Position numbers and translations under genes: made by a program
NCBI GenBank assembly: GCA_018970465.1
Contig: JAGWWI010000003.1
Span: forward strand, 1 to 63,555
Length of the DNA: 63,555 bases
DNA from: Patescibacteria group bacterium
Lineage (GTDB): Bacteria > Patescibacteriota > Minisyncoccia > Phycocordibacterales > Phycocordibacteraceae
Direction of reading: 5' to 3'
Shown: positions 1 through 63,555 of the stretch, one piece after another
How positions within the stretch are numbered: position 1 is the stretch's first letter
How the letters are laid out: the number at the start of each line of letters is the position of its first letter
Notes under the pieces: generated by a model
What the model was told of the DNA's origin: nothing
What the model saw: only the letters and a program-made list of their open reading frames with translations
Databases searched by the model: none

Positions 1-1799
1 GCCGCTCCGCCTCGCGCGGCGGCGGCGCGGCGCGCAAGATCCAGCGGATCCTGCGGCGCCCCGGATCGCGGCCCGCCGCCGCCCAGCGCCCGACGGCCGA
101 CTATTACCCCGAGCCCGCCGGGCCCGACATCGTCCGCATCATCCCGCTCGGCGGGGCGGAGGAGGTGGGCCGCAACATGCTCGCCCTCGAGAACGGCGCG
201 ACGGGCGATATTATCGTCTTCGACTCGGGCTTCCAGTTCGTCTCCGAGGAGGGCGGCCAGGGCGTCGACTATCTCCTCCCGAATACCAAGTACCTCGAGA
301 AGAACGCGGAGCGCGTCGCAGGCGTCGTGATCACGCACGGCCACCTCGACCACATCGGCGGCATCCCGTTCCTCTTGCCGCGTTTCGGCACGCCGCCTAT
401 CTACACGCAGGAATTGACCTCCCTGATGATCAAGAAGCGCCAGGACGAATTCCCCGACGTGCCGGCGCCCGAGATCAACGTGGTCAAGGTGGGCGATACC
501 GTGACGATAGGCTCGACGCGCGTCACCTTCTTCCCCGTCACGCACTCGATCCCCGACTCGATGGGCTCCTCGATCGAGACGCCGCACGGCAACGTGGTGA
601 TCAGCGGCGACCTGAAGCTCGACCACGATGGCGAGAACCCCTCGGAGCGCGAGCACAAGACCTGGGGCGATGTCGGGAAAAATAAGAACATCTTCTTCAT
701 CGCCGACTCGACGAACGCCGAGCGCGATGGCTGGTCGATCCCCGAGAAGCGGGTCAACCAGACCTTGGAGGATATCGTCCGCACCGTGTCGGGCCGGCTT
801 ATCATCGGCACCTTCGCCAGCCAGTTCGAGCGCATGGTGATGATCATCCAGGCCGCAGAGAAACTCGGCAAGAAGGTCGTCACCGAAGGCCGCTCGATCA
901 AGACGAACCTCGAAATCGCCGAGAAGACCGGGCTCTTGAAGATCGACAAGGGCACCATCATCCCCGCCCAGGAGGTCGGCGACTACCCGCCGGACAAGGT
1001 CGTGGTCCTCTCGACCGGCGCCCAGGGCGAGCAATTCGCAGCCCTCATGCGCATCGCGACCGGCCAGCACAAGTTCATCACCCTCAACAACCGCGACACG
1101 ATCGTCCTCTCCTCCTCCGTCATCCCGGGGAACGAGATCAGCGTCCAGGCGCTGAAGGACAACCTCTACCGCTATGACGTGACCCTGATCCACTACCGCT
1201 CCTCCGACGTCCACTCGACCGGCCACGGCAACACGGGTGAGCTCGTCTGGATCAATAAGCAGGTGGGCGCGAAGTTCTTCATGCCCTACTACGGCTACCG
1301 CTCGATGACCACCTGCCACGCCAAGGCGATCGAGCAGGCGGGCACGCCGCGCGAAAACATCATCATCCCGGAGAACGGGCTCATCATCGACGTCGTCCGC
1401 GGCGAGACGCTCTCGATCCGCAAGGAGAAGGTCCCTTCGGCGGCGATGGTGGTCGACGGATTCACGATCGGCGACATGCAGGAGGTCGTGATCCGCGACC
1501 GGCAGGCCCTCGCCAAGGACGGTATGTTCGTCATCATCGCCTCGGTCAACATGAAGACCGGCAAGCTGCGCAAGTCGCCGGACATCATCTCCCGCGGCTT
1601 CGTCTATCTGCGCGAGAACCAGGAGCTCTTGAACCAGGCGCGCCTCCTCATCAAGAAGACCATCGAGGACTCGACGCAGGGCATGAACCCGGTCGACCTC
1701 GACTACGTCAAGAACGCGCTCTCGGACACGATGGCCGGCTTCCTCTTTACGAGGACCAACAAGGCGCCGATGGTGATCCCGGTCTTGATCGGGATGTAG
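1..1799 (+). CDS. rnj: Ribonuclease J (5'-partial; frame open to window edge)
   Basis: ORF 165..1799 continues in frame without a stop back to nt 3. The segment ..IVRIIPLGGAEEVGRNM is the usual RNase J N-terminus. Metallo-beta-lactamase HxHxDH motif ITHGHLDHIGG; overall length fits RNase J. Confidence 0.9.
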   Translation, partial: RSASRGGGAARKIQRILRRPGSRPAAAQRPTADYYPEPAGPDIVRIIPLGGAEEVGRNMLALENGATGDIIVFDSGFQFVSEEGGQGVDYLLPNTKYLEKNAERVAGVVITHGHLDHIGGIPFLLPRFGTPPIYTQELTSLMIKKRQDEFPDVPAPEINVVKVGDTVTIGSTRVTFFPVTHSIPDSMGSSIETPHGNVVISGDLKLDHDGENPSEREHKTWGDVGKNKNIFFIADSTNAERDGWSIPEKRVNQTLEDIVRTVSGRLIIGTFASQFERMVMIIQAAEKLGKKVVTEGRSIKTNLEIAEKTGLLKIDKGTIIPAQEVGDYPPDKVVVLSTGAQGEQFAALMRIATGQHKFITLNNRDTIVLSSSVIPGNEISVQALKDNLYRYDVTLIHYRSSDVHSTGHGNTGELVWINKQVGAKFFMPYYGYRSMTTCHAKAIEQAGTPRENIIIPENGLIIDVVRGETLSIRKEKVPSAAMVVDGFTIGDMQEVVIRDRQALAKDGMFVIIASVNMKTGKLRKSPDIISRGFVYLRENQELLNQARLLIKKTIEDSTQGMNPVDLDYVKNALSDTMAGFLFTRTNKAPMVIPVLIGM

Positions 1800-1826
1800 C
1801 CCCGAGCGCAGACAGGAATAGGAACG

Positions 1827-1861
1827 CACCACGGCTCGCCTCCGGCGAGCTGCGGTGTTTT
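1827..1861 (+). terminator. Terminator-like hairpin after rnj
   Basis: Arms cacc..gctcgcc / ggcgagc..ggtg with a 3-nt loop, followed by tttt, about 28 nt after the rnj stop. Confidence 0.5.
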
Positions 1862-2667
1862 CAGGCGATCATCCAGCCCCTCCCCTTTTTCGTAATCATC
1901 CCTTCCTTCGCGAGAGCCGAGAGGGCGGCGCGGAGCTGCTCGGTACGGTCGTCGCCCTTGAGCCCCAAGAGGCGCGATTCGGGCCGCGGGCCCTTCGCGA
2001 GCTCGCGCAACACCGCGCCCCGCGCTTCGCGTAGCGAACCGGCGAACGCGGATTGCTTCGCGTAGTGCGCGCTCCGCGCATTCACCCGCACGCCCGAGCG
2101 CTTCAGGTGCGCGCCGTAGTCCATCAGGGCCCAGTACCACTCCCCCGACTTCGCTAAAGCTGCGTCGGGCGCAGCGCGCTGTAACACTACTTCGATTTCT
2201 TTATCGCTCACCCTCTCTCTAGTTTTGAAAAAATGATGGATGACGGCCGTGCGGATATTGGTCTCGACGAACGCGCTCGGGTTGTTGTAGGCGAAGGCCG
2301 CGACCGCACGAGCGGTATAAGGCCCTACTCCAGGCAGCGCTTCGAGCTCCGCCACCGAGAGCGGCCCGCGCTTCTGCGCAAGCGCTGCCGCCGCCTCGCG
2401 GAGCATCTTCGCGCGGCGGTTGTAGCCGAGGCCGCTCCAGAGCGCGAGCACGTCCGCAAGCGGCGCGGCGGCGAGCTTTCGTGCAGTTGGATACCGCTTC
2501 GTAAACTCAGCGTAGAACGGGATTACCCGTTCTACCTGCGTCTGCTGCAGCATCACCTCGGAGACGAGAATCTTGTACGGGTCGCGCGTCTCCCTCCACG
2601 GCAAGTCGTGGCGCCCGTGCGCGCGGTAGTAGCGCCAGACCGTATTCCTAAAGCTCGTAAATGACAT
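1861..2667 (-). CDS. HhH-GPD DNA glycosylase, MutY/adenine glycosylase-like
   Basis: Internal ATG (MSFTSFRN..) of ORF 1861..2973; the upstream part of that ORF is a low-complexity shadow. Motifs YKILVSEVMLQQTQV and helix-hairpin-helix LPGVGPYTARAV. No C-terminal Cys4 Fe-S motif is visible. Confidence 0.7.
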   Translation of the reverse strand: MSFTSFRNTVWRYYRAHGRHDLPWRETRDPYKILVSEVMLQQTQVERVIPFYAEFTKRYPTARKLAAAPLADVLALWSGLGYNRRAKMLREAAAALAQKRGPLSVAELEALPGVGPYTARAVAAFAYNNPSAFVETNIRTAVIHHFFKTRERVSDKEIEVVLQRAAPDAALAKSGEWYWALMDYGAHLKRSGVRVNARSAHYAKQSAFAGSLREARGAVLRELAKGPRPESRLLGLKGDDRTEQLRAALSALAKEGMITKKGRGWMIA

Positions 2668-3340
2668 CCTTCCGCTCGACGACGATCTCCCAATTGCGCT
2701 TCTTGGCGTGGTCGTAGAGCGCCTGGTTGGGGTTGAAGGCGATCGGGCGCTCGACCGCCTCGAGCATCGCGATATCGCTCTCGGTATCGCCGACGGCGAC
2801 CGAGCCCGCGAGCGAGAGGGCCTCCTTGCGCACGGCGCGAGCGAGGATCGCCTGTTTGTTGAAGATGAGCTCCTTGTCTTCGATCTCGCCCGTGAAGTTG
2901 CCGGAGGCGCCCGAGGCGTAGAAGGTGCCGTAGACCTTGTCGAACTCGTGCTCGTAGCCGAAGCCGTCGACAATGAACTTGGGCGAGTGCGAGATGCCGA
3001 GGATGAAGTAGCCGTCCTTCTGCAAGCGCTTGATGAGGTCGCGCGTGTAGCGGTAGACGCGGTTCTTCTTCTCCTCGATCACCTCGCCCGCGATGTAGGA
3101 GACCTCGTCATAGGGCTTGCCTTTGAGCTCCGCGCCGAAGAGCTCCACCACCTTCGCGATGTACGCTTCGTAGTCGCCTTTGCGGTCGAGCCAGCGCTCC
3201 TCCTCCTTGGCGTAGCGCTCGCGCGCCTCCGCCGGGAAGACGCCTTTCTCGATGAGGCGCTCGACGAGCTCTATAAGGAGCGACGAACGGAATACCGTCC
3301 CGTCGATGTCGAAGGCGGCCACCCTCCTCCGTTTCTGCAT
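2648..3340 (-). CDS. HAD-superfamily hydrolase (HAD-IB/phosphoserine phosphatase-like)
   Basis: Start at MQKRRRVAAFDIDGT (HAD motif I, DxDGT). The later motif AVGDTESDIAML matches HAD motif IV. Overlaps the downstream glycosylase gene by 20 nt. Confidence 0.75.
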   Translation of the reverse strand: MQKRRRVAAFDIDGTVFRSSLLIELVERLIEKGVFPAEARERYAKEEERWLDRKGDYEAYIAKVVELFGAELKGKPYDEVSYIAGEVIEEKKNRVYRYTRDLIKRLQKDGYFILGISHSPKFIVDGFGYEHEFDKVYGTFYASGASGNFTGEIEDKELIFNKQAILARAVRKEALSLAGSVAVGDTESDIAMLEAVERPIAFNPNQALYDHAKKRNWEIVVERKDVIYEL

Positions 3341-3356
3341 CCGCCCATGGTACCGC

Positions 3357-4028
3357 TTATTTGGCCCGGGGCCAGCGGGTTGCGGCCTCTGGCCAGAGCT
3401 TGGTGAGGGGGTGGGCGGCGCAGTCGTGCGGGCGTGCGGGGCACTGGTAGCGGCCGTAGAGGACGAGTCCGTTATTGACGTACTTCCAGTCTTTCTTAGG
3501 GATAAGGACTTCGAGGTCTTTTGAAATTTTTTTGAGGTCGTTCGCATCCGTGAGGTCGAAGCGCTTGGCGAAGCGCTTCACGTGCGTGTCGGTCGCGATC
3601 CCCTCCCACTGGTCGAATAGTTCGCCGAGAATCACGTGCGCCGTCTTGTAGCCTACGCCGGGGAGCGTGACGAGCTCTTTTTCTGTCTTCGGCACTTTGC
3701 CCTTGTGGTCTTTCTCGATCGCTTGCGCCGCGCCGATGATCGCCCTCGCCTTGTTGCGGAAGAACGGGATCGACGAGAGCTCTTTGGTGAGCGTCGCCGG
3801 GTTCGTATGCGCGAAGTCCTGCGGGGTCTTGTACTTCTTGAAGAGGGTCGCGGTGACCCGGTTCACCACCTTGTCGGTGCACTGCGCCGAGAGCACCACC
3901 GCCGCGACGAATTGGAACGGCGTCCGGTAGTGCAATTCGCTCGCGGGCTTCGGGTACGCCTTCTTCAAGTAGCGGACGATCTTCGCCGCGCGCGCCCGCC
4001 GCTCTGCAAGCTTCGCCGGGGTGGCCAT
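3357..4028 (-). CDS. nth: Endonuclease III family DNA glycosylase/AP lyase
   Basis: HhH-GPD fold motifs: VLSAQCTD, LPGVGYKTAHVILG, and the catalytic region ATDTHVKRF. Confidence 0.85.
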   Translation of the reverse strand: MATPAKLAERRARAAKIVRYLKKAYPKPASELHYRTPFQFVAAVVLSAQCTDKVVNRVTATLFKKYKTPQDFAHTNPATLTKELSSIPFFRNKARAIIGAAQAIEKDHKGKVPKTEKELVTLPGVGYKTAHVILGELFDQWEGIATDTHVKRFAKRFDLTDANDLKKISKDLEVLIPKKDWKYVNNGLVLYGRYQCPARPHDCAAHPLTKLWPEAATRWPRAK

Positions 4029-4031
4029 ACG

Positions 4032-4513
4032 CTATTCGAAGCGGTCAAACGTGAACCAGGTCATGGTCCCGACCGGGATGCGGTACCTCTCCTCAATCAC
4101 GATGCGCGGATTCTCGAAGACTGCATCCTTCCAGTCGAGCCCGAGGCTCGCGGCGGCTTCCTTGAGCGCCTCCTCGCTCGGCCCCTCTATCTCCATATAC
4201 GTCGGTATGCGCGGCCAGGTATCGATGTCGAAGGTGAGTTCGCCGAGCTTGAACGAACGATCGTCTCGATCTCCTCGGTATCCGTCGCGGTATTGGCGAT
4301 GTGATGCTTATACGTGAGCACCGTCGTCCCGCGCTTCGTGCGCAGCCGCAGCAGCTTGCCTCCGTCATCTCGCCATTTGAAGTCTTTATCGTAGATGATG
4401 ACTTCTTCGAGCATATCCTCCCCTTCGTCCGTCGCGCCGAGCGCCGCCAGACGCCGCTTAAGATCCTCGGCATCTACTTCGAGAAAGCGGACTTCGATCT
4501 CCCGATTCTGCAT
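4032..4513 (-). pseudogene. CYTH-domain (CyaB-like class IV cyclase/triphosphatase) gene disrupted by internal deletion plus frameshift
   Basis: The N-terminal half is ORF 4187..4513 (EIEVRFLEV..). The C-terminal half (SFKLGELTFDIDTWPRIPTYMEIEG..FDRFE*) reads in another frame down to the stop at 4032. The 482-nt span is not divisible by 3. About 25 codons are missing relative to the intact paralog at 16504..17088. Confidence 0.6.
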
Positions 4514-4516
4514 ACC

Positions 4517-4990
4517 TTATGCGCCGAGCGCCCTGAGGTCGGCGACCACTTCGGCGGCGTGCGCCTCGGGCTTCACCTTCTCGTAGACCTTCGCGACCTT
4601 CCCTGCCGGATCGATAAGGAAGGACGCGCGCGTCGTGCCCATGTAGGTCTTGCCGTACATCTTCTTCTCGCCGAAGACGCCGTAGCGCCCCACGACCTCC
4701 TTGTGCGCATCCGCGAGGAGCGTGAACGGGAGGTTGAAGCTCGTCGCGAACTTCTTATGGCTTTCGACGCTGTCGGTCGAGACGCCGACCACCTCCGCGC
4801 CGATAGCGCCGAAATCGGCGAACTGGTCGCGGAGCCCGCACGCCTCGATCGTGCAGCCTGGGGTGTCGTCCTTGGGGTAGAAATAGAGCAGCACCCACTT
4901 CCCCGCATACTCTGCGAGGGAATGCTCGCGCCCGTCCTGATCCGGGAGCGTGAACGCGGGCGCCGCCGTACCGACCTTAGGCATCTCCAT
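4517..4990 (-). CDS. bcp: Thiol peroxidase / peroxiredoxin, Bcp type
   Basis: APAFTLPDQDG..YFYPKDDTPGCT (peroxidatic Cys motif). Start taken at MEMPKVG. TATAAT lies 7 nt upstream of that ATG. Confidence 0.9.
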   Translation of the reverse strand: MEMPKVGTAAPAFTLPDQDGREHSLAEYAGKWVLLYFYPKDDTPGCTIEACGLRDQFADFGAIGAEVVGVSTDSVESHKKFATSFNLPFTLLADAHKEVVGRYGVFGEKKMYGKTYMGTTRASFLIDPAGKVAKVYEKVKPEAHAAEVVADLRALGA

Positions 4991-5735
4991 GTGGCGGATT
5001 ATAGGCGATAAAGTCCGTTTCCGCAGCAGCAATCGTCTTCTCGAATATCTGCACGAAGAGGTTTAAATGCCGCTCTTTCGTGTACTCCCGGCGGCAAGCT
5101 TTGTAGAAACGCTCATATTTTTCTTTGCCGAATACGTCGATGAGGTAAGCACTGAACGCCCCAGCAAGACTATAGAAGTATATGGCGTACCAGTCGTCGG
5201 TTTCCAACCACGCTTCGTGCCGGAAAAATGTTTCCAACGGCGGGTAGAGCCTTTTATTGTATCCCTCCGCAACATAGATACGGTGGGGCGTTCCGTCCCA
5301 TGCACGACCGACCATGTGCTCCGCCAAGCCTTCCTGCAAGAAACCGAACGCAAGGCCCCACGGGAGCGACAGCAGGTGCGTATCCTCATGCGGACCGATC
5401 GGCTTGGTTTTATCGGTATATAACACATGGATTCTGAACTCATCGTAAATCGACTGGGCGTACCAGTCGTCGCCCATCAACTCCGTTTTAATCGCCTCGG
5501 TTGGGTAGAAAAAATATTCGATCCGCTTATTGGGAGGCGTGACTCCCAAGAAGGCGATGATTTTCATATAGCCATTCTCCTGCGTCTGCACAATGTGTCG
5601 GATGTCTTTCTCGGCCTCAGACCCCGGAAAAAAATTGAACTCGTAGTGTTCAGAGTATTCGGACACGAAGCGTGTGTCCGTTTCGAAGTTGTGCCTATAG
5701 TTCGGCAAGTGCTGGTCGTAGGCCATTGTCGCCAT
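4977..5735 (-). CDS. Putative zinc metallopeptidase (HExxH, MA-clan / Peptidase_MA_2-like)
   Basis: Internal ATG (MATMAYDQ..) of ORF 4977..6107. HEDTH (HExxH) is followed by FLQEGLAEH, resembling the gluzincin third-ligand segment. Lower G+C than the flanks. Lies directly downstream of the radical SAM gene. Confidence 0.55.
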   Translation of the reverse strand: MATMAYDQHLPNYRHNFETDTRFVSEYSEHYEFNFFPGSEAEKDIRHIVQTQENGYMKIIAFLGVTPPNKRIEYFFYPTEAIKTELMGDDWYAQSIYDEFRIHVLYTDKTKPIGPHEDTHLLSLPWGLAFGFLQEGLAEHMVGRAWDGTPHRIYVAEGYNKRLYPPLETFFRHEAWLETDDWYAIYFYSLAGAFSAYLIDVFGKEKYERFYKACRREYTKERHLNLFVQIFEKTIAAAETDFIAYNPPHGDA

Positions 5736-5750
5736 AATAGCGCACAAGAT

Positions 5751-5779
5751 GGGCCCCGCAGCGCGCTGCTGCGGGGCCC
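5751..5779 (-). promoter_or_regulatory. 12-bp perfect stem-loop between the radical SAM gene and the peptidase gene
   Basis: gggccccgcagc-gcgct-gctgcggggccc. No U-tract follows, so it may act as a processing or stability element or a weak attenuator. Confidence 0.4.
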
Positions 5780-5784
5780 ACAAA

Positions 5785-7098
5785 TCAATAGTTAAGCTTA
5801 AGCAAGCCTTCGTTGTACACTTTGATGAGAGGCTTCTGACAGAAGCGCTCCGCGCCGCCTCCAGGCCCTCCAGCGGCCACCATCGCATCGTGAATGCAGC
5901 CGCCACCGCATATGGGCAAGAAGGCGCATCGCTCTTGGATGCACTGGTCGGTGCGCCTCCACGACTCGAACCGTTCGTCCCGGAGATACTCTCCGGGAGT
6001 ATCTGCCACCGTACCGAAGTCATACTCCGCCCTCCCAGCTGTGCAAAAGCACTTTTGGAGCGCTCCGTCGGGCTGGAGGATGGCTGCGTGCTTCGCGATA
6101 GCCACACACCAAGGACCGGTCACAAACTCATCGGGAATCGCGAAGCCGTGAGCCTGCGCGACGGCCCAAATGGACACAGCCTTTTCACCGAGCGCCCGTT
6201 CCTCGTCCCAACGCAAGCGCGCGGGACGATCAAGCGTCGGAGTGATGAGGCCAAGGCTCAGATTCATCCGATCCTGGGCGCCCAAACTCGCGAGATATTC
6301 GATGAGTTCAGGGATGCGATCCGCATTTGCGTGATCAAGCGAAATGCGAATATCGACCTTCTTTATGTAATCGGTCGAGACGAGCATTTTGATCGCCGCG
6401 ATTACATTACAGAACGTCTGTCGCCCGTGTTTACCCGGGCGGCGCGCGTTGTGTATGTCTTCGGGACCATCGAGAGTGATTTGTACTCGTAGCCATTGGT
6501 GTGTCGACAGCATTTCTGCGGTCGCCTCATCCAAGAGTTCGCCGTTGCTAACGAGCTCCGTCCAGAAATCAAGGCGACGCTCGGCAGCGAGCGAATGTGC
6601 CGCCACAAGCCCTTTCTCGACAATGTCCTTCCGCAGGAGCGGTTCACCGCCGAAAAGCACGAGTCGGAACGCATCAATTTCTGGGTGTTGATCGAGGTAA
6701 TTCGAGAGCCATAGTCGAGTCGCGTCAATTACCTTGTCGGACATCCCCCGCATGCGATCTCCGCCATTCTCGAAACAGTAGCCGCAGGCAAGTTGGCACT
6801 GAATGGTCGGCAGGAAGTGGAGAATGAAGATGTGCGCCTCGTTATTGCGCCGCCCTACCAGACGTTCCCGCCACGCGGCGTACTCGTCGCGGTCGGCCGA
6901 CACAAGCAAGCCAACCTCTGGCTGCGCGAGTGATTGGATGGCGCTCGTAACTTCACCGCCAGAAAGCTGTCTTTCCAATTCGGCTTCATCTGTCACAGAC
7001 ATCCTCACCACTGCACCCGTAAGGGTGCTCTTTATCGCCACGGAATCAGCATCCACTGGAACGCGAATGTGGAAGTCGCTCCATTTGACCTTCGTCAT
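5785..7098 (-). CDS. Radical SAM / SPASM-domain peptide-modifying enzyme
   Basis: CxxxCxxC (CQLACGYC) lies about 100 aa from the N-terminus, with GGEPLL after it. C-terminal SPASM-like Cys pattern: CVAIAKHAAILQPDGALQKC (C-x13-G-x4-C) and CIQERCAFLPICGGGC. Strong SD: GAGGAGGattttgacATG. Confidence 0.9.
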   Translation of the reverse strand: MTKVKWSDFHIRVPVDADSVAIKSTLTGAVVRMSVTDEAELERQLSGGEVTSAIQSLAQPEVGLLVSADRDEYAAWRERLVGRRNNEAHIFILHFLPTIQCQLACGYCFENGGDRMRGMSDKVIDATRLWLSNYLDQHPEIDAFRLVLFGGEPLLRKDIVEKGLVAAHSLAAERRLDFWTELVSNGELLDEATAEMLSTHQWLRVQITLDGPEDIHNARRPGKHGRQTFCNVIAAIKMLVSTDYIKKVDIRISLDHANADRIPELIEYLASLGAQDRMNLSLGLITPTLDRPARLRWDEERALGEKAVSIWAVAQAHGFAIPDEFVTGPWCVAIAKHAAILQPDGALQKCFCTAGRAEYDFGTVADTPGEYLRDERFESWRRTDQCIQERCAFLPICGGGCIHDAMVAAGGPGGGAERFCQKPLIKVYNEGLLKLNY

Positions 7099-7123
7099 GT
7101 CAAAATCCTCCTCGGGGTCAGGT

Positions 7124-7149
7124 CACCCCTCGGCCAAGGCCGAGGGGTG
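7124..7149 (-). promoter_or_regulatory. Palindromic hairpin between precursor ORF and radical SAM gene (attenuator-like)
   Basis: cacccctcggcc aa ggccgaggggtg, located 10 nt after the precursor stop and 26 nt before the rSAM start. Confidence 0.45.
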
Positions 7150-7158
7150 TGTGATGGC

Positions 7159-7320
7159 CTAGTACCCGCAACCGTCCTTCCCAAGCTTTGGAATAAGTCC
7201 GAAGCGGCGATCCGGGTGACCGATCTTCACGATCTCAATCACCATTTGATCCGTGGCGCTATTTTCGCTCGGGCTTCGGACACCCGCAGGCGCTGGAGTC
7301 TCTATGTTGCTCGGTAGCAT
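7159..7320 (-). CDS. Candidate RiPP precursor peptide, 53 aa (MLPSNIETPAPAGVRSPSENSATDQMVIEIVKIGHPDRRFGLIPKLGKDGCGY)
   Basis: Hand-translated; it is below the 60-aa cutoff of the ORF track. Strong SD (GAAGGAGAAACTG-ATG). Lies immediately upstream of the rSAM/SPASM gene, co-oriented with it. Confidence 0.6.
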   Translation of the reverse strand: MLPSNIETPAPAGVRSPSENSATDQMVIEIVKIGHPDRRFGLIPKLGKDGCGY

Positions 7321-7414
7321 CAGTTTCTCCTTCAGTATGGCGGGTCGGTCACAGCGACACCCTCCGTGGCAGAGGACAACAGAAGAGCGAGAAGAATCAA
7401 CGAATCAATTTGCC

Positions 7415-8575
7415 TTACCCTAAAGGGTCCTCGTCCGGATGCGCGAAGGCGAAGCGGAAGAAGATCGCGAGCAGCGCGCCGACCGAGAAGGACACGAGGA
7501 GGAGCACGATGATGAACCCCGCGACCGGGATGAGCGCCGCCAAAGAGAGCGCGAGGGTGCCGAGGACCGCGTCGCGCCAGCGTACGCCCCGCGTCTCGGT
7601 GAGGTAGCGCGCGGCCCCGACCCCGAGCGCGACGCCCGAGTACGCGAGCCCGAGGAGGACGAGGAGCGCGTAGAGGATCGCGAGCAGGATCGCGAGCCCG
7701 AGGCCGACGCCTGTGAGCGCCAAGAGGAGCACCAAGACGGGACCCACGACGAGCGCCGCGAAGCCGAGCAGGGTCACGAGCACGACGTGCCGCGGCGTGC
7801 GGCCGTACCCCTCGCCGACGACCGCGCCCGCAAGCCGCGGGAAGAGGCCCGCGATAAGCCCCGCGAGCAGGAGCGCCGCGAGGACGCGCACGAGGAGGAA
7901 GATGCCGATCGACGCGACCGAGAGCGAGCGCGAGACGCGCGCGCCCGGGAGGTAGGAGGCGGCGGTGTAGTGGACGCCGCCCGCGACCGCGGCCGCATCG
8001 AGCCCAGCAGCGGGCAGGGGCGCTTCGTAGGTGAGCGCGCCGCGGATCGCGGTCCCCGGGAGAAGCGTGAGGCGGTCGGCCGCGACGACCTTCACGTCGC
8101 CCGCGAAGGCGCCGCCCAAAGTGACGGTATTGCCGTAGATCGTGACGGGGCCGCCCGCCCCGCCAAGCGCCGCGACGGTCACGCCGGCGATGAAGGTGCT
8201 CCCTGCAGCCGGGCGCTCAGCGTGCACCGAGAGGCCGACCGCGCCGAGGTCGCCGCCGACCGAGCGTTCGAGCGTCACATTCCCCGCGAGGAGGCGGAGA
8301 TCGCCCGAGACGGGCGCGCGCACCGAGGCCGAGCCCGCGACGACGAGGAGATCCTGCCCCGTCGGAGCGGCGACGATGACCGAGCCGCCGAGCGCGGTCA
8401 GGTCGCCCGCGGTGGGCGAGGTGACGATCACGGACGAGCCCGCGTCGTAGGCGTTCCCGGGCGACGAGCTCGCGACCACGAGCGCCTGGCCGGTGTGGAG
8501 CGCAGCAGGCGCGGCCGCGGCGAACGCCGCAGCTGGCGCAAGGAGCGCGAGGGCGAGCCAGGGGGCGTAGCGCAT
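7415..8575 (-). CDS. Membrane protein with signal peptide, beta-helix/bactofilin-like GD-repeat domain and C-terminal multi-TM region
   Basis: Internal ATG (MRYAPWLALALLAPAAAFA). Repetitive ..GDL..G.V.V.. segments, then long hydrophobic stretches. The antisense 510-aa ORF is judged a shadow. Confidence 0.55.
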   Translation of the reverse strand: MRYAPWLALALLAPAAAFAAAAPAALHTGQALVVASSSPGNAYDAGSSVIVTSPTAGDLTALGGSVIVAAPTGQDLLVVAGSASVRAPVSGDLRLLAGNVTLERSVGGDLGAVGLSVHAERPAAGSTFIAGVTVAALGGAGGPVTIYGNTVTLGGAFAGDVKVVAADRLTLLPGTAIRGALTYEAPLPAAGLDAAAVAGGVHYTAASYLPGARVSRSLSVASIGIFLLVRVLAALLLAGLIAGLFPRLAGAVVGEGYGRTPRHVVLVTLLGFAALVVGPVLVLLLALTGVGLGLAILLAILYALLVLLGLAYSGVALGVGAARYLTETRGVRWRDAVLGTLALSLAALIPVAGFIIVLLLVSFSVGALLAIFFRFAFAHPDEDPLG

Positions 8576-8599
8576 ACGCTGAAATGGTACCATAGCGCC

Positions 8600-8971
8600 A
8601 TGAAAGAACTCACCCCGGAGGAAAAGGAAGTGATCGAGAATGGCGGAACGGAGGCGCCCTTCAGGGGCGCGTACGTCGACAACCACGAACCGGGCGTCTA
8701 CCGCTGCAAGAAGTGCGGGCAGGTGCTCTTCCGCTCCGACGAGAAGTTCGACTCCGGCTCGGGGTGGCCGTCGTTCACCGACCCGGCGGTCGCGGAGCAC
8801 ATTGGCACGCGCGCCGACGATAGCCATGGCATGTCGAGAACCGAGGTCTACTGCAAGAACTGCGGCGCGCACCTCGGGCACCTCTTCGACGACGGCCCCG
8901 CCGAGAAAGGCGGCAAGCGCTACTGCATCAACTCGATCTGCCTGGATTTCGAAAAGGGTGCGTCGATGTAA
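8600..8971 (+). CDS. msrB: Peptide-methionine (R)-S-oxide reductase
   Basis: MKELTPEEKEVIENGGTEAPF..YRCKKCGQVLF..GWPSF..CKNCGAHLGHLF. This is the SelR/MsrB signature with two CxxC pairs. Confidence 0.92.
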   Translation: MKELTPEEKEVIENGGTEAPFRGAYVDNHEPGVYRCKKCGQVLFRSDEKFDSGSGWPSFTDPAVAEHIGTRADDSHGMSRTEVYCKNCGAHLGHLFDDGPAEKGGKRYCINSICLDFEKGASM

Positions 8972-9003
8972 CCAGCCCATCTGCGCCTCATGTTTACTCG
9001 AGT

Positions 9004-9819
9004 ATGAAAACCATCGCGATCGTGGGGCACGGCTACGTCGGCCGCGCGATGGAGGCGTTCTTCAAAGAGAAGTTCTCCATCGTCCTCTACGATCCGCCCC
9101 AAGGATTCGCTGACCAGCAGGCCGTGAACGCCGCCGACCTGGCGGTCGTATGCGTCCCGACCGTCATGGGCGCGGACGGCGCAGCTGATCTCTCCGCCAT
9201 CGAGGAGACCTTCGCGTGGCTTACGACGCCGCTCGTAATCATCAAGTCGACCGTGCCGCCCGGCACCTCGGCTGCGCTCGCGAAGAAATACGGGCTCGAG
9301 GATCGCCTCGCCTTCTCGCCCGAATTCATCGGCGAGGGCGGCTACCCTGTACCCTTCTGGGAGGGCGTGCCGCACCCCACCGACATGACCTACCACCGCG
9401 CGTTCATCTTCGGCGGGGCGCGGGCGGCGCTCGAGCGGATCCTCCCCTTCTTCACCACCGTGCGCGGGCCCTTCGCCGAATACCGCATGACCGATACCAC
9501 CACGGCCGAGCTCACGAAGTATATGGAGAACGCTTGGATCGGGACCAAGGTGACCTTCTGCAACGAGTTCTACGACATCGCGCGAGCCTATGGCGTCTCC
9601 TATGACGAGCTCCGCGAGCTCTGGCTCACCGACGGCCGCGTCGGGCGCTCCCACACGCTCGTCTATCCGGAGAAGCGCGGCTTCGGCGGCAAATGCATCC
9701 CCAAGGACACCGCCGCGCTCTACCGCGCCGCCGCGGCGCGCGGCTACGAGCCCTCACTACTGCGCGCCGTCATCGAGACGAACGCGAAGTTGCGCAACGA
9801 ACCTCCGCCGGTGAGTTAG
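9004..9819 (+). CDS. UDP-glucose/GDP-mannose dehydrogenase family protein (short form)
   Basis: Rossmann motif IAIVGHGYVG and catalytic-Cys region GFGGKCIPKD. At 271 aa, the usual C-terminal UDP-binding domain appears absent. Confidence 0.7.
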   Translation: MKTIAIVGHGYVGRAMEAFFKEKFSIVLYDPPQGFADQQAVNAADLAVVCVPTVMGADGAADLSAIEETFAWLTTPLVIIKSTVPPGTSAALAKKYGLEDRLAFSPEFIGEGGYPVPFWEGVPHPTDMTYHRAFIFGGARAALERILPFFTTVRGPFAEYRMTDTTTAELTKYMENAWIGTKVTFCNEFYDIARAYGVSYDELRELWLTDGRVGRSHTLVYPEKRGFGGKCIPKDTAALYRAAAARGYEPSLLRAVIETNAKLRNEPPPVS

Positions 9820-9904
9820 GCGCATTCGTGCCACAGCGAAGGGATGGATCTCGAGCGGTGCGAAAAGAAGGCCCTCGGTGGTGCTAGAATGGCCCCGTCG
9901 TTTT

Positions 9905-10260
9905 ATGGAAATTTCCGCCATTAGGAAGATAGCGCACAAAGCCCGGGAAGCTCTTGAAGCGGGCGAGATTAGCAGTGAACTTCTCTCCACGCTATATAAA
10001 GCGTACGCAAATGTCGGGGATACTAACCGTTTTGTACGGAGAGCACACGAGCTATTCCCTCTCGGGAACTGCGGGTTAGCGTCGCTCTATTTGAAAGAAG
10101 AAATCGGGGGGAGGTCGTACGAGGCAAATATGGAGACAACGATCATACCTTCTTGCGCATTGGCGGCATCATTGTCGACATCACGGCTGACCAGTTTGGT
10201 GGGGAGAAAATATATATAGGCCCCCTCCAGGCTCCCTGGTCAGTAAAGCCCGGCGTTTGA
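9905..10260 (+). pseudogene. Hypothetical protein gene split by a frameshift at a G6 run (or assembly error)
   Basis: Frame 1 reads MEISAIRK..LKEEIGG. After G6 (10106..10111) a convincing continuation, GKYGDNDHTFLRIGGIIVDITADQFGGEKIYIGPLQAPW.., runs in the +1-shifted frame to the TGA at 10258..10260. A G7 run would join the two frames. Confidence 0.45.
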
Positions 10261-10295
10261 TTGACTCTGCTCGCGTCCCATCTGCCGCCGGTGAG

Positions 10296-10766
10296 CTAGA
10301 TGTGGCAGACGACGCGGCCGGGGTGCTTCTCGGCGTAGCGCTGGTGATACTCCTCCGCCCGCCAGAACTCCTTCGCGGGCTCGATCGAGGTCGCGATGGT
10401 CTTCGGGAGGTACTGCGGCGCGAGCTCTTTCTTGACGCGTTCGGCAATCTCTTGCTGCTCGGGCGAATGGTAGAAGATGACGGAGCGATACTGCGCGCCC
10501 ACGTCGGGCCCTTGCCTGTTTAATTGCGTCGGGTCGTGTATCTCGAAGAAGCGGCGGACGAGCGCTTCGTACGTAGTCTTGCTCGGGTCGAAGGTCACCT
10601 CGACGCTCTCGGCGTGGCCCGTATTCCCGCCGCAGACCTGCTCGTAGCTCGGGTGCGCGATATGCCCGCCCGCGTAGCCCGAGACCGCCTCGACGACGCC
10701 CGGCGTGCGGCGGAACGCGTCTTCGACGCCCCAGAAGCACCCGGCCGCGAAGGTCGCCCGCTCCAT
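10296..10766 (-). CDS. msrA: Peptide-methionine (S)-S-oxide reductase
   Basis: ATFAAGCFWGVE active-site motif; typical length. Confidence 0.92.
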   Translation of the reverse strand: MERATFAAGCFWGVEDAFRRTPGVVEAVSGYAGGHIAHPSYEQVCGGNTGHAESVEVTFDPSKTTYEALVRRFFEIHDPTQLNRQGPDVGAQYRSVIFYHSPEQQEIAERVKKELAPQYLPKTIATSIEPAKEFWRAEEYHQRYAEKHPGRVVCHI

Positions 10767-11507
10767 CTAATTGATGCCGAAGGTGGCGCGGACGGTGACC
10801 ATCACGGTCTTGTCGATCGTCGAAGTGTCGTAGGTGCCGTAGTCGGAGACGTCCATCGAGCCCTTCGCGAGGACTTGCACCGAGGCGGTCGACGCGCTCT
10901 TCAAGCGCCCGACCGATTGCCCTGTCCCCTTCACGATCTGCCCGGCGCGCGCCTTCGCGTCGGCGACCGCGGCGCCCGCGAGCGAGATGCGGTACGACGG
11001 CAAGGTCGAGATGAGGTACTGCGGATCCTGTACCTGGAGGACGAGACCCTGGTTCGTGAGCGCGCTTATGTCCTGCGAGAGCTTCTGCACCAGCGCCGGG
11101 TTGTCGGAGTAGACGGAGACGTCTTGGCGGACGATATAGTGCTTCGGCGCGTTCGGATCCTGGCTGTAGGAGTAATCCTGATCGGCATGCACGGCGCCGA
11201 TCGTGGTCGAGGCGAGCCCCTGATTCTCGAAGTAGCTCGCGACGACCTTTGCGTCCGCGATCACCTGCGCCGTCGCGGCGGGGATGCCGCCCTCGGTCGT
11301 GCTCCGGGTCGCGGAGACGGTCCAGCGCGCGGAGTCGGCCGCGACATCGGCGGTCGCCGAGCCGGTCACCGTGAGCGCGTTGTTGGCATTCTTGATCGCG
11401 AGCGCGGCCCAGGCGGCGATGACGCCGACGATGAGGAACGCGGCCCCGAGGACGAGCGCCGCGGGGACGAACTGATTCTCGCGGAAGCGGGTGAAGAAGG
11501 CGTTCAT
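10767..11507 (-). CDS. SIMPL-domain (DUF541-like) membrane-anchored protein
   Basis: Internal ATG (MNAFFTRF..) with an N-terminal TM helix. Overall resemblance to the SIMPL/DUF541 family. Its stop abuts the msrA start. Confidence 0.6.
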   Translation of the reverse strand: MNAFFTRFRENQFVPAALVLGAAFLIVGVIAAWAALAIKNANNALTVTGSATADVAADSARWTVSATRSTTEGGIPAATAQVIADAKVVASYFENQGLASTTIGAVHADQDYSYSQDPNAPKHYIVRQDVSVYSDNPALVQKLSQDISALTNQGLVLQVQDPQYLISTLPSYRISLAGAAVADAKARAGQIVKGTGQSVGRLKSASTASVQVLAKGSMDVSDYGTYDTSTIDKTVMVTVRATFGIN

Positions 11508-12007
11508 GCGCCCATGATAACAGAGAAGAGGCGCTTGACGCGCGCCCGGAGGCCCGCGCGATCCCTGCGCGAGCGCGTCGCGCCGCCGCCCTCGCCAAAG
11601 CGATTCGTCCCGGCCACTTCCCGCGCTTCGACGGCCGCCTCGGAGAGCCCGAAGTGGTGCCCGAGCTCGTGCCAGATGGTCTCGCGCACCGCGAGCCGGA
11701 CGGCGCTCGCGAAGTCCCCCGCGCGGCGCTCCGCGAGGAGCGCCGCAGCCTCCTCGAGCAGCGGCTCGCGATAGAGCGTGATGGTGTCGGGCAGGACGCC
11801 GCTGTAGAAGCTCCCGCGCTCGGCGGCGGGGACGCCGCGATAGAGACCGAGGAGCACCTCGCCCGCGCCGAGCCCCTCTTCGCGCAAGACCTCGGCGGCG
11901 GGCGTGTCTTCGATGAGGATGGCGACGTTCTCGATGCGCCGCGCGAAGCGCGGCGGGACGTGGGCGAGCTCCTGCCGCGCGATCTCTTCGAACGCTCGCG
12001 GATCCAT
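11504..12007 (-). CDS. Small zincin-like metallopeptidase family protein (DUF1025/Zincin_1-like)
   Basis: HELGHHFG (HExxH) near the C-terminus. About 165 aa, typical of this minimal family. Confidence 0.65.
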   Translation of the reverse strand: MDPRAFEEIARQELAHVPPRFARRIENVAILIEDTPAAEVLREEGLGAGEVLLGLYRGVPAAERGSFYSGVLPDTITLYREPLLEEAAALLAERRAGDFASAVRLAVRETIWHELGHHFGLSEAAVEAREVAGTNRFGEGGGATRSRRDRAGLRARVKRLFSVIMGA

Positions 12008-12068
12008 GGAGAGAAGATAGCACGGCGCCCCGCCAGGGCGGGGCGCCGTGCTACTTGGCGCGGGCTAA

Positions 12069-12905
12069 TTATTGCCCGGCCTCTACAGAGGTAGTGGTCG
12101 AAGCGGTTACAGCGGCGTGCGCGGAGCCGAGCGCCTTCACGATCGCGCCTGCGTCCTTCCGGGCCGCGACGAGGTCCTGCTGCGCGGCTTGGATCTTCGC
12201 GCGCGCGGCCTTCAGGGCGGCGGTGTTCGCGGCCGCGACGCTCTGGTCGCCGTTATCGGGCGCAAGCGAGGCGACGCCCGAAACGGCGGCTTTTGCCTGC
12301 ACGCTCGCGTCCGCGATCTTGGTGTTCATGTCGGTAAGCGACGCTTGGAGCGAGGCGTCAGCTCCGGCCCCGATGCGCGTCGCGAGCTTAGCGGAGAACT
12401 GCGTGAGGAGATTCGCCACGTTCTCGACGCGACCAGCGGCGGCCGTAAGAGCGGCCTGCGGCATGATAAGCGCGTAGATGCGGTAGCTCTTGGCGATCGA
12501 CTGGATGTCGGCCTTGAGGGTGGTGGTCGAGTCGTCAGCGTCGATCTTGGCCTTCAAGGCGGTCAGGGCGCTGATCTGGCTCTCGAGAGAGGCCGAGAGC
12601 GTCGCTTGCGACGAGCTTGCGAGCTTCTGCATCTCGCCGAAGCGCGTCGAGAGCGCGGCGAGGTTCTTGATGCGGCGGTCGATCTCCTCCCCGGCGCGCG
12701 CTTGCGCGGCGGCGATCCTGTCGCCCCCGCGTGCGCCCGCCTCCATGCGCATGGTGGTCGAGGCGCGGAGCGAGGCGGACGTGCGCGCGTCGGTCGAAGC
12801 GTCGAGCCCCATATTCACGCCGACGCCGAGCTCCCCGGCGGAAGCGGCCAACGGCGAGAGAGCGAGAGCGAAGACAGCGGCGATTCCTGCAGTGCGTAAC
12901 GTCAT
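12069..12905 (-). CDS. Secreted Ala/Ser-rich alpha-helical protein, hypothetical
   Basis: Start at MTLRTAGIAAVFALALSPLAASA (signal peptide). The remainder is predicted to be helical/coiled. Confidence 0.5.
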   Translation of the reverse strand: MTLRTAGIAAVFALALSPLAASAGELGVGVNMGLDASTDARTSASLRASTTMRMEAGARGGDRIAAAQARAGEEIDRRIKNLAALSTRFGEMQKLASSSQATLSASLESQISALTALKAKIDADDSTTTLKADIQSIAKSYRIYALIMPQAALTAAAGRVENVANLLTQFSAKLATRIGAGADASLQASLTDMNTKIADASVQAKAAVSGVASLAPDNGDQSVAAANTAALKAARAKIQAAQQDLVAARKDAGAIVKALGSAHAAVTASTTTSVEAGQ

Positions 12906-12915
12906 ACGTGAGTGA

Positions 12916-13215
12916 TTAGAGCGAAGATTGTTGGACCGGCTGATCCGAGAGGCTGCCGTTGACATTCGCATTGTCGGAAGAGAATCCGTTCATCTGGCTG
13001 TCGACGGCGTTCAGATCGGCGTTCAAGGCAGCGTTATCGGTAGCCGAGCCCAAGGGGAGCGTCGTTGCCGACGCGCCGGTCGAGGAGGCGGCCTCCCCGC
13101 CCGAGGCAGGCGCGTGCGCGACCCCGTGCGACCAGTACCACCAGAGCGCAGCTCCGGCGATTACGGCCACGACAACGATGACGGCGAGCGCGCTGTTTCC
13201 TTTCCTGCTTGGCAT
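12916..13215 (-). CDS. Small membrane-anchored hypothetical protein
   Basis: N-terminal TM helix (ALAVIVVVAVIAGAALWWYW). Co-oriented with the gene directly downstream. Confidence 0.4.
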   Translation of the reverse strand: MPSRKGNSALAVIVVVAVIAGAALWWYWSHGVAHAPASGGEAASSTGASATTLPLGSATDNAALNADLNAVDSQMNGFSSDNANVNGSLSDQPVQQSSL

Positions 13216-13240
13216 GAAGATATGGGTCTAATCTGCTAAA

Positions 13241-14329
13241 GTGAGTCCTGCCACAAGTATAATGCCTCCCCTCCCCGATCAAGGCGGCCGCAGTGCATTC
13301 TCGCTCCTCGAGGACGCCCCCTCCTGGCTCGTCGAAGCGCCCCTCTACGCCTATGCGCTCTGGCTTGCGGCGCGCCACCGCGGCCTCACGCTTCCCACGA
13401 TCGTGAACCCCTCGATCCTCATCGGCGGGATCGCGGGCGAATCGAAGACCGACCTCTACCACCTCGCGGGCCCCGCGGCCCGCGCGCATTTCGCGCCTTT
13501 CATCACCATCACGCCCGCGACGCCCGCGGGCGAAATAGCGGAGCGGCTCGCGGCCGCCGGGCTCGCCTACCCCGTAGTCGCGAAGCCCGACATCGGCTTG
13601 AATGGCCGCGGGGTGAAGATCGTCCGCTCGCCCGAAGAGCTCGCGCGGCATCTTGCCCTCTTCCCGCGCGAGGCGCGCGTCCTCCTCCAGCGCTACGTCG
13701 CGGAGGAGGGCGAGGCGGGCATCTTCTACGTGCGCCACCCTTCCGAAGCGGCGGGGCGCATCACCTCGCTCACGCTCAAATACTTCCCCCGCGTCGTGGG
13801 CGACGGGCGAAGCACGCTCCGGGAGCTCATCGAGCGCGACCCGCGCCTCGCGAAGCGCGCGGCGATCTACCTCCGGCGCAACAAGGGCCGGCTCGACGAG
13901 GTCGTGCCCGCCGGAGAAGCGCGGCGCATCGTCTCGGTCGGGAACCACGTGCGCGGCGCCGTCTTCGCCGACGGCGCGGCGCATGTGACGCCCGCGATGA
14001 CGGCGGCATTCGACACGATCGCGCAGGATATCGAGGGCTTCCACTTCGGCCGCTTCGACGTGCGCTTCGGCGACCTCGCGGCACTCGCGCGCGGCGAAGG
14101 CTTCACCATCATCGAGTACAACGGCGCCTCCTCGGAGCCGACCCACGTGCGCGACCCCCGGACGCCCGCGTGGAAGGTGTGGCGCGACTCCATGCGCCAC
14201 TGGCGCTACGCGTTCGAGATCGGGGCAGCGCTGCGCGCCCTAGGCGCGCGGCCGGCCTCCGTCCGCGACGTCTGGCGCATCCTCCAAGCCGAGAAGGCGC
14301 TCGTCGCGCAGTATCCCGATGAGGAGTAG
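13241..14329 (+). CDS. ATP-grasp domain protein (carboxylate-amine ligase-like)
   Basis: PVVAKPDIGLNGRGVKIV..LLQRYV..EYNG resembles the ATP-grasp core. The start codon is uncertain. Confidence 0.6.
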   Translation: MSPATSIMPPLPDQGGRSAFSLLEDAPSWLVEAPLYAYALWLAARHRGLTLPTIVNPSILIGGIAGESKTDLYHLAGPAARAHFAPFITITPATPAGEIAERLAAAGLAYPVVAKPDIGLNGRGVKIVRSPEELARHLALFPREARVLLQRYVAEEGEAGIFYVRHPSEAAGRITSLTLKYFPRVVGDGRSTLRELIERDPRLAKRAAIYLRRNKGRLDEVVPAGEARRIVSVGNHVRGAVFADGAAHVTPAMTAAFDTIAQDIEGFHFGRFDVRFGDLAALARGEGFTIIEYNGASSEPTHVRDPRTPAWKVWRDSMRHWRYAFEIGAALRALGARPASVRDVWRILQAEKALVAQYPDEE

Positions 14330-14353
14330 CGGCGGCGCTGCTATGATGGCAGC

Positions 14354-15268
14354 ATGAACGCCAAGCTCGCGCGGCTCCTCGGAGCGCTGGTGCTCGTCGC
14401 CGGAGCGCTCGGCCTCGGCTACGCGGCGCACGGCGGCCCGGCCGCCGCGACGCCCGTGATTCCGGCCGCGAACGTCACCGCCCCGCCAGCCGGGACGACG
14501 CGCGTCATCTACTCGCTCGACGCGAAGCAAAACGATAAGGAGATCATCGCGCTCATCGCGAGCGCGAAGAGCCATATCTACTTCGCGATGTACGAATTCA
14601 CGCTGAAGGACGTCGCCGACGTCCTCGTCGCCGCCAAGCGGCGCGGCGTCCTCGTGCGGGGCGTGGTCGACGCGGGCGAGAGCGCGAACTCCTACGACAA
14701 ACCGATCATCGCCGAGCTCGTCGTCGCCGGGATCCCGGTCGAGACCGAGAAACACGCGGACGGCAGCGGCATCATGCACATCAAGGCAATCGTGACCGAC
14801 GACGCCTACGCGATCGGGAGCTACAACTGGACGAGCTCGGCAACGACCGAGAACGACGAGATTCTCGAAATCGGCACCGACCCGGCCCTCGTCGCGACGT
14901 ACGAGAACATCCTCTTGAAATTGTTAGACGCCTACCAGGGCACCAACGCGGCCGCGCAAGCGGCCGCGCCCGTATCGGCCGGGACGATCCCCTACACCGA
15001 AGCCGCGAACCATATCGGCGAGCAAGCGACCGTCACCGGCACCCTCGTCGACGCACACACCTCGGCCTCGGGCACCGTCTTCCTCGACTTCTGCAAGTCC
15101 TACAAATCCTGCCCCTTCTCGGGCGTCATCTTCGCGGGCGACGCTGCGGCCTTCGGCGACCTCTCCCGCCTCGCCGGCAAAGCGGTCTCCCTCACCGGCA
15201 CCATCTCCTCCTACCAGGGCAAGGCCGAGATCAAGCTCGCGGACCCGTCGCAGCTTTCGACGCCCTGA
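14354..15268 (+). CDS. Secreted phospholipase D-family (Nuc-like) protein with C-terminal OB-fold-like domain
   Basis: Signal/TM at the N-terminus. HKD motif MHIKAIVTDD..GSYNWT. C-terminal ..VTGTLVD..VFLDF..GKAEIKL resembles an OB fold. Confidence 0.7.
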   Translation: MNAKLARLLGALVLVAGALGLGYAAHGGPAAATPVIPAANVTAPPAGTTRVIYSLDAKQNDKEIIALIASAKSHIYFAMYEFTLKDVADVLVAAKRRGVLVRGVVDAGESANSYDKPIIAELVVAGIPVETEKHADGSGIMHIKAIVTDDAYAIGSYNWTSSATTENDEILEIGTDPALVATYENILLKLLDAYQGTNAAAQAAAPVSAGTIPYTEAANHIGEQATVTGTLVDAHTSASGTVFLDFCKSYKSCPFSGVIFAGDAAAFGDLSRLAGKAVSLTGTISSYQGKAEIKLADPSQLSTP

Positions 15269-15310
15269 ATTCGCGCAATCCTCACGCGCGTGCTATAGTA
15301 TTGTCACCAA

Positions 15311-15850
15311 GTGGCCGGAGAACGACTGAGCATCAACCAGGAGATCAGCGCACGGGAGCTGCGCGTCATCGGCGCCGGAGGCGAGAACCTCGGCGTGATG
15401 CCGTTGCGCGAGGCCCTCGAGCGGGCGAAGGCGGCCGGGATGGACCTGATCGAGATCACGGCCCAGGCCGTGCCGCCCGTTGCGAGGATCGCCGATTATG
15501 GTAGATTCGAATACGAGCGGAGCAAGAAGGAGAAGGCGGTCAAGGCGAAGGCCAAGACCTCCGAGACCAAGGAGGTCCAGATCAAGGTAGGCACCGGAGA
15601 CAACGACCAGCTCTTGAAGGCAAAAAAGGCCGCGGAGTGGCTCGCCGAGGGGCACCGGGTCCGGGCCGAGCTCTTCCTCAAGGGCCGCTACAAGGGCATG
15701 GAGGAGGCCTTCCTCAAGGAGCGCCTCGAGCAGTTCTTGAAGCGGGTCCCCTACCCCTACCGCGTCGCCGAGCCGGTCACCAAGAGCCCGAAGGGGTTCG
15801 CCGGCATCATCGAGCGGGATCCTTCTGCGAAAGCAAAAACACAACCATGA
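15311..15850 (+). CDS. infC: Translation initiation factor IF-3
   Basis: INQEISARELRVIG..MPLREALERAKAAGMDLIEI..VARIADYG. GTG start. Followed by rpmI and rplT. Confidence 0.9.
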   Translation: MAGERLSINQEISARELRVIGAGGENLGVMPLREALERAKAAGMDLIEITAQAVPPVARIADYGRFEYERSKKEKAVKAKAKTSETKEVQIKVGTGDNDQLLKAKKAAEWLAEGHRVRAELFLKGRYKGMEEAFLKERLEQFLKRVPYPYRVAEPVTKSPKGFAGIIERDPSAKAKTQP

Positions 15851-16041
15851 AATCCAACAAAGCCTACTTGAAGCGCATCCGCGTCACCCGCACCGGGAAG
15901 CTCGTCGCGCGCGTCAAGGGCCAGAACCACTTCAACGCCAAGTCTTCGGGGTCGAAGCGCCTCGCGAAGCGTCGCGCGGTCGCGCTCACGCTCACCGCGC
16001 GGGTGCGCCGCCGCTTCTTGGCTGGCACAGGGGCGAAGTAG
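15847..16041 (+). CDS. rpmI: 50S ribosomal protein L35
   Basis: MKSNKAYLKRIRVTRTGKLV..; 64 aa. ATGA overlap with the infC stop. Confidence 0.9.
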   Translation: MKSNKAYLKRIRVTRTGKLVARVKGQNHFNAKSSGSKRLAKRRAVALTLTARVRRRFLAGTGAK

Positions 16042-16073
16042 ACTTTATATTTTTAAATATTTAAATATTTCAT

Positions 16074-16436
16074 ATGGCACGAGTCAAAGGCGGCGTGGGA
16101 GCGCACAAGCGACGCGAGAACATCCTGAAGCGCGCGAAGGGCTGGCGCTACGGCCGCTCGACCAAGATCAAGCAGGCGCACGAGGGCCTCATGAAGGCTG
16201 GCCGCTACGCCTTCGCCCACCGGAAGGACAAGAAGAACGACTTCCGCTCCCTCTGGATCCTGCGCTTGAACGCCGCAGTCCGCGAGAATCTAGAGCACGA
16301 GGGCAAGCCGATGTCCTACAGCGTTTTCATCAATAAGCTGAAGGTGGCGAACATCGCCCTCGACCGCAAGGTCCTCGCCGAGTTCGCCGCCGAGCGCCCC
16401 GAGGTCTTCGCCCGCATCGCGAAGCAGGTCGGCTAA
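16074..16436 (+). CDS. rplT: 50S ribosomal protein L20
   Basis: MARVKGGVGAHKRRENILKRAKGWRYGRS.. is the canonical L20 N-terminus. Confidence 0.95.
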   Translation: MARVKGGVGAHKRRENILKRAKGWRYGRSTKIKQAHEGLMKAGRYAFAHRKDKKNDFRSLWILRLNAAVRENLEHEGKPMSYSVFINKLKVANIALDRKVLAEFAAERPEVFARIAKQVG

Positions 16437-16503
16437 CAAGCCTCGCCGCCTTGACCCACGCAGCGCCGCCCGGAGGGCGGCGTTCGCGTTATACTCACGC
16501 GAT

Positions 16504-17088
16504 ATGGAGGAGGTGGAGATCAAGTTCCTCGAGATCGACCGCCCGGCGCTCGAAGAGAAGCTCACAGGACTCGGCGCGCAGAAGATCGGCGACTACCACT
16601 ACCGCCGGATCGTCTTCGACCACCCCGACTTCCGGCTCGACAAAGCGGCGGCGTGGATCCGCTTGCGGGACGAGGGCGACACCGTCACGCTCGCGTTCAA
16701 GCAGCGCACCGGCGTTACCGAAGAAGGCGCGAACGACAGCGGCATGTACGAGCGCGAGGTTATCGTGAGCGACTTCGACGCTACGCGAGACATTCTGCTC
16801 AAAGCAGGACTGGTCGAGAAGACGTATCAAGAAAACAAGCGAACACGCTATCTCCTCGATGGCGTCGAGTGCGACATCGACTCATGGCCGCTCCTCCCCG
16901 ACTACCTCGAGCTCGAGGGCCAGGACTGGGAGCAGGTTTACGCTGTCGCCGACAAGCTCGGCTATAAGCGCGAAGACGCGAAGATCTTCTCCGCGAACCA
17001 GGTCTACAAGCTCCGTGGCCTCGACGACCGCAACTACGTGCGGCTCACCTTCGACGAGCAGATAGAACGAACGGAAAACCGTTTCTAG
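16504..17088 (+). CDS. CYTH-domain protein (CyaB-like class IV adenylyl cyclase/triphosphatase), intact paralog
   Basis: The ExExK motif at the N-terminus (EVEIKFLE) and ..DIDSWPLLPDYLELEG are typical of CYTH. Confidence 0.8.
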   Translation: MEEVEIKFLEIDRPALEEKLTGLGAQKIGDYHYRRIVFDHPDFRLDKAAAWIRLRDEGDTVTLAFKQRTGVTEEGANDSGMYEREVIVSDFDATRDILLKAGLVEKTYQENKRTRYLLDGVECDIDSWPLLPDYLELEGQDWEQVYAVADKLGYKREDAKIFSANQVYKLRGLDDRNYVRLTFDEQIERTENRF

Positions 17089-17160
17089 CGACGCGAGCTA
17101 GACTGCCAAAAACCGTTCTTGCAGGCGACCGTCTTTAGATGTACGGTTGGAGGAGGTTGA

Positions 17161-17382
17161 ATGAGAAAGGAGCTGTGCCTTGGCAAACGAGCCACAACAC
17201 CCGTCAAAGAAGCCCTACCAGACAGCGCCATCCGCCGACTTGAGGAGCTCAGGGCCGCTCAGCCGGACGTGGACGATACGACCGTCATCCGGCAAGCCCT
17301 CCGCGTTCACGCCGCCATCACGCAACCCGACGCGGAAGAGACGATTGCGAAGCGGCTGCGCGCGAGAGACTCGGATCACTGA
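17161..17382 (+). CDS. Small hypothetical protein, possibly ribbon-helix-helix-like
   Basis: SD ggaggaggttgaATG. ..TVIRQALRVH.. resembles the RHH helix. Weak call. Confidence 0.35.
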   Translation: MRKELCLGKRATTPVKEALPDSAIRRLEELRAAQPDVDDTTVIRQALRVHAAITQPDAEETIAKRLRARDSDH

Positions 17383-17470
17383 CGCGCAGTCGACAGGAAT
17401 GAGCGGCCCGATGATCTCGGGCCGCTTCCCTTTCTGATCCTGAGGATGCCAACGTGCTAAGGTGATCACG

Positions 17471-17809
17471 ATGAGCGAAGGACCCTCGCGGCCGGAGCGA
17501 GCCCCGGCAGTACCGACGAAAGAGGAGGTCATCGAACGCCTGCGAGAGAATCCGCAGGAGCTCGGGCCCTACCTCATATGGCTTGACGATCGACAAACGG
17601 CGATCGAAGGGATCAGCGATACGCGTGAACGCGACGAGGCGAACATCGACCTCACGCTCGACATGGGCGAGATCTGCCGGGAGGCCGGCTTCCTCGAGAG
17701 CGCTCTCGAGAACTTCGGGTCGGCCGTTATGCAGGCCTATCAGATGGGCGACGAAGCGCGTCGAGAGCGCGCCCAAGAAGCGCTCGACGCCCTGCCCAAA
17801 CCCTCGTAG
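17471..17809 (+). CDS. Hypothetical acidic protein
   Basis: ATG at 17471 preceded by AAGGTG. No recognisable domain. Confidence 0.4.
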   Translation: MSEGPSRPERAPAVPTKEEVIERLRENPQELGPYLIWLDDRQTAIEGISDTRERDEANIDLTLDMGEICREAGFLESALENFGSAVMQAYQMGDEARRERAQEALDALPKPS

Positions 17810-17812
17810 CGA

Positions 17813-17842
17813 AACCGGGCCGCCCCTTGGGGCGGCCCGGTT
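17813..17842. terminator. Bidirectional hairpin between convergent genes (hypothetical / rplB)
   Basis: aaccgggccgcccc tt ggggcggcccggtt, a 13-14 bp GC-rich stem. Confidence 0.6.
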
Positions 17843-17860
17843 CTCCGTTCCGAACATTCG

Positions 17861-18703
17861 CTAGCGCTTCTTGCCAACGCGTCGGCGCGAGACGATGAAG
17901 ACGTTCGAGTACTTCTTCGGCGTGCGGGTCTTCTGGCCCTTGCCAGTGGGACGGCCCCAGAGGCTCTTCGCCCGGCGGAGGCCGCGGCCCTGGCGGCCCT
18001 CGCCGCCGCCATGCGGGTGGTCGACCGGGTTCATCGCGGTGCCGCGCACGGTCGGGCGGATGCCCTTCCAGCGGCTCCGGCCGGCCTTGCCGTAGGAGAC
18101 GAGCATATGCTCCTCGTTCCCGACCGTACCGACCGAGGCCCAGCAGAGGTCGGAGACCTTGCGCACCTCGCTTGAGGGGAGCTTCACTTGCGCGTAGCCC
18201 GCGTCGTGCGCGACGACCTCCGCGGAGGCGCCCGCCGAGCGCACCAGCACCGCGCCCGCGCCGGGCCGGAGCTCGATGTTGTAGACGAAGGTGCCCACCG
18301 GGAGCTTGCCCAGGGGGAGCCGGTTGCCAGGGGCGACTGGCGCCTTCTCTGAGGCGATGACTGCGCTCCCCACTTCGACGCCCTTCGGCACCAGGTGGTA
18401 GCGGCGCGCGCCGTCCGCGTAGAGGGTGCGGGCGATGAAGCCGGAGCGGTACGGATCGTACTCGACCGTCTCGACCCTCCCCGGGACGTCGCGCTTGTCG
18501 TAGCTGAAGTCGACGTCGCGGAGCCGGCGCTTGTGCCCGCCGCCCTGGTGGCGCGTCGTCACGCGGCCGAAGCTGTTGCGGCCCGCGCGGTCCTTGCCGC
18601 CCTTCGTCAGGGCCTTCGCCGGCTTGTCGCCGGAGAGGAGCTCCTTGTAGGGTAGGGTGGTCATCGAGCGGCGGCTCTTGGTGACGGGTCGGTACTTTTT
18701 CAT
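17861..18703 (-). CDS. rplB: 50S ribosomal protein L2
   Basis: ..GRNSFGRVTTRHQGGGHKRRLR..; ..MNPVDHPHGGGEGR.. Confidence 0.97.
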   Translation of the reverse strand: MKKYRPVTKSRRSMTTLPYKELLSGDKPAKALTKGGKDRAGRNSFGRVTTRHQGGGHKRRLRDVDFSYDKRDVPGRVETVEYDPYRSGFIARTLYADGARRYHLVPKGVEVGSAVIASEKAPVAPGNRLPLGKLPVGTFVYNIELRPGAGAVLVRSAGASAEVVAHDAGYAQVKLPSSEVRKVSDLCWASVGTVGNEEHMLVSYGKAGRSRWKGIRPTVRGTAMNPVDHPHGGGEGRQGRGLRRAKSLWGRPTGKGQKTRTPKKYSNVFIVSRRRVGKKR

Positions 18704-18725
18704 ACGGAAATGATTAGGCCGGGGG

Positions 18726-19091
18726 TTAGGCGAGCGCGATCGTGTCGCCCGCGTTCAAAGCGACGTATGCCTTGCGGCGCGCGGCGCGCGTCCCAAAGCC
18801 ACGGCGGGTGCGCAGCGCCTTCTTCTTGCCCGGAGTGTTCACGATGCGCACCGCCTTCGGGGCGACGCCGTAGATCTCCTTGATCGCGCCCGCGATCTCG
18901 GCCGAGGTCGCCTCGCGCGTGACCGCGAAGACGTACACGCCCTTCTCGGTGCCGATCAGGGCCTTCTCGCTGAACCACGGCGCGCGGATGACGTCGTGCG
19001 CTTCCCCTCCCGCGAGCCCGGTCGCGTGCGCGTGGCGGGGCGCTGCCGCCTTCTCCTCCCGCTTCTTCTTGTCTTTGGTGAAAAGGGCCAT
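18726..19091 (-). CDS. rplW: 50S ribosomal protein L23
   Basis: ..VIRAPWFSEKA..VFAVTREATSAEIAGAIKEIYGV..V. Position between rplD and rplB. Confidence 0.9.
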   Translation of the reverse strand: MALFTKDKKKREEKAAAPRHAHATGLAGGEAHDVIRAPWFSEKALIGTEKGVYVFAVTREATSAEIAGAIKEIYGVAPKAVRIVNTPGKKKALRTRRGFGTRAARRKAYVALNAGDTIALA

Positions 19092-19093
19092 GG

Positions 19094-19786
19094 CTATTTC
19101 TTAAGGGCGGCGAACGCGGCCTCCGGGTTCTCGATCACGAGGTATTTGTGCGAGAGGACCGCGAGCGCGTTGAGGTTCCTCACCTCCTCGGTCGCGAGGT
19201 TGCCGATATTGCGGAAGCTCTTCACCTTGTTCGCGTCGTAGGCCGAGAAGGCGACCAGGGCGGCGTTCTTCTTGGCGGCGAGCGTCGCGCCTCCGGCCTT
19301 CGCGACCGCGGTGACGAAGCGCTTCGCGTCCGCCGTCTTCGGCGCCGCGAACGAGAGCGCGTCGACGAAGAGCACTTCGCCCTCGGCGGCCTTCTTCGAG
19401 AGCGCCGAGTAGAGGGCGGCGCGGCGCATCTTCTTGTTCACCTTCTCGCTGTAGTCGCGGGCGCTCCGGGGGCCGAGCGCGACGCCGCCGTGGCGCCAGA
19501 TCGGCGAGCGGGTCGAGCCGTGGCGCGCGCGACCGGTGCCCTTCTGCTTCCACGGCTTCTTGCCGCCGCCCGAGACCTCGGAGCGGTCCTTGGTGTGAGC
19601 GCGATTCTGGCGATTGTTTGCCTGGATCGCGGTCGTCACCTGGTGCACGAGGTCGGGGCGCCACGGAGCGCCGAAGATCTCGGCCGGGAGCGCGATCGTC
19701 TTCACGAGCTTCCCGTCCATGGAGAAGAGCTGCGCTTCGCTTGCGCTCGACTCGACCTTCTTGGTGCTGGTTTTCTGGGTTGCCAT
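19094..19786 (-). CDS. rplD: 50S ribosomal protein L4
   Basis: ..RSEVSGGGKKPWKQKGTGRARHGS.. Confidence 0.95.
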   Translation of the reverse strand: MATQKTSTKKVESSASEAQLFSMDGKLVKTIALPAEIFGAPWRPDLVHQVTTAIQANNRQNRAHTKDRSEVSGGGKKPWKQKGTGRARHGSTRSPIWRHGGVALGPRSARDYSEKVNKKMRRAALYSALSKKAAEGEVLFVDALSFAAPKTADAKRFVTAVAKAGGATLAAKKNAALVAFSAYDANKVKSFRNIGNLATEEVRNLNALAVLSHKYLVIENPEAAFAALKK

Positions 19787-19796
19787 AGTACGGAAA

Positions 19797-20411
19797 TTAC
19801 ACGGAGCGGATCTCGAGCAGCGTCCCGCGATTCCCCGGGACAGCGCCCGAGACGATGAGCTCGCCCGCGGCGGCGTCTACGGCGAGCACCTTGAGGTTCT
19901 CGACCGTGACGCGGTCCTGCCCCATCCGGCCGGCCATGCGGATACCCTTCGCGACCCGGCCGCCCGCGCGGCCGCCCGAGCCGCCGATCGAGCCCGGCTC
20001 GCGCTCGGAGTGCTTCTGGCCGTGCGAGCGCGGGCCGCCGTGGAAGCCGTGGCGCTTCACGACGCCCGCGAAGCCCTTGCCCTTGGTGAGCCCAGAGACG
20101 CGAACAGTGTCGCCGACCGCGAAGGTGTCGACCGCGACCTGGTCGCCCTCTGCGAGGCCCTCGGCGCCGCGGAACTCGCGGATGGCCGCGAAGCCCTTGC
20201 CCTTCGTGTGGCCAAGAACGCCCTTCGAGAGGTTCTTGGTCTTGCGGTTCCCTTCGCCCACCTGGAGCGCCTGGTAGCCGTCCTTCCCCTCCGCCGTCTT
20301 GACCTGGGTCACGGTGACTGGCCCGGCCTTGAGGATGGTGCCCGCGCGGGCGCGGCCATCCTCGCCGAAGAGGCGGGTCATGGCGACTTTGCGGGCCAAG
20401 ATGAATTTCAT
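19797..20411 (-). CDS. rplC: 50S ribosomal protein L3
   Basis: Internal ATG MKFILARKVAMTRLF..; ..GKGFAGVVKRHGFHGGPRSHG.. Confidence 0.95.
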   Translation of the reverse strand: MKFILARKVAMTRLFGEDGRARAGTILKAGPVTVTQVKTAEGKDGYQALQVGEGNRKTKNLSKGVLGHTKGKGFAAIREFRGAEGLAEGDQVAVDTFAVGDTVRVSGLTKGKGFAGVVKRHGFHGGPRSHGQKHSEREPGSIGGSGGRAGGRVAKGIRMAGRMGQDRVTVENLKVLAVDAAAGELIVSGAVPGNRGTLLEIRSV

Positions 20412-20537
20412 GCAATAAAAATCGCGCCTGCAACAGCGCGTTCGAGCCTCCCGAGGGAGCCCTCCCGGCCATTGGTCCGGGCCAAGGCCCGTACATAGCG
20501 ACTCCCCCACCCTACCCCAGCCGCCCGATAAATGCAA

Positions 20538-20561
20538 ACGGGCGGCAAATGCCGCCCGTTA
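20538..20561 (-). terminator. Hairpin downstream of the inserted gene, upstream of the rplC leader
   Basis: aacgggcggca aa tgccgcccgtt; on the minus strand it is followed by tgcatttat. Confidence 0.5.
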
Positions 20562-20583
20562 AGACGCGATCGTTTGGGCGCGT

Positions 20584-20994
20584 CTAGCTCGCTACGCCCC
20601 GCGATGGTCCCCCGCGAATCCGCTTCACGTCTTCGTGCCTGCCGGCGCACCTGAGAATGAATTCGTCGGTAACCATGAGGCGACCGTTGGCACGCAGCCG
20701 GACAAAGTCTCCATGGTAATCGCCCGCAAAGTCACTCCAGTCATCGGACAGCCCGAAGAACAAACCGGTCTCGAAGAGATCTTTCCACCCGGTCCGCGCA
20801 GAAAAGTCTTCGAGCTCGACAACCGCAAATTCGCCCCAGCTGCCGCGTTCCCGGAAGAAACGCACAAGGTTGTCGGCCGTGCTTTCTACCTCAGCCTTGC
20901 CGAATCCTCCGGCGACACGGGCAACGATGTCTTGAGGCCTGATAGCGTCCGCAATTGCGGCGAATTCGGCGTTGGTAACTTTAAAGCCACGCAT
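20584..20994 (-). CDS. Hypothetical protein inserted between rpsJ and rplC
   Basis: ATG (MRGFKVTNAEF..) preceded by GGGAGG. 136 aa, lower G+C, no recognisable domain. Confidence 0.5.
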   Translation of the reverse strand: MRGFKVTNAEFAAIADAIRPQDIVARVAGGFGKAEVESTADNLVRFFRERGSWGEFAVVELEDFSARTGWKDLFETGLFFGLSDDWSDFAGDYHGDFVRLRANGRLMVTDEFILRCAGRHEDVKRIRGGPSRGVAS

Positions 20995-21055
20995 CTCTGC
21001 CTCCCTTCCCTGCACTGTCGTCCCAACGCGAGTTAAACATACGAGCGGGCCGAAC

Positions 21056-21084
21056 GCAAAACCGCCCTTTCGGGGCGGTTTTGC
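21056..21084 (-). terminator. Intrinsic terminator after rpsJ
   Basis: gcaaaaccgccc tttc(g) gggcggttttgc, 23 nt downstream of the rpsJ stop. Confidence 0.6.
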
Positions 21085-21107
21085 GCTAACGCTTCGTGAG
21101 ACTCGGG

Positions 21108-21482
21108 TTAGATCATCTTCACATCAATCGTCACGCCCGTGGGGAGCGAGAGGTTCGTGAGCGCCTCGATCACCTTGGGGGTCGGGTTCATGATGTCGAT
21201 GAGGCGCTTGTGGATGCGCATCTCGAACTGCTCGCGCGCGTTCTTGTGGACGAAGGTCGAGCGGTTCACCGTCCAGCGCTTGATCTCGGTCGGGAGAGGC
21301 ACGGGGCCGACGATCTTGGCGTCGAAGCGCGCTGCCGTGTCCATGATCTGCTTGACCGAGAGGTCGAGGATCTTGTGCTCGTAGGCGCGAACGCGGATCC
21401 GGAGCTTGTGCTCGGCTGCCGCCGCCTCCGCCGCCTTCTTCGAGGCGCGTTTCGCGGGCTTCTTTGCGACAGCTTCAGGCAT
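21108..21482 (-). CDS. rpsJ: 30S ribosomal protein S10
   Basis: ..KLRIRVRAYEHKILD..IVGPVPLPT..FTVNRS-like..FEMRIHKRLIDI.. Confidence 0.95.
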   Translation of the reverse strand: MPEAVAKKPAKRASKKAAEAAAAEHKLRIRVRAYEHKILDLSVKQIMDTAARFDAKIVGPVPLPTEIKRWTVNRSTFVHKNAREQFEMRIHKRLIDIMNPTPKVIEALTNLSLPTGVTIDVKMI

Positions 21483-21503
21483 GGCAGTAGGCGTATGCGG
21501 GCC

Positions 21504-22706
<1,203 letters not shown>

Positions 22707-22866
22707 AAGCTTAGTAATTTACAAGTAAGTAACTGCTAAACCCGACCGAGGTCGGAAAACCTCTCCGGCCTGCAGAAATCCCGTCCGCCAACTGGCAGAA
22801 CGGCCACAACAAGCCAAAGAGCCACGCCGAAATGCGTTAGGGGAACTATACGCAAGACCGGCGGCA

Positions 22867-22909
22867 AATGCAACAGCACCCGGCCGCCTAGCGGCCGGGT
22901 GCTGTTGCA
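22867..22909 (-). terminator. 19-bp perfect hairpin after the Pro-rich protein gene
   Basis: atgcaacagcacccggccg cctag cggccgggtgctgttgcat, 8 nt after the stop at 22917. Confidence 0.6.
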
Positions 22910-22916
22910 TCGAACG

Positions 22917-23324
22917 CTAGTACTTGATGCCTGGACCCGGATCGAGCTTCGCAGGAGTAACTGGGTCAATCTCGACCGAGCGTATTTCCGGTGCGGGAGC
23001 GAGCGGACGCAGTTCGGGAGCTGGTTCGAGCTTGCGCAGCTGCGGTGCAGGCGCAACTTCGCGCGGAACAACTTGTTCGAGAGGGCGGAGTTCCACCTTC
23101 TGCCCACTCGGCGTGCGGAGTTCGGGTGCGGGCGCCAGGGGCTGCATCTCTACATACGTAGGCTGCTCGAGGCTGGCCTGCCCCTGCGCAGCTTGAGCGT
23201 TTTCAGGGCTTGCCGCGCCGGCGGCGGCGAGTCCCGCCGCACCGAAGAGCGCGGCGCGCCAACCGCCCATCCTCCCCTTCGGCTTCTCCCCCGCCGGTAC
23301 GGCCGCTTTAGGCATTCCTTCCAT
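22917..23324 (-). CDS. Secreted/anchored proline-rich repeat protein, hypothetical
   Basis: N-terminal hydrophobic segment (WRAALFGAAGLAAAGAA), then repeated (L/V/E)APAPE/QLR units. Confidence 0.5.
   Translation of the reverse strand: MEGMPKAAVPAGEKPKGRMGGWRAALFGAAGLAAAGAASPENAQAAQGQASLEQPTYVEMQPLAPAPELRTPSGQKVELRPLEQVVPREVAPAPQLRKLEPAPELRPLAPAPEIRSVEIDPVTPAKLDPGPGIKY
22977..23138 (-). repeat. In-frame tandem APAPE(L/I)R-type repeats (about 4 copies)
   Basis: The protein reads ..PLAPAPELRTP..VAPAPQLRKLEPAPELRPLAPAPEIRSV.. Confidence 0.7.
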
Positions 23325-23510
23325 GCATTCTCAGTTATTGGCTATGCCCCTAGCATACTGCAGCGGTCGCCCGGGAGGGCGGCCGCTCTGGATTACCCTT
23401 TCCGGGTGCGCATCACTTCCGGCTCGCGATGATGTCGTTCGCGACGTTCTGCGGGACGGCCTCGTAACCTGGCTAGGGCGCAATGCATGGAAACCCGGGT
23501 CCGCAGAGGA

Positions 23511-23912
23511 CTAAGAGGCCGGCATTGAAGAAATTCCTGCAGTAGGCCGCCGCGGGAAGAGTGTTGGCCATATGGCAACCTCGGCTGAGGGCACGAGACC
23601 ATAGGCGTTTGACACCTCCATGCCGCGCTTGAACAGGAGGATGGGGGCGAAGACGATATTCACAAACGGGATGATCATGAGCAGTGCCCACCACCCACTC
23701 CACCCAAGGTCGTGACAGCGCCGAACAACGAGCGACAAGCCAAGGAAACCGGACACGATGAAAACGATCAGGAACCCGATAATTCCCGTAGCCCAGCCGA
23801 CGGCGAGTGAAAGAGCGGTCGTGCACAGCCAAGCGGCAATACCCGTAAGGACCGAGCTGACGAAGTAGTTGAGGCGAGCGATGCGGCCCATGAAGAAAGG
23901 TTTGGAGTTCAT
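23511..23912 (-). CDS. DUF805-family inner membrane protein
   Basis: ..RRCHDLGWSGWWALL.. signature flanked by TM helices. Confidence 0.75.
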   Translation of the reverse strand: MNSKPFFMGRIARLNYFVSSVLTGIAAWLCTTALSLAVGWATGIIGFLIVFIVSGFLGLSLVVRRCHDLGWSGWWALLMIIPFVNIVFAPILLFKRGMEVSNAYGLVPSAEVAIWPTLFPRRPTAGISSMPAS

Positions 23913-24115
23913 GTCGATACCCTACTACGGCCGCATTACCAATTCATCGCCCCGGCTGTGTACATGGCAAAATCCAGTTCATTCGGGTAGGCGGGGCGCT
24001 TCATCGGATCGTTACTCGTAGTGTAGCTCTCGACAGTACCGTAATCGAGAACCATGTAATCGGTGCCGTTCGAGTTGTAGAGTATGCAGTTTGCGGCGTT
24101 CCCCACGCAAACCCC

Positions 24116-25144
24116 TCAATCCGAACACCACTGATTAGCTTTTAATACTCCCGTTAGCTTAGCACCGCCGCGCTTCGCGGCCTTTTTCATCTCTCGCTCC
24201 CATGCTTCCTGCGGTGTATCAAAGCCGAGGCATCTCATCGGCAAGAAGCGGAGCTTGGTTTGGATCTCTTCAATTAACGAGGGCGGCACGGTCGAGAGGT
24301 TCGTACGTTTTGGTATGCGTTCTCGTATGCGGCCATTGCGGTTCTCGACCGTGCCTTTCTCGCTTGAGGCATAAGGATGGCAGAAGAAGACATCAGCGCC
24401 AATGAGGCGCGAGAGCTCTTGGTGCTTCCTGAACGAGACGTCGTTATCGAGCGTGAGGCTCCGAATAGGCACGCCCCTCAACAGACGGGCAATGAGCCGG
24501 TTCACGTCCTCGGTCTTGCGGCTCTCAACGTACGCCAGGAAGGGATAACGCGTCTTGCGCTCGATGAGGACCAGCAGGGAGCCGCGGCCATCCTTCCCAC
24601 TCTCGATGAAGTCTGCCTCGAAGTGACCGAACTGCCTGCGTTTCTGTACGTTCTCCGGCCGTTCCTCGATAGAGCGCCGGCCATCCATGACAGCCTGACG
24701 TCCCCGTTTGGGCCCGCTCTTCTTGTGTACCCGTCTGTGGTGCAGATGCTTCTCGAGTTGTCGGCCGTATACCGAGTACACATACTTGTACACGGCCTTC
24801 GCGGAGACCCGAGAGACCTTAATGCGCCGCTTCCGGCTCCTCCCGGCAATCATCTGGGGGGACCAGTCTTCCCGGAGCCTGTCTTCAACAAACGCGCGCA
24901 GTTGGTCGTCCAGTACGACTTTCAGACACTGGACCTTCGAATACTTCCTGCGCACATATGCCTTGTGCCCTGCCTTGCGGGCGTCATAGACACCCCGTAC
25001 GGCTCCCCGTCGCAACTCGTCCGAGACTGTCGAGACACTCCGTCCTAACCGCTCCGCTATCTTCCGCAAGCTCAAGCCTGACGCTTTTAGCCGCTCGATT
25101 CTTCTCCGCTCGCTCTCCTGCAATTTCTCGTGCGCATATCCCAT
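24116..25144 (-). CDS. IS30-family DDE transposase
   Basis: N-terminal HTH (RKIAERLGRSVSTVSDELRR). DDE region: GHFEADFI .. LTLDNDVSF .. EKGTVENRNGRIR. ATG at 25144 is preferred over TTG at 25171. Confidence 0.9.
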   Translation of the reverse strand: MGYAHEKLQESERRRIERLKASGLSLRKIAERLGRSVSTVSDELRRGAVRGVYDARKAGHKAYVRRKYSKVQCLKVVLDDQLRAFVEDRLREDWSPQMIAGRSRKRRIKVSRVSAKAVYKYVYSVYGRQLEKHLHHRRVHKKSGPKRGRQAVMDGRRSIEERPENVQKRRQFGHFEADFIESGKDGRGSLLVLIERKTRYPFLAYVESRKTEDVNRLIARLLRGVPIRSLTLDNDVSFRKHQELSRLIGADVFFCHPYASSEKGTVENRNGRIRERIPKRTNLSTVPPSLIEEIQTKLRFLPMRCLGFDTPQEAWEREMKKAAKRGGAKLTGVLKANQWCSD

Positions 25145-25168
25145 ACCGCAAGTATGGGTGTTCGGATT
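24118..25168 (-). mobile_element. IS30-family insertion sequence (minimal extent defined by 12-bp inverted repeats)
   Basis: aatccgaacacc (24118..24129) is the reverse complement of ggtgttcggatt (25157..25168). The repeats bracket the transposase gene. The true ends may lie slightly further out. Confidence 0.6.
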
Positions 25169-25377
25169 CAAAGGTTAATTCGCAGGTCATCGGCAGGACG
25201 CAGTCCATCGTGGGGCGCGCGACCTTCCAGTTCTGCGTGCGAACGGGCGCCTGGCTCGCGCTTGGCGCCTCGGTCGCGCAGGTCATCGCTCCGCACATAC
25301 CGGCTGAAACCGCGCGGGTGACTGGCACGGCGGCGCCGTCGATCGCGCTCGCTGCACTCTTCTTCATTGCGAGCCAG

Positions 25378-25749
25378 ATGGTAAGTACGGCGTATACGCA
25401 GCTCTCTAATGTGCTTGTCGTCATGCGCTTCAACAAGAAGTCGAACGCGGCCTGGCGGGCGTTCATGGATGCGCGCCGGGGGGCATACGACCAGCACCTG
25501 TTCGACCTCTGTGAGCTGTGGAAGGCGTATACCGGAAAGGAATACAAGATCCTGTCTTCCATGAGCGTCGTGTTCGCGAGCGACCAGGCGCTGTTCTCTC
25601 GGTACCTTATGGAGCACGCTGCCGCGTCCGAGGGCCAATTCGGCCTTCTCAAAAACGGCGTGGTGAAATTCAAGAACAGCACGGCGGATATATTCCGCCG
25701 CATGCTGAAGCGCAAGAAGGAGGCCGTTATCGCCACCACCATATCGTGA
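25378..25749 (+). CDS. Hypothetical protein next to the IS (start uncertain, possibly 5'-truncated)
   Basis: The coding-like frame runs from the IS edge. The first ATG is at 25378; a GTG alternative lies at 25318. A clean terminator follows. Confidence 0.3.
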   Translation: MVSTAYTQLSNVLVVMRFNKKSNAAWRAFMDARRGAYDQHLFDLCELWKAYTGKEYKILSSMSVVFASDQALFSRYLMEHAAASEGQFGLLKNGVVKFKNSTADIFRRMLKRKKEAVIATTIS

Positions 25750-25753
25750 ACCA

Positions 25754-25779
25754 GGGGCCGCTCGCGAGCGGCCCCTTTT
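25754..25779 (+). terminator. Intrinsic terminator
   Basis: ggggccgctcg/cgagcggcccc followed by tttt. Confidence 0.65.
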
Positions 25780-25825
25780 CGCATCCCGCTTCGCTTTCTC
25801 AGGCTGTGGTTGTATCCTTGAGCCA

Positions 25826-27082
25826 ATGCGGCAATCGAGGCTCTTCACCAAAGCGCGTAAGGAGGCGCCCGCCGACGAGGTGGCGAAGAACGCGCAGCTC
25901 CTCATCCGCGCAGGCTACGTGCACAAGGAGATGGCGGGGGTCTACGACTACCTCCCCTTGGGCCTCAAGGTCGTCGACAAGATCAAGCAGATCGTGCGCG
26001 AGGAGATGAACGCGATCGGCGGCGAGGAGCTCATCATGTCCTCTTTGCAGCGCAAGGAGCTCTGGGAGCGGACGAGCCGCTGGAGCGACGAGGTCGTCGA
26101 CGTGTGGTTCAAGTCCGAGCTCAAGGCCGGCGGGGAGGTCGGCTTCGGCTGGTCGCACGAGGAGCCGATCGGCGAGATGATGAAGAACTTCATCGCGAGC
26201 TACAAAGACCTGCCCGTCTCCGTCTACCAGTTCCAGACCAAGCTTCGCAATGAGCTGCGCGCCAAGTCCGGCATCATGCGCGGGCGCGAGTTCGTGATGA
26301 AGGACATGTACTCCTTCGCGGCGGACGAGGCGTCGCACCTCGCGTATTACGAGTCGACCAAGCCGGCGTATATGAAGGTCTTCAAGCGCCTCGGCATCGG
26401 CGACGATACGTACATTACCTTCGCCGCAGGCGGCGCATTCACCAAGTTCAGCCACGAATTCCAGACCATCTGCGACGCGGGCGAGGACGTGACCTACATC
26501 GCGCGCGAGAAGGGGATTGCCATCAACGAGGAAGTCTTGAACGACGAGACGCTCGCGAACCTCGGCGTCCGGCGCGAGGAGCTCGAGCAATTCGCGACCG
26601 CGGAGGTCGGCAATATCTTCAACTTCGGCCAGCAGAAGGCCGCCGACCTCGGGCTCATGGTCAAAGACCGGGAGGGGAAGGACGCGCCGGTGTGGATGGG
26701 CTCCTACGGCATCGGCGTCACGCGCCTCGTCGGCGTCCTGGTCGAGAAGTTCGCGGACGAGAAGGGGCTCGTCTGGCCCGAAGCAGTCGCGCCCTACGCA
26801 GTCCACCTCGTCGCGCTCGGGAAGCCGGGCGACGACGTGACGAAGGCGGCCGACGCGTTCTACGAGGAGCTCGCGAAGGCGGGCGTCGAGACGCTCTACG
26901 ACGACCGGGACATGAGCGCGGGCGCGAAGTTCGCCGAGAGCGACCTCCTCGGCATGCCGCACCGCATCGTGGTGGGGAAGGAGGCGGCCGAGACGGGTCG
27001 CTTCGAGGTCGTGACACGCGCGACGGGCGCGGTCGAGAAGTTTGGGCGCGAGGAGATCATCGCGCACTTCGCGCATGCCTAG
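25826..27082 (+). CDS. proS: Prolyl-tRNA synthetase (short bacterial form without editing insertion)
   Basis: MRQSRLF..AGYV..GVYDYLPLG..; class II core motifs; C-terminal anticodon-binding domain (..VHLV..LYDDR..S.G.KF..DL.G.P). Only 418 aa. Confidence 0.92.
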   Translation: MRQSRLFTKARKEAPADEVAKNAQLLIRAGYVHKEMAGVYDYLPLGLKVVDKIKQIVREEMNAIGGEELIMSSLQRKELWERTSRWSDEVVDVWFKSELKAGGEVGFGWSHEEPIGEMMKNFIASYKDLPVSVYQFQTKLRNELRAKSGIMRGREFVMKDMYSFAADEASHLAYYESTKPAYMKVFKRLGIGDDTYITFAAGGAFTKFSHEFQTICDAGEDVTYIAREKGIAINEEVLNDETLANLGVRREELEQFATAEVGNIFNFGQQKAADLGLMVKDREGKDAPVWMGSYGIGVTRLVGVLVEKFADEKGLVWPEAVAPYAVHLVALGKPGDDVTKAADAFYEELAKAGVETLYDDRDMSAGAKFAESDLLGMPHRIVVGKEAAETGRFEVVTRATGAVEKFGREEIIAHFAHA

Positions 27083-28127
27083 GTGGAGCAAGAATTCGCT
27101 CTTCTCGAGCGACATCGGCATAGACCTCGGGACGGCGAACACCTTGGTCTACGTGCGGGGGAAGGGGATCGTGATGAACGAGCCTTCGGTGGTCGCCGTG
27201 AACGACCGCACCGACCAGGTCGTCGCGATCGGCAAGGACGCGAAGGCGATGCTCGGCAAGACGCCGCCCCACATCCGCACCGTGCGCCCCCTCTCGCACG
27301 GCGTCGTCTCGGACTTCGAGGTCACGGAGGAATTGCTCGCATACCTCCTCGACAAGGCGCGGCAGGGGCGCACGAAGCTCTTCGGCCCGCGGGTCGTGAT
27401 CGGGGTCCCGACCGGGGTCACGAACGTCCAGAGCCGCGCGGTGCGCGACGCCGCCAAGAACGCGGGCGCGCGCGAGGCGATCATCCTCGAGGAGCCGGTC
27501 GCGGGCGCGATCGGGTCGAAGCTCCCGGTCCGGGAGGCGGTGGGGACGATGGTGCTCGACATCGGAGCGGGCACGACCGACATCGCGGTCATCTCTCTGA
27601 ACGGCGCGGTTGCGAGCAAGTCGTCACAGGTCGCGGGCGACCGCTTCAACGATAACATCATCGAGTTCGTGCGGAGCGAGTTCAAGCTCGGGATCGGCGA
27701 GCGCACCGCCGAGGAGGTCAAGATCGCCGTCGGCGCGGTGATGCCCTTGACCAACGCCCTTGAGAAGACGGTGCGCGGCCGCGACCTCGCGACCGGCCTC
27801 CCGCGCGAGATCACCCTGACCGACGCGCACGTGCGCGACGCGCTCGCGCTCTCGCTCGACGCGTTGATGGACGCGATGAAGGACGTGATCGAGTCGACGC
27901 CGCCCGAGCTCCTCTCGGACGTTCTCGAGCGCGGCGTGACCATCTTCGGCGGCGGAGCCTTGTTGCGCGGCCTGCCGCAGGTCTTGGCGAAGATGCTTGG
28001 CGTGCCGGTCAAAGTCGCGCCGGAGCCCCTCACCGCGGTCGTGCGCGGCGCGGGCGTCGTGACCGAGGACCCGGCGCCCTACGCCGACTTTTTCATCGAT
28101 GAGGACGAGACGCTCGGGGAGGCCTAG
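27075..28127 (+). CDS. mreB: Rod shape-determining protein MreB
   Basis: DIGIDLGTANTLVY..NEPSVVA..; actin-like ATPase motifs. ATG at 27075 overlaps the proS stop. Confidence 0.95.
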   Translation: MPRWSKNSLFSSDIGIDLGTANTLVYVRGKGIVMNEPSVVAVNDRTDQVVAIGKDAKAMLGKTPPHIRTVRPLSHGVVSDFEVTEELLAYLLDKARQGRTKLFGPRVVIGVPTGVTNVQSRAVRDAAKNAGAREAIILEEPVAGAIGSKLPVREAVGTMVLDIGAGTTDIAVISLNGAVASKSSQVAGDRFNDNIIEFVRSEFKLGIGERTAEEVKIAVGAVMPLTNALEKTVRGRDLATGLPREITLTDAHVRDALALSLDALMDAMKDVIESTPPELLSDVLERGVTIFGGGALLRGLPQVLAKMLGVPVKVAPEPLTAVVRGAGVVTEDPAPYADFFIDEDETLGEA

Positions 28128-28146
28128 CGGGGTCGGCAGGGGAGCG

Positions 28147-28911
28147 ATGTGGGGCACAGTCGCGCTCGCCGCGGCCGCGCTCCTCCTTGCCGCGCGGCTC
28201 CTCGCGCCGAACCTCCTCCTCGCGGCCGCGTCGCCCGCCTTCGCGCTCGGTACCGGGGTGAGCGCGCGTGTCTCGGCGCTCTTCGCGAGCGCAGGGAGCG
28301 CGCGCTCCTTCGCGGCGAAGAATACTGCGCTCGCCTCCGCGAACGCGACGCTCGAGCTCGAGAACGCGACGCTCGCGGCGAAGGTCGCCGATCTCGAGAC
28401 GCTCATCGGCACCTCGACGCCCCCTTTGCGCGGTATTGCGGCCGGGGTCGTCGCGCGGCCGCCCGAAGCCCCGTACGACACGCTGATTGTCGACGGCGGC
28501 GCTGACGCGGGTGTACTGCTCCGCATGGAGGCCGCGGGCCCCGCAGGCACGCCGCTCGGCCTCGTGACGGGCGTCACCGCGCGCTTCGCGCGGGTGCGGC
28601 TCTTCACTGCCGCGGGCGCCCTGACCGACGCGTGGGTCGGCACCGCACGCGTGCCGATCCTCCTCAAGGGCGCGGGCGGCTCCTTCGTCGCGACCGTGCC
28701 GCAGGGCTCGGGCGTCGCGGTGGGCGACCTCGTCTACCTCGGCGGCGCGGGTGCCGTGCCGGTCGGGCGCGTTGCACGCCTGTCGGGCGACGCGTCCGAG
28801 CCGGTCGTCACCCTCGCGATCGCGCCCCTCGTGAACCCGCTCTCGCTCGCCGTCGTCTCGCTCGTCGAGACGCCCGCGGCGGCCTCCTCGACGCTCGAGA
28901 GCGGCCTATGA
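28147..28911 (+). CDS. mreC: Rod shape-determining protein MreC
   Basis: TM anchor, a coiled segment (LELENATLAAKVADLE), then a beta-rich C-terminus (..VGDLVYLGG..). Position after mreB. Confidence 0.8.
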   Translation: MWGTVALAAAALLLAARLLAPNLLLAAASPAFALGTGVSARVSALFASAGSARSFAAKNTALASANATLELENATLAAKVADLETLIGTSTPPLRGIAAGVVARPPEAPYDTLIVDGGADAGVLLRMEAAGPAGTPLGLVTGVTARFARVRLFTAAGALTDAWVGTARVPILLKGAGGSFVATVPQGSGVAVGDLVYLGGAGAVPVGRVARLSGDASEPVVTLAIAPLVNPLSLAVVSLVETPAAASSTLESGL

Positions 28912-29162
28912 GCCGCTTCGCGCCGCTCCTGCTTGCGCTCGCGGGCTTGTCGCTCTGCTTCTTCCCGTGGCCCGCGGCCGCGCTCCTCGCGCTCCTTGCC
29001 GCGCCGGCGATCCCGGCCGCGCCCGCAGCCGTCGGGCTCGCGGCTGACGCGCTTTATCTGCCGCACGGCGCCTTCCCGCTCGCGACCGCGCTCGGCGCTC
29101 TTGCGGCCCTGCTCGCCCTCCTGGTGCGCTCGCGCCTCGCGCCGGGTATCCTGGAGCAATGA
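28908..29162 (+). CDS. Small hydrophobic protein at the MreD position
   Basis: 84 aa, all-TM composition. ATGA overlaps with both mreC and the PBP2 gene. Confidence 0.4.
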   Translation: MSRFAPLLLALAGLSLCFFPWPAAALLALLAAPAIPAAPAAVGLAADALYLPHGAFPLATALGALAALLALLVRSRLAPGILEQ

Positions 29163-30829
29163 CGCACAGGAAGCGGCGCGACGCGGAGATCGCGCCGGAG
29201 GAGATATTCATCGATACGCAGTCATCCTTCGACCGAGGGCGCTTCGAGGGTCGGCTCGAGCGGCCCTTGTCGCGACGCACCTACGTCGCGCTCTTCCTCG
29301 CGCTTATCGCGGGGCTCTCCATCCTTGCGCTCCGGGCCGCCGATCTTGAGATCGTCCAGGGTGCGGCGCTCGCTGCCGAGAGCGCGCACAACTCGCTTGC
29401 CCAAACGGCGGTCTTCGCCCCGCGCGGCATCATCACCGACTACCAGGGCGTCGTCCTCGCGGGCAACACCGAGACCGCGGACGGCACGCTCCGCCGCGAC
29501 TTTCCCTACCCCGAGCTCGGGAGCGTCCTCGGCTACGTCTCCTACCCCAAGAAGGATGCGAGCGGCAATTATTACGACACTGCAGAGAAGGGCGTCGCGG
29601 GGCTCGAGGCGGCCTTCGACCAGATGCTCCGCGGCGAGAACGGGAGCGTCTTGGTCGAGACGGACGCGGCCGGCGCGGTGCGCTCCGAGGGCTCGATCGT
29701 TCCGGCAGTGCCCGGCGCGACCCTCGCGCTCTCCCTCGACGCGTCGCTCGAGCGGGCGCTCGCGAGCGCGGTCGCGGCGACCGCGCGGCGCGTCGGCTTC
29801 GTCGCGGGCGCGGGCGTGATCCTCGACGTCCACACCGGCGCCGTGCGCGCCATCGTCTCGTATCCCTCGTACGATCCGTCGGTCATGAGCGACGGCGGGC
29901 CGGGAGCGGCGATCGCTTCCTACGAGAGCGATCCGGGCCACCCGTTCCTCGACCACGCGATCGGCGGGGTCTACACCCCGGGTTCGATCGTGAAGCCCTT
30001 CATCGCCGCCGGCGCCTTGACCGACGGCGTCATCACGCCCGCGACCGTGATCAACGATAACGCCCGCCTTACCGTCCCCGACCCGTACCACCCGGGGCAG
30101 GAGTTCGTCTACACGGGCTGGAAGGCGCTCGGCCCGGTCGACGTCCGCCAAGCGATCGCGTGGTCCTCTGACGTCTTCTTCTACACCGTCGGCGGCGGCT
30201 ATCAGGGGATCAAAGGGCTCGGCATCGACCGCCTGGATTATTGGTACAAGGCGTTCGGGCTCGGCGCTCCTTCGGGGCTCGGCCTTGCGGGCGAAGCGTC
30301 CGGCCTTATCCCCTCGCCCGCGTGGAAGCAGAAGGCTCTCGGCGAGCCCTGGTACCTCGGCGACACCTACCACACCGCGATCGGGCAGTACTCGATGCAG
30401 GTGACCCCGATCCAGATGGCCCGCGCGACAGCCGCCATCGCGAACGGCGGCACGCTGGTGACGCCGACCCTGCTCGCGGGCGCGAAGCCCGTCTCGACCA
30501 AGGTGCCCGTCGACCCGGCCGCGCTCGCGGTCGTGCGCGAAGGCATGCGCGCGGGCGTCACGAGCGCGCTCGCGAAGGCGCTCGACCTGCCCACGCTCGC
30601 GGTCGCCGCCAAGACCGGCACCGCGCAGGTGGGCGCCTCCAATCAGTATGACAACTCCTGGGTCGAAGGCTTCTATCCGTACGACAATCCGCAGTACGCC
30701 TTCGCCGTCGTCCTCGAGCGCGGGCCCTCGGGCGCGGGCGAGGAGGCGGTGAACGCGATGCGCGCCTTCTTCGACGCGCTCCAGAGCGGCCTCGCGACGA
30801 CGACCGCCTCTTCGACGCTTGCGCATTAA
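29159..30829 (+). CDS. mrdA: Penicillin-binding protein 2 (elongasome transpeptidase)
   Basis: SxxK (GSIVKP) and KTGTA. N-terminal TM and pedestal domain. mreBCD context. Confidence 0.85.
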   Translation: MTHRKRRDAEIAPEEIFIDTQSSFDRGRFEGRLERPLSRRTYVALFLALIAGLSILALRAADLEIVQGAALAAESAHNSLAQTAVFAPRGIITDYQGVVLAGNTETADGTLRRDFPYPELGSVLGYVSYPKKDASGNYYDTAEKGVAGLEAAFDQMLRGENGSVLVETDAAGAVRSEGSIVPAVPGATLALSLDASLERALASAVAATARRVGFVAGAGVILDVHTGAVRAIVSYPSYDPSVMSDGGPGAAIASYESDPGHPFLDHAIGGVYTPGSIVKPFIAAGALTDGVITPATVINDNARLTVPDPYHPGQEFVYTGWKALGPVDVRQAIAWSSDVFFYTVGGGYQGIKGLGIDRLDYWYKAFGLGAPSGLGLAGEASGLIPSPAWKQKALGEPWYLGDTYHTAIGQYSMQVTPIQMARATAAIANGGTLVTPTLLAGAKPVSTKVPVDPAALAVVREGMRAGVTSALAKALDLPTLAVAAKTGTAQVGASNQYDNSWVEGFYPYDNPQYAFAVVLERGPSGAGEEAVNAMRAFFDALQSGLATTTASSTLAH

Positions 30830-30876
30830 GCTGGGGCCCGTACAATGGCGGGAAACCGATAACCCCCAGACACGCC

Positions 30877-31359
30877 ATGGCCCCAACCGCGCTCCCGCCC
30901 GAGACCGTGGTCTCACAAGAGAAGTTTGACGAGATGGTCAAAGAGCTCGAGTTCTTGAAGACGACGCGCCGCACTGAGATCGCGAAGAGCCTCGAATACG
31001 CGCGCTCCTTGGGCGATCTCTCCGAGAACGCCGAGTATCAGGAAGCGCGCGACCTCCAGGCCGCCACCGAGGAGCGCATCAAGCGCCTCGAAGAGGTGGT
31101 GAAGCACGCGCAGATCGCGACCGACGCCAAGAAGAAGGACGTCGTCGGCTTCGGCTCCAAGGTCTCGATCAAGAAGGAGGGCGCGGCCGACATCCACGAA
31201 TACACCATCGTCGGGAGCCAGGAGGCCGACATGCGCGAGAAGAAGCTCTCGCACATCTCCCCCTTGGGCGCCGCCCTGATGGGCAAGAAGAAGGGCGACA
31301 CCTTCACCTTCGAGACCCCGGCCGGCAAGCAGACCTACACCGTCGAGAAGATTGCATAG
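30877..31359 (+). CDS. greA: Transcription elongation factor GreA
   Basis: ..ARSLGDLSENAEYQEARD.. coiled-coil tip and a C-terminal FKBP-like domain. Confidence 0.92.
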   Translation: MAPTALPPETVVSQEKFDEMVKELEFLKTTRRTEIAKSLEYARSLGDLSENAEYQEARDLQAATEERIKRLEEVVKHAQIATDAKKKDVVGFGSKVSIKKEGAADIHEYTIVGSQEADMREKKLSHISPLGAALMGKKKGDTFTFETPAGKQTYTVEKIA

Positions 31360-31383
31360 TCATCACTTCAGTCTCCGCTCGCA

Positions 31384-31863
31384 ATGGAAGACCAGTCGAA
31401 TTATGAGAAACTGAGAGATGATACCAGAGACTTCTATTCAAGCATTCGGCCAGTAGTTTCTCCTGCGTTGCGGGAGGCGGTTCACTTTACCGCGGAAGGC
31501 TTCAATCACATTATCTTCAAGAGTGCCCGTCGTGAGCGTGAACGGCCGTCGCAGATCATGCGCTTCAAGTTGCTGCCGCGAGCTCTCGAGTTGGTAGCGC
31601 TTGCGACGACGTATCAGGAGTATGAAGAGACCATTCGTGAGTTCACCGTTAAGAGTCGCAAGAGGAGGGTGCGCAAGTCGAAGCCGGTCAAATACTGGGG
31701 GCTAATCGCCATCATCAACGGAATGAAAATAAAGGTCATCCTGCGCAAGATAGGCGACAATGGGCAGCTCCACTTCTGGAGCGTGGTGCCAGCTTGGACG
31801 ACCAACAAGTATCGAGATGCGCGATTTATCACAACGATGAAGGGCAGCCCCGAGGAGGATTAG
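31384..31863 (+). CDS. Hypothetical protein (lower-G+C orphan)
   Basis: 159-aa ORF with Lys/Arg-rich mid-region. No domain recognised. Confidence 0.5.
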   Translation: MEDQSNYEKLRDDTRDFYSSIRPVVSPALREAVHFTAEGFNHIIFKSARRERERPSQIMRFKLLPRALELVALATTYQEYEETIREFTVKSRKRRVRKSKPVKYWGLIAIINGMKIKVILRKIGDNGQLHFWSVVPAWTTNKYRDARFITTMKGSPEED

Positions 31864-31873
31864 AAAACAAAAA

Positions 31874-31897
31874 CGCCGACACAAGGTCGGCGGCTTT
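31874..31897 (+). terminator. Terminator-like hairpin
   Basis: cgccgac acaag gtcggcg then gctttgat. Confidence 0.5.
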
Positions 31898-32047
31898 GAT
31901 ATGCCTGCCTTCGGCTTATGTATTAGCCGAATAGGGCTGGCGCCCCGCAGGCACAGGTTCAATGTATCTGAAAACGCATGATTCGGCAATGAGGGTGGGG
32001 ATTCCCGTAAATAGGCGGAGCTGGCGTTTATTTGATACGATAGGCGT

Positions 32048-33622
32048 ATGTTTTGGGCCGACCGGATTGCGAGCGAGATAGCAGACACACGGAAGCCGCG
32101 CGACGGCAAGCGCTTCCTCATTCGCGACGAGAAGACGCTCTCGGGGCGGGTGCACGTCGGCTCGATGCGCGGCGTCGCGATCCACGGCCTCATTGCGGAG
32201 ATCCTCACGGAGCAAGGGATCGCGAACGAGTATCGCTACGAGCTCAATGACTTCGACGACTTCGACACCGTGCCGGGCTACCTCGATGCTGAGCGCTTCG
32301 CGCCCTACCTCGGCATGTCGCTTTGCAAAGTGCCGTCGCCTCAGCCGGGCTTCGACAACTACGCGGACTACTTCGGCGCGGAGCTCGCAGGCGTGATCTC
32401 GGCCGCAGGCTTCACGCCGAACTATTACCGCGCGTACGCCGACCTCTATAAAGCGGGGAAGATGAACGCCCCCATCCGCACCGCGCTCGAGCGCACGGAC
32501 GACATTCGCCGCATCCTGAAGGCGGTATCCGGCTCGGAGAAGGATGAGCAGTGGATGCCCATCTCGGTCGTCTGCCCGCACTGCGGCAAGTTGAAGACGA
32601 CGCGCGCCGGAGACTTCGACGGCGAGACGGTCGCGTATGTTTGCGACCAGAGCCCCTATGGCGCCACGCCCTGCGGCGCCTCGGGCCGCGTCTCTCCCTT
32701 CGACGGCGCTGCCAAGCTCTACTGGAAGGTGGATTGGGCCGCGAAGTGGGTCGCGCTCGGCGTCGATATCGAAGGCGGCGGCAAAGACCACTCGACCAAG
32801 GGCGGGAGCCGCGACGTGGCGAATCACATCAGCCGCGAAGTCTTCAACTACGAGCCGCCGTTCGATATCCCCTACGAATTCTTCCTCGTCGGCGGCAAGA
32901 AGATGTCGTCAAGCAAAGGGAAGGGCAGTAGCGCGAAGGATATGTGCGACCTCTTCCCGCCCGAGGTCTTCCGCCTCGCCCTCGTCGGCAAGGATATCCG
33001 CGAGCAGATCGACGTCGACCCTGCGGGCGAATCCGTGCCGCGCATGTACGACTGGTACGACGAGCTCGCGCAGCATGCGCGCGAGGGCGCGGGCGACGAC
33101 TGGGCGCGCTTGTTCGCGCTCGCGCAGTTGCCCGATATGCGCGCCGCAGCCGAACCGATTTGGCAGATGCGCTTCCGCGAAGTGGCGTTCGCCGTCCAGA
33201 TGCCGCACCTCGACCTCTTGAAGGAGGCGGCGCTCGCCAAAGGCGGCGGGCTCTCGGACGACGAGGAGGCGAAGCTCGAAGAGCGCGCCCGCTACGCCCG
33301 CTACTGGCTCGCGACCTATGCGCCCGAGGAGTTCAAATACGAGCTCCAGCAGACGATGCCCGTAGCGGCGCTCTCGGAGGCGCAGCAGAAGGCGCTTAGA
33401 ATGCTCCGCGCCTTCATCGATAGCGGCAACCCCTCGGGCGAAGAGATCCACGCCAAGCTCCACGCGCTCAAAGAGGAGGCGCCGATCGCGCCGAAGGAGC
33501 TCTTCCAGGCGATCTACCGCATCTTCCTCGCGCGCGACTCGGGCCCCAAGGCTGGCCCCTTCCTCGCTGGCCTCCCCCGCGACCTCGTCCTCGCCCGCCT
33601 CGCGGAGGCGATAAACAGCTAA
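32048..33622 (+). CDS. lysS: Lysyl-tRNA synthetase, class I
   Basis: ..SGRVHVGSMRG.. (HIGH-like) and KMSSSKG (KMSKS). The archaeal/class-I LysRS architecture includes a CPHCG zinc segment. Confidence 0.92.
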   Translation: MFWADRIASEIADTRKPRDGKRFLIRDEKTLSGRVHVGSMRGVAIHGLIAEILTEQGIANEYRYELNDFDDFDTVPGYLDAERFAPYLGMSLCKVPSPQPGFDNYADYFGAELAGVISAAGFTPNYYRAYADLYKAGKMNAPIRTALERTDDIRRILKAVSGSEKDEQWMPISVVCPHCGKLKTTRAGDFDGETVAYVCDQSPYGATPCGASGRVSPFDGAAKLYWKVDWAAKWVALGVDIEGGGKDHSTKGGSRDVANHISREVFNYEPPFDIPYEFFLVGGKKMSSSKGKGSSAKDMCDLFPPEVFRLALVGKDIREQIDVDPAGESVPRMYDWYDELAQHAREGAGDDWARLFALAQLPDMRAAAEPIWQMRFREVAFAVQMPHLDLLKEAALAKGGGLSDDEEAKLEERARYARYWLATYAPEEFKYELQQTMPVAALSEAQQKALRMLRAFIDSGNPSGEEIHAKLHALKEEAPIAPKELFQAIYRIFLARDSGPKAGPFLAGLPRDLVLARLAEAINS

Positions 33623-33670
33623 AAGATAACGGGCGCTCCGTATAGGAGCGCCCGTGAAGTGGCGGCCGGA

Positions 33671-35299
33671 TTACTCCGGCACGCATTCCGTCCGCTTGGC
33701 GATCGCTTCCATCCAGCCCGGGAAGGTTGCGACCCACAGCGCGAACGGCCGACTGTTCCAGTACCGCAGGGACTTCGCGACCCCGAGTTCTTTGCGCAAA
33801 GCCTGCGCCCGTAAGAGGTCGAGGCCGGCAAGCGCCTGCTTATGGAGCCCGTTTAGGAACGACCCTCGATAGACGTCGTCCACCCAACTCTTCTGCTGCT
33901 CGCGTTGCGTACGATCGGGAGCTCCAAACGCATCCTTCAGAGCCGCGTTATACGCCGTGCGCATTGCAAGGATGGGCCGCAGCAGCTCCTCGGGAACGCC
34001 GGTCGTGACTCCCGCCTCGTCAAGCGCGGGAAGTAGCGCAACCGGGTCTTTGCCGGTAAGCCGATCGGCGCGTCGCTCGGCCTGTTCGGCGTAGAACTGC
34101 CACGAATGGGCCAGATCTGCACAGGCGATGCGCTCAGTGCCGAACGTGTTCGCAAGGTAACTCGGCAGCCGGATCGTCCCCTCGACATCCGCAAGAGCGT
34201 CAAGGGCGTCGAGGTGCACGTAGTATCCGCTGTGAAGGACGGGGAATCCGGGTAGATCCCGTTCCGCGAGCGCAGCGAAGCGGCGTGCAGCAGGCAGGTA
34301 GGGAGACCCTTCGCGCACGGTTGCGGCCGCTCGCTCCTCGCGGAGTTCGAGCATGAGCATTATCGCCTTCCCGCAGATTGCCACGAGCTCGCGTTTCTTT
34401 GAGACTGCCTCGTCCGCTGCAGAAGCGAGGACTTTCTCGGGATCAGTTCCCGAAAGAGGGCCAGGCATCTGAAGCGGCATGCGATGCAGGCCGTTTTCGT
34501 CCTTCACGATCGCGTAGAACGGGAGCTCGCCCTCGTCGAGAGGCACGACGCTTTCCGTTGTTGCCGCAAGCGCCTCGTTATAGAGCGCGCAAGCGCGGCG
34601 ATAGTTGCCGACGAATGTCGCAAAGACATTCGAATACGGTTGCCCACGAGAGGTGACGGCGGCATGCGTCGAGGTGACGCCAACACGCTCGCCCCCGAAG
34701 GCAGTAAGGAGCCGCGACACGATTTCTATTCCGACATCGTGCCAGAGCTTGCCGCCGTGAGGACCGAAGTCCTCTTTCGTTGCCGCAGGATTGAAGACGA
34801 AGAGGTCTTCGAGGCTGCGTAAACGCTCATGACAACCACCCGTCTCGCGCAGTTCTCCAAGGATGCGCGCGGCGAACTGCTTGACCGCGCCCCGCATCGG
34901 CGCGGTCCGAAGACCGTGCGCGATGCGCTCGTCCTCGCCCAGGCTCACGCCGTGCCAATCGCTCATGGTGAGATCTGTAACCACACTCTCGCGCGTCGTT
35001 CCCATGAAGGCGGCAAGGCGATCGAAGCTAGTCCCCGCTTTTTCAAAGCAGACGGGCGGTATGGCGCATCGACCGAGGAAGTCCGGATGTTCGAGGCAGG
35101 CAGTCCAGCGGTTATAGTTGCCGTCTGGGCGATATGCCTCGCGCGAGAGCGCAGGCGAGCTCCCCTTACGGAGCGGATCTCGCGAGAAGTGATCGATCGT
35201 GTGCAGATTGAACGTTACCGCATGCCCATGGGCAGTGAGTGCCGCTGATGCGATCGTGCCGTCCCAGAGGGGGTTCTGTCCACCGATACCGAGTTTCAT
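33671..35299 (-). CDS. Large conserved-looking hypothetical protein (542 aa), last gene of the dipeptidase-epimerase operon
   Basis: The second ATG (MKLGIGGQ..) is preceded by AAGGAA. No domain recognised by eye. Starts 22 nt after the DapF-like stop. Confidence 0.6.
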   Translation of the reverse strand: MKLGIGGQNPLWDGTIASAALTAHGHAVTFNLHTIDHFSRDPLRKGSSPALSREAYRPDGNYNRWTACLEHPDFLGRCAIPPVCFEKAGTSFDRLAAFMGTTRESVVTDLTMSDWHGVSLGEDERIAHGLRTAPMRGAVKQFAARILGELRETGGCHERLRSLEDLFVFNPAATKEDFGPHGGKLWHDVGIEIVSRLLTAFGGERVGVTSTHAAVTSRGQPYSNVFATFVGNYRRACALYNEALAATTESVVPLDEGELPFYAIVKDENGLHRMPLQMPGPLSGTDPEKVLASAADEAVSKKRELVAICGKAIMLMLELREERAAATVREGSPYLPAARRFAALAERDLPGFPVLHSGYYVHLDALDALADVEGTIRLPSYLANTFGTERIACADLAHSWQFYAEQAERRADRLTGKDPVALLPALDEAGVTTGVPEELLRPILAMRTAYNAALKDAFGAPDRTQREQQKSWVDDVYRGSFLNGLHKQALAGLDLLRAQALRKELGVAKSLRYWNSRPFALWVATFPGWMEAIAKRTECVPE

Positions 35300-35320
35300 T
35301 CGCTGGTTTCCTTTCATCCA

Positions 35321-36040
35321 TCAACGAGTCAAAGGTTCAAGGGTGACCGGAGCCTCGAGCACGAAGCGATCCGATCGACGGGTGACGAAGAGAGTTCCTC
35401 CCTTCATTTCGACACGAACGCGCTCTGCAAGCGGCGTGGAAGCCGCCTCGAGCATTGCGAGTGCAGCACAAGCGCCTGTCCCGCACGAGCCGGTTTCGGC
35501 GTTGACTCCTCGTTCGTAGGTCCGTATGCGGACCGTAGCGGGAGAGTCGTATTCGACGACCGTGCAATTGCGTTCCGGCGCATGATGCGAGCCGATCGTG
35601 CCAGGCGGGTTACGCCAGGCGCGGTCGACACGGTAGAGCGCGTGCGGTTCTCCGCACGCAGCGTACGCCGCCGATGCTTCACGGGTTGCGGCCACGATAC
35701 GAGTTGGGCGAGGGAGTGCCGCATAAGCGCCCACTGCCGTTCTCGCTGCCGGTACGAAGCCGTGTGGTGTATCGATGAGGATTGCGCGCCCGAGTGCGGC
35801 TGCGAGCGCGAGAGAGCCATTACCGCAAAAAGCGGATTCGCTCCCGTCGCGTTCGAAGACGCGCATGCGCACGCGACTGCCACGGCTGAGGCCAACAATC
35901 AGGCTGTCGAAGGCTTTGGTACTGAAAGTGTCAAAGAACGATGTCGGAGAAGCTCTTGCCGCCTCCGCCGCGGCCCCGAGCACTACCAGGAGCCGGTTAC
36001 CGTTCACATTCGCAAGCGCTACTTCGGAGGCAAGGCACAT
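35321..36040 (-). CDS. Diaminopimelate epimerase-like (DapF/PhzF fold) protein, short form
   Basis: Two active-site-like Cys motifs: ..ESAFCGNGS.. and ..ERGVNAETGSCGTGACAA... SD GGGGAGaaaccagaaATG. 239 aa, versus about 275 aa for typical DapF. Confidence 0.7.
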   Translation of the reverse strand: MCLASEVALANVNGNRLLVVLGAAAEAARASPTSFFDTFSTKAFDSLIVGLSRGSRVRMRVFERDGSESAFCGNGSLALAAALGRAILIDTPHGFVPAARTAVGAYAALPRPTRIVAATREASAAYAACGEPHALYRVDRAWRNPPGTIGSHHAPERNCTVVEYDSPATVRIRTYERGVNAETGSCGTGACAALAMLEAASTPLAERVRVEMKGGTLFVTRRSDRFVLEAPVTLEPLTR

Positions 36041-36108
36041 TTCTGGTTTCTCCCCTTGGGCGGGCGCGTGACCTATTCGCGCGCCCGTTAGAAGGGAGAA
36101 ACATTCGG

Positions 36109-36813
36109 TTACCCGGTCTCGAGGCTGCCGTAAAGCGCGGCGGGCACTCGGGTGAATGCGGCCCAGTACTGGTCGCCGTAGGAGTAATGCCACCATTCCG
36201 TAGGGAGATTGACGAAGCCTGCTGCGAGGAGCGTGTCGCACAGCAAATCGCGGTTTTTTCGCGCTTCGGCGCTCAACTCGGGCGCATCGGTGTAGGAGCG
36301 GTCGTCGACGGCATTTAAGGGCGAGCCCATGTCGAGCTCGACGCCGTTCACATCGACCAATGTGCAGTCGAGCGCGCCGCCCGTGGTGTGCGGGGGGCAG
36401 AGCGCAGGGTCCGCCACAAATTCCGTGACGCGTTCCCATAGCGCCTCGCCCGACAGGCCTTCGTCGCGCGCGATCTCAGCGGATACTTCGGCGAAGTATT
36501 GCCGCTGGATAGCGAGCGGGCGGTACGCCTCGACGATTTTGAATCGGATGCCTTCCGGCAGCTCTCGCGCGGCGGCAACGAGTCGCTTTGCGGCCTCTTT
36601 GCGGAGCTTCAAGTCTTCGACGCCAAGGCCGGGGGCGATAGGTGCGAGCGCGAGCTCGATACCCGCCTCGTGACCAGCGTCTTGCAGCGTGACCAAAGCC
36701 TCACCCGATTCGCGGATGGGGTAGGCCGTGGCTAACCGTTCGGGCAGATACGATAGACGTCGCTCGCGCCCCGTCAGATTCTGGTATTCGGCTAAGGTTG
36801 TAGCAGTTTGCAT
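36109..36813 (-). CDS. D-alanyl-D-alanine dipeptidase (VanX/DdpX, peptidase M15D-like)
   Basis: ..EAYRP..Q..; PPHTTGGALDCTL (SxHxxGxAxD-type Zn site); EWWHYSYGD (ExxH). Confidence 0.8.
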   Translation of the reverse strand: MQTATTLAEYQNLTGRERRLSYLPERLATAYPIRESGEALVTLQDAGHEAGIELALAPIAPGLGVEDLKLRKEAAKRLVAAARELPEGIRFKIVEAYRPLAIQRQYFAEVSAEIARDEGLSGEALWERVTEFVADPALCPPHTTGGALDCTLVDVNGVELDMGSPLNAVDDRSYTDAPELSAEARKNRDLLCDTLLAAGFVNLPTEWWHYSYGDQYWAAFTRVPAALYGSLETG

Positions 36814-37064
36814 AGGATGAGAACGAAAGAGGCCCCGTTTCCGGGGCCTCTTTCGCGCAGTCGGTTGTTTTATGACGTGTGCGCAGAAAAGGCCCCTTTC
36901 TCGGTAAGGGTAAAGAAGTGGTACCAACGCATCGCTGAGCTTGCGGACAGGGCCTTCATACCTATGTGGCTTACCATACGGCAGCGTTCGCGCTCGGTCA
37001 ATAGCCGCTTTCCACAGCCGTGGAGTGTGGGGATAACCACCCATTCTTCATCCATGTGGTGGCA

Positions 37065-37108
37065 TATAATCCAGTCTAGTGGGATGAAGTGGTAAACGGG
37101 AATGGTGG
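37065..37108 (+). promoter_or_regulatory. Putative dcw promoter (-10 TATAAT) with GTGG(G/T) direct repeats (MraZ-operator-like)
   Basis: TATAAT at 37065..37070. GTGGG at 37079 and GTGGT at 37089 are 10 bp apart. More GTGG boxes lie at 37027, 37056 and 37105. Confidence 0.4.
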
Positions 37109-37137
37109 CCTGGTTACCGGTTCATCTCACTTTGCCC

Positions 37138-37554
37138 ATGTTTCTCGGAGAATACCTGCATACCTTCGACGCGAAGAATCGAATCTCGCTCCCGGCGAAA
37201 TTCCGCAAGGCGCTCGGCCGCGCCGTGATCGTTACGCGCGGCCTCGACCACTGCCTCTACGTCTACGCCAAGAAGGCGTGGGAGAAGGAGGCGGCGCGCT
37301 ACGCGGCGCAGGTGAACGGGAACGCCGCGGAGCGCGGCCTCGCGCGCCTCTTCCTCGCGGGCTCCTTCGAGTGCGAGGTCGATCCGGCCGGCCGCGTCTT
37401 GGTCCCGGAGAATCTGAAGGCGTATGCCGGCCTCGCCGGGAAGGCCGTCGTCGCCGGCGTCGCCGACCGGGTCGAAGTGTGGGAGGAGGGCGCCTGGCGG
37501 CGCTACAGCGAGCAGCTCGAGCGGGAGGCGGACGCCTTGGCGGAGAAGGTATGA
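37138..37554 (+). CDS. mraZ: Transcriptional regulator MraZ
   Basis: MFLGEY.HTFDAKNRISLPAKFR.. and a second SpoVT/AbrB-like half ..DPAGRVLVPENL.. Confidence 0.9.
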   Translation: MFLGEYLHTFDAKNRISLPAKFRKALGRAVIVTRGLDHCLYVYAKKAWEKEAARYAAQVNGNAAERGLARLFLAGSFECEVDPAGRVLVPENLKAYAGLAGKAVVAGVADRVEVWEEGAWRRYSEQLEREADALAEKV

Positions 37555-38525
37555 CGGAGTCTTTGCACGAGCCGGTCTTGCTCGAAGAGGCGCTTGCGGC
37601 CTTGGCTATCCGGCCGGGCGACACGGTCCTCGACGCGACCTTGGGCGGTGCGGGGCACTTCTCGCGGATCCTCGCGGCGCTTGGCACGAGCGTGGACGGG
37701 GAGCGCGGCGTCGTGATCGGGATCGACGCCGACCCGGCCGCGGTCGAGCGCGCTCGCGAGGCGTACGCGCTCGACCGCCGGCCCGAGCGGCCGGCGGCGC
37801 ACCTCGTGAACGACAACTTCCGCAACCTCGCGCGCGTCCTCGACCGGCTCGGCGTCGGCCGCGTCGACGCGGCGCTCTTCGACCTCGGCTGGAGCGGCTA
37901 CCAGCTCGCGGCGTTGAAGGGCTTCTCCTTCTCCCGCGCCGACGAGCCCTTGCTCATGACCTACGGCGAGGGGGAGGGGGGCGAGACGGCGGCGGGGATC
38001 GTGAACTCCGCGAGCGCCGAGGAGCTCACGCGGATCCTGCGGGAGTATGGCGAAGAGCGCTTCGCCCGCGAGATCGCTCGCGAGATCGTGCGCACGCGCG
38101 AGAAGGCGCGCATCCTCACCGTGGGCGACCTGGTGGGAGCCGTCGAGCGCGCGACGCCCGCCTGGTATCGGCGTCAGCGCACGCACGCGGCGACCAAGAC
38201 CTTCCAGGCGCTCCGGATGGCGGCGAACGACGAGCTCGGCGCGCTCGCGGAGGGCCTCGCAGCCGCCTTGGCCGCGCTCGCGCCGGGCGGCCGGCTCGCG
38301 GTCATCACCTTCCACTCGATCGAGGATCGCGCCGTGAAGCGCTTCTTGCGCGAGGCCGAGGCGGCCGGCGCGGGCGAGAGCGCCTCCAAGAAGCCGGTTG
38401 CTCCCACGCGCGCCGAAGTCGCGAAGAACCGCCGCGCGCGGAGCGCGAAGCTCCGCATCTTTATCAAACACTCATCAGTGAGCGCGATCGCCGCGGCGCC
38501 CGCCTCCGCATTCTCGTATGTCTGA
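37551..38525 (+). CDS. rsmH: 16S rRNA (cytosine1402-N4)-methyltransferase
   Basis: HEPVLLEE..DATLGGAGH..FDLGWSGYQL..FHSIEDR.. Confidence 0.93.
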   Translation: MTESLHEPVLLEEALAALAIRPGDTVLDATLGGAGHFSRILAALGTSVDGERGVVIGIDADPAAVERAREAYALDRRPERPAAHLVNDNFRNLARVLDRLGVGRVDAALFDLGWSGYQLAALKGFSFSRADEPLLMTYGEGEGGETAAGIVNSASAEELTRILREYGEERFAREIAREIVRTREKARILTVGDLVGAVERATPAWYRRQRTHAATKTFQALRMAANDELGALAEGLAAALAALAPGGRLAVITFHSIEDRAVKRFLREAEAAGAGESASKKPVAPTRAEVAKNRRARSAKLRIFIKHSSVSAIAAAPASAFSYV

Positions 38526-38913
38526 CTCCCGCACCATGCATTTCGATATGTCTATCCGCGCGGCCTCCCGCCCGAGCGCCGCCGCTGCGCGCGCGTTCCC
38601 CGCGCGTGCGCCTGCTCGCCCGCGCGCCAACGCGCTCGCGCTCCCGTTCTCGCCGGTCGCCTGTGCGCTCGCGCTCGTCGTGACGCTTGCGGTCGCCTAC
38701 GTCGCCTTGATCGCGACCGTGATGAGCTACGCGACGATGACCGTCGGCTTCTCTTCCTCGCTCCGGGACGACGAGGCCGCGATCGCCTCGCTTGAGTCGC
38801 AGTATCTCGACCGCATCGCGGCCGTGACCGCGACCGACTACGCGGCGGCGGGATACGGCGCGCCCGCCGAGGAGCTCTACGTCCCCAAGGCCTCCGAAAC
38901 GGCGCTCCGCTAG
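38518..38913 (+). CDS. Small bitopic membrane protein at the FtsL position
   Basis: Single TM (VACALALVVTLAVAYVALIATV). Lies between rsmH and the PBP gene. Confidence 0.4.
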   Translation: MSDSRTMHFDMSIRAASRPSAAAARAFPARAPARPRANALALPFSPVACALALVVTLAVAYVALIATVMSYATMTVGFSSSLRDDEAAIASLESQYLDRIAAVTATDYAAAGYGAPAEELYVPKASETALR

Positions 38914-38928
38914 CGGTACAATCCGGGA

Positions 38929-40695
38929 ATGCGCGCGCAATTCCGCTCCCGGCTCCGCATCATTCTCGCCGCCGTCCTCGTCATGGCGGCGCTCGTCGTC
39001 GTGCGGCTCTACTTCGTCCAGGTGGTCGACGGCGCCGCGTACGCCCTCAAGGCCGAGCATCAGTCGACCGGGGCGGGCGGGCTCTTCGACCGCGGGACGA
39101 TCTACTTCACCCGCAAAGACGGCACCCTGATCAGCGCCGCGACCCTCGCGACCGGCTACCTGGTCGCGGTGAACCCGCAGCTCGCGAAGGATCCCTCCGC
39201 CGCCTACGACGCGGTCGCGGCGGAGGCGACGACTTCGGTCGACAAGCCCACCTTCCTCGCGATCGCGGCGAAGCCGGGGCAGGTCTATATCGAGATCGCC
39301 CACCACCTCTCGGACGCGCAGGGCGCGGCGCTCCTCGCCGAGAAGGTCCCCGGCGTCGAGGTCTTGCGCGAGCGCTGGCGCTACTACCCGGGCGGCGACC
39401 TGGCCGCGCAATCGATCGGGTCCGTCTCCTACGGCGCGGGCGGCGACGCGCTTGCGGGGCAGACCGGGCTCGAGCGGCAGTACGACGATGCGCTCTCGCG
39501 CTCGGGCGATTCGCTCTACCAGAACTTCTTCGCCGAGCTCTTCTCCGGGGCGGGGAACCTCCTCGTCTCCGCGAAGAACGCGCGCGAAGGGAATGTCGTC
39601 ACCACGATCGAGCCCGAGGTCGAGACGCGCCTCGCGGGCGATCTTGCGAAGGTGAATCAGCGATATTCGAGCATCGAGTCGGGCGGGATCATCCTCGACC
39701 CCGCGACCGGCGCGATCATCGCGCTCGCCTCGTATCCGACCTTCGACCCGAACGACCTCTCGACGATCGACCCCGCGGTACTGCGGAATCCGCTCGTCGA
39801 GAACGCCTACGAATTCGGCTCGATCATGAAGCCCCTCACGATGGCGGCCGGGCTCGACGCGGGCGTCATCACCCCAGATTCGACCTACACCGATACCGGC
39901 TGCATCACCGTCAACACCGCGAAGATCTGCAACTACGACCTCCGGGCGCGCGGGACGACCTCGATGGTCGACGTGATTGAGCACTCCCTGAACCTCGGCG
40001 CATCCTGGATCGCCACCCGGCTCGGGCAGGACAAGTTCCGCCAGTACTTTACGCGCTACTTCGGTGCGAAGACGGGCGTCGACCTGCCGGCCGAGATCGG
40101 GGGCCTCATCGGCAATCTGCAGACGAGCGAGCAGGTCAACTTCGACAACATGTCCTTCGGGCAGGGGATCGCGGTGACGCCCGTCCAAATGATCCGCGCC
40201 CTGGCCGCGATCGCGAACAAGGGCGTGATGGAGCGCCCGCACCTCGCCTCCGGCATCGAGCTCGACACGGGCATCACGCGCGCGCTCGATTGGTCGGCGG
40301 GGCGGACGCCGGTCTTCTCCGCGACCGCCGCCGCAGACGTCTCGCAGATGCTCACCACCGTCTACCCGAACGACGCGCGTCTCGCGATGAACTCGGATCC
40401 GTCCTTGCAGTATGCGAACGTCCCCGTCGCCGCGAAGACGGGCACCGCGCAGGTCGAGAAGCCGGGCGGCGGCTACTATACGAACGTGTTCTTCCATTCC
40501 TTCTTCGGCTTCTTCCCGGCGGATAAGCCCCGCTTCGCGATCCTCCTCTACACCAACCGGCCGCAGGGCGTCGAGTATGCCTCCGGGACCCTGACGGGGA
40601 CCTTTATGGACCTCACCAATTTCCTGATAGACTATTATGGTATCCCGCCGGAGCCCGACCAGGTGCTCCCGCTGCCTAAAACGGTACCGGAATAA
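38929..40695 (+). CDS. ftsI: Penicillin-binding protein (FtsI/PBP3-like division transpeptidase)
   Basis: SxxK (GSIMKP), SxN (HSLN), KTGTA. dcw context. Confidence 0.85.
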   Translation: MRAQFRSRLRIILAAVLVMAALVVVRLYFVQVVDGAAYALKAEHQSTGAGGLFDRGTIYFTRKDGTLISAATLATGYLVAVNPQLAKDPSAAYDAVAAEATTSVDKPTFLAIAAKPGQVYIEIAHHLSDAQGAALLAEKVPGVEVLRERWRYYPGGDLAAQSIGSVSYGAGGDALAGQTGLERQYDDALSRSGDSLYQNFFAELFSGAGNLLVSAKNAREGNVVTTIEPEVETRLAGDLAKVNQRYSSIESGGIILDPATGAIIALASYPTFDPNDLSTIDPAVLRNPLVENAYEFGSIMKPLTMAAGLDAGVITPDSTYTDTGCITVNTAKICNYDLRARGTTSMVDVIEHSLNLGASWIATRLGQDKFRQYFTRYFGAKTGVDLPAEIGGLIGNLQTSEQVNFDNMSFGQGIAVTPVQMIRALAAIANKGVMERPHLASGIELDTGITRALDWSAGRTPVFSATAAADVSQMLTTVYPNDARLAMNSDPSLQYANVPVAAKTGTAQVEKPGGGYYTNVFFHSFFGFFPADKPRFAILLYTNRPQGVEYASGTLTGTFMDLTNFLIDYYGIPPEPDQVLPLPKTVPE

Positions 40696-40700
40696 TCCCG

Positions 40701-41990
40701 ATGAAACGTCTCGCACGAAGCGCCGCCGCACTCCTCCTCGCCGTCGCCGCCCGCGCGGTCGTGCGCCGCTACCGGCCGAAGGTCGTCATGGTGACCGGCT
40801 CGGTGGGGAAGACCGCGACCAAAGAAGCGGTTGCGGCAGCGCTCTCGGCTCGCTACCTCGTCCGCAAGAGCGAGAAGAGCTTCAACAGCGAATTCGGCGT
40901 GCCCTTCACGATCCTCGGGGTGGGGAATCCGTGGGACAACCCCGTCGCCTGGATCGTTCTCCTGCGTCGGGCGCTCGCGCTCCTCGTGCTGCCGAACCAC
41001 TACCCGAACCTGCTCGTGCTCGAAGTGGCGGCGGATCATCCCGGCGACCTCGCGAAGATTTTGCGGATCGCGACGCCCGACGCGGTCGTCGTGACGCGTC
41101 TCCCCGAGATCCCGGTGCATGTCGAGGCCTATGCCGGAGCGGCAGCCGTGCGCGAGGAGGAATTCTCGCCCGCCCTCGCGCTCCCCGCGGGCGCGCCGCT
41201 CATCGTCTCAGCCGACGACCCGTTCGCGCTCGAACTCGCGGCTGGCTCGGCGGCGCGGCTCTCGACCTTCGGCTACGCGGCAGAGGCGGGCGCGCGGATC
41301 GAGGACGCGGGCTTCTTGCTCGACGGAGAGGCGGTCGTCGGGATGCGCGGCCGGCTCGCGCTTGCCGGGGAGTCGGCGGAGGTGTGCGTGCGCGGAGCGG
41401 CAGGAGAGACGCAGCTCCTCCCGCTCGCCGCCGCCGCCGCCGCGGCGGCGGCTTTTGATATCTCGCTCGCAGACGCCGTCGAGGCGCTCGCGAGCTACGA
41501 GCCGCCCCCGGGGCGCTGCCGCCTCCTCGCCGGCGCGCGCGGCGCGGCGCTTATCGACGACACCTACAACTCCTCGCCCGCGGCGCTCGCGGAAGCCTTC
41601 GCGACTCTGGCGGCCTTCCCGCACGCGTCGCGCCGCGTCGCGGTCTTGGGCGACATGCTCGAGCTTGGCCGCTACTCGGTGATGGAGCACGAGCGCATGG
41701 GGGAGAAGGCGGCGGCGGTCGCCGACCTCCTCGTCACGGTCGGCATCCGCGCGAAGGGGCTCGCTGCCGCCGCGATCGCTGCTGGCATGCCGGAGTCGAA
41801 CGTGCGCTCCTTCGACGACGCGCACGCCGCGGCCGCGGCGCTCCCGGCGCTCATCGGGGCGGGCGACGTCGTGCTCCTCAAGGGGTCGCAGGGCATCCGG
41901 CTCGAGCGCGTCGCGCGCGCGCTCCTCGCCGACCCCGCCGACCGCGGCAAGCTCGCGCGGCAGGAGCGCGCGTGGCAGCGGATCGCCTAG
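40701..41990 (+). CDS. murF: UDP-N-acetylmuramoyl-tripeptide--D-alanyl-D-alanine ligase
   Basis: ..VMVTGSVGKTATKE.. P-loop. Mur ligase middle and C-terminal domains (..DDTYNSSP..). dcw position. Confidence 0.88.
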   Translation: MKRLARSAAALLLAVAARAVVRRYRPKVVMVTGSVGKTATKEAVAAALSARYLVRKSEKSFNSEFGVPFTILGVGNPWDNPVAWIVLLRRALALLVLPNHYPNLLVLEVAADHPGDLAKILRIATPDAVVVTRLPEIPVHVEAYAGAAAVREEEFSPALALPAGAPLIVSADDPFALELAAGSAARLSTFGYAAEAGARIEDAGFLLDGEAVVGMRGRLALAGESAEVCVRGAAGETQLLPLAAAAAAAAAFDISLADAVEALASYEPPPGRCRLLAGARGAALIDDTYNSSPAALAEAFATLAAFPHASRRVAVLGDMLELGRYSVMEHERMGEKAAAVADLLVTVGIRAKGLAAAAIAAGMPESNVRSFDDAHAAAAALPALIGAGDVVLLKGSQGIRLERVARALLADPADRGKLARQERAWQRIA

Positions 41991-42007
41991 CGGCGGCGCC
42001 CCCTTTC

Positions 42008-42016
42008 TGGTATAAA
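42008..42016 (+). promoter_or_regulatory. Extended -10-like element (TGgTATAAA) 8 nt upstream of the tRNA 5' end
   Basis: tggtataaa at 42008..42016; the tRNA starts at 42025. Confidence 0.35.
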
Positions 42017-42024
42017 AATCGTAC

Positions 42025-42097
42025 GGCTCCATCGTCTAGTGGCCTAGGACATCGCCCTCTCACGGCGGGAACCGGGGTTCGAGTCCCCGTGGAGTCA
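42025..42097 (+). tRNA. tRNA-Glu (anticodon CUC)
   Basis: Manual cloverleaf: GGCTCCA-TC-GTCT-AGTGGCCTA-GGAC-A-TCGCC-CT[CTC]AC-GGCGG-GAAC-CGGGG-TTCGAGT-CCCCG-TGGAGTC-A. Same architecture as E. coli tRNA-Glu. No encoded CCA. Confidence 0.9.
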
Positions 42098-42199
42098 CAA
42101 TCTGTTCTGACCAACATCCGGGTTCATTTCAGGCGAATGCCATTCGACGCGAAGGCGCTCGGGTGATATATCGTTCTTGGAACAATAGGAGGTCCGTCC

Positions 42200-43063
42200 G
42201 TGAGTACTCTTGGACAGAGACGTAGTCTCATGCGTACAGTCGAAATCGAAGGCCCGAGCTTTTCGGGATCTGCGACGTGCCTTCGGCTTGAACCGCACGG
42301 CCGATCTGGTATCTATGCAACGCTGCCCGACGGCACGACGCGACCGCTCTCGGAAGCTCGCTTCGGCGTTAGTCGTTGGCGCTATACGACGCTTAGTTGG
42401 CAACTGGATAACGGCCGCTACGCGATGCTCCCCATAACCGAACATTTCCTCGGCATGGTGTATGCGCTCGGTCTCGACGCATTCGTTATTCATGCTGCGC
42501 CGTTCCGTTTGCCCCATGACGGGAGTGCTCGACGGTACTGGAATGGCGTGAAGCCGGCGCTAAAGGATAGCGGTGAAATGACGCTCTGGACCCCGATGCA
42601 CCCGATCTGCCTGTCTTGCGGCGATAAGGTACTCAGACTTGATCCTGACGACGGTAGCTACGAGTTCGCGTTCAACATCACCGTCTCATATCCAGATCTT
42701 GGTACCCATACCTTGGAGGGAATAGTAAGCGAGACGATGTGGGATGAATTGTTCACTGCCCGGTCGCTCTGGCGGAGCGGATTCCATCAGAATGTTGCAT
42801 CGATGCTCCGTGCGCTGCACCTCTGGCCCCACGGCAAGGAGATGTGCGTGCGGATGACGATGCGCGACAGCGTAGCTGTGCGGCAGGCGGCGCTTCGGGA
42901 ACTTTGCTACCACCGACTCGTCGACTTCTTCGGAGCGCTTATGACAGCCTGTCCGCAGGGCGGTCGATTCGTCGGCAAGCTGACCAGCGATCCCGGAATA
43001 GGGCATGCGGCGGATAACCTATTCCTCGAACGAGTGCGGCGCGCTATGTGGGCCGTTGCATAA
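42200..43063 (+). CDS. LpxC-like (UDP-3-O-acyl-GlcNAc deacetylase family) protein
   Basis: GTG start 7 nt after AGGAGG. Alignment by eye to E. coli LpxC: ..ITEHFLG.. (E78-H79), ..PHDGSA.. (MDGSA), ..CYHRLVDFFGA.. (HKxxD Zn ligands), ..GIGHAADN.. (H265). Confidence 0.6.
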   Translation: MSTLGQRRSLMRTVEIEGPSFSGSATCLRLEPHGRSGIYATLPDGTTRPLSEARFGVSRWRYTTLSWQLDNGRYAMLPITEHFLGMVYALGLDAFVIHAAPFRLPHDGSARRYWNGVKPALKDSGEMTLWTPMHPICLSCGDKVLRLDPDDGSYEFAFNITVSYPDLGTHTLEGIVSETMWDELFTARSLWRSGFHQNVASMLRALHLWPHGKEMCVRMTMRDSVAVRQAALRELCYHRLVDFFGALMTACPQGGRFVGKLTSDPGIGHAADNLFLERVRRAMWAVA

Positions 43064-43154
43064 CATAATAGGCTGCCTTTTGGAAGGCCGTTCACACTTC
43101 CTTGTAACGACCTTTCTTGCTGCCTTGACCATGCGACATCAGCGCAACGAACAC

Positions 43155-43176
43155 GGCGCCTCCCGAGGGAGGCGCC
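43155..43176. terminator. Hairpin between convergent genes
   Basis: ggcgcctccc ga gggaggcgcc. Confidence 0.5.
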
Positions 43177-43184
43177 GATAAGTT

Positions 43185-43376
43185 TCAGGGGAAGTAGTTT
43201 CCCAGATCGAGGATGCGCTCCGCTTTTTCGCGGCCGAGAGCGGCGAGCAGGTGCGCGAGGAACAGGTCCAAATGGCCGCTCGTTCTCAATCGCCCGATCG
43301 CTTTCGTCCACTCAGCAATCGTGGCGTCGTCGACACCGAGGCCGTACAGGTCTTCTTTCGAGACGAATGCGTTCAT
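43185..43376 (-). CDS. Small hypothetical protein
   Basis: ATG (MNAFVSKEDLYGLG..) preceded by GGGAGGAG. Confidence 0.45.
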   Translation of the reverse strand: MNAFVSKEDLYGLGVDDATIAEWTKAIGRLRTSGHLDLFLAHLLAALGREKAERILDLGNYFP

Positions 43377-43495
43377 GACGTCTCCTCCCATTTCCTGGGG
43401 GAGACTATACAATTCTTCAAAAGAGTTGCAAGTTTCCCAAAGGAGCGATTGCCGCGGCTATACCGCCCTGCCTCGCTGTTTGGTATCGTGCGCCT

Positions 43496-43696
43496 ATGGA
43501 ACGCGTCGGGAACACGGTCTACGAGAAGCGCCACGCGGCCGGCCTCACCCAGGAGGAGCTCGCGAAGGGCGCGCGGGTGAGCCGCCAGACGATCATCGCG
43601 ATCGAGAAGGGCAACTACGCCCCCTCGGTGGCGCTCGCGCTGCGGCTTGCTAGAGTATTGAAGACACGCGTCGAAGACCTCTTCACGATCGTATGA
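43496..43696 (+). CDS. XRE-family helix-turn-helix transcriptional regulator
   Basis: ..LTQEELAKGARVSRQTIIAIEKGNYAPSVALALRLA.. is a canonical Cro/C1 HTH. 66 aa. Confidence 0.85.
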   Translation: MERVGNTVYEKRHAAGLTQEELAKGARVSRQTIIAIEKGNYAPSVALALRLARVLKTRVEDLFTIV

Positions 43697-44052
43697 CCGC
43701 TCTCGCCGAATATCTCATCGCCCTCGCGCTCGTCGCTCTCCTCGGGCTCCTCGCGAACCCGTGGATGGTCTGGATGCCGACCCCGGCGCTCATGGCCGCG
43801 GTCCTCTTCGTCGCGATTCTTGTCGCGCTCTATGCCGGCTTCGTCTATCGCGAGCGCGCGGCCGACGAGCGCGATGCTCTCCACCGCGCGCTCGCCGGCC
43901 GCGCCGCATTCCTCACCGCGCTCGCGCTCCTCACCCTCGCCCTCATCTACCAGGGCGCGACGCACGCGATCGACCCCTTCATCCCCGCCACCCTCGCCGC
44001 GACCATCCTCGCCAAGCTCGTCGCAAGAGCGTGGGCGAGTCGTAGGAACTGA
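43693..44052 (+). CDS. Small multi-TM membrane protein coupled to the XRE regulator
   Basis: ATGA overlap with the regulator gene. 3-4 predicted TM helices. Confidence 0.55.
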   Translation: MTALAEYLIALALVALLGLLANPWMVWMPTPALMAAVLFVAILVALYAGFVYRERAADERDALHRALAGRAAFLTALALLTLALIYQGATHAIDPFIPATLAATILAKLVARAWASRRN

Positions 44053-44054
44053 AT

Positions 44055-44504
44055 ATGAAAGAATGCCCCTTTTGCACGCGAGCCGACATCAGAGAGCGCG
44101 CTATCGTCGAGAACGACCTTGCGTGGGCATTCCCCACGAACATCCCGATCACTCCCGGCCACACGCTCGTGGTGCCGAAGCGCTGCGTCGCCACGCTCGC
44201 GGAGCTCACGCCCGAAGAACGGCTCGCGATCCTTGATATGACGGTCGAGATACAGGAGGCGCTCAAGAGCGCGTTTGGTGCCGAGGGGTTCAATGTGGCG
44301 TGGAATCATGGGGGAATAGGCGGCCAGTCGGTGCCGCATTTCCACCTCCACATCGTGCCGCGCAGGGCGGGGGACGAGGGCATCACCGAGTACGAACCGC
44401 GCAAATTCCTCTACCGCCCCGGCAGCCGCGAAGAGTCTCCGCAGGCCGAGCTGGCTGCAGTTGCGAAGCTTGTCGCCAGTGGGCGGGGGAAGGGAATACA
44501 ATGA
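44055..44504 (+). CDS. HIT-family (histidine triad) nucleotide hydrolase/transferase
   Basis: ..QSVPHFHLHIVPR.. histidine triad. Confidence 0.9.
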   Translation: MKECPFCTRADIRERAIVENDLAWAFPTNIPITPGHTLVVPKRCVATLAELTPEERLAILDMTVEIQEALKSAFGAEGFNVAWNHGGIGGQSVPHFHLHIVPRRAGDEGITEYEPRKFLYRPGSREESPQAELAAVAKLVASGRGKGIQ

Positions 44505-44953
44505 AATTAGTGGTTAAGATAACCGCGTGGGCGATAAGTATTCCAACGTTTCTTTTTTGGTTTCTACAATTTATTTTTACGTTCTACTCCCTGGTAATCC
44601 ATCACGCTTTCGAGGAGGTTGTTCCTCTTACGTCCGCAAATATTTGGACGTTTAGAATTGTAGAAGCTAATATTTTCGTACTATTAATTTTACTTTGGCT
44701 CCACTTTTCATACAGACTGAATGCCACTTATAAAAAGATATTCACGTATCTCTTTGCCCTGGTTATATCCTTTGCCATTTTTATTTGTGAGATCGGCGTA
44801 AGTCTATATGTTGGAATTGGAGTTTTCACGTCGCCCGAGTTCGAACATTTCAATCCGATTCCAATTTTCATTGCTAATGGTTTAATTGCGTATAGTCTGC
44901 TTAGATATGCGAAGTTTCAATCCCGTAAGTTTCTTGGGGCCGAAGTTGTGTAA
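44501..44953 (+). CDS. A+T-rich integral membrane hypothetical protein
   Basis: ATG overlaps the HIT stop (ATGA). 150 aa, 4-5 hydrophobic helices. Composition differs strikingly from the flanks. Confidence 0.55.
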   Translation: MKLVVKITAWAISIPTFLFWFLQFIFTFYSLVIHHAFEEVVPLTSANIWTFRIVEANIFVLLILLWLHFSYRLNATYKKIFTYLFALVISFAIFICEIGVSLYVGIGVFTSPEFEHFNPIPIFIANGLIAYSLLRYAKFQSRKFLGAEVV

Positions 44954-44994
44954 AACCAGCTTTACATTCAAAAATACCGCACTAGGATAGGAGC

Positions 44995-46746
44995 ATGACA
45001 TTTGCGGCCGTTTCCTTTCTCGCGGGAGTGCTGACGGTGCTGTCGCCGTGCGTGCTGCCGTTGCTCCCGGTGATTGTGGGCGGGTCGGTGGCGGGGGAGC
45101 GCTCGTGGCGGCGCGCGGCGACGGTAGTCGCCGCGCTTGGTATTTCAGTATTTGCTTTTACATTCCTCCTTAAGGTCTCGACGGCCTTCGTCGCGGTGCC
45201 CGAGAGCGTCTGGGAGTGGCTCTCGGGCGGGATCCTCTTCTTGGTGGGCATCTTCTTCGTCTTCCCGAATCTCTACGACCTCCTGCCCGGCGCCGCGCGC
45301 GGGAACGCGGGCGCGACGCGGCTCATGTCGCGCGGCTTCATGCGCCAGAGCTTCTGGGGCGATATCGTCGTCGGCGCTGCGCTCGGACCCGTCTTCACCA
45401 CCTGCTCGCCGACCTATTTCGTCGTCCTTGCGACCGTCTTGCCCGTCTCCTTGGCGGCCGGGGTGGGGGACATCGCGGCCTACACCCTCGGCCTCTGCCT
45501 CTTCCTTCTCCTTATCTCGATTCTCGGTCAGCGCGCGCTCGAGCGGCTCGGCGTCGCGGCCGACCCGCGCGGCTGGCTCCGCCGCGCGATCGGCGCGCTC
45601 TTCCTGCTCATCGCGGCGATGATCGTGACGGGCACCCTCGCGCGGGCCGAGGCGCCCCTCTACAGCATCTTCGACGAGACCAAGATCGAAGAGCGCCTCT
45701 TGCCTGCCGCGGCACCCGCGCCGCTCGCGAGCTCGACCCCGGCAGGGGAGGGCAGCGGCGTGGCGAGCACAGCAAACGCGTCGAGCACGGGGGACGTTGC
45801 GGCAATCATCGCCGCCAAGACGGCGAAGTATCCGAAGGCGCCCGAGCTCGTCTCGCCGGACGCGTATCTGAATACTGGCGGCAAGCCGATCACCTTGGCG
45901 AGCCTGCGCGGCAAGGTCGTCCTCGTCGACTTCTGGACCTACTCCTGCATCAACTGCCAGCGGACGCTGCCATATTTGGCGGCGTGGTACGCGAAGTATA
46001 AGGATCAGGGTCTCGTCGTCCTCGGCGTCCACACGCCCGAGTTCGCCTTCGAACACCTCGAGAGCAATGTCGCCGCCGCCTTGAAGCAATTCGGCATCAC
46101 CTACCCGGTCGTGCTCGACAACGAGGACCAGACCTGGGCCGCCTACGGCAACCAGTTCTGGCCGCACGAATACCTGATCGACGAAGATGGCTTCATCGTC
46201 CACGACCACATCGGCGAGGGCGGCTACAGCGAGACCGAGGCGGCGATCCAAGCCGCGCTCGCGGAGCGCGCTGCGCGAGCGGGCCAGGCGGCCTCCTTGA
46301 GCCCCGCGGCCGCCGCGGGGATCCCAGAGGCCGATCTCTCGGGCATCGGTTCGCCCGAGACCTACTTCGGCGCGGCGCGGAACGAATTCTTGGGGAACGG
46401 CGCGCAAGGGCAGGAGGGCCCGCAGACGCTCGCGATCCCGGCCGCCGTCGCGCCGAACACGCTCTACCTCGGGGGCGCGTGGGACTTCGCGAAGGAGTAT
46501 GCGACCGCTGCGCCGGGCGCGACGGTCGTCTACGAGTATCAGGCGACGAAGATCTATCTCGTCGCCTCAGGTGCCGCCGCGGGGACGCCGGTCGAGGTCT
46601 GGCAGGACGGCGCGCGCGTCAAGACGATCACCGTCTCGGCGAGCAAGCTCTACACGCTCGTCGAGAACGCGAGCGCCGGCACCCACACGCTGAAGCTCAT
46701 CGTGAAGGGCGCGGGCCTTGCGGCCTACACGCTCGACTTCGGCTAA
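44995..46746 (+). CDS. DipZ-like thiol:disulfide oxidoreductase (CcdA/DsbD transmembrane domain + TlpA-like thioredoxin + C-terminal domain)
   Basis: LSPCVLPLLP in TM1; thioredoxin-like WTYSCINCQRTLP. 583-aa fusion architecture. Confidence 0.8.
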   Translation: MTFAAVSFLAGVLTVLSPCVLPLLPVIVGGSVAGERSWRRAATVVAALGISVFAFTFLLKVSTAFVAVPESVWEWLSGGILFLVGIFFVFPNLYDLLPGAARGNAGATRLMSRGFMRQSFWGDIVVGAALGPVFTTCSPTYFVVLATVLPVSLAAGVGDIAAYTLGLCLFLLLISILGQRALERLGVAADPRGWLRRAIGALFLLIAAMIVTGTLARAEAPLYSIFDETKIEERLLPAAAPAPLASSTPAGEGSGVASTANASSTGDVAAIIAAKTAKYPKAPELVSPDAYLNTGGKPITLASLRGKVVLVDFWTYSCINCQRTLPYLAAWYAKYKDQGLVVLGVHTPEFAFEHLESNVAAALKQFGITYPVVLDNEDQTWAAYGNQFWPHEYLIDEDGFIVHDHIGEGGYSETEAAIQAALAERAARAGQAASLSPAAAAGIPEADLSGIGSPETYFGAARNEFLGNGAQGQEGPQTLAIPAAVAPNTLYLGGAWDFAKEYATAAPGATVVYEYQATKIYLVASGAAAGTPVEVWQDGARVKTITVSASKLYTLVENASAGTHTLKLIVKGAGLAAYTLDFG

Positions 46747-46753
46747 GACGCCG

Positions 46754-46999
46754 CTACAGCTCTTCGTCGCCGCCCTCCTCGGGCGGGAGGAGGTGGTCGT
46801 GCCGCGCCTCGGCCATCTCGCGAGCTTCTGCTAGGCGGCGTTCCTCCATCTCTGTTTTATAGGCATCTTCTTCCGCTTGTTTTTTGGTGCGGTTTTCGTT
46901 TGCCGCCCGGGCGCCCTTGCTGCCCATCTTGGAGAGTGCCGAAGCGTTTTCCTGGCGGATGGCGTTTTCGACTTTCTTGGGTCGCAGCCGCTCAGACAT
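46754..46999 (-). CDS. Small highly charged hypothetical protein
   Basis: 81 aa, K/E/R-rich. Starts 4 nt after the YqeY-like gene stop, co-oriented. Confidence 0.45.
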   Translation of the reverse strand: MSERLRPKKVENAIRQENASALSKMGSKGARAANENRTKKQAEEDAYKTEMEERRLAEAREMAEARHDHLLPPEEGGDEEL

Positions 47000-47002
47000 A
47001 CG

Positions 47003-47458
47003 CTAGGCGAGGAGCGAGTCGACGACCTCCTTCACCACCTGGCCGTCGGCAGCACCCTTGAGCTCCTTCATCAGGGCGCCGATGAACTTGCCGCTCTCGG
47101 CCTTCGTCGAGACGCCGAGCTCGGCCATCTTGGCGCGCGCAATCTGCTCGACCTCGTCGCGGCTCATCATCGCGGGGAGGAGCGACTCGATGATCGCGAG
47201 CTCCGCCTGCTCCGGCTCCGCGAGCTCGGGTCGGCCGCCCTTCAAGAATTGCTCGATCGAATCCTTGCGCTGGCTCGCCGCGCGCTTCAAGACGGCGAGC
47301 GCTTCGTCGTCGGTGAGGAATTCGTCGGGCTTGCGCTTCTTCGCGACGACCTCGTTCGTCATCGCGGTCACCAGGGAGCGCAGGGTCCGGAGCCGGACCT
47401 CATCTCTGGCCCGCATCGCCTCGGGGATCTGTTTCTTCAAATCTTCGTGGATAGCCAT
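47003..47458 (-). CDS. GatB/YqeY-domain protein
   Basis: ..MRARDEVRLRTLRSL..A..NE.. and a C-terminal ..GK.IGALMKELKG.ADG..V.. pattern. Confidence 0.85.
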   Translation of the reverse strand: MAIHEDLKKQIPEAMRARDEVRLRTLRSLVTAMTNEVVAKKRKPDEFLTDDEALAVLKRAASQRKDSIEQFLKGGRPELAEPEQAELAIIESLLPAMMSRDEVEQIARAKMAELGVSTKAESGKFIGALMKELKGAADGQVVKEVVDSLLA

Positions 47459-47478
47459 GGGCCGAGTATACTACGGCC

Positions 47479-48540
47479 ATGTCAGCCCTCGCCATTCTCC
47501 TCATTGTCGGCGCCCTGGTCATCGTTCAGGTCGTAGGGCTTGCGGTCATCTTCGGCTGGCTGCGGCGGGCGGCCGAGAAGCGCCCTGAGGACACGAGCGC
47601 GATGGTCCTCCTCCAGAACCGCATCGACGACCTGGGGAAGATCCTCGACGACAAGCTCGACCGCGGCCAGGAGCGGATGCACACCATATTCCGAGATCAG
47701 GTCGCGGGCTCACAGCGCTTGATCCGTGAGATCACCGAAGAGATCACCTCGGTCAAGGAGGTTGGCCGACAGACACAGTCTTTCGCCGAGCAGCTTAAGA
47801 ACCTGCAGGACATCCTCCAGAATCCGAAGCAGCGCGGCATTCTCGGCGAGTACTACCTCGAGACGGTCTTGAAGAACGTCTTGCCGCCCGGCATGTTCCA
47901 GATGCAGTACCCGTTCGAGAACGGCGAGATCGTCGACGCCGCCGTCTTCGTGAACGAGAAGATCGTGCCGATCGACTCCAAGTTCTCGCTCGACAACTAC
48001 AACCGCTTCGTCTCGACCCACGACCCGGCCGAGCGCGCCGCAGCCGAGAAGGCGTTCGTGAACGACCTCAAGCTCCGCATCCAGGAGACGGCCAAGTATA
48101 TCCGCCCCGCGGAGAACACCATGGACTTCGCCTTCATGTTCATCCCCTCGGAGGGCATCTATTACGACCTCCTCACGAACCAGGTCGGGGGCGGGGAGGA
48201 CGAGAACCTCATCCAACGGGCGGCCGCCCGCTACAAGGTGATCATCGTCTCGCCGACCTCCTTCCTCGCCTATCTTCAGACCGTCATGCAGGGGCTGAAG
48301 GCCTTGCAGGTCGAGAAGAAGGCGGAGGAGATCCAGAAGCGGGTAGGGGAGCTGGGGAAGCATATCGGCGCCTACGAGGAGTACTACCGCAAGCTCGGTG
48401 TCTCCCTCGGCACCAGCGTGAGCCACTACAACGCCGGCTACAAGGAGCTCGGCAAGATCGATAAGGACGTCTACCGTATCGCGGGTGAGAAGGTTGGTCT
48501 CGAGCCGGAGTTGCTCGAGAAGCCCTCGATGGAGCAATGA
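47479..48540 (+). CDS. rmuC: DNA recombination protein RmuC
   Basis: N-terminal TM, a coiled region, and the RmuC nuclease-like core (..PIDSKF..FMFIPSEG..VSPT..). Confidence 0.85.
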   Translation: MSALAILLIVGALVIVQVVGLAVIFGWLRRAAEKRPEDTSAMVLLQNRIDDLGKILDDKLDRGQERMHTIFRDQVAGSQRLIREITEEITSVKEVGRQTQSFAEQLKNLQDILQNPKQRGILGEYYLETVLKNVLPPGMFQMQYPFENGEIVDAAVFVNEKIVPIDSKFSLDNYNRFVSTHDPAERAAAEKAFVNDLKLRIQETAKYIRPAENTMDFAFMFIPSEGIYYDLLTNQVGGGEDENLIQRAAARYKVIIVSPTSFLAYLQTVMQGLKALQVEKKAEEIQKRVGELGKHIGAYEEYYRKLGVSLGTSVSHYNAGYKELGKIDKDVYRIAGEKVGLEPELLEKPSMEQ

Positions 48541-48551
48541 TGTCCACACTC

Positions 48552-48580
48552 TTGCATCTGCGTTCTCTCGGGATTATCCT
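48552..48580 (+). promoter_or_regulatory. Sigma70-like promoter (TTGCAT-N17-TATCCT)
   Basis: ttgcat at 48552..48557, a 17-nt spacer, tatcct at 48575..48580. The predicted TSS near 48587 coincides with the 5' strand of the closing helix of the candidate RNA. Confidence 0.4.
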
Positions 48581-48586
48581 CCAGAA

Positions 48587-48856
48587 GGTTGTGGTGCGCC
48601 TGTCGTCCAGTACGGAGAAACACTCTTAAGGCTAACGATAGTTACCGCTAAAGCCAGACGGCCAAGAGCCATGAGGCCAACGCAGACACGCCTGTTGGGG
48701 GCTGGACCGGCTCCCTCGGTCCCAGGGTGAAAAACTGCAATGACCCAAGGACACGGCCAAACGGAGATACCAGCTCGGTGAGGTTATCTGAAGGATGGGT
48801 GCCTAAAATCCACCGGTGACGCACTGCAACTGCAAAACGCCCTTCGGGGCGTTTTG
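48587..48856 (+). ncRNA. Candidate structured small RNA (~270 nt), class unknown
   Basis: No convincing ORF. An 11-bp closing helix pairs 48588..48598 (guuguggugcg) with 48820..48830 (cgcacugcaac). Internal hairpins include a GNRA-looped GG(C)UAAC-GAUA-GUUACC and CUGGACCG..CGGUCCCAG. The terminator aaaacgccc-ttcg-gggcgtttt lies at 48834..48855. Confidence 0.35.
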
Positions 48857-48888
48857 CTGCCCCTCGCTGTGGAACTTCTAAGGCGTCG

Positions 48889-48919
48889 CCTTGGAAGACC
48901 TTGGAAGAGCCTTGGAAAA
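48889..48919. repeat. Three direct CCTTGGAA(G/A)A repeats at 10/11-bp spacing
   Basis: ccttggaaga ccttggaaga g ccttggaaaa. Each copy contains the palindrome CCTTGG. Confidence 0.8.
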
Positions 48920-48975
48920 CTTACATGACACTCAAGGCGCTCGAACGGCCGAATCCGGAGCTGGACGCGTAGCTA

Positions 48976-49000
48976 CAAGGCCGCCCAGAGGGCGGCCTTG
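48976..49000 (-). terminator. Terminator hairpin after gene 49023..49310
   Basis: caaggccgccc aga gggcggccttg. Confidence 0.55.
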
Positions 49001-49022
49001 CTCGTTGTCGTTGCGACGCGGG

Positions 49023-49310
49023 TCACCACCGGTCGGGCGTGAGTGGGAAATACGTCTTGAAGATATCCTCGAAGCGGAGCCCGGTGTAGGACTCGCCGTC
49101 GATGATCCCTTCAGTCCATCCGGCGGTTGAGGAATAGAGCCCGATGTCGATGCTGCTCGGCCAGTGGATGGTGACGGCGACTCCACCGACTTGCGTGAGG
49201 GTACTATTCTCCTGATACCAGCTCGTAGTCATATCCTGCAAGTGTCCGCGAATCTCCGCTCCCGTGAGTGGGCGCCTGAAGCGGTATTCGCTGCGGGCTG
49301 AATCGTCCAT
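49023..49310 (-). CDS. Hypothetical protein
   Basis: ATG (MDDSARSEY..) preceded by TTGGAGG. 95 aa; lower G+C. Confidence 0.45.
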   Translation of the reverse strand: MDDSARSEYRFRRPLTGAEIRGHLQDMTTSWYQENSTLTQVGGVAVTIHWPSSIDIGLYSSTAGWTEGIIDGESYTGLRFEDIFKTYFPLTPDRW

Positions 49311-49391
49311 TGGGACCTCCAAGGTTCAAGTTCGGCCAAGCTATAGCGCACCGGCTTGCGCCTGTAAAGTCGGCCTGGGCAACACGGCGGC

Positions 49392-49420
49392 TTGCTCATT
49401 TGGGAGTGGAGTGCTATAGT
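49392..49420 (+). promoter_or_regulatory. Sigma70-like promoter for rplU (TTGCTC-N17-TATAGT), near-leaderless geometry
   Basis: The -10 hexamer ends 8 nt before the rplU ATG. No SD. Confidence 0.35.
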
Positions 49421-49428
49421 ACGGGGCA

Positions 49429-49746
49429 ATGGAAGTGGCCGTAATCAAGACCGGCGGGAAGCAGTATGTCGTCGAAAAGGGCGACACGATCGCTATCGAG
49501 AAGCTCCCCGGCGAGGTGAAGAAGGGCGACACCGTCACCTTCGACCAGGTGCTCCTGGTCGACAATGGCACGGACACGACCATCGGGACGCCCGTGATCA
49601 AAGGCGCCTCCGTGCAGGGGACCGTCATGATGGTCGGCCGCGCCAAGAAGGTGGAGGTCGTGAAGTACAAGCCGAAGAGCCGCTATTTCAAGAAGAATGG
49701 CCATCGGCAGCCGGTCGTGAAGGTCAAGATCGACCAAATCTCTTAA
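49429..49746 (+). CDS. rplU: 50S ribosomal protein L21
   Basis: M.VAVIKTGGKQY.V..GD...IEKL....G..V.F..VLLV.. Confidence 0.95.
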   Translation: MEVAVIKTGGKQYVVEKGDTIAIEKLPGEVKKGDTVTFDQVLLVDNGTDTTIGTPVIKGASVQGTVMMVGRAKKVEVVKYKPKSRYFKKNGHRQPVVKVKIDQIS

Positions 49747-49807
49747 TTCATTTTTCAGGAACGGTTCGTTCCTGATCCTAATCGCCGCAGATGCGGCCAG
49801 ATATGCA

Positions 49808-51190
49808 ATGCAGATAGGCAGATGGCATCACCAGGGTACTGGTGGGAATTCTCATGACAGTGCGCGCGAGAGCGGCGCAGCGCGCGGGGGCGACCTCGAC
49901 CCGGCGGCGTTCCGTTCTCTCGGGCGCGACGCGCGACGCGGGCCGGGAGCCGGGCGCGGTTCGCGCAGTTTCGGCGGCGATCGCGGCGGGCGGAGCTTCG
50001 GCAGCCGCGGCGGCTCGCGCGGCCCTTCGATGGGCGCCGGGCGCTCCCGGAAGCGCGGCGGCCCGGGCGCCTTCGGGCAGACCGAGGCGGAGATCGCGAA
50101 GTTCATCAATCGCGGTACGCCGATCGAGGCGCCCGAAGCGGCCTTCGAGCCCGAGCACGCCTTCGCCGATTTCGATATCGACGCGCGCCTCAAGGCGAAC
50201 CTTGAGAGCCGCGGCTACAAGGCGCCGACCCCGATCCAGGACAAGGCGATCGAGCCGGGCCTCGAGGGCCGCGACATCGTCGGCCTCGCCGAGACCGGGA
50301 CCGGGAAGACCGCGGCGTTCCTCCTCCCCCTCATCGAGAAGGTCTTGCGCCGCCCCGGCGAGCGCATCCTCGTGATGGCGCCCACGCGGGAGCTCGCGGT
50401 GCAGATCGAGAAGGAGCTCGCCGGCTTCGCGAAGGGTCTCGGATTCCGCGGCATGGTCGCCGTGGGCGGAGCGAACATCAACCCGCAGATCCAGGCGCTC
50501 CGCCACAAGCCGTCGTTCGTGATCGGCACGCCCGGCCGCTTGAAGGACCTGATGGAGCGCGGCGCCCTGAACCTCTCGACCTTCGGCTCCGTCGTCCTCG
50601 ACGAGGCGGACCGCATGCTCGACATGGGCTTCATCGACGACATGCGCTTCATCCTCTCGCACCTCGGCACTCCGCGGCACACGCTCTTCTTCTCCGCCAC
50701 GATGGGGAAGGATATCGAGAAGCTGATCGGCGAATTCCTCACCAACCCGGTCATGATCTCGGTCAAGCGGCAGGAGACCTCGGCGAATGTCGAGCAGGAC
50801 GTGGTGCGCGTCGCGCCGGAGTCTGACAAGTTCGAGGAGCTCGTGCGGCTCCTTGGCGAGCCCGGCTTCGACAAGGTCCTGGTCTTCTGCCGGACCAAGT
50901 ACGGCGCCGAGCGCCTCGCGAAGATGCTTTCGCGCCGGCGGATCTTCGCCGAGTCGATCCACGGCGACAAAGCCTTCAACGCCCGGCTGCGCGCGCTTGA
51001 GGAATTCAAGCGCGGCAAGGTGCAGGCCCTCGTCGCGACCGACGTCGCCGCCCGCGGCCTCGACATCCCCGCCGTCTCGCACGTGATCAACTACGACCTT
51101 CCCTCGACCTACGAGGACTACGTCCACCGCATCGGCCGCACCGGCCGCGCGGCCGCCCGCGGGAAGGCGTTGACGTTCGTCGCGTCGTAA
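49808..51190 (+). CDS. DEAD-box ATP-dependent RNA helicase with N-terminal RGG-rich extension
   Basis: Q-motif region ..F.DF.I...L...L...GY..PTPIQ; AETGTGKT, DEAD, SAT, ..HRIGRTGR... The exact start is uncertain. Confidence 0.92.
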   Translation: MQIGRWHHQGTGGNSHDSARESGAARGGDLDPAAFRSLGRDARRGPGAGRGSRSFGGDRGGRSFGSRGGSRGPSMGAGRSRKRGGPGAFGQTEAEIAKFINRGTPIEAPEAAFEPEHAFADFDIDARLKANLESRGYKAPTPIQDKAIEPGLEGRDIVGLAETGTGKTAAFLLPLIEKVLRRPGERILVMAPTRELAVQIEKELAGFAKGLGFRGMVAVGGANINPQIQALRHKPSFVIGTPGRLKDLMERGALNLSTFGSVVLDEADRMLDMGFIDDMRFILSHLGTPRHTLFFSATMGKDIEKLIGEFLTNPVMISVKRQETSANVEQDVVRVAPESDKFEELVRLLGEPGFDKVLVFCRTKYGAERLAKMLSRRRIFAESIHGDKAFNARLRALEEFKRGKVQALVATDVAARGLDIPAVSHVINYDLPSTYEDYVHRIGRTGRAAARGKALTFVAS

Positions 51191-51241
51191 ATAGAGCGCA
51201 CAAAGCTGCACGTTGCATCCCCTAACTCTGAAGGGGTTTTT

Positions 51242-51379
51242 ATGGGCAAGGACTCGGGTGGTGGTGGCAAGGGCTCAGGCAGCTCTGGTGGCCACGGTGA
51301 CGGACGCGGCGGTTCGGGTGGTCAGAGTGGCGGCAAGGGCGGCTCGACCGGCGGCGGCTCCGGTACGCGCGGGCAGTAG
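51242..51379 (+). CDS. Candidate 45-aa glycine-rich peptide (MGKDSGGGGKGSGSSGGHGDGRGGSGGQSGGKGGSTGGGSGTRGQ)
   Basis: Hand-translated; below the ORF-track cutoff. GAAGGGG lies 5 nt upstream of the ATG. A strong hairpin follows, then the peptidase-like gene. Confidence 0.35.
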   Translation: MGKDSGGGGKGSGSSGGHGDGRGGSGGQSGGKGGSTGGGSGTRGQ

Positions 51380-51402
51380 CGGCTAAGGATAGCCGCATTG
51401 GG

Positions 51403-51430
51403 CCGGCGGTTGCGTTGTAGCAACCGCCGG
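51403..51430 (+). terminator. Hairpin between the Gly-rich ORF and the C39-like gene (terminator/attenuator)
   Basis: ccggcggttgc gttgta gcaaccgccgg then tctaagcttttt. Confidence 0.5.
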
Positions 51431-51444
51431 TCTAAGCTTTTTGC

Positions 51445-52086
51445 ATGGAACAAAGTCCGGTACCGTTTGCAAAAAATCTCAAGGACGACCTCCATTGTTT
51501 CCAGGCTGCACTGAAGATGGTGCTAGGCGTGCTGGATCCGAAGACGCGATACTCTTACCGTGCTCTTGATGCCGTAACCGGATTCAAGAAAGGGAACGTA
51601 ACGTGGGATACCCAGGCGCTCTTGTGGCTCGCCAATCAGGGATTCGAGGTCGCAAAGGTCACTCCGTTTGATTACGTCGCGTTTGCGCACCGGGGAGCTA
51701 CCTATCTCCGGGACTTTTGGCGAGCAGATGTTTTCGCATTTCAAGACGCCCATTCCGATCTGCGGCGAGAGAAGGCGCTCGCTAAAGGATTACTGAAGAA
51801 CAGGCGCATCACACTCGAGTCTCGTCGGCCGACTCTTCGGGATATGGAAGATTGCATTAAAAAGGGCTGGTTGGCGATCGTGAACGTTGACGTGGCGCTA
51901 CTGGATAAGAAGAAAAGATACAGTCCCCACTCGATCGTCGTGACGAAGCTCGCTCCTCGATTCGTGGAGTTCCATGACCCGGGCTTGCCGCCGGAGCCGA
52001 GTCGTCGAGTCCCAAGGGCGCTATTTGCGAAGGCCCTACACCAGGCCGAGCTAGTCTTGCTCCGGTGGCCGCTTCCGCGCGGCTAA
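51445..52086 (+). CDS. Papain-fold cysteine peptidase-like protein (C39-like)
   Basis: Candidate catalytic Cys in ..KDDLHCFQAALKMVLG.., His in ..SPHSIVVTK.., followed by ..FHDPG... The order and spacing resemble C39-like peptidases. Assigned by eye only. Confidence 0.45.
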   Translation: MEQSPVPFAKNLKDDLHCFQAALKMVLGVLDPKTRYSYRALDAVTGFKKGNVTWDTQALLWLANQGFEVAKVTPFDYVAFAHRGATYLRDFWRADVFAFQDAHSDLRREKALAKGLLKNRRITLESRRPTLRDMEDCIKKGWLAIVNVDVALLDKKKRYSPHSIVVTKLAPRFVEFHDPGLPPEPSRRVPRALFAKALHQAELVLLRWPLPRG

Positions 52087-52266
52087 CTAATGCGTTGCCG
52101 CGTTGATTGTCTGCGCAGACAAGCCGCACCAGGGGCACCACCAGACCTTCTTCGCGAGGGGCGCGTCGCCCACCGACCACCACTTGCCGCAGTGCGCACA
52201 GCGGAAGTGCGAGAGCTTCTCGACGGAGCGCTCGTGCTTCTTTGTTGCTGCGGGCTTAGGACTCAT
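52087..52266 (-). CDS. Small zinc-ribbon protein (59 aa)
   Basis: Hand-translated: MSPKPAATKKHERSVEKLSHFRCAHCGKWWSVGDAPLAKKVWWCPWCGLSAQTINAATH, with two CxxC pairs. Overlaps the recR 3' end by 11 nt. Confidence 0.45.
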   Translation of the reverse strand: MSPKPAATKKHERSVEKLSHFRCAHCGKWWSVGDAPLAKKVWWCPWCGLSAQTINAATH

Positions 52267-52870
52267 GGCGATTGCGGAGCGCGGCGCGGACGGTCTCGGC
52301 GTCGGAGTATTCGAGCTCGCTCCCGGTCGAAAGGCCGCGGCCGAGCGCGCTCACGCGGATGCGATCGCGGTAGGGGGACAAGAGCTCGCGCACGCGGTCG
52401 GCCGTGTGCTCGCCCTCGGAGGTCGCCGAGAGCGCGAGCACGACCTCTTTGAGCGCAGTCTGACCGCTATCGGCAAGGCCCTTTTCGATGCGTTTGAGAA
52501 GCTCCTTCTCCCGGATTGCGCCCTTGCCCGAGAGCGTGAGGACGCCGCCGAGGACGAAGTAGCGCCCGCGCCAAGTGCCCGCGCGCTCGACTGCCGCAAG
52601 GTCCTGATCCTTCTCGACGAGCATGAGCTCAGCGTCGTCGCGCGAACGGTCGGCGCAATAGTTGCAGACGGGGCCCGAGCCGTTCGCGAAGCGCAGGCAC
52701 TCGGGGCACTGCCGCACGGCGGCGCCGAGCTCGCCGACGGCCTTGGCGAGCGCCGCGCGCTCGGACGCGGGCGCGGCGAGGAGGTGATAGACGAAGCGCC
52801 GCGCCTGGCGCGGGCCTATCCCCGGGAGCTTCGCGAAGGCCGAAGCGAGATCGTCGATCGCGTTCGCCAT
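52256..52870 (-). CDS. recR: Recombination protein RecR
   Basis: ..LPGIGPRQARR.. HhH, a C4 zinc finger (CPECLRF....VCNYC), and a Toprim domain. Confidence 0.95.
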   Translation of the reverse strand: MANAIDDLASAFAKLPGIGPRQARRFVYHLLAAPASERAALAKAVGELGAAVRQCPECLRFANGSGPVCNYCADRSRDDAELMLVEKDQDLAAVERAGTWRGRYFVLGGVLTLSGKGAIREKELLKRIEKGLADSGQTALKEVVLALSATSEGEHTADRVRELLSPYRDRIRVSALGRGLSTGSELEYSDAETVRAALRNRHES

Positions 52871-52873
52871 CCC

Positions 52874-54232
52874 CTAGAGCTCGACCCCGAGCGCGGAGAA
52901 GTCAGCGGTCTCCATTGACTGGAAGCTCGTGCGCTTGTCGTCGAAGAAGAGCTCGACCCGGCCCGTGGGGCCATTGCGGTGCTTCTCGACGAGGACCTCG
53001 GCGACGCCCGTCTTCTCGCCCTCCTCGCTCCGCTTGTCGTCGCGGTGGATGAACATGACGACGTCGGCGTCCTGCTCGATCGAGCCGGAGTCCCGGAGGT
53101 CGGAGAGGCGCGGCTTGCCGCCGCGCTGCTCGACGGCGCGCGAGAGCTGCGAGAGCGCGATGACCGGCACCTCGAGCTCGCGGGCGAGGGCCTTCAGCGA
53201 GCGGGAGATTTCCGTCACCTGCTGCACCATCGAGTCGGAGGCGCGCGTCGTCGTCGGTGCCATGAGCTGGAGGTAGTCGACGACGAGGAGCCCGACGCCG
53301 CGCTCGCGCTTCAGCCTCCTGGCGACCGCGCGCATCGCGAGGATGTTGTTGCCCGGCTTGTCGTCGATGAAGATCGGCGCCTTCGCGAGCTCCTCGAGAG
53401 CGTCGCGGATGCGGCCGAAGTCGCCCTCTTCACGGATCGCGCCGGTGCGGAGCTTCCAGGAGTTCACGAACGACTCGGCCGCGAGCATGCGGTCGATGAT
53501 CTGTTCCGCGCTCATCTCGAGCGAGAAGATCCCGACGGGTACGCCGTGTCGGATCGCTGCATTCCGCGCGAAGTCGAGGGCGAGCGAGGTCTTGCCGACC
53601 GAGGGCCGCGCGGCGAGGATCACGAGGTCGGAGGGGTGGAAGCCGGAGAGGAGGTTGTCGAGCGCCGGGAAGCCCGAGGGGACGCCGCGGATGCCGTCCT
53701 CGCGCTTCGAGAGGGCCTCGATGCGGTCCCAGGTCTCGTGCACCTTGTCGGCGATCGGAGTGAACTTGTGCGCCGCGCTATTGTCGCCGATCGCGTAGAT
53801 CTTCTTCTCCGCTTCGTCGAGGACCTCCATCGCCTCGCGGCTTTCGTCGTAGGCGCTCTCGCTAATCTCGTAGGAGGCGTCGATCAGGGCGCGCATCACG
53901 TGCTTCCTCGCGACGAGGTCTGCGTAGTGGGAGAAGTTGCCCGGCGCGGGCGCCGCGGCGGCGAGCTCGGCCAGGTAGGAACGGCCGCCCGCCCGCTCGA
54001 GGAGCCCCTGGCCGCCGAGGCGCTCCGAGAGGGTCAGGAGGTCGATCGGCTCGCCGCGGTCGGCGAGCTCGCGCATCGCCTGGAAGATGAGGCGGTGCTT
54101 CTCCGCGTAGAAGGACTCGGGCTTCACGAGGTCGGCGACGTCGTGGATCGCGTCAGGCTTCAAGAGGAGCGCGCCCAAGAGAGCCCGTTCAGACTCCAGA
54201 GACTGCGGCGGCACGCGGTCGACCTCGCTCAT
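52874..54232 (-). CDS. dnaB: Replicative DNA helicase DnaB
   Basis: PPQSLESERALLGALL..; Walker A ARPSVGKTS; ..VVDYLQLM.. Confidence 0.95.
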   Translation of the reverse strand: MSEVDRVPPQSLESERALLGALLLKPDAIHDVADLVKPESFYAEKHRLIFQAMRELADRGEPIDLLTLSERLGGQGLLERAGGRSYLAELAAAAPAPGNFSHYADLVARKHVMRALIDASYEISESAYDESREAMEVLDEAEKKIYAIGDNSAAHKFTPIADKVHETWDRIEALSKREDGIRGVPSGFPALDNLLSGFHPSDLVILAARPSVGKTSLALDFARNAAIRHGVPVGIFSLEMSAEQIIDRMLAAESFVNSWKLRTGAIREEGDFGRIRDALEELAKAPIFIDDKPGNNILAMRAVARRLKRERGVGLLVVDYLQLMAPTTTRASDSMVQQVTEISRSLKALARELEVPVIALSQLSRAVEQRGGKPRLSDLRDSGSIEQDADVVMFIHRDDKRSEEGEKTGVAEVLVEKHRNGPTGRVELFFDDKRTSFQSMETADFSALGVEL

Positions 54233-54248
54233 GAGGCCGATTCTACCA

Positions 54249-55688
54249 TCAGGACGCTTCGGTCAACACCGGCCCCGCGGGCCCGTCGTCCACACGATAT
54301 CCCCGTTTCGCGATCTCATCGCGGAGGCGATCCGCCGCCGCCCAGTCCTGGCGCGCGCGAGCGCCCTCGCGTTCGTCTACCAGAGTCCGGACCTCCTCCG
54401 GGGCTGCCGCGGCGGCGCGGGCGGGCGGGTCGGTGAGGCGGAGGCCAAGGTGCGCCTCGGCGTCCTCGAGGAGGCCCCACTTCTCAGCGGGGGAGTAGTC
54501 CTCGCTCTTCACGGCCTCCCAGAGGACGCCGAGGGCGGCCGGGGTCGCAAGATCGTCGCGCATCCGGGCGAGGAAGGCATCGCGCGCGGGCGAGAGGGCC
54601 GCTTTGCCGCGCGACTCTGCGCGGACCTCGCGCGCAGCCTTCCAGAGCCGGCCGAGCGCGGCGTCGGCGGCTGCTAAGGCGCTCCAAGAGAAGGAGACCG
54701 GCGTCTTGTAGTGCGCCTGGAGGAAGAAGTAGCGCAGGGCGAGCGGGTGGTAGCCGCGCTCCTTCAGGTCGGAGAGGTAGAAGACATTGCCGAGCGACTT
54801 CGAGATCTTCTCCCCCTCGAAGGTGAGGAACGCATTGTGGAGCCAGTAGCGGACGAACGGCGCGCGGCCCGAGGCGGCCTCCGACTGCGCGATCTCGTCG
54901 TTGTGGTGGATCGCGATGTGATCCTCGCCGCCGGTGTGGATGTCGAGCTGGTCGCCGAGGAGGGCGCGCGACATCGCCGAGCACTCGATGTGCCAGCCCG
55001 GATTCCCGCGGCCCCAGGGCGAGTCCCACTGCTGGAGGTCGCCCGGCTTCGCGAAGCGCCAGAGGGCGAAGTCGGCCCCGTGGCGCTTGCCCGCGGCCGG
55101 CGCGACGCGCGCGCCCTCTTTGAGTTCGACGCCCGCGAGGTTGCCGAGCTTGCCGTAGCCCGCGAACCGGCTCGTGTCGAAGTAGAGCCCGTCTGCCGCC
55201 CGGTAGGCGAAGCCTTTCTCCTCGAGCGTTTTGGCCATCGCGATCTGCTCGCGGATGTACTCGGTCGCGCGCGGGAAGAGGATCGCGCTCGTGTCGATAT
55301 CGAGTTCGCCGAGATCCTCGATGAAGGCGCGCATATAGCGCTCCGCGATCGCCTCGGGCGTTGTGCCCTCCCGCTTCGCGCCGACGTTCATCTTGTCTTC
55401 GCCCTGGTCGGCGTCCGAGACGAGGTGTCCGACATCGGTGATATTGATCACGCGCCGGACGCGGTAGCCGGCCGCGGCCAGGGTGCGCGCCAAGGTGTCG
55501 GAGAAGACGTAGGGCCGCAGGTTGCCGATCGACGCGCGGTTGTAGACGGTGGGGCCGCAGGTGTAGAGCGAGACCTGCCCGGCCTTCAGGGGGATGAAGA
55601 GCTCTTTGCCGCCCGAGAGCGTGTTGGTGAGGAGGATGCGCGGGGGCGGCGCGGGGCGCGGGGCGCGGGAGAAGAAGGGGAGCCGCAT
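54249..55688 (-). CDS. cysS: Cysteinyl-tRNA synthetase
   Basis: ..LYTCGPTVYN.ASIGN.R..; ..GNPGWHIECSAM..; KISKSLGN (KMSKS). Confidence 0.95.
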   Translation of the reverse strand: MRLPFFSRAPRPAPPPRILLTNTLSGGKELFIPLKAGQVSLYTCGPTVYNRASIGNLRPYVFSDTLARTLAAAGYRVRRVINITDVGHLVSDADQGEDKMNVGAKREGTTPEAIAERYMRAFIEDLGELDIDTSAILFPRATEYIREQIAMAKTLEEKGFAYRAADGLYFDTSRFAGYGKLGNLAGVELKEGARVAPAAGKRHGADFALWRFAKPGDLQQWDSPWGRGNPGWHIECSAMSRALLGDQLDIHTGGEDHIAIHHNDEIAQSEAASGRAPFVRYWLHNAFLTFEGEKISKSLGNVFYLSDLKERGYHPLALRYFFLQAHYKTPVSFSWSALAAADAALGRLWKAAREVRAESRGKAALSPARDAFLARMRDDLATPAALGVLWEAVKSEDYSPAEKWGLLEDAEAHLGLRLTDPPARAAAAAPEEVRTLVDEREGARARQDWAAADRLRDEIAKRGYRVDDGPAGPVLTEAS

Positions 55689-55697
55689 ACCTACTAT

Positions 55698-56648
55698 CTA
55701 AAAGATCCAGCGCTTCTTGGCGAAGACGCCGGTCAGGAGGAGCGAGATCGCGGCCATGATGCCCATCACGATCCAGAACGCGTTCGGCGAGTCGACGATC
55801 GGCATGCCCGCCGTGCGCATCGCGAATATCCAGGAGACGAGGCCCAGGGGGAGGAAGATGAAGTTCACCACCGTGAGCGTCCGCATGATCTGGTTCTGCC
55901 CCGCATTGAGGAGCGCGCTGTTGGTCTCGCGGAGCTCGGTGCCGAGCGCGAGGTGCGTGCGGACGAGCTCTTCGACCTGGCTGCGCTCGCTCCGGATCCG
56001 CGCCGCGCGCTCGTTGAAGGGCGCGCCGAAATAGTCGCCGCGCGCAAGCGCGGCGAGGAATCGATCCAAGGGCTCCTCCTGATTCGCAAGCGCGGCGAGG
56101 AGGTGGAGGTACGCGCGATTGACGTTGCCGATCGCGCGCACCGCGTGGCGCTCCTGGCCCGCGAACATATCGGCCTCGATCCGCGCGAGGCGGTCGGCGA
56201 GGTGGTTGGTGTGGTCGCGCACGGCCGCGTAGAGGTGCGCGAAGAGGATCTCGAGCAGGGTTTCGGTAGCGATCTTCGCGCTGCCGCCCTGGAGCTCTTC
56301 GCTCTCGAGGAGCTTTCGCAGGCGGTGCAAGGGGGCGATCACTTCGTAGCGCACAGTGACGATGAAGTGCTTCCCGACGATGAAGTCCACCTCCTGGGTC
56401 TTCGTCTCGTTCTCGGCGCTGCGCTCGTCATGTACCGCATTGTGTTCGTCGGCGTGGGCGGGGAAGTGGAACACGGCGAGCGCGGCGCGCTCGTCGCCCG
56501 AGACGAGCGGGAACGGGGTGGGGGAGAGGAGTTCGGCCTCGAGCCGCTCGGAGAGGCAGAACTCGCGCGCGACGGCGCGGATCTCCTCGTCGGCCGGATT
56601 CTCGAGGTCGACCCACACGCCGCCCGCATGCTCCTGCCGGTAGACCAT
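55698..56648 (-). CDS. CorA-like divalent cation transporter family protein with non-canonical AMR in place of GMN
   Basis: Internal ATG (MVYRQEHAG..). Two C-terminal TM helices. The loop reads ..SWIFAMRTAGMP.. where CorA has ..YGMNF..MP... Confidence 0.7.
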   Translation of the reverse strand: MVYRQEHAGGVWVDLENPADEEIRAVAREFCLSERLEAELLSPTPFPLVSGDERAALAVFHFPAHADEHNAVHDERSAENETKTQEVDFIVGKHFIVTVRYEVIAPLHRLRKLLESEELQGGSAKIATETLLEILFAHLYAAVRDHTNHLADRLARIEADMFAGQERHAVRAIGNVNRAYLHLLAALANQEEPLDRFLAALARGDYFGAPFNERAARIRSERSQVEELVRTHLALGTELRETNSALLNAGQNQIMRTLTVVNFIFLPLGLVSWIFAMRTAGMPIVDSPNAFWIVMGIMAAISLLLTGVFAKKRWIF

Positions 56649-56717
56649 TGCGTAGAGAATAGCACGAGGTGCTTCATTTCTTCTTCGGTAATTGTTGCGT
56701 GGTATACTTCGCGCGTG

Positions 56718-57983
56718 ATGCGCATGCCTCAATTCGCGGGCGGGGTGAAGCGGCCGATGGCCTTCGCGCTCGTCGCGGGCGTGGCCTTCGCCGCCGGGCT
56801 CCTCTTGGGCGGCAACACGGGCGCGACAGCGGCAGTCGTCTCGCATCTCCCATTCACGGGCGACAATCTCGACGCGACGCCCGACCCGAACGCGAACCTC
56901 ACCGACTTCTGGGAGGCGTGGAACGCTCTGAACACGGAGTACGTCAACACGCACGCCTCGACTACGATCCCGACGGACCAGCAGAAGATCTACGGCGCGA
57001 TCCAGGGGCTCGCCGCCTCCTACGGCGACCCGTACACGCTCTTCTTCCCGCCCAAAGAAGCTAAGGCGTTCAATCAGAGCATCTCGGGCTCATTCGCGGG
57101 CGTCGGGCTCGAGCTCGACGAGAAGAACGGCGCGCTCGTCGTCATCGCGCCCTTGAAGGGCACGCCGGCATTCGCGGCAGGGGTCAAGGCGGGCGACCAG
57201 ATCGTCGCGATCGACGGCAAGTCGACCGAGAGCATGTCGATCGACCAGGCCGTCGCGGCGATTCGCGGCAAGGCGGGCACCGTCGTCGACCTCCTCATCG
57301 TGCGGAGCGGCGGCGCGCCCTTCGACGTCAAGATCACGCGCGCGACGATCCAGGTGCCCGAGACCGACGACGGGCTCGACCCAACATCGGGTGTCTACCA
57401 CATCGCGCTTTACGAGTTCACGGCGAACTCGGCCGACCTCTTCAACGCCGCTCTTGAGCGCTTCGCCGCCTCAGGATCGAAGAAGCTCGTCATCGACCTG
57501 CGCGGGAACCCGGGCGGCTACCTCGACGCGGCGGTCGCGATCGCGAGCCACTTCCTCCCCAAGGGCGCGACCATCGTGACGGAGGACTTCGCCGGGAAGC
57601 AGCCGAACGACGTGCACACTTCGACCGGCTCGGGCGGCGTCCCGGCGGGGACGAAGGTCGCGGTCCTGATCGACGGCGGTTCCGCCTCGGCTTCCGAGAT
57701 CCTCGCCGGTGCCTTGCAGGACAACCACGCGGCGACCTTGATCGGCGCGCAGTCCTTCGGCAAAGGGTCGGTGCAGACCCTCCTCGACCTCGGCGGCGGC
57801 TCCTTGAAGGTGACGGTCGCCCGCTGGGTCACTCCCGCAGGCCACTGGATCATGGAGAAAGGCATCACGCCCGATATCGTTGCCGCAGCGACCTCGACCT
57901 CGGTCTCGACCGTCTCGCAGGACGTGCCCGGCAAGGATCCGCAGTTCGACCGGGCAGTCCGCTTTTTGACCACCGGCAAGTGA
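56718..57983 (+). CDS. ctpA: Carboxy-terminal processing peptidase (S41 family) with PDZ domain
   Basis: Only the 3' third of the 1090-aa ORF 54711..57983 is taken as real. It has an N-terminal TM, a PDZ domain (..GVGLEL..VIAPLKGTPA..AGVKAGD.IVAIDG), and ..DLRGNPGG.., ..SASASEI.., ..FGKGSVQ.. Confidence 0.88.
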   Translation: MRMPQFAGGVKRPMAFALVAGVAFAAGLLLGGNTGATAAVVSHLPFTGDNLDATPDPNANLTDFWEAWNALNTEYVNTHASTTIPTDQQKIYGAIQGLAASYGDPYTLFFPPKEAKAFNQSISGSFAGVGLELDEKNGALVVIAPLKGTPAFAAGVKAGDQIVAIDGKSTESMSIDQAVAAIRGKAGTVVDLLIVRSGGAPFDVKITRATIQVPETDDGLDPTSGVYHIALYEFTANSADLFNAALERFAASGSKKLVIDLRGNPGGYLDAAVAIASHFLPKGATIVTEDFAGKQPNDVHTSTGSGGVPAGTKVAVLIDGGSASASEILAGALQDNHAATLIGAQSFGKGSVQTLLDLGGGSLKVTVARWVTPAGHWIMEKGITPDIVAAATSTSVSTVSQDVPGKDPQFDRAVRFLTTGK

Positions 57984-58002
57984 TGCGCTAAGGTGGGGGA
58001 GT

Positions 58003-58449
58003 ATGAAAGTGATACTCACTCGGGACGTGAAGGGCGTTGGGCGCGCGCAGGAAGCGGTCGAGGCCAAGGACGGCTACGCGCTGAACTTCCTCATCCCTAA
58101 GAAGCTCGCGATCCCCGCGACCGCTGCGGCCTTGAAGGAGGCGGAGTCGCGCGCAAAGGCCGTGCACGAGCGCCGCACGCTCGACGAGAAGCTCCTCGCT
58201 GAGACCTTCGCGAAACTCGCGGAGGTGCGCCTCACGATCCGCGTGAAGGCGAACGAGCAGGGCCACCTCTACGAGGCTATCGGCCCGCGCGAGATAGCCG
58301 CTGCGCTCGCCAAAGAGACGCGCCTCGCGCTCCCGGAGGAGGCGATCCGGCTCGAAAAGCCGTTCAAAGAGCTCGGCACATTCACCGTCCCGGTCGCAGC
58401 GGGGGAGGCCTTCGGCGAGTTCGCGCTCGTGATCGAGCCCGAGGCGTAA
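58003..58449 (+). CDS. rplI: 50S ribosomal protein L9
   Basis: MKVILTRDVKGVGRA.E.VE.KDGYA.NFLIPKKLA.. Confidence 0.92.
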   Translation: MKVILTRDVKGVGRAQEAVEAKDGYALNFLIPKKLAIPATAAALKEAESRAKAVHERRTLDEKLLAETFAKLAEVRLTIRVKANEQGHLYEAIGPREIAAALAKETRLALPEEAIRLEKPFKELGTFTVPVAAGEAFGEFALVIEPEA

Positions 58450-58570
58450 ACAAACATACGAACAGACAGAGGAACGCCCGCCGGTTGTCGGCGGACGCTT
58501 TCGTATTCGCGATCGCGCGCTCTCCCTCGAGACTCCAATGAGCTTCCGGTGCGGGCGATCGGGTGTGTAG

Positions 58571-59653
58571 TCAGAGCGCGGGCTCAATCGGGCGGTCCGC
58601 GGGCTCGACCAGGCGCGGGCGTATCTCGGGAGCGAGTATGTGCGCGTTGCTTTCGTCAGTGCGGAGGAAGCGCCAGCCCCGCTCGGCGAACCAGTCCGCG
58701 ACGGAGCCCGCGCGGCCCTCTGCGGCCTCAGCGAGCAGGCGCGCGACGTGGGCGGTGAGGATCTTCATGCGTCCGGTAGCGGCGTCGTAGGTAGCGAGGT
58801 CGACATACGGGCAGTCGCGCGGGCCCTCGATCGGCCCGCGGAAGACGGTAACCGGCCGGCCGCTGCGCACCTCCTCGCGACTCTGCGCGAGCGTCGCGGT
58901 GACGAGGTGTGGCTCCATCGAGTCGAGCTGGCGCGCGGGGTTCGTGTAGTAGAGCGCCTGCGCGCCTATTCGCGGTTCTTCGGCGAGAGCCTCGCCGGTT
59001 TCGCTCGACTCCCCGAGCGTTCTCTGGCCCCGATAGGGCAGTGGCGCTCGGTGCGAGCGATAGAAGAGAAGCCACGCAGCTGCTGCCGCGATCAGGCTAA
59101 CGCCGATCGCGATGACGATCAGCAAGGCGAGCACGGGCGTTGCGTAGTCGCGAGCGTATTCGACCCGTGCAGGAACGGGAGTGACATAGCGCACGCTCAG
59201 GTAACGCACGAGCGTATCGATCTCGCCTTTGAGAGACCGGATCTCGTCCTTAGCAGCGCGCGCGGCCGCTTGCGCGGCGTCGCGTTCGCGGCGAGCCGCT
59301 TCGAGCGCGGTGCGGAGCTGCTCCGCGGCGTTCGTCGTTGCGGCGGTAGCGGCAGGAGCCGCCGCTGGCGCCTTGGTGGCCTCTGGCGGCGCGGCGAGCA
59401 GCGTCTCGCAGCTCTGCCAGATCGAGTCGCCGGCGGCGAAGCGCCGGTGGATCGTATCGGTCGGCGTGAACGCGATCGCGTAGGTCGCTCCGGTACGCAT
59501 GCGGGAAGCAGCCTGTACCGTGAGGTGATTGGCCGCGAGCGAGCGGGTGACGCAGGCGAGCGTGTCGTGGTTCGAGACGCGCGCTGCAGCCGGCAGCGCG
59601 ATAAACGCGGCGAGCAGGATCGCTGCCAAAGCCGCGAACGGTATGCGGAGCAT
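58571..59653 (-). CDS. Hypothetical membrane protein (signal peptide, coiled segment, one TM, C-terminal cytoplasmic domain)
   Basis: MLRIPFAALAAILLAAFIALPAAA..; mid TM VLALLIVIAIGVSLIAAAAAWLLF. Confidence 0.5.
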   Translation of the reverse strand: MLRIPFAALAAILLAAFIALPAAARVSNHDTLACVTRSLAANHLTVQAASRMRTGATYAIAFTPTDTIHRRFAAGDSIWQSCETLLAAPPEATKAPAAAPAATAATTNAAEQLRTALEAARRERDAAQAAARAAKDEIRSLKGEIDTLVRYLSVRYVTPVPARVEYARDYATPVLALLIVIAIGVSLIAAAAAWLLFYRSHRAPLPYRGQRTLGESSETGEALAEEPRIGAQALYYTNPARQLDSMEPHLVTATLAQSREEVRSGRPVTVFRGPIEGPRDCPYVDLATYDAATGRMKILTAHVARLLAEAAEGRAGSVADWFAERGWRFLRTDESNAHILAPEIRPRLVEPADRPIEPAL

Positions 59654-59764
59654 GGTCGCTCTCCTTCTTCCAGTTCAGCCTGGTGGGTAGCAAAGATCGT
59701 TCCCGACCTAGTCGGGGATCCTAGAGAGCACTATAAGAGTCGCGAGGTGAAGGGCGCGTGAGCG

Positions 59765-60040
59765 CTACGCGAGCACGTCCGCAACCTTGCGGACGATGAC
59801 CTTGCCCGTATAGGTGCGCTTGCGCGCGGTGCGGAAGGCGATTGTCCCGGCGCTCATTGCGAAGAGGGTGTGATCGCGGCCGACGCGCACGTTCTTGCCC
59901 GGCATGATGCGCGTGCCGCGCTGGCGGACGATCACCATGCCGGGGCGCACGGCGGCGCCGTCGGCGAGCTTGACGCCGAGGTACTTCGGTTTCGAATCCC
60001 GGAGGTTCTTTGACGAGCCGCCTGCTTTGGTTGATGCCAT
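59765..60040 (-). CDS. rpmA: 50S ribosomal protein L27
   Basis: [32 protein letters not shown]...PG.NV..G.D.TLFA.. Confidence 0.95.
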
Positions 60041-60051
60041 ATACTGTGCCT

Positions 60052-60450
60052 ATGACTATAGCAGAGGCTCGAGCGAAGGGCAAGGCGCTCGTAGGCGCCC
60101 TGTGGGCGCGCGCAGAGGCGCTCCCGAAGGATGTGCTTGTCCTCGCAGTGCTTGTCGCGGCCTCGCTCGCCGCCTTCGGGCTCGGGTATCTCGCGGGGCG
60201 GGACGCGGGGGAGTCGGCGGCGCCGGTCTCGATCGAGGTGACCAGGCCCGAGCCCGTCGCTCCAGGGGCCACCGCCGCAGCGGGGCAGGGGAGCGGCGCG
60301 TTCGTCGCCTCGAAGAACGGCGCGAAGTACTACCTCCCGACCTGCAGCGGCGCGAAGCGCATCAGCGATGCGAACAAAGTGTGGTTTGCCTCCGCAGCCG
60401 CTGCGGCCGCCGCGGGCTATGCACCGGCGGCGAATTGTCCGGGGCTCTAG
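60052..60450 (+). CDS. Membrane-anchored protein with C-terminal Cys-containing (Ada-Zn/sunset-like) domain
   Basis: TM helix (VLVLAVLVAASLAAFGLGYL). C-terminal ..FVASKNGAKYYLPTCSGAKRISDANKVWFASAAAAAAAGYAPAANC... Confidence 0.5.
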   Translation: MTIAEARAKGKALVGALWARAEALPKDVLVLAVLVAASLAAFGLGYLAGRDAGESAAPVSIEVTRPEPVAPGATAAAGQGSGAFVASKNGAKYYLPTCSGAKRISDANKVWFASAAAAAAAGYAPAANCPGL

Positions 60451-60467
60451 GCTGGTACACTAAGGGC

Positions 60468-61223
60468 ATGAACGCCGATCTTTCCGACGACATCGCGCCG
60501 CCGACGCCACCGCCCTCGACTGCCGACCGCCTCGCGAACGCCGTCGCCGAAGGCGCGCGCACGATGCCCGAGGATCGGCCGCTCCTCGTCTGCAAGCCGC
60601 GGCGCATCGAGAGCTGGCGCGTCTTCAAGATCATGTCGGAGTTCGTCGAGGGCTTCGACGTGATCCGCCGCTACTCCTTGGCCGCAACCTTCTTCGGCTC
60701 GGCGCGCGCGACCTTCGGCGACGAGGTCTACCAGCACGCGACGGAGCTCGCCGGTCGGCTCGCGAAGCAGGGCTTCGCCGTCATCACCGGCGGCTCCTCG
60801 GGGATCATGCAGGCGGCCAACCGGGGCGCCTTCGAGGCCGGGGGCGAGAGCGTGGGCCTCAATATCAACCTGAAGAATCCCCAGTCCTACAATCCATACC
60901 TTACTGAGCGCTTCGGCTTCGACCACTTCTTCGTGCGCAAGGTGATGCTCACCTACGCCTCCGAGGTGTATGTCTACTTCCCGGGCGGGTACGGCACGCT
61001 CGACGAATTCTTCGAGATCGTCACCCTCGTGCAGACGGGGAAGATCCGCAAGGTACCGCTCGTCCTCTTCGACAAGGAGTACTGGACGCCGCTCGTCGAA
61101 TTCCTCAAGAATAAGGTCTACCAGGATCACAAGGCGATCGACGAGGGCGATCTCGACCTCTTCCACCTCGTCGACACTGTCGACGAAGCCTACGACTACA
61201 TCATCAAGCACGTGAGCTGTTAA
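60468..61223 (+). CDS. LOG-family (TIGR00730) nucleotide phosphoribohydrolase
   Basis: ..VITGGSSGIMQAAN.GA.. and ..PGGYGTLDEFFE.. (PGGxGTxxE). Confidence 0.88.
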   Translation: MNADLSDDIAPPTPPPSTADRLANAVAEGARTMPEDRPLLVCKPRRIESWRVFKIMSEFVEGFDVIRRYSLAATFFGSARATFGDEVYQHATELAGRLAKQGFAVITGGSSGIMQAANRGAFEAGGESVGLNINLKNPQSYNPYLTERFGFDHFFVRKVMLTYASEVYVYFPGGYGTLDEFFEIVTLVQTGKIRKVPLVLFDKEYWTPLVEFLKNKVYQDHKAIDEGDLDLFHLVDTVDEAYDYIIKHVSC

Positions 61224-61313
61224 ATACGCGCGACGCTCCGCGTCGCGTGGCAGGGAAGTGTCGGATAAAAAAGAGCAGCGCGGATTTCTCCGCGCCGCCA
61301 AATGCAACCGATA

Positions 61314-63146
61314 CTATTCCCGCAGCTCCCCGAGCTCCTGAAGCGCCACGAGCCGATGGTAGAGCCCGTTTTGCCGCAACAGCTGCTCATGCGTCCCGAT
61401 CTCGGCGATTGTGCCGGCATCGAGAACGCAGATGCGGTCCGCCTCGCGGATGGTCGAGAGCCGATGCGCGATCGCTACGATAGTGATGTGGCGGTCGCGC
61501 CGCAACTGCTCGATAAAGTGCTGCACCACCCGCTCGCTCTCCGAGTCGAGGCTCGAGGTCGCCTCGTCGAGAACGAGCACCTCGGCCCCTGCAAGGAGGG
61601 CGATGTAGGCCCGGGCGATGCCGACGCGCTGGCGCTCCCCGCCCGAGAGCCGGACACCGCGCTCGCCCACCTCGGTCGCGAGTCCGTCCGGGAAGCGCTT
61701 CGCGTCCCGGACGACCTCTTCGAGACAGGCGGCCTCGATCGCACGAGCGACGGAGGCCTCGCTCGCCTCCGGCGCTGCGTACACGATATTCTCGCGTATC
61801 GTGCCGTCGAATATCTCGACATCCTGCGGCACGTAGGCAAAGCGCCTGCGGTACCAGTCGCGATCGACAGCGCGAATGTCCGTGCCGTCGATCGTCACCG
61901 CGCCTGCCGTCGGGTCATAGGCCCGCAAGAGGAGCGAGACGAGCGAGCTTTTGCCCGATCCGCTCTTGCCGACCAAGGCGAGCATCTCGCCCGGTTCGAT
62001 CGAGAGGTCGAACTGATCGAAGACCGGCTCGGTCTTGCCGGCGTATCGGAGCATAACCTGTTCGAAGGCGAGCGTACCGCTTGCTAGCTCCGGCACGCTG
62101 CCGACGGCCCGGTTCTCGGTCTCGATCGGCTCATTGAGCAGGGCATACATGCGCTCTGCGGCGACGATGTCGCGCATCATCTGCGTCTGCACCTGGACGA
62201 TGCTCCAGAAGCAGCCGATTGTCTGATTACCGGTGACGGCGATGTACGCTACCGTCCCGATCGAGCTCCATCCGCGGTGGGCGAAGTAGAGCCCGGCAAC
62301 GGCCGTTCCGACGAGGGTCATGCGCACGATCATCTCGACGACGAAGAGATAGAGCTGGACCTTGATGGTCGCGTCGACATCCATGCGCTCCATCTCGTCG
62401 CGAATGCTCCCGTGTCTCGCCAGCTCGCGCTTCTCGACTACGAACGACTGTACCGTGCGCACATTCAAGACGGATTGGCAGAAGAGTCCGACCGATTCTT
62501 CCTTCATTCGCTCGTACGTCTCCCACACGTGCTGGAATCGGTTGCGGCACGTCAAGTGGAGCCATATAGCCGGAACCAAAGGCAGGACGAATAGGAGTCC
62601 GAGCTTCCAGTCAAGCACGAGAATGAGCACAGCATTCAGGACCAGATAGAAGGCCGACGGCAGGAGCGTCCAGAAACCGCTGCCGATGATGCTAGTAAGC
62701 TTCTCGACACCTTTGTTGACCTTGGCGATCTTGCGGCCGGTGTTCTCCCGCTCATGGTAGCCCAGGGAAAGCGCCAGGAGTTTCTCCTGCGCCTCCTGAG
62801 GCCAGTAGTTCTCAAGGTGCCAGAGCGACCGAATGAAGATCGACTCCTGCACGAAGCGTCGTAACGCGAGCATGCCTATCGCGGCGACAACCCAGAGCAT
62901 GACGAGCAAGAGAACGTGCCGATCGAACCCGGTGCGCTCGATCGTCGGGTAATAGTCGAGGAGTGCCTTGAGGATGAGCGGCCAGGTGAGCGAGAGAAAT
63001 TCGCCGAGGATCACGAGCGCGATCGCAATGGCGATTCGCCTGCGCTCTTTGCCGATGAGTCGCCAGAGCGTTACCAGGCCGCTCGCCAGGTAGCCGAGCG
63101 ACCGCGGCGGAGTTTCGTCCCAGTCTGGGACGGCCGTGTCAGACAT
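61314..63146 (-). CDS. ABC transporter, fused permease/ATPase (type I exporter, MsbA-like)
   Basis: Six-TM N-terminal half. Walker A GKSGSGKSS, signature LSGGERQR, Walker B VLVLDEATS. SD GAAGGAG. No N-terminal peptidase domain. Confidence 0.9.
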   Translation of the reverse strand: MSDTAVPDWDETPPRSLGYLASGLVTLWRLIGKERRRIAIAIALVILGEFLSLTWPLILKALLDYYPTIERTGFDRHVLLLVMLWVVAAIGMLALRRFVQESIFIRSLWHLENYWPQEAQEKLLALSLGYHERENTGRKIAKVNKGVEKLTSIIGSGFWTLLPSAFYLVLNAVLILVLDWKLGLLFVLPLVPAIWLHLTCRNRFQHVWETYERMKEESVGLFCQSVLNVRTVQSFVVEKRELARHGSIRDEMERMDVDATIKVQLYLFVVEMIVRMTLVGTAVAGLYFAHRGWSSIGTVAYIAVTGNQTIGCFWSIVQVQTQMMRDIVAAERMYALLNEPIETENRAVGSVPELASGTLAFEQVMLRYAGKTEPVFDQFDLSIEPGEMLALVGKSGSGKSSLVSLLLRAYDPTAGAVTIDGTDIRAVDRDWYRRRFAYVPQDVEIFDGTIRENIVYAAPEASEASVARAIEAACLEEVVRDAKRFPDGLATEVGERGVRLSGGERQRVGIARAYIALLAGAEVLVLDEATSSLDSESERVVQHFIEQLRRDRHITIVAIAHRLSTIREADRICVLDAGTIAEIGTHEQLLRQNGLYHRLVALQELGELRE

Positions 63147-63187
63147 ACGCTTCTCCTTCAGGTATAGGTTGCAAAAAGGACAAGAAA

Positions 63188-63217
63188 GAACCGCCCTGCG
63201 CTGTGGCAGGGCGGTTC
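63188..63217 (-). terminator. Intrinsic terminator between the 38-aa ORF and the ABC exporter
   Basis: gaaccgccctgc gctgtg gcagggcggttc; on the minus strand it is followed by tttcttgtccttttt. Confidence 0.65.
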
Positions 63218-63240
63218 AAGAAACGAGACTCAAGAGAATC

Positions 63241-63357
63241 TCACGTCCTGCAGCCACACTGCCCGAATGCGCGAAGCGTCCACGGGCGAAGCGTGTACGC
63301 GGACGCGGCGACGGCCCCGCTAAGCGGGGAAGTGCCGAACATGTGGCGAATAGTCAT
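63241..63357 (-). CDS. Candidate leaderless 38-aa peptide (MTIRHMFGTSPLSGAVAASAYTLRPWTLRAFGQCGCRT)
   Basis: Hand-translated. The promoter's -10 hexamer ends 9 nt before the ATG, and there is no SD. Third-position G+C is high, as expected for coding sequence here. The terminator begins 24 nt after the stop. Confidence 0.35.
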   Translation of the reverse strand: MTIRHMFGTSPLSGAVAASAYTLRPWTLRAFGQCGCRT

Positions 63358-63366
63358 AACGATAAG

Positions 63367-63394
63367 AGCATACAGACGATCGCGTGACTGTCAA
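63367..63394 (-). promoter_or_regulatory. Near-consensus sigma70 promoter (TTGACA-N16-TATGCT) on the minus strand
   Basis: Reverse complement of tgtcaa (63389..63394) and agcata (63367..63372). Confidence 0.5.
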
Positions 63395-63405
63395 GTTTCC
63401 GTAAT

Positions 63406-63443
63406 GGTTCAATACCGGTTCAATACCTTGGAATCACCCAAGG
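63406..63443. repeat. Tandem 11-bp direct repeat (ggttcaatacc x2) overlapping the palindrome CCTTGGaatcacCCAAGG
   Basis: Repeat copies at 63406..63416 and 63417..63427; palindrome at 63426..63443. They lie in the divergent intergenic region next to the -35. Confidence 0.8.
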
Positions 63444-63446
63444 CAT

Positions 63447-63555
63447 ATGGCATACACGACAAATCCCAAGCTCCCAGAAGTCAGGCGACGAGCTCGAGAG
63501 CTGCTCGCGAAAGGCTGGAGCACCCGCAAAGTCGCCCGGCATCTCGGGTACACGC
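63447..63555 (+). CDS. 3'-truncated ORF, probable helix-turn-helix protein (regulator or transposase N-terminus)
   Basis: MAYTTNPKLPEVRRRARELLAKGWSTRKVARHLGYT.. runs off the window. The ..GWSTRKVARHLG.. segment is HTH-like. Confidence 0.35.
   Translation, partial: MAYTTNPKLPEVRRRARELLAKGWSTRKVARHLGYT

Follow-up and report, generated by a model that had tools for sequence, protein, structure and literature searches.

A candidate RiPP cassette in Patescibacteria: a KDGCGY-ending peptide, a radical SAM/SPASM enzyme, and a gluzincin-type peptidase

Organization of the locus

The analyzed window comprises 63,555 nucleotides of contig JAGWWI010000003.1 (assembly GCA_018970465.1) from a Patescibacteria group bacterium. 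As described in an earlier note made from the letters alone, five elements lie in a row on its minus strand: a small ORF, a stem-loop, a radical SAM gene, a second stem-loop, and a gene for an HExxH protein. The features are the following, in the direction of transcription:

7327..7332, minus: Shine-Dalgarno-like AAGGAG, 6 nt before the precursor ATG (read from sequence)
7159..7320, minus: precursor peptide gene, 53 aa, MLPSNIETPAPAGVRSPSENSATDQMVIEIVKIGHPDRRFGLIPKLGKDGCGY (ORF list; homologous small ORFs directly upstream of the radical SAM gene in 30/31 loci)
7201..7242, minus: conserved leader motif, residues 27-40, VIEIVKIGHPDRRF (alignment of 21 precursors)
7162..7182, minus: core/tail codons G-K-D-G-C-G-Y (precursor alignment, codon comparison)
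7124..7149, minus: stem-loop 1 between precursor and radical SAM genes, 11-bp GC-rich stem, 4-nt loop, no T-run
7107..7113, minus: Shine-Dalgarno-like GAGGAGG upstream of the radical SAM ATG at 7098 (sequence)
5785..7098, minus: radical SAM/SPASM peptide maturase, 437 aa (Pfam Radical_SAM 3e-12, NCBIfam, AF2, Foldseek)
6829..7098, minus: predicted N-terminal RRE-like domain, residues 1-90 (AF2 secondary structure, full-length structural alignment)
6775..6798, minus: C101-x3-C105-x2-C108, radical SAM [4Fe-4S] cluster site (invariant in 34/34 aligned homologs)
5839..6108, minus: SPASM-type auxiliary-cluster region with C331, C350, C352, C386, C391, C397, C401, and C420 (Cys conservation, CteB alignment)
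5749..5781, minus: stem-loop 2 between radical SAM and peptidase genes, 14-bp stem, 5-nt loop, dG -32.6 kcal/mol, z = -4.7
4977..5735, minus: gluzincin-type zinc metallopeptidase (HExxH-x18-E, PF13485 in homologs, AF2, Foldseek, synteny)
5319..5390, minus: zinc-binding/catalytic motif H116-E-D-T-H120 ... E139, HExxH-x18-E (invariant alignment columns)
4998-5003: TATAAT, 7 nt upstream of the bcp ATG
4990: bcp ATG, overlapping the peptidase gene by 14 nt

The cassette has a G+C content of 0.556, as compared to 0.651 in the rest of the window, and a GC3 of 0.64-0.66, as compared to 0.85-0.88 for bcp and nth, in agreement with its initial description as a lower-G+C stretch. The overlap of its 3' end with bcp, which has its own TATAAT, had also been noted and is correct. 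There is no transporter or immunity gene in the cassette.

The two stem-loops had been described as 12-bp hairpins. Both are present between the respective genes, but their stems comprise 11 and 14 bp. The intergenic segment with stem-loop 1 folds with a dG of -26.4 kcal/mol (z = -2.9), which none of 200 shuffles matched, and among 19 further loci that were folded, 18 have a comparable stem at the equivalent position, the exception being L020. Stem-loop 2 has a counterpart in all 15 other loci with a foldable intergenic region. Both recur as structures and not as sequences, in loci of 33-57% G+C. Neither stem of the window carries a T-tail or was called by a terminator scan; the counterparts of stem-loop 1 in low-GC genomes have T-runs. 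In many loci, a terminator-like hairpin and a separate -10-like box precede the peptidase gene.

The small ORF and the recurrence of the unit

The 53-aa ORF, which ends with GKDGCGY, had been regarded as unannotated and preceded by a strong Shine-Dalgarno sequence, and both aspects hold: it is absent from the protein database, having been missed by gene callers in the window as well as at several other loci, and AAGGAG lies 6 nt before the ATG. At 30 of 31 evaluable related loci, all of them from Patescibacteria/CPR genomes or metagenomes, the enzyme gene is preceded by a small ORF that encodes a C-terminal D-x-C, and in 26 loci this ORF ends with D-x-C-G-Y-stop. L017 has no recognizable precursor, and the precursor of L019 is frameshifted. 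The HExxH protein is encoded directly downstream of the radical SAM gene at all 28 loci whose sequence extends far enough in this direction. The CGY-ending peptide and the MA-type peptidase, whose association with radical SAM homologs had been suggested for examination, thus do co-occur, and no close homolog of the enzyme adjoins a sulfatase gene. At least 120 maturase homologs are listed (41-73% identity), with source names that are exclusively Patescibacteria-type or the generic 'bacterium'. The arrangement is more than chance, as about 30 independent loci share the order of the genes, the motif of the tail, and the placement of the hairpins. This synteny is kept across hosts of 33-65% G+C, and the flanking genes differ.

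The precursors consist of a variable, hydrophilic N-terminal part, a leader motif that follows the family pattern [VIL][VLI]K-x-G-x3-4-R-[RF]-F in 21 aligned precursors, and a core at the C-terminus that hardly varies, [MFL]-G-K-D-x-C-G-Y. In analogy to RRE-dependent maturases, the leader motif may provide the docking strand for the RRE-like domain. The D, C, G, and Y of the tail are invariant in 18 of 18 aligned canonical precursors and in every further CGY-ending precursor read, and D-x-C is present in all 30 recognizable precursors; the Lys at position -6 is exchanged for Leu or Gln in 3 of 18. The codons of the tail vary (GAT/GAC 11:11, TGT/TGC 16:6, all three stop codons used). As third codon positions are free while the amino acids are fixed, the small ORF is under protein-level selection. 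Divergent precursors of a CC type have the tails KDSCCGGRY, KDSCCGSRY, KDACCGGR, and KDGCCVYNR, in which K-D-x-C is kept and the Tyr is displaced or lost.

When 1.84 billion representative proteins were searched with a profile (E <= 0.001), 10 small proteins of 45-56 aa were obtained, all ending with KDGCGY. The same search also matched one 736-aa protein (7.1e-4).

The two enzymes and their relatives

The assignment of the 437-aa protein to the radical SAM enzymes agrees with its Pfam match. Upstream of the cluster site, the earlier note had seen room for a fused RRE/PqqD-like domain. The AF2 model (pLDDT 91) has strands at residues 10-16, 19-24, and 30-34, followed by helices at 35-47, 52-58, and 72-86, so that residues 10-86 are predicted to adopt the three-strand, three-helix order of RRE/PqqD-type topology. 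Full-length Foldseek matches are the RRE-containing maturases CteB (top match, 3e-16), TigE, and SuiB, and the TIGR04463 alignment begins already at residue 11. In the C-terminal part, the pattern C331-x13-G-x4-C350-x-C352 ... C386-x4-C391-x5-C397-x3-C401 ... C420 aligns to the SPASM region of CteB, and seven of the eight Cys are invariant among homologs, with C352 nearly so. The claim of a full SPASM-type Cys pattern therefore stands with respect to the eight conserved Cys, but the motif has Cx4C where the canonical one has Cx2C, and the Pfam SPASM HMM does not match the window copy and matches only 1 of 34 family members.

The top NCBIfam matches of the enzyme are all RiPP maturases, all far below cut-off: TIGR04463 (4e-44), CefB, geopeptide, Clo7bot, and PapB. 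Non-RiPP radical SAM/SPASM families (anSME, NirJ) score far lower. The best four models, TIGR04463, CefB (NF038107), geopeptide (TIGR04280), and Clo7bot (TIGR04334), cover nearly the entire enzyme, its N-terminal domain included (E 4e-44 to 2e-35), but with 122-151 bits as compared to cut-offs of 400-600, so the enzyme is a member of none of these families, whose precursors are Cys-rich. Even the best model, TIGR04463, gives only 151 bits with a cut-off of 525, so the view that no named RiPP class can be assigned is correct. In the nearest outgroup loci identified (about 27% identity), the precursors are long and consist of Cys/Gly/Ala repeats, ABC transporters are encoded nearby, and an MA peptidase is missing.

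Among characterized enzymes, the closest are the CteB/SCIFF (ranthipeptide) maturases from Clostridium thermocellum (PDB 5WGG/5WHY). They share the three domains (RRE-like N-terminus, radical SAM core, SPASM), and thioether-forming CteB is the best match both by PDB sequence profile (7.5e-23) and by fold (TM 0.67-0.70). Its substrate likewise is a small peptide that has a Cys close to its C-terminus and whose gene adjoins that of the enzyme. However, the identity is only 15-18%, the SCIFF maturase model TIGR03974 gives 66 bits with a cut-off of 425, SCIFF precursors contain six Cys, whereas only one is invariant here and the CC variant has two, the SPASM motif has Cx4C instead of Cx2C, and the cassette has a gluzincin peptidase as a fixed partner.

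The HEDTH...EGLAEH protein had been recognized as a Peptidase_MA_2-like gluzincin, and motif, fold, and Pfam matches of homologs agree on this. PF13485 matches 20 of 34 homologs (best 5e-6), the window copy itself being below Pfam detection. The AF2 model (pLDDT 94) matches M9 collagenases, M1 aminopeptidases/LTA4H, and M30 lugdulysin in Foldseek (TM 0.5-0.6 to 4AR8, 4ARE, 3FUI, and 7BB8), without any sequence-level match to PDB entries. These gluzincins share the HExxH-x18-E zinc site, but the cassette peptidase is a single catalytic domain of 250 aa, lacks the GxMEN exopeptidase motif, and has an invariant L-M-G-D-D-W-Y-A-Q in the equivalent region. The first ATG (5735) gives 252 aa and the second (5726) 249 aa; the latter is the more likely start, as it corresponds to the database gene call and better matches the N-termini of homologs. 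Neither a signal peptide nor a transmembrane segment is evident in the sequence.

A proposed pathway and its alternatives

All testable parts of the original proposal of a RiPP-like cassette, with a precursor, a radical SAM/SPASM enzyme with a fused recognition domain, and an MA-type peptidase, were supported. We are confident that the genes form a RiPP cassette acting on the C-terminal tail of the precursor, and we consider the complete scheme outlined below, that of a self-contained three-gene cassette of Patescibacteria (CPR, mainly Parcubacteria-type), to be likely. Translation of the 53-aa gene would give the precursor with its variable N-terminal part, leader strand, and near-invariant core, whose conservation and coding selection are demonstrated. 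The leader would then be bound by the RRE-like domain of the maturase. SAM cleavage at the C101/C105/C108 cluster would generate a 5'-deoxyadenosyl radical that takes an H atom from a core residue, and the thiolate of the invariant Cys, activated on the SPASM auxiliary cluster, would form one intramolecular thioether. In a last step, the cytoplasmic gluzincin would remove the leader, perhaps by cleaving before the conserved hydrophobic residue at -8 and after the conserved Lys/Arg at -9, which would yield a cross-linked peptide of about 8 residues. Stem-loop 1 is probably a leaky terminator or an mRNA-stabilizing 3' end that would keep the precursor transcript more abundant than the enzyme transcript, and stem-loop 2 would set the radical SAM gene apart from that of the peptidase, for which a separate -10 box seems to be present.

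The enzyme most likely cross-links the tail of the peptide. Look-alike radical SAM/SPASM enzymes differ in reaction and carry out thioether, C-C, and ether bond formation, epimerization, cyclopropanation, or decarboxylation. The chemistry is extrapolated from the nearest relatives, which share only 13-20% identity, from HMM scores far below family cut-offs, and from the residues that never vary; on this basis, a Cys thioether within the tail is the most likely type of bond, with chances that are about even. The most likely single acceptor would be the invariant Asp that precedes the Cys by two residues, with its C-beta as the bonded carbon and a D-x-C ring as the result, but we regard this assignment as doubtful; a carbon of the C-terminal Tyr would be the alternative. 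In favor of Asp and Cys as the reacting pair, the CC-type tails keep K-D-x-C while the Tyr moves or disappears. NxxcB (streptococcal NxxC RaS-RiPP), PapB (freyrasin), and QhpD each link the sulfur of a single Cys to the C-beta of an Asn or Asp close to it, and the proposed ring would resemble the N-x-x-C beta-thioether of NxxcB and the Cys-Asp links of PapB and QhpD. In the beta-thioether made by NxxcB, the Asn lies upstream of the Cys, and an Asp in its place is tolerated (PMC9389541); PapB attaches Cys to a carbon adjacent to a carboxylate, which can also be the C-alpha of the residue at the C-terminus (PMC12373016). Together, they suggest by analogy how K-D-x-C-G-Y-COOH could be cross-linked. 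On the other hand, PapB requires its carboxylate acceptor C-terminal to the Cys (PMC12373016), which is the opposite of D-x-C and argues against the analogy; the PapB model gives 93.5 bits with a cut-off of 340; and the ring would be i,i+2 instead of i,i+3 or i,i+4. The strictly C-terminal Tyr of all 26 canonical precursors would also be unaccounted for if Tyr were uninvolved.

This Tyr is central to a different and rather improbable reading, in which the enzyme acts on it by mycofactocin- or PQQ-type chemistry, decarboxylating it oxidatively and/or linking it through a C-C (or C-S) bond, and the peptidase trims the product to a small tail-derived redox cofactor or signal. PqqA has the motif E-x3-Y, and MftA ends with ...DGxCGVY; D-G-C-G-Y has the same i, i+4 spacing of acid and Tyr as the former and resembles the latter. 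As in the MftA/MftC and PqqA/PqqE systems, the precursor is short, its reactive residues would lie at or near the extreme C-terminus, its core is invariant across distant hosts, and a radical SAM/SPASM enzyme is accompanied by a peptidase without a transporter. Such a near-invariant core, kept here among enzymes only 41-73% identical, as a rule marks precursors of cofactors and not antibiotics, and the missing immunity gene and the missing signal peptide of the peptidase fit as well. The MftC and PqqE models do match the enzyme core (2e-12 and 4.6e-12), but with 47 bits (cut-off 265) and 46 bits (cut-off 381), whereas thioether-type maturase models reach 94-151. Homologs of MftB/D/E/F or PqqB/C/D are not conserved near the cassette loci, the RRE is fused instead of separate, and the peptidase is a gluzincin, whereas MftE is a creatininase-family peptidase and PqqF belongs to M16. 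Moreover, the Gly before the Tyr lacks the Val C-beta used in mycofactocin, and the CC-type branch has the Tyr displaced (KDGCCVYNR) or absent (KDACCGGR). It is very improbable that the Cys is merely oxidized to formylglycine in an anSME-like manner, or that another single residue is changed by epimerization or methylation, with any ring arising spontaneously, for example between an aldehyde and a Lys amine. Although anSME is one of the best matches by structure (TM 0.57-0.70, E about 1e-13; sequence profile 3.8e-13) and a Lys usually lies three residues before the Cys, this Lys is the residue exchanged in some precursors, the anSME equivalog gives 65 bits with a cut-off of 349, anSME has no RRE-like domain, the peptide lacks a C/S-x-P/A-x-R sulfatase motif, and no locus contains a sulfatase gene.

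With regard to the peptidase, we infer that it is the leader peptidase and thus probably cuts the product free. It would be somewhat surprising if it instead served in immunity or degradation, or as a general peptidase with further substrates. More distant homologs (about 48% identity) in L094 (Yonathbacteria) and L096 stand alone, with no radical SAM gene or CGY peptide within 5 kb, so the family need not be dedicated to the cassette peptide, and the hairpin and -10-like box upstream of many copies point in the same direction. However, the position directly downstream of the maturase gene in every evaluable cassette, the invariant catalytic motif, and the location in the same compartment as the precursor, as judged from the lack of a signal peptide, argue for leader removal. 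The orphan copies, the failure of gene callers to detect the small ORF, and the hairpins beside it, which could be read as an attenuator, would also fit a system that is not a RiPP at all, with a regulatory leader peptide or fortuitous 5' UTR ORF, a radical SAM enzyme acting on another substrate, and a syntenic housekeeping protease. We regard this as highly improbable, as the C-terminal heptapeptide is fixed at the amino acid level despite free third positions and three different stop codons, the ORF has a good Shine-Dalgarno sequence, the enzyme carries a peptide-recognition-type domain and has peptide maturases as top-ranked family matches, and the synteny persists despite differing neighbors.

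We found no paper or curated model describing the cassette, and we read the precursor-maturase-peptidase unit as a previously unnamed, new RiPP family. It is common to many ultra-small CPR bacteria, organisms usually thought to make almost no RiPP-type natural products. An invariant core in a cassette free of transporter and immunity genes points to a conserved target, with the product being a signal, a cofactor-like molecule, or a host-interaction factor rather than an arms-race antibiotic.

The precursor gene and its conserved partners

The five elements that the earlier note had placed in a row on the minus strand are all present, as judged from the ORF listing and from reading the minus strand at 4900-7500.

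Elements of the cassette in the window
7159-7320, minus strand: precursor ORF of 53 aa (MLPSN...KLGKDGCGY), from the ORF listing, with AAGGAG upstream
7124-7149, minus strand: GC-rich stem-loop 1 (-26.4 kcal/mol, z = -2.9)
5785-7098, minus strand: maturase ORF of 437 aa, from the ORF listing, with GAGGAGG upstream
5749-5781, minus strand: stem-loop 2 (-32.6 kcal/mol, z = -4.7)
ending at 4977, minus strand: peptidase ORF of about 250 aa (HEDTH...EGLAEH), from the ORF listing

Conservation of the 53-aa ORF beside homologs of the radical SAM (rSAM) maturase was expected if it encodes a precursor, and we analyzed 31 loci whose upstream sequence was long enough (the set being given as the window and the comparison loci L001-L011, L013-L030, L093, and L097-L102 from other genomes and metagenomes). 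A small upstream ORF was found in 30 of them. In 26/31 loci, the ORF directly upstream of the rSAM gene ends with D-x-C-G-Y-stop, and in four loci with two adjacent cysteines (CC-type; L021, L023, L024, L100) it ends with KDSCCGGRY, KDACCGGR, KDSCCGSRY, or KDGCCVYNR. The alignment begins with a variable N-terminus, which is followed by a conserved [VIL][VLI]K-x-G-x3-4-R-[RF]-F block and then by [KR]-[MFL]-G-K-D-x-C-G-Y. One core cysteine is invariant (two in the CC-type variant), D-x-C is invariant in the tail of all recognizable precursors, and the tyrosine is terminal in the main clade. Synonymous positions in the last eight codons are free to change (GAT/GAC 11:11, TGT/TGC 16:6, GGC/GGT/GGG, TAC/TAT, and all three stops) while the amino acids of the tail are fixed, and selection therefore acts on the peptide and not on an RNA or DNA motif. 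Comparative sequence analysis shows that the small gene is coding and is inherited together with a gluzincin and an enzyme of the RRE-rSAM-SPASM type.

Some loci deviate from this pattern. In L019 (400-780), one of the 26, a frameshift splits the precursor between leader (LRFGPVVTGQV) and tail (LGKDGCGY), and its intact counterpart is present in L098. L017 (3600-4000) has an intact rSAM and peptidase and no recognizable precursor; the remnant "...LNFGVPVSY*" at this locus may be a decayed precursor copy. The divergent CC-type branch, whose rSAM proteins are 41-44% identical (L100 precursor at about 1380-1480), keeps K-D-x-C, and the tyrosine is not always terminal or present. The marine locus L100 also has, just upstream of the cassette (1-804), genes for another Radical_SAM/SPASM protein and for a class I methyltransferase.

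When a profile built from two precursors was searched against 1.84 billion representative proteins, it retrieved 10 small proteins (45-56 aa), each with KDGCGY as its end, and one 736-aa match at 7.1e-4. A word-indexed search of proteins that started from the 53-aa precursor was less productive than this exhaustive search and gave a single homolog, as most precursors either are not called as genes or have too few words in common with the query. No Pfam or NCBIfam match was obtained even at E = 10 for the window precursor or for five others.

Among the matches listed, the rSAM homologs form at least 120 clusters at 90% identity and are 41-73% identical. Every taxon-bearing source name among them belongs to Patescibacteria/CPR (Kaiserbacteria, Pacebacteria, Paceibacterota, Minisyncoccota, "Patescibacteria group"), a few sources are only named "bacterium", and most are without a name. 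For the cassette as a whole, Wolfebacteria are also among the source names, and the samples come from groundwater, sediment, soil, and sludge and from marine sites. A metagenome scan revealed a clean gap between family members with a substantial match, which were at least 41% identical, and the next relatives, which were at most 29% identical; two short contig-end fragments of the family were at 39%.

In 28/28 loci with enough downstream sequence, the rSAM gene is followed by that of the gluzincin. All-against-all BLAST of the flanking ORFs of 28 loci identified no universal transporter, immunity gene, or second enzyme, and only three genes are conserved. The nearest outgroup rSAMs are accompanied by precursors with Cys/Gly/Ala repeats and by ABC transporters in place of the cassette partners. 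A second small HExxH protein of about 220 aa, with the motif HELTHF, is encoded in five loci on one side or the other of the cassette and no more than 1-3 kb away; the window does not have it, and Pfam gives no match for it.

Loci with the HELTHF protein
L004, 1594-2256
L007, 3955-4635
L010, 7103-7753
L008 and L026, also present

The lower G+C content that had been noticed in the cassette was confirmed (55.6% versus 65.1% for the remaining window), and GC3 is about 0.65, compared with about 0.87 in the neighboring genes bcp and nth. Whatever the host, the G+C content of the cassette is pulled toward about 0.45-0.55: it is 9 points under the flanks in the window, 6 points under in L016 and L097, and 5-6 points above in the low-GC loci L013 and L018. 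In general, it lies under that of high-GC hosts and mostly somewhat over that of low-GC hosts, with L008 as an exception. This pattern suggests, and in any case is compatible with, a horizontal spread of the cassette among CPR lineages.

Maturase and peptidase

The maturase matches the Pfam Radical_SAM family PF04055 above the cut-off, as had been expected (3e-12, 47 bits versus a cut-off of 29.5), and C101, C105, and C108 of the CxxxCxxC motif, which binds the SAM-associated [4Fe-4S] cluster, are invariant in 34/34 aligned homologs. For the proposed SPASM region, cysteine pattern and HMM do not fully agree. SPASM domains with two auxiliary clusters have seven or eight cysteines in the pattern Cx9-15Gx4C ... 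Cx2Cx5Cx3C ... C, and an eight-Cys pattern of this type (C331-x13-G-x4-C350-x-C352 ... C386-x4-C391-x5-C397-x3-C401 ... C420) is conserved in the alignment of 34 homologs and aligns to the SPASM region of CteB, but the Pfam SPASM model PF13186 matches only 1/34 members and not the window copy, probably because the first spacing is Cx4C and not Cx2C.

The approximately 100 residues that precede CxxxCxxC had been regarded as sufficient for a fused RRE/PqqD-like domain. The AlphaFold2 model (pLDDT 91 overall, about 90-96 at residues 1-100) has predicted strands at 10-16, 19-24, and 30-34, followed by helices at 35-47, 52-58, and 72-86, so that in the model residues 10-86 have the topology of an RRE, a PqqD-like winged helix. 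Foldseek with this model found CteB (3e-16), TigE, anSME, SuiB, and ChlB, and the alignments to CteB, TigE, and SuiB are full length and include the N-terminal domain. By profile, CteB is also the closest solved relative (5WGG, 7.5e-23), followed by TigE, ChlB, anSME, and SkfB. A co-located short precursor with conserved leader and core, the gene context that marks an RRE-fused rSAM/SPASM maturase, is found in 30/31 loci.

The best NCBIfam matches are all peptide maturases, namely TIGR04463 (4e-44), CefB, geopeptide, Clo7bot, FlmE/OhkG, nif11, PapB, and others, but every score is far under the curated cut-off. For the thioether families, the scores are 66 bits versus 425 (SCIFF, TIGR03974), 93.5 versus 340 (PapB, NF047865), 151 versus 525 (TIGR04463), and 148 versus 600 (CefB). 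We therefore rejected membership of TIGR04463, CefB, SCIFF, PapB, MftC, and PqqE, in agreement with the view that the cassette cannot be assigned to a named RiPP class. In contrast to SCIFF, the core is not Cys-rich but has one invariant cysteine, or two in the CC-type. A sulfatase context, which the earlier note had regarded as an argument against a RiPP system, was found in none of about 30 loci. Anaerobic sulfatase-maturing enzymes (anSMEs) are recognized by the C/S-x-P/A-x-R motif of their sulfatase, and none is encoded near the cassette; as TIGR03942 in addition gave only 65.5 bits versus a cut-off of 349, this assignment was rejected.

The third protein had been considered a gluzincin like Peptidase_MA_2, and this holds for its motif and its predicted fold, with matches to the Pfam model confined to homologs. 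HExxH-x18-E is the spacing of M1-type gluzincins, with the downstream glutamate as third zinc ligand, and H116, E117, D118, H120, E135, G136, L137, and E139 are invariant in the alignment. PF13485 (Peptidase_MA_2) is matched by 20/34 homologs (best 5e-6) and is a precomputed annotation of five of the listed database homologs, but the window peptidase itself has no Pfam or NCBIfam match (PF13485: none at E ≤ 1). About 270 proteins in the database belong to the family, and none of them is named. The AlphaFold2 model (pLDDT 94) has a predicted thermolysin-like fold of the gluzincin clan MA(E), and Foldseek related it to M9 collagenases, LTA4H/M1 aminopeptidases, and M30 lugdulysin (E 1e-4 to 1e-2, TMq 0.45-0.60). 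When the peptidase alignment was run as a profile against PDB sequences, no match was significant, and the top one was a molybdate-binding protein at 0.25. Neither a signal peptide nor a membrane segment is apparent.

Gluzincin homologs of about 48% identity also stand alone, in L094 (5001-5747; Yonathbacteria, MHUY01000016) and L096 (5001-5753); neither an rSAM nor a CGY peptide is encoded within 5 kb of them, and their neighbors are NYN, Peptidase_S49, NUDIX, and GARS genes. These orphan peptidases indicate that the peptidase family is broader than the cassette.

Candidate chemistry and product

In the mechanism that we propose, the RRE-like domain would bind the leader strand of the precursor, the maturase would abstract a hydrogen atom in the tail, and the auxiliary cluster would couple the cysteine sulfur to carbon. 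Two acceptors for this thioether are plausible, the Asp C-beta and the C-terminal Tyr, with the chemistry extrapolated from enzymes of only 13-20% identity. Cys-Asp links are formed by PapB and QhpD. The beta-thioether formed by NxxcB goes to an Asn upstream of the Cys, and Asp is tolerated at this position (PMC9389541). These precedents, together with the retention of K-D-x-C in CC-type variants in which the tyrosine shifts or is lost, argue for Asp C-beta. For the tyrosine, PapB again offers a comparison, as it recognizes a carboxylate and is able to join Cys to the C-alpha of a C-terminal residue, with a strict requirement for the free carboxylate (PMC12373016). A PapB-like link to the C-terminal Tyr would explain why this residue is constant at the end of main-clade precursors. 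[quoted passage not shown]

The main rival to thioether formation is a Tyr-centered reaction as carried out by MftC or PqqE. The tails are similar in outline but not identical, with CGY here versus CGVY in MftA, which ends ...GVY, and D-x3-Y here versus E-x3-Y in PqqA. The MftC and PqqE models match the maturase only weakly (46-47 bits), and the accessory genes of those systems are missing. In detail, TIGR03962 (MftC) gave 47 bits versus a cut-off of 265, only three genes are conserved, with no MftB/D/E/F, and the precursor has no NCBIfam match; as score, neighbors, and tail all differ, mycofactocin membership was rejected. Likewise, TIGR02109 (PqqE) gave 45.6 bits versus a cut-off of 381 and PqqB/C/D neighbors are missing, and membership of the PQQ system was rejected as well.

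After cross-linking, the peptidase would cut off the leader and release an octapeptide. With K/R conserved at -9 and M/F/L at -8, this cut may be thermolysin-like and place a hydrophobic residue at P1'. As to the product, a small, universally conserved, cross-linked K-D-x-C-G-Y-derived molecule of Parcubacteria-type CPR that serves as a cofactor-like compound or signal, and not as an antibiotic, is a speculative proposal that we regard as improbable. It builds on a core that is invariant with enzymes down to about 41% identity, on the cytoplasmic peptidase, on the lack of a transporter or immunity gene, and on the apparent horizontal spread between CPR lineages, and it would be comparable in its logic to PQQ or mycofactocin. 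If true, it would be the first such molecule known from minimal-genome symbionts of this kind, possibly with D-x-C or C-G-Y micro-ring chemistry unseen so far.

The architecture of precursor, rSAM/SPASM enzyme, and protease is well known. No NCBIfam or Pfam model covers this family at threshold, which is true of the KDxCGY precursor, of the distinct clade of maturases, and of the gluzincin as their fixed partner, all of them, in the available sequences, restricted to CPR. Literature searches on radical SAM/SPASM RiPPs or ranthipeptides of CPR/Patescibacteria/Parcubacteria yielded no description of the cassette. CPR bacteria have genomes of about 1 Mb and are mostly uncultured. According to surveys, Patescibacteria have few biosynthetic gene clusters or none, one survey counting 9 for the phylum (PMC8692599). 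In the present case, a probable RiPP pathway, complete and very compact, recurs over many CPR lineages. With its short precursor and almost invariant core, the system is easy to test, and it could reveal a radical SAM cross-link of a new kind on a minimal substrate and a new family of leader peptidases; it could also give initial access to a small molecule that these episymbionts seem to retain although their genomes are extremely reduced.

Stem-loops and flanking sequences

Neither stem-loop of the window was equaled in folding by any of 200 dinucleotide shuffles. A stem of 9-15 bp is present 3' of the precursor gene in 18/19 other loci that were folded (exception L020), and in the same 19 loci a second stem follows the rSAM gene wherever such a spacer is present. 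From locus to locus, the stems have unrelated sequences. In low-GC genomes, T-runs after the stems give them the look of intrinsic terminators, whereas the stems of the 65%-GC window have no T-tails. A consensus terminator and promoter scan of 4400-7700 called nothing at the two hairpins, with no more sites than in shuffles, so that the hairpins of the window do not qualify as canonical intrinsic terminators. A terminator-like element directly 3' of a precursor gene is a familiar means to produce precursor mRNA in excess over enzyme mRNA, and we infer that stem-loop 1 may raise precursor mRNA in this way. An Rfam scan of the whole window found only one tRNA, with no riboswitch or leader close to the cassette.

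The noted overlap of the peptidase gene with the peroxiredoxin gene bcp comprises 14 nt, and bcp has its own TATAAT (4998-5003, minus strand) exactly 7 nt 5' of its ATG at 4990, without a Shine-Dalgarno sequence. The same arrangement is found at the peptidase gene, with TATTAT (5734-5739, minus strand) exactly 7 nt 5' of ATG 5726 and again no Shine-Dalgarno sequence. Such -10-like hexamers fit leaderless mRNAs of both genes. TATAAT-like boxes just 5' of the peptidase ATG also occur in L003, L008, L010, L011, and L020.

The region 7415-8980 of the window has 75% G+C and long ORFs open on both strands. The minus-strand protein of about 386 aa has an N-terminus that resembles a signal sequence, repeats rich in Gly/Ala/Val, and several membrane segments at its C-terminus, and it has no Pfam match. 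The plus-strand ORF ends with a part that we take, by eye, to be MsrB-like (about 8590-8971), and two oxidative-stress genes, the MsrB-like gene and bcp, appear to flank the oxygen-sensitive rSAM cassette.

What the first reader, a model, noticed from the sequence alone, without database searches (positions are those of the whole stretch)
7159..7320. Precursor C-terminus ..KLGKDGCGY resembles the mycofactocin precursor tail
As I recall it, the mycofactocin precursor MftA ends ..IDGMCGVY. The rSAM/SPASM enzyme MftC oxidatively decarboxylates the C-terminal Tyr and crosslinks it to the penultimate Val, and a peptidase then releases the modified tail. The peptide here ends ..DGCGY. It also has an acidic/hydrophobic alternating segment (DQMVIEIVKIG) upstream, loosely like the MftA leader (..LVEEVSIDG). 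There is no separate MftB-like chaperone and no creatininase-type MftE; instead there is an N-terminally extended rSAM and an HExxH peptidase. This suggests a non-orthologous, mycofactocin-like or PQQ-like small product derived from a C-terminal Gly-Tyr, possibly a redox cofactor rather than an antibiotic. No exporter or immunity gene is adjacent.
Basis: inference. Interest (0 to 1): 0.75.

Follow-up and report, generated by a model that had tools for sequence, protein, structure and literature searches.

The report
Radical-SAM modified peptide cassette of Patescibacteria
A small, unannotated gene encodes a 53-residue peptide whose last five residues (Asp-x-Cys-Gly-Tyr) are essentially invariant in about 140 relatives (one variant tail) and which always sits next to a radical-SAM enzyme and a zinc peptidase in ultra-small Patescibacteria; it is a new family of enzyme-modified peptides, and every test of kinship with mycofactocin failed.

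Summary
Window 7159-7320 (- strand) encodes a 53-aa peptide ending KLGKDGCGY. It has a good ribosome-binding site and is followed by a radical-SAM/SPASM gene (5785-7098) and an HExxH gene (4977-5735). This three-gene cassette recurs in all 23 related genomic loci, all from Patescibacteria (CPR) MAGs, and no other neighbour is conserved. All 22 loci with upstream DNA carry a precursor ending D-x-C-G-Y-stop. So do 97/97 word-index hits and 66/67 exhaustive-HMM hits.

The mycofactocin/PQQ interpretation fails every membership test:
- No precursor hits the MftA or PqqA models.
- The precursor profile scores an MftA-like sequence at 0.5 bits, no better than shuffles.
- The essential Val-Tyr is absent.
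- The rSAM scores 47 bits against MftC (cut-off 265).

The rSAM is closest to uncharacterised families annotated as maturases of Cys-rich peptides (TIGR04463, CefB, geopeptide, Clo7bot). Its closest characterised relatives are the thioether formers CteB, PapB and QhpD. The HExxH protein is a stand-alone gluzincin (HExxH-x18-E).

Best reading: a new CPR-restricted rSAM RiPP family whose chemistry centres on the C-terminal Cys-Gly-Tyr-COOH. A thioether is most likely, but this is unproven. Tyr decarboxylation is not excluded.

The parts
7159..7320 (-). Precursor peptide gene (53 aa, stop included); not called in the public record of this genome
   Evidence: Translation. Syntenic small ORFs in 22/22 loci. 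Alignments A3 and A4. No gene is called here in GCA_028866105.1.
7159..7176 (-). Invariant C-terminal core D-G-C-G-Y plus stop; presumed site of modification
   Evidence: D, C, G and Y are invariant in 22 syntenic, 97 word-index and 66/67 exhaustive-HMM homologues. Coordinates checked.
7198..7242 (-). Conserved leader segment VIEIVKIGHPDRRFG (family motif h-x-h-h-K-x-G-x4-R-F-G); presumed beta-strand recognised by the RRE
   Evidence: K32, G34 and R39 are invariant or nearly so. The role in RRE binding is an inference.
7327..7332 (-). Ribosome-binding site AAGGAG, 6 nt before the ATG
   Evidence: Sequence read.
7124..7149 (-). GC-rich hairpin CACCCCTCGGCC-TT-GGCCGAGGGGTG just after the precursor stop codon; probable attenuator or mRNA stabiliser
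   Evidence: Folding energy -26.3 kcal/mol, z = -2.9. A strong hairpin occupies the same position in all 22 loci although its sequence is not conserved.
5785..7098 (-). Radical-SAM/SPASM peptide maturase, 437 aa
   Evidence: PF04055 at 3e-12. Full-length but sub-threshold NCBIfam hits to TIGR04463, CefB, geopeptide and Clo7bot maturases. Best PDB match is CteB. More than 300 homologues, and every one that carries an organism name is from CPR.
6829..7098 (-). N-terminal domain of about 90 residues (three strands followed by helices); RRE-like leader-binding domain fused to the rSAM
   Evidence: AF2 secondary structure. The Foldseek alignment to CteB spans the full length, 451-473 columns. Pfam PqqD is not detected, so this assignment rests on structure only.
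6775..6798 (-). CxxxCxxC (CQLACGYC), ligands of the SAM-binding cluster
   Evidence: C101, C105 and C108 are invariant in A1. Translation.
5839..6108 (-). SPASM region: C331-x13-G-x4-C350-F-C352 ... C386-x4-C391-x5-C397-x3-C401 ... C420
   Evidence: Seven Cys are invariant and C352 is conserved in at least 90% of A1. The region aligns with the CteB SPASM domain. The Pfam SPASM model hits only 2/34 members weakly.
5751..5779 (-). Perfect GC hairpin between the rSAM stop and the peptidase start
   Evidence: Sequence read. Conservation was not tested.
4977..5735 (-). Stand-alone gluzincin (clan MA) zinc peptidase of about 250 aa with no signal peptide; presumed leader peptidase. Start is at 5735 or 5726.
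   Evidence: Conserved immediately after the rSAM in 23/23 loci. AF2 model pLDDT 95.5. Foldseek matches M9 collagenase, LTA4H/M1 aminopeptidases and M30 lugdulysin. 22/47 members hit PF13485.
5319..5390 (-). Zinc site HEDTH-x18-E (H113, E114, H117, E136)
   Evidence: Invariant in 47 sequences. Translation.

Best explanation
This is a three-gene RiPP cassette found here only in Patescibacteria. It consists of a precursor, an RRE-fused radical-SAM/SPASM maturase and a cytoplasmic gluzincin peptidase.

Shown:
- The cassette, its synteny and its CPR-only distribution among the homologues found.
- An invariant precursor tail D-x-C-G-Y-COOH.
- An intact CxxxCxxC motif and a seven-Cys SPASM motif.
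- An intact HExxH-x18-E zinc site.

Inferred:
- The leader strand (h-x-h-h-K-x-G...R-F-G) docks on the N-terminal RRE-like domain of the rSAM.
- The enzyme then acts on the last residues. The most likely reaction joins the single invariant Cys through a thioether to a carbon next to a carboxylate. I favour the C-alpha (or C-beta) of the C-terminal Tyr, which would close a tiny Cys-Gly-Tyr ring. The alternative acceptor is the C-beta of Asp-5.
- The gluzincin removes the leader in the cytoplasm, perhaps cutting before the conserved hydrophobic residue at -8 and/or trimming as an aminopeptidase. This would release a modified peptide of 8 residues or fewer.

It is not a mycofactocin or PQQ system. 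The product's function (signal, antibiotic or cofactor) is unknown.

Confidence by layer: about 0.85 for a genuine rSAM RiPP cassette acting on the C-terminal motif, and about 0.4 for thioether chemistry specifically. The single figure given (0.5) is for the statement as a whole.
For: - Cassette conserved in 23/23 loci with otherwise unrelated flanks.
- Tail invariant in about 185 overlapping hits from three searches, about 140 of them distinct sequences.
- The rSAM aligns full-length to families annotated as maturases of Cys-rich peptides: TIGR04463 4e-44, CefB 4e-43, geopeptide 3e-38, Clo7bot 2e-35. PapB follows at 1e-26 and QhpD at 4e-23.
- Best solved structure by sequence profile and by fold is the thioether former CteB (1.7e-21; 8e-16 over the full length).
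- Named plasmid-borne relatives are QhpD, Clo7bot, SCIFF and CcpM maturases and anSME.
- The nearest non-CPR relatives lie next to candidate short Cys-containing peptides.
- Four of the six CteB catalytic-site-proximity positions are the same or similar: F109, F149, T at position 183 in the family consensus, and T208.
- Gly-2 is invariant, and Tyr is always the last residue. Position -4, between Asp and Cys, tolerates G, S, A, T, Q and K. This fits a reaction centre at Cys-Gly-Tyr-COOH.
- PapB can join a Cys to the C-alpha of a C-terminal residue only when its carboxylate is free, and its acceptor must lie C-terminal to the Cys (PMC12373016).
- The peptidase fold and zinc site are well supported.
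Against: - No family member has been characterised, and every NCBIfam hit is far below its curated cut-off.
- Full-length similarity is a poor predictor of rSAM chemistry (PMC10288494).
- Positions 5 and 6 of the catalytic-site profile are F351 and C352, against H and Q in CteB.
- The extra Cys352 could complete auxiliary cluster I. That would remove the open coordination site that CteB uses to bind the substrate Cys.
- PapB did not accept L-residues other than Gly at the C-terminus.
- A single-Cys core is atypical for sactipeptides and ranthipeptides.
- The invariance of Asp-5 and Lys-6 is not explained by a Cys-Tyr link.
- The RRE is not detected by Pfam.
Confidence: 0.5

Rival explanations
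1. Mycofactocin-like chemistry. The rSAM oxidatively decarboxylates the C-terminal Tyr, possibly followed by attack of the nearby Cys on the resulting enamide. The peptidase then releases a small tyramine-derived molecule that acts as an intracellular redox cofactor.
For: Tyr is invariant and always the last residue, so a free alpha-carboxylate seems required. The tails look alike, DG-CG-Y here against DGMCGVY in MftA (PMC11162802). The peptidase has no signal peptide, and no exporter is conserved in the cassette.
Against: No MftA or PqqA model is hit by any of 23 precursors at E<=10. The precursor profile scores an MftA-like sequence at 0.5 bits, within the range of shuffles. No ...CGVY peptide was found among 1.84 billion representative proteins. 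The Val of the essential Val-Tyr pair is missing (PMC10288494). The rSAM scores 47 bits against MftC with a cut-off of 265, about 100 bits lower than against the Cys-rich-peptide maturase families. No MftB, MftD, MftE or MftF relative appeared in the proteins scanned in the window (the cassette neighbours and the larger ORFs, roughly half of the ~60 predicted genes), and no further conserved neighbour gene exists in the 23 loci, whose flanks were not annotated.
Confidence: 0.15
2. A PQQ-like or other carbon-carbon or carbon-oxygen cross-link on the Tyr ring. The invariant Asp-5 and Tyr-1 form a D-x3-Y pair that echoes the E-x3-Y pair of PqqA, which PqqE joins. Alternatively Lys-6 is linked to Tyr, as in the streptide or ryptide type of cross-link. 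In this reading Cys only positions the substrate on an auxiliary cluster or serves the function of the product.
For: D49 and Y53 are invariant at i, i+4 spacing and K48 is nearly invariant. Cross-linking rSAM/SPASM enzymes are among the structural neighbours (SuiB; TigE and ChlB chemistries differ). DynA, YhhB, AmcB, FxsB and GrrM appear among the weaker NCBIfam hits. That PqqE joins Glu and Tyr is from my own knowledge.
Against: PqqE scores only 45.6 bits against a cut-off of 381 and is absent from the PDB profile hits at E<=1e-3. The cyclophane and cross-link families score 50-80 bits, below the Cys-rich-peptide maturase families. This reading does not explain why Cys is invariant.
Confidence: 0.12
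3. Another rSAM reaction on the core. One option is anSME-like oxidation of the Cys to formylglycine, which might then condense with Lys-6. Others are epimerisation or C-methylation.
For: anSME is a clear sequence and structure neighbour (1.2e-13; 4.5e-13). Eight Cys in the SPASM region could fully ligate both auxiliary clusters, as in anSME.
Against: anSME scores lower than the RiPP maturase families. anSME has no RRE and acts on folded sulfatases. There is no sulfatase-like C/S-x-P-x-R motif.
Confidence: 0.08

Closest known systems
CteB/SCIFF (thermocellin) and the ranthipeptide maturases PapB and QhpD (thioether-forming rSAM/SPASM enzymes)
   Same: The architecture matches: an N-terminal leader-binding domain, a radical-SAM barrel and a full SPASM domain. 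CteB is the best solved-structure match by sequence and by fold. The precursor gene lies directly upstream, and its core contains an invariant Cys. PapB's carboxylate-directed chemistry can use a free C-terminal carboxylate (PMC12373016).
   Different: Identity is only about 15-18%. All curated family cut-offs are missed by a wide margin. The core has one Cys, not several. The core is the extreme C-terminus, with an invariant terminal Tyr. There is an extra Cys352 beside the auxiliary-cluster ligand. The partner is a gluzincin and there is no exporter. The distribution is restricted to CPR.
NCBIfam families TIGR04463 (rSAM_vs_C_rich), NF038107 CefB (Cys-every-fifth), TIGR04280 (geopeptide) and TIGR04334 (Clo7bot)
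   Same: These are the best full-length HMM matches, at 122-151 bits over residues 5-409. All are RRE-fused rSAM/SPASM maturases annotated as acting on short Cys-containing peptides. The nearest non-CPR relatives on plasmids fall in the same region of sequence space.
   Different: Scores are a quarter to a third of the curated cut-offs (400-600 bits). Their precursors are Cys-rich and unrelated to this one. To my knowledge none of these families has established chemistry.
Mycofactocin system (MftA, MftB, MftC, MftE, MftD, MftF)
   Same: A short precursor whose extreme C-terminus ends in Tyr, with Asp, Gly and Cys-Gly just before it. It is processed by an rSAM/SPASM enzyme and then a peptidase. 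No exporter is present.
   Different: There is no detectable homology between the precursors. There is no Val-Tyr. The rSAM is not an MftC (47 bits against a cut-off of 265). The RRE is fused rather than a separate MftB. The peptidase is a gluzincin, not the creatininase-fold MftE. No MftD or MftF relative turned up.
PQQ system (PqqA, PqqD, PqqE)
   Same: A short precursor carrying an acidic residue and a Tyr four positions apart, modified by an rSAM/SPASM enzyme.
   Different: PqqE scores 45.6 bits against a cut-off of 381. No PqqA hit was found. The Tyr is C-terminal here but internal in PqqA. No PqqB or PqqC is present.
M1-type gluzincin peptidases used as RiPP leader peptidases (for example the AplP type of class III lanthipeptides; from my own knowledge)
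   Same: An HExxH-x18-E zinc site, a fold match to LTA4H and the M1 aminopeptidases, and a conserved acidic motif LMGDxW about 27 residues upstream, where M1 enzymes carry GxMEN.
   Different: Only the catalytic domain is present (about 250 aa). The window protein has no Pfam hit, and only 22/47 relatives hit the generic PF13485 model. Foldseek E-values are modest (4e-5). Activity and specificity are untested.

Membership tests
Mycofactocin system | Precursor matches the MftA model and ends in ...IDGMCGVY with the essential Val-Tyr | tested here: not met
   No MftA hit for any of 23 precursors at E<=10. The tail is D-x-C-G-Y with Gly, not Val, before the Tyr. The profile scores an MftA-like sequence at 0.5 bits, the same as shuffles. 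The motif and the Val-Tyr requirement are taken from PMC11162802 and PMC10288494.
Mycofactocin system | rSAM is an MftC equivalog (TIGR03962) | tested here: not met
   47 bits, E = 2e-12, against a cut-off of 265. It ranks 22nd among the NCBIfam hits.
Mycofactocin system | Separate MftB chaperone, creatininase-type MftE peptidase, MftD oxidase and MftF glycosyltransferase in the cluster | tested here: not met
   Only the precursor, the rSAM and a gluzincin are conserved across 23 loci. Neighbours in the window are a Redoxin, CYTH, HhH-GPD, HAD and MsrB. The rest of the genome could not be examined.
PQQ system | PqqA precursor and PqqE equivalog (TIGR02109) | tested here: not met
   PqqE scores 45.6 bits against a cut-off of 381. 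No PqqA hit in Pfam or NCBIfam. PqqE is absent from the PDB profile hits at E<=1e-3.
Radical-SAM/SPASM RiPP maturase with fused RRE (CteB-like architecture) | CxxxCxxC SAM-cluster motif | tested here: met
   C101, C105 and C108 are invariant in 34 sequences. PF04055 is hit by 34/34 members.
Radical-SAM/SPASM RiPP maturase with fused RRE (CteB-like architecture) | Seven-Cys SPASM motif (C-x9-15-G-x4-C, gap, C-x2-C-x5-C-x3-C, gap, C) | tested here: met
   The pattern is C331-x13-G-x4-C350 ... C386-x4-C391-x5-C397-x3-C401 ... C420. All seven are invariant, and the CX2C element is replaced by CX4C. The region aligns to the CteB SPASM domain. The Pfam SPASM model hits only 2/34 members weakly.
Radical-SAM/SPASM RiPP maturase with fused RRE (CteB-like architecture) | N-terminal RiPP recognition element (PqqD-like winged helix) | tested here: inconclusive
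   The AF2 model shows three strands followed by helices in residues 1-86. The Foldseek alignment to CteB spans the whole length. No Pfam PqqD hit was obtained, and leader binding was not tested.
Radical-SAM/SPASM RiPP maturase with fused RRE (CteB-like architecture) | Short precursor gene directly adjacent and co-conserved | tested here: met
   Found in 22/22 loci with upstream DNA.
Sactipeptide / ranthipeptide class | Cys sulfur linked to the alpha carbon (sactipeptide) or the beta/gamma carbon (ranthipeptide) of another residue in the mature peptide | not testable with these tools
   This requires MS and NMR on the modified peptide. Only indirect support is available: an invariant Cys and the nearest relatives.
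Curated NCBIfam maturase equivalogs (TIGR04463, CefB, geopeptide, Clo7bot, PapB, SCIFF) | Score at or above the curated cut-off | tested here: not met
   Best score is 151 bits against a cut-off of 525. All others are also below threshold.
Gluzincin (clan MA) zinc metallopeptidase | HExxH plus a downstream Glu as third zinc ligand, within a thermolysin/M1-like catalytic fold | tested here: met
   H113, E114, H117 and E136 are invariant. The AF2 model has pLDDT 95.5. Foldseek matches M9, M1 and M30 peptidases at probability 1.00 and E down to 4e-5. PF13485 is hit by 22/47 members.

The most novel reading that the evidence does not exclude
The cassette makes a previously unseen kind of RiPP in which an rSAM enzyme uses the free C-terminal carboxylate of an invariant Tyr. 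The reaction would be either a natural Cys-to-C-terminal-residue thioether macrocyclisation, so far shown only as an engineered side activity of PapB, or a Tyr decarboxylation coupled to Cys addition. The product would be a tiny modified peptide of 5-8 residues. It could serve Patescibacteria as a diffusible signal (histidine-kinase genes lie beside the cassette in 6/23 loci) or as a peptide-derived cofactor.
Probability: 0.3. Interest if true: 0.8.

Novelty: new variant of a known kind. Interest (0 to 1): 0.6.

Why it matters
Patescibacteria (CPR) are ultra-small, mostly uncultured episymbionts. Surveys report them as carrying few or no biosynthetic gene clusters; one survey states that its Patescibacteria MAGs contained none (PMC11613949).

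Here is a compact three-gene peptide-modification cassette with these properties:
- It is widespread across Parcubacteria-type lineages.
- It looks horizontally mobile: it is a GC3 island and its flanks differ in every locus.
- Its precursor is missed by the gene call in the one public record checked.
- Its five-residue tail is invariant, which implies strong selection on one small product.

The cassette offers a tractable entry point, by heterologous co-expression of three genes, to a CPR-specific metabolite and possibly to new rSAM chemistry at a peptide C-terminus. It also shows that a resemblance between short motifs, such as the tail of MftA, can mislead.

Tried and rejected
- Membership in MftA or PqqA was rejected. 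The NCBIfam scan of 23 precursors at E<=10, the Pfam scan of the window peptide, a local profile-against-MftA test with 10,000 shuffles and an exhaustive profile search all failed to show it.
- The rSAM is not an MftC or PqqE orthologue.
- A sequence search of the peptidase against the PDB found nothing. Only the fold search was informative.
- I looked for additional conserved cassette genes, such as an exporter, an immunity gene or a second tailoring enzyme, by all-against-all clustering of ORFs in the 23 loci plus the window. None was found.
- I looked for a second precursor copy in the window. None was found.
- The promoter and terminator consensus scan around the cassette was uninformative.
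- Eight literature searches were run; the five aimed at a prior description of this family (CPR or Patescibacteria with rSAM, RiPP, ranthipeptide or SPASM terms; the CGY motif; C-terminal tyrosine) found none. A sixth surfaced the PapB and catalytic-site-profiling papers used above, and a seventh confirmed the MftA tail. The search on family names returned only noise.
- The supplement of PMC10288494, with catalytic-site profiles of reference enzymes, is not held. Only the CteB positions could be compared.
- A proper phylogeny against named MftC, PqqE, PapB and AlbA sequences could not be built, because reference sequences could not be fetched. HMM and PDB rankings were used instead.
- The neighbourhoods of the nearest plasmid-borne relatives (Sarcina, Bacillus, Clostridium) gave only tentative candidate precursors.
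Full report
OBSERVATION. The - strand ORF at 7159-7320 translates to MLPSNIETPAPAGVRSPSENSATDQMVIEIVKIGHPDRRFGLIPKLGKDGCGY*. AAGGAG sits 6 nt before its ATG. A perfect GC-rich hairpin (7124-7149) lies between its stop codon and the GAGGAGG-ATG of the next gene. That next gene, on the same strand, is a 437-aa radical-SAM protein (5785-7098). After a second hairpin comes a protein of about 250 aa containing HEDTH (4977-5735).

THE CASSETTE IS CONSERVED AND, IN THE DATA SEARCHED, CONFINED TO CPR. The rSAM has more than 300 homologues at E<=1e-20. Every one that carries an organism name is from Patescibacteria: Paceibacteria, Kaiserbacteria, Minisyncoccota or the Parcubacteria group. A scan of one genome per species recovered 23 loci, all from CPR MAGs. 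In all 22 loci that include upstream DNA, a small ORF directly upstream of the rSAM ends in [GSN][KLQ]D[GTQAS]CGY-stop. In all 23 loci a homologue of the HExxH protein follows the rSAM. All-against-all clustering of flanking ORFs found no other gene conserved across the loci. The unit is therefore precursor, rSAM and peptidase. In the one public record that carries this exact rSAM (GCA_028866105.1), the precursor is not called as a gene.

THE PRECURSOR FAMILY. Alignment of the 23 syntenic peptides shows G34, D49, C51, G52 and Y53 invariant. K32, R39, G47 and K48 are nearly invariant. A profile search of the 5.8-billion-protein collection gave 97 peptides of 41-106 aa, and all 97 end D-x-C-G-Y. 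An exhaustive HMMER pass over 1.84 billion representative proteins gave 67 hits. Of these, 66 end D-x-C-G-Y and one ends GKDGCCVYNR, which may be an assembly error or a true variant. Position -4 tolerates G, S, A, T, Q and K. Position -6 is K, rarely Q, L or P. Position -8 is hydrophobic (L, F, M). Gly-2 and the terminal Tyr never vary, and the Tyr is always the last residue. Upstream, a strand-like motif h-x-h-h-K-x-G-x4-R-F-G is conserved, while the N-terminal 20-35 residues are free to vary. This is the usual layout of a RiPP leader with a recognition sequence placed close to a short core.

THE ENZYME. NCBIfam gives full-length but sub-threshold matches to TIGR04463 'rSAM_vs_C_rich' (4e-44, 151 bits, cut-off 525), CefB (4e-43), the geopeptide maturase (3e-38) and the Clo7bot maturase (2e-35). 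Next come FlmE/OhkG, the nif11 maturase, PapB (1e-26) and QhpD (4e-23). MftC (2e-12, 47 bits against 265) and PqqE (5e-12, 45.6 against 381) rank 22nd and 24th.

A 34-sequence profile finds CteB as the best solved structure (1.7e-21, residues 62-405). ChlB, TigE, anSME and SkfB follow, and PqqE is not found at E<=1e-3. The AF2 model (pLDDT 90.5) matches CteB best (8e-16, 451-473 aligned columns, that is, including the N-terminal domain). TigE, anSME, ChlB, SuiB and SkfB come next.

C101, C105 and C108 (CxxxCxxC) are invariant. So are seven SPASM cysteines (C331, C350, C386, C391, C397, C401, C420). An eighth, C352, is conserved in at least 90% of sequences. Pfam sees only the radical-SAM core, so the RRE is assigned from structure alone. 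Named plasmid-borne relatives are QhpD, Clo7bot, SCIFF and CcpM maturases and anSME. The closest non-CPR relatives (Sarcina, Bacillus, Clostridium; 23-25% identity) fall in the same uncurated region of sequence space. They sit beside possible short Cys-containing peptides, for example ...KPLVLIDKCPARA and ...TMCEPNFCCSPVTNL. These candidate precursors are tentative.

THE PEPTIDASE. The HExxH protein has about 270 detectable homologues, none annotated. H113, E114, H117 and E136 (HExxH-x18-E) are invariant, as is an LMGDxW motif about 27 residues upstream. Sequence search against the PDB finds nothing. The AF2 model (pLDDT 95.5) matches the M9 collagenase peptidase domain, LTA4H and the M1 aminopeptidases, and M30 lugdulysin. 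Of 47 family members, 22 hit PF13485 Peptidase_MA_2. It is therefore a minimal gluzincin with no signal peptide, and the obvious role is leader removal in the cytoplasm. Whether it cuts before the conserved hydrophobic residue at -8 (a thermolysin-like P1' preference) or trims from the N-terminus (M1-like) is inference.

TESTING THE MYCOFACTOCIN/PQQ READING. The MftA tail IDGMCGVY is confirmed in the literature (PMC11162802). The C-terminal Val-Tyr is described as essential for the MftC reaction (PMC10288494). The results here are as follows.
(i) No precursor hits an MftA or PqqA model.
(ii) The family profile scores an MftA-like sequence at 0.5 bits. This is matched or beaten by 199 of 5000 plain shuffles and by 350 of 5000 shuffles that keep the terminal Tyr. 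The N-terminal half of that test sequence is from my memory; the tail is documented.
(iii) The exhaustive search finds no ...CGVY peptides.
(iv) Gly, not Val, precedes the Tyr, so the pyrrolidinone of mycofactocin cannot form.
(v) The rSAM is not an MftC or PqqE orthologue.
(vi) No MftB-, MftD-, MftE- or MftF-like gene is conserved nearby, and none appears among the scanned genes of the window (roughly half of the ~60 predicted genes). Those genes are ordinary CPR housekeeping genes: r-proteins, EF-Tu, class I LysRS, MreB, PBPs, MraW and DnaB.
Membership in these systems is therefore rejected. A decarboxylation of the terminal Tyr as chemistry is not excluded, because the absolute C-terminal position of the Tyr implies that its free carboxylate matters.

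MOST LIKELY MECHANISM. Two published points guide the inference. First, full-length similarity is an unreliable guide to rSAM chemistry, while residues around the active site are more informative (PMC10288494). Mapping the six CteB positions through the alignment gives F109, F149, V183 (T in the family consensus), T208, F351 and C352. The CteB residues are F, F, T, S, H and Q, so four of six are the same or similar. Second, PapB abstracts the hydrogen on the carbon next to a carboxylate. It requires the acceptor to be C-terminal to the Cys, and it can cross-link a Cys to the C-alpha of a C-terminal residue only if the carboxylate is free (PMC12373016).

In D-x-C-G-Y-COOH the only carboxylate C-terminal to the Cys is that of the Tyr. 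The invariance of Gly-2 and of the terminal position, against the tolerance at -4, fits a strained Cys-Gly-Tyr ring better than an Asp-x-Cys ring. I therefore favour a thioether from Cys-3 to the terminal Tyr, with about 0.4 confidence for thioether chemistry overall. Asp-5 C-beta is the alternative acceptor; to my knowledge there is precedent in NxxcB for an acceptor N-terminal to the Cys. Tyr decarboxylation, a PQQ-like Asp-x3-Tyr link and anSME-like Cys oxidation are the rivals. The extra Cys352 next to the auxiliary-cluster ligand, and the invariant Asp and Lys, remain unexplained.

CONTEXT. A strong hairpin follows the precursor stop codon in the window and in all 22 loci, although its sequence differs. 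This is the classic arrangement for over-expressing a precursor relative to its enzymes. The three cassette genes form a compositional island. Their GC3 is 0.63-0.66, against 0.85-0.95 for the neighbours, and their GC is 51-57% against 64.8% for the window. Flanks differ in every locus, which points to horizontal spread within CPR. The Redoxin gene that overlaps the end of the peptidase gene has host-like GC3 and is not conserved elsewhere. Histidine-kinase genes lie within 4 kb of the cassette in 6 of 23 loci, but not in the window. This is a weak hint of a signalling role.

NOVELTY. No curated NCBIfam or Pfam model covers the precursor, the rSAM at equivalog level, or the peptidase. Searches of about 8.3 million full-text papers found no description of a CPR rSAM RiPP with this motif. 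BGC surveys report few or no clusters in Patescibacteria. The general kind is well known: an RRE-fused rSAM/SPASM RiPP with a leader peptidase. This family, its single-Cys C-terminal core, its gluzincin partner and its CPR restriction appear undescribed. I file it as a new variant of a known kind.

LIMITS. No chemistry can be proven in silico. The rest of the genome was not available. Reference sequences for a formal phylogeny could not be fetched. The RRE assignment and the role of the peptidase are inferences from structure prediction and synteny.

Noticed in passing
window 4977-7340: The three cassette genes form a compositional island. Their GC3 is 0.63-0.66 against 0.85-0.95 for flanking and housekeeping genes, and their GC is 51-57% against 64.8% for the window. 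With unrelated flanks in all 23 loci, this suggests horizontal transfer among CPR lineages.
   Followed up: partly
window 7124-7149; equivalent intergenic positions in L001-L022: A strong GC-rich hairpin directly follows the precursor stop codon in every locus. The sequences are not conserved, and some are followed by a U-run. It is probably an attenuator or an mRNA stabiliser.
   Followed up: partly
L003 1112-2698; L004 ~2494-2628; L008 6562-8250; L010 6053-9226; L012 ~6134-9043; L016 ~3495-3593: Homologous histidine-kinase genes (HATPase_c, HisKA, HisKA_7TM) lie within 4 kb of the cassette in 6 of 23 loci, but not in the window. This may hint that the peptide is a signal, or it may be coincidence.
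   Followed up: partly
L026 (Sarcina sp. JB2 plasmid p5) 3814-6978: This is the nearest non-CPR relative of the rSAM (24.5% identity, E = 1e-36). It is followed by an ABC transporter and preceded by a possible very short peptide...KPLVLIDKCPARA, which also contains D-x-C. The precursor assignment is unverified.
   Followed up: partly
window 7415-8575 (- strand) and 7439-8971 (+ strand): Two long ORFs overlap on opposite strands. The public record calls a 386-aa protein on the - strand, with a signal peptide, bactofilin-like GDL repeats, a C-terminal membrane region and no Pfam hit. On the + strand it calls only a 123-aa MsrB (SelR) gene, which is the C-terminal part of the 510-aa + strand ORF.
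   Followed up: partly
window 56198-56292: ARAGORN calls a 95-nt 'tRNA' with a four-base anticodon inside the 1090-aa S41-peptidase/PDZ ORF (54711-57983). Rfam does not confirm it, so it is probably a false positive.
   Followed up: no
window 23511-25826, 33671-37044, 42200-43063, 51445-52086: Other ORFs have lower GC3 (0.63-0.73) than the host norm. They include an HTH_38 protein that may be transposase-like, a 548-aa protein without a Pfam hit and an M15 D-Ala-D-Ala dipeptidase. These may be further acquired islands.
   Followed up: no
P0358 (database peptide, not in the window): This is the single family member with a different tail...FGKDGCCVYNR instead of ...GKDGCGY. It may be a frameshift or assembly error, or a genuine variant with Cys-Val-Tyr.
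   Followed up: no
window 4517-5032 and 44995-46746: A Redoxin/AhpC-TSA gene overlaps the 3' end of the peptidase gene on the same strand. Its GC3 is host-like and it is not conserved in other loci. A second, larger AhpC/Thioredoxin_10 fusion lies 40 kb away.
   Followed up: no
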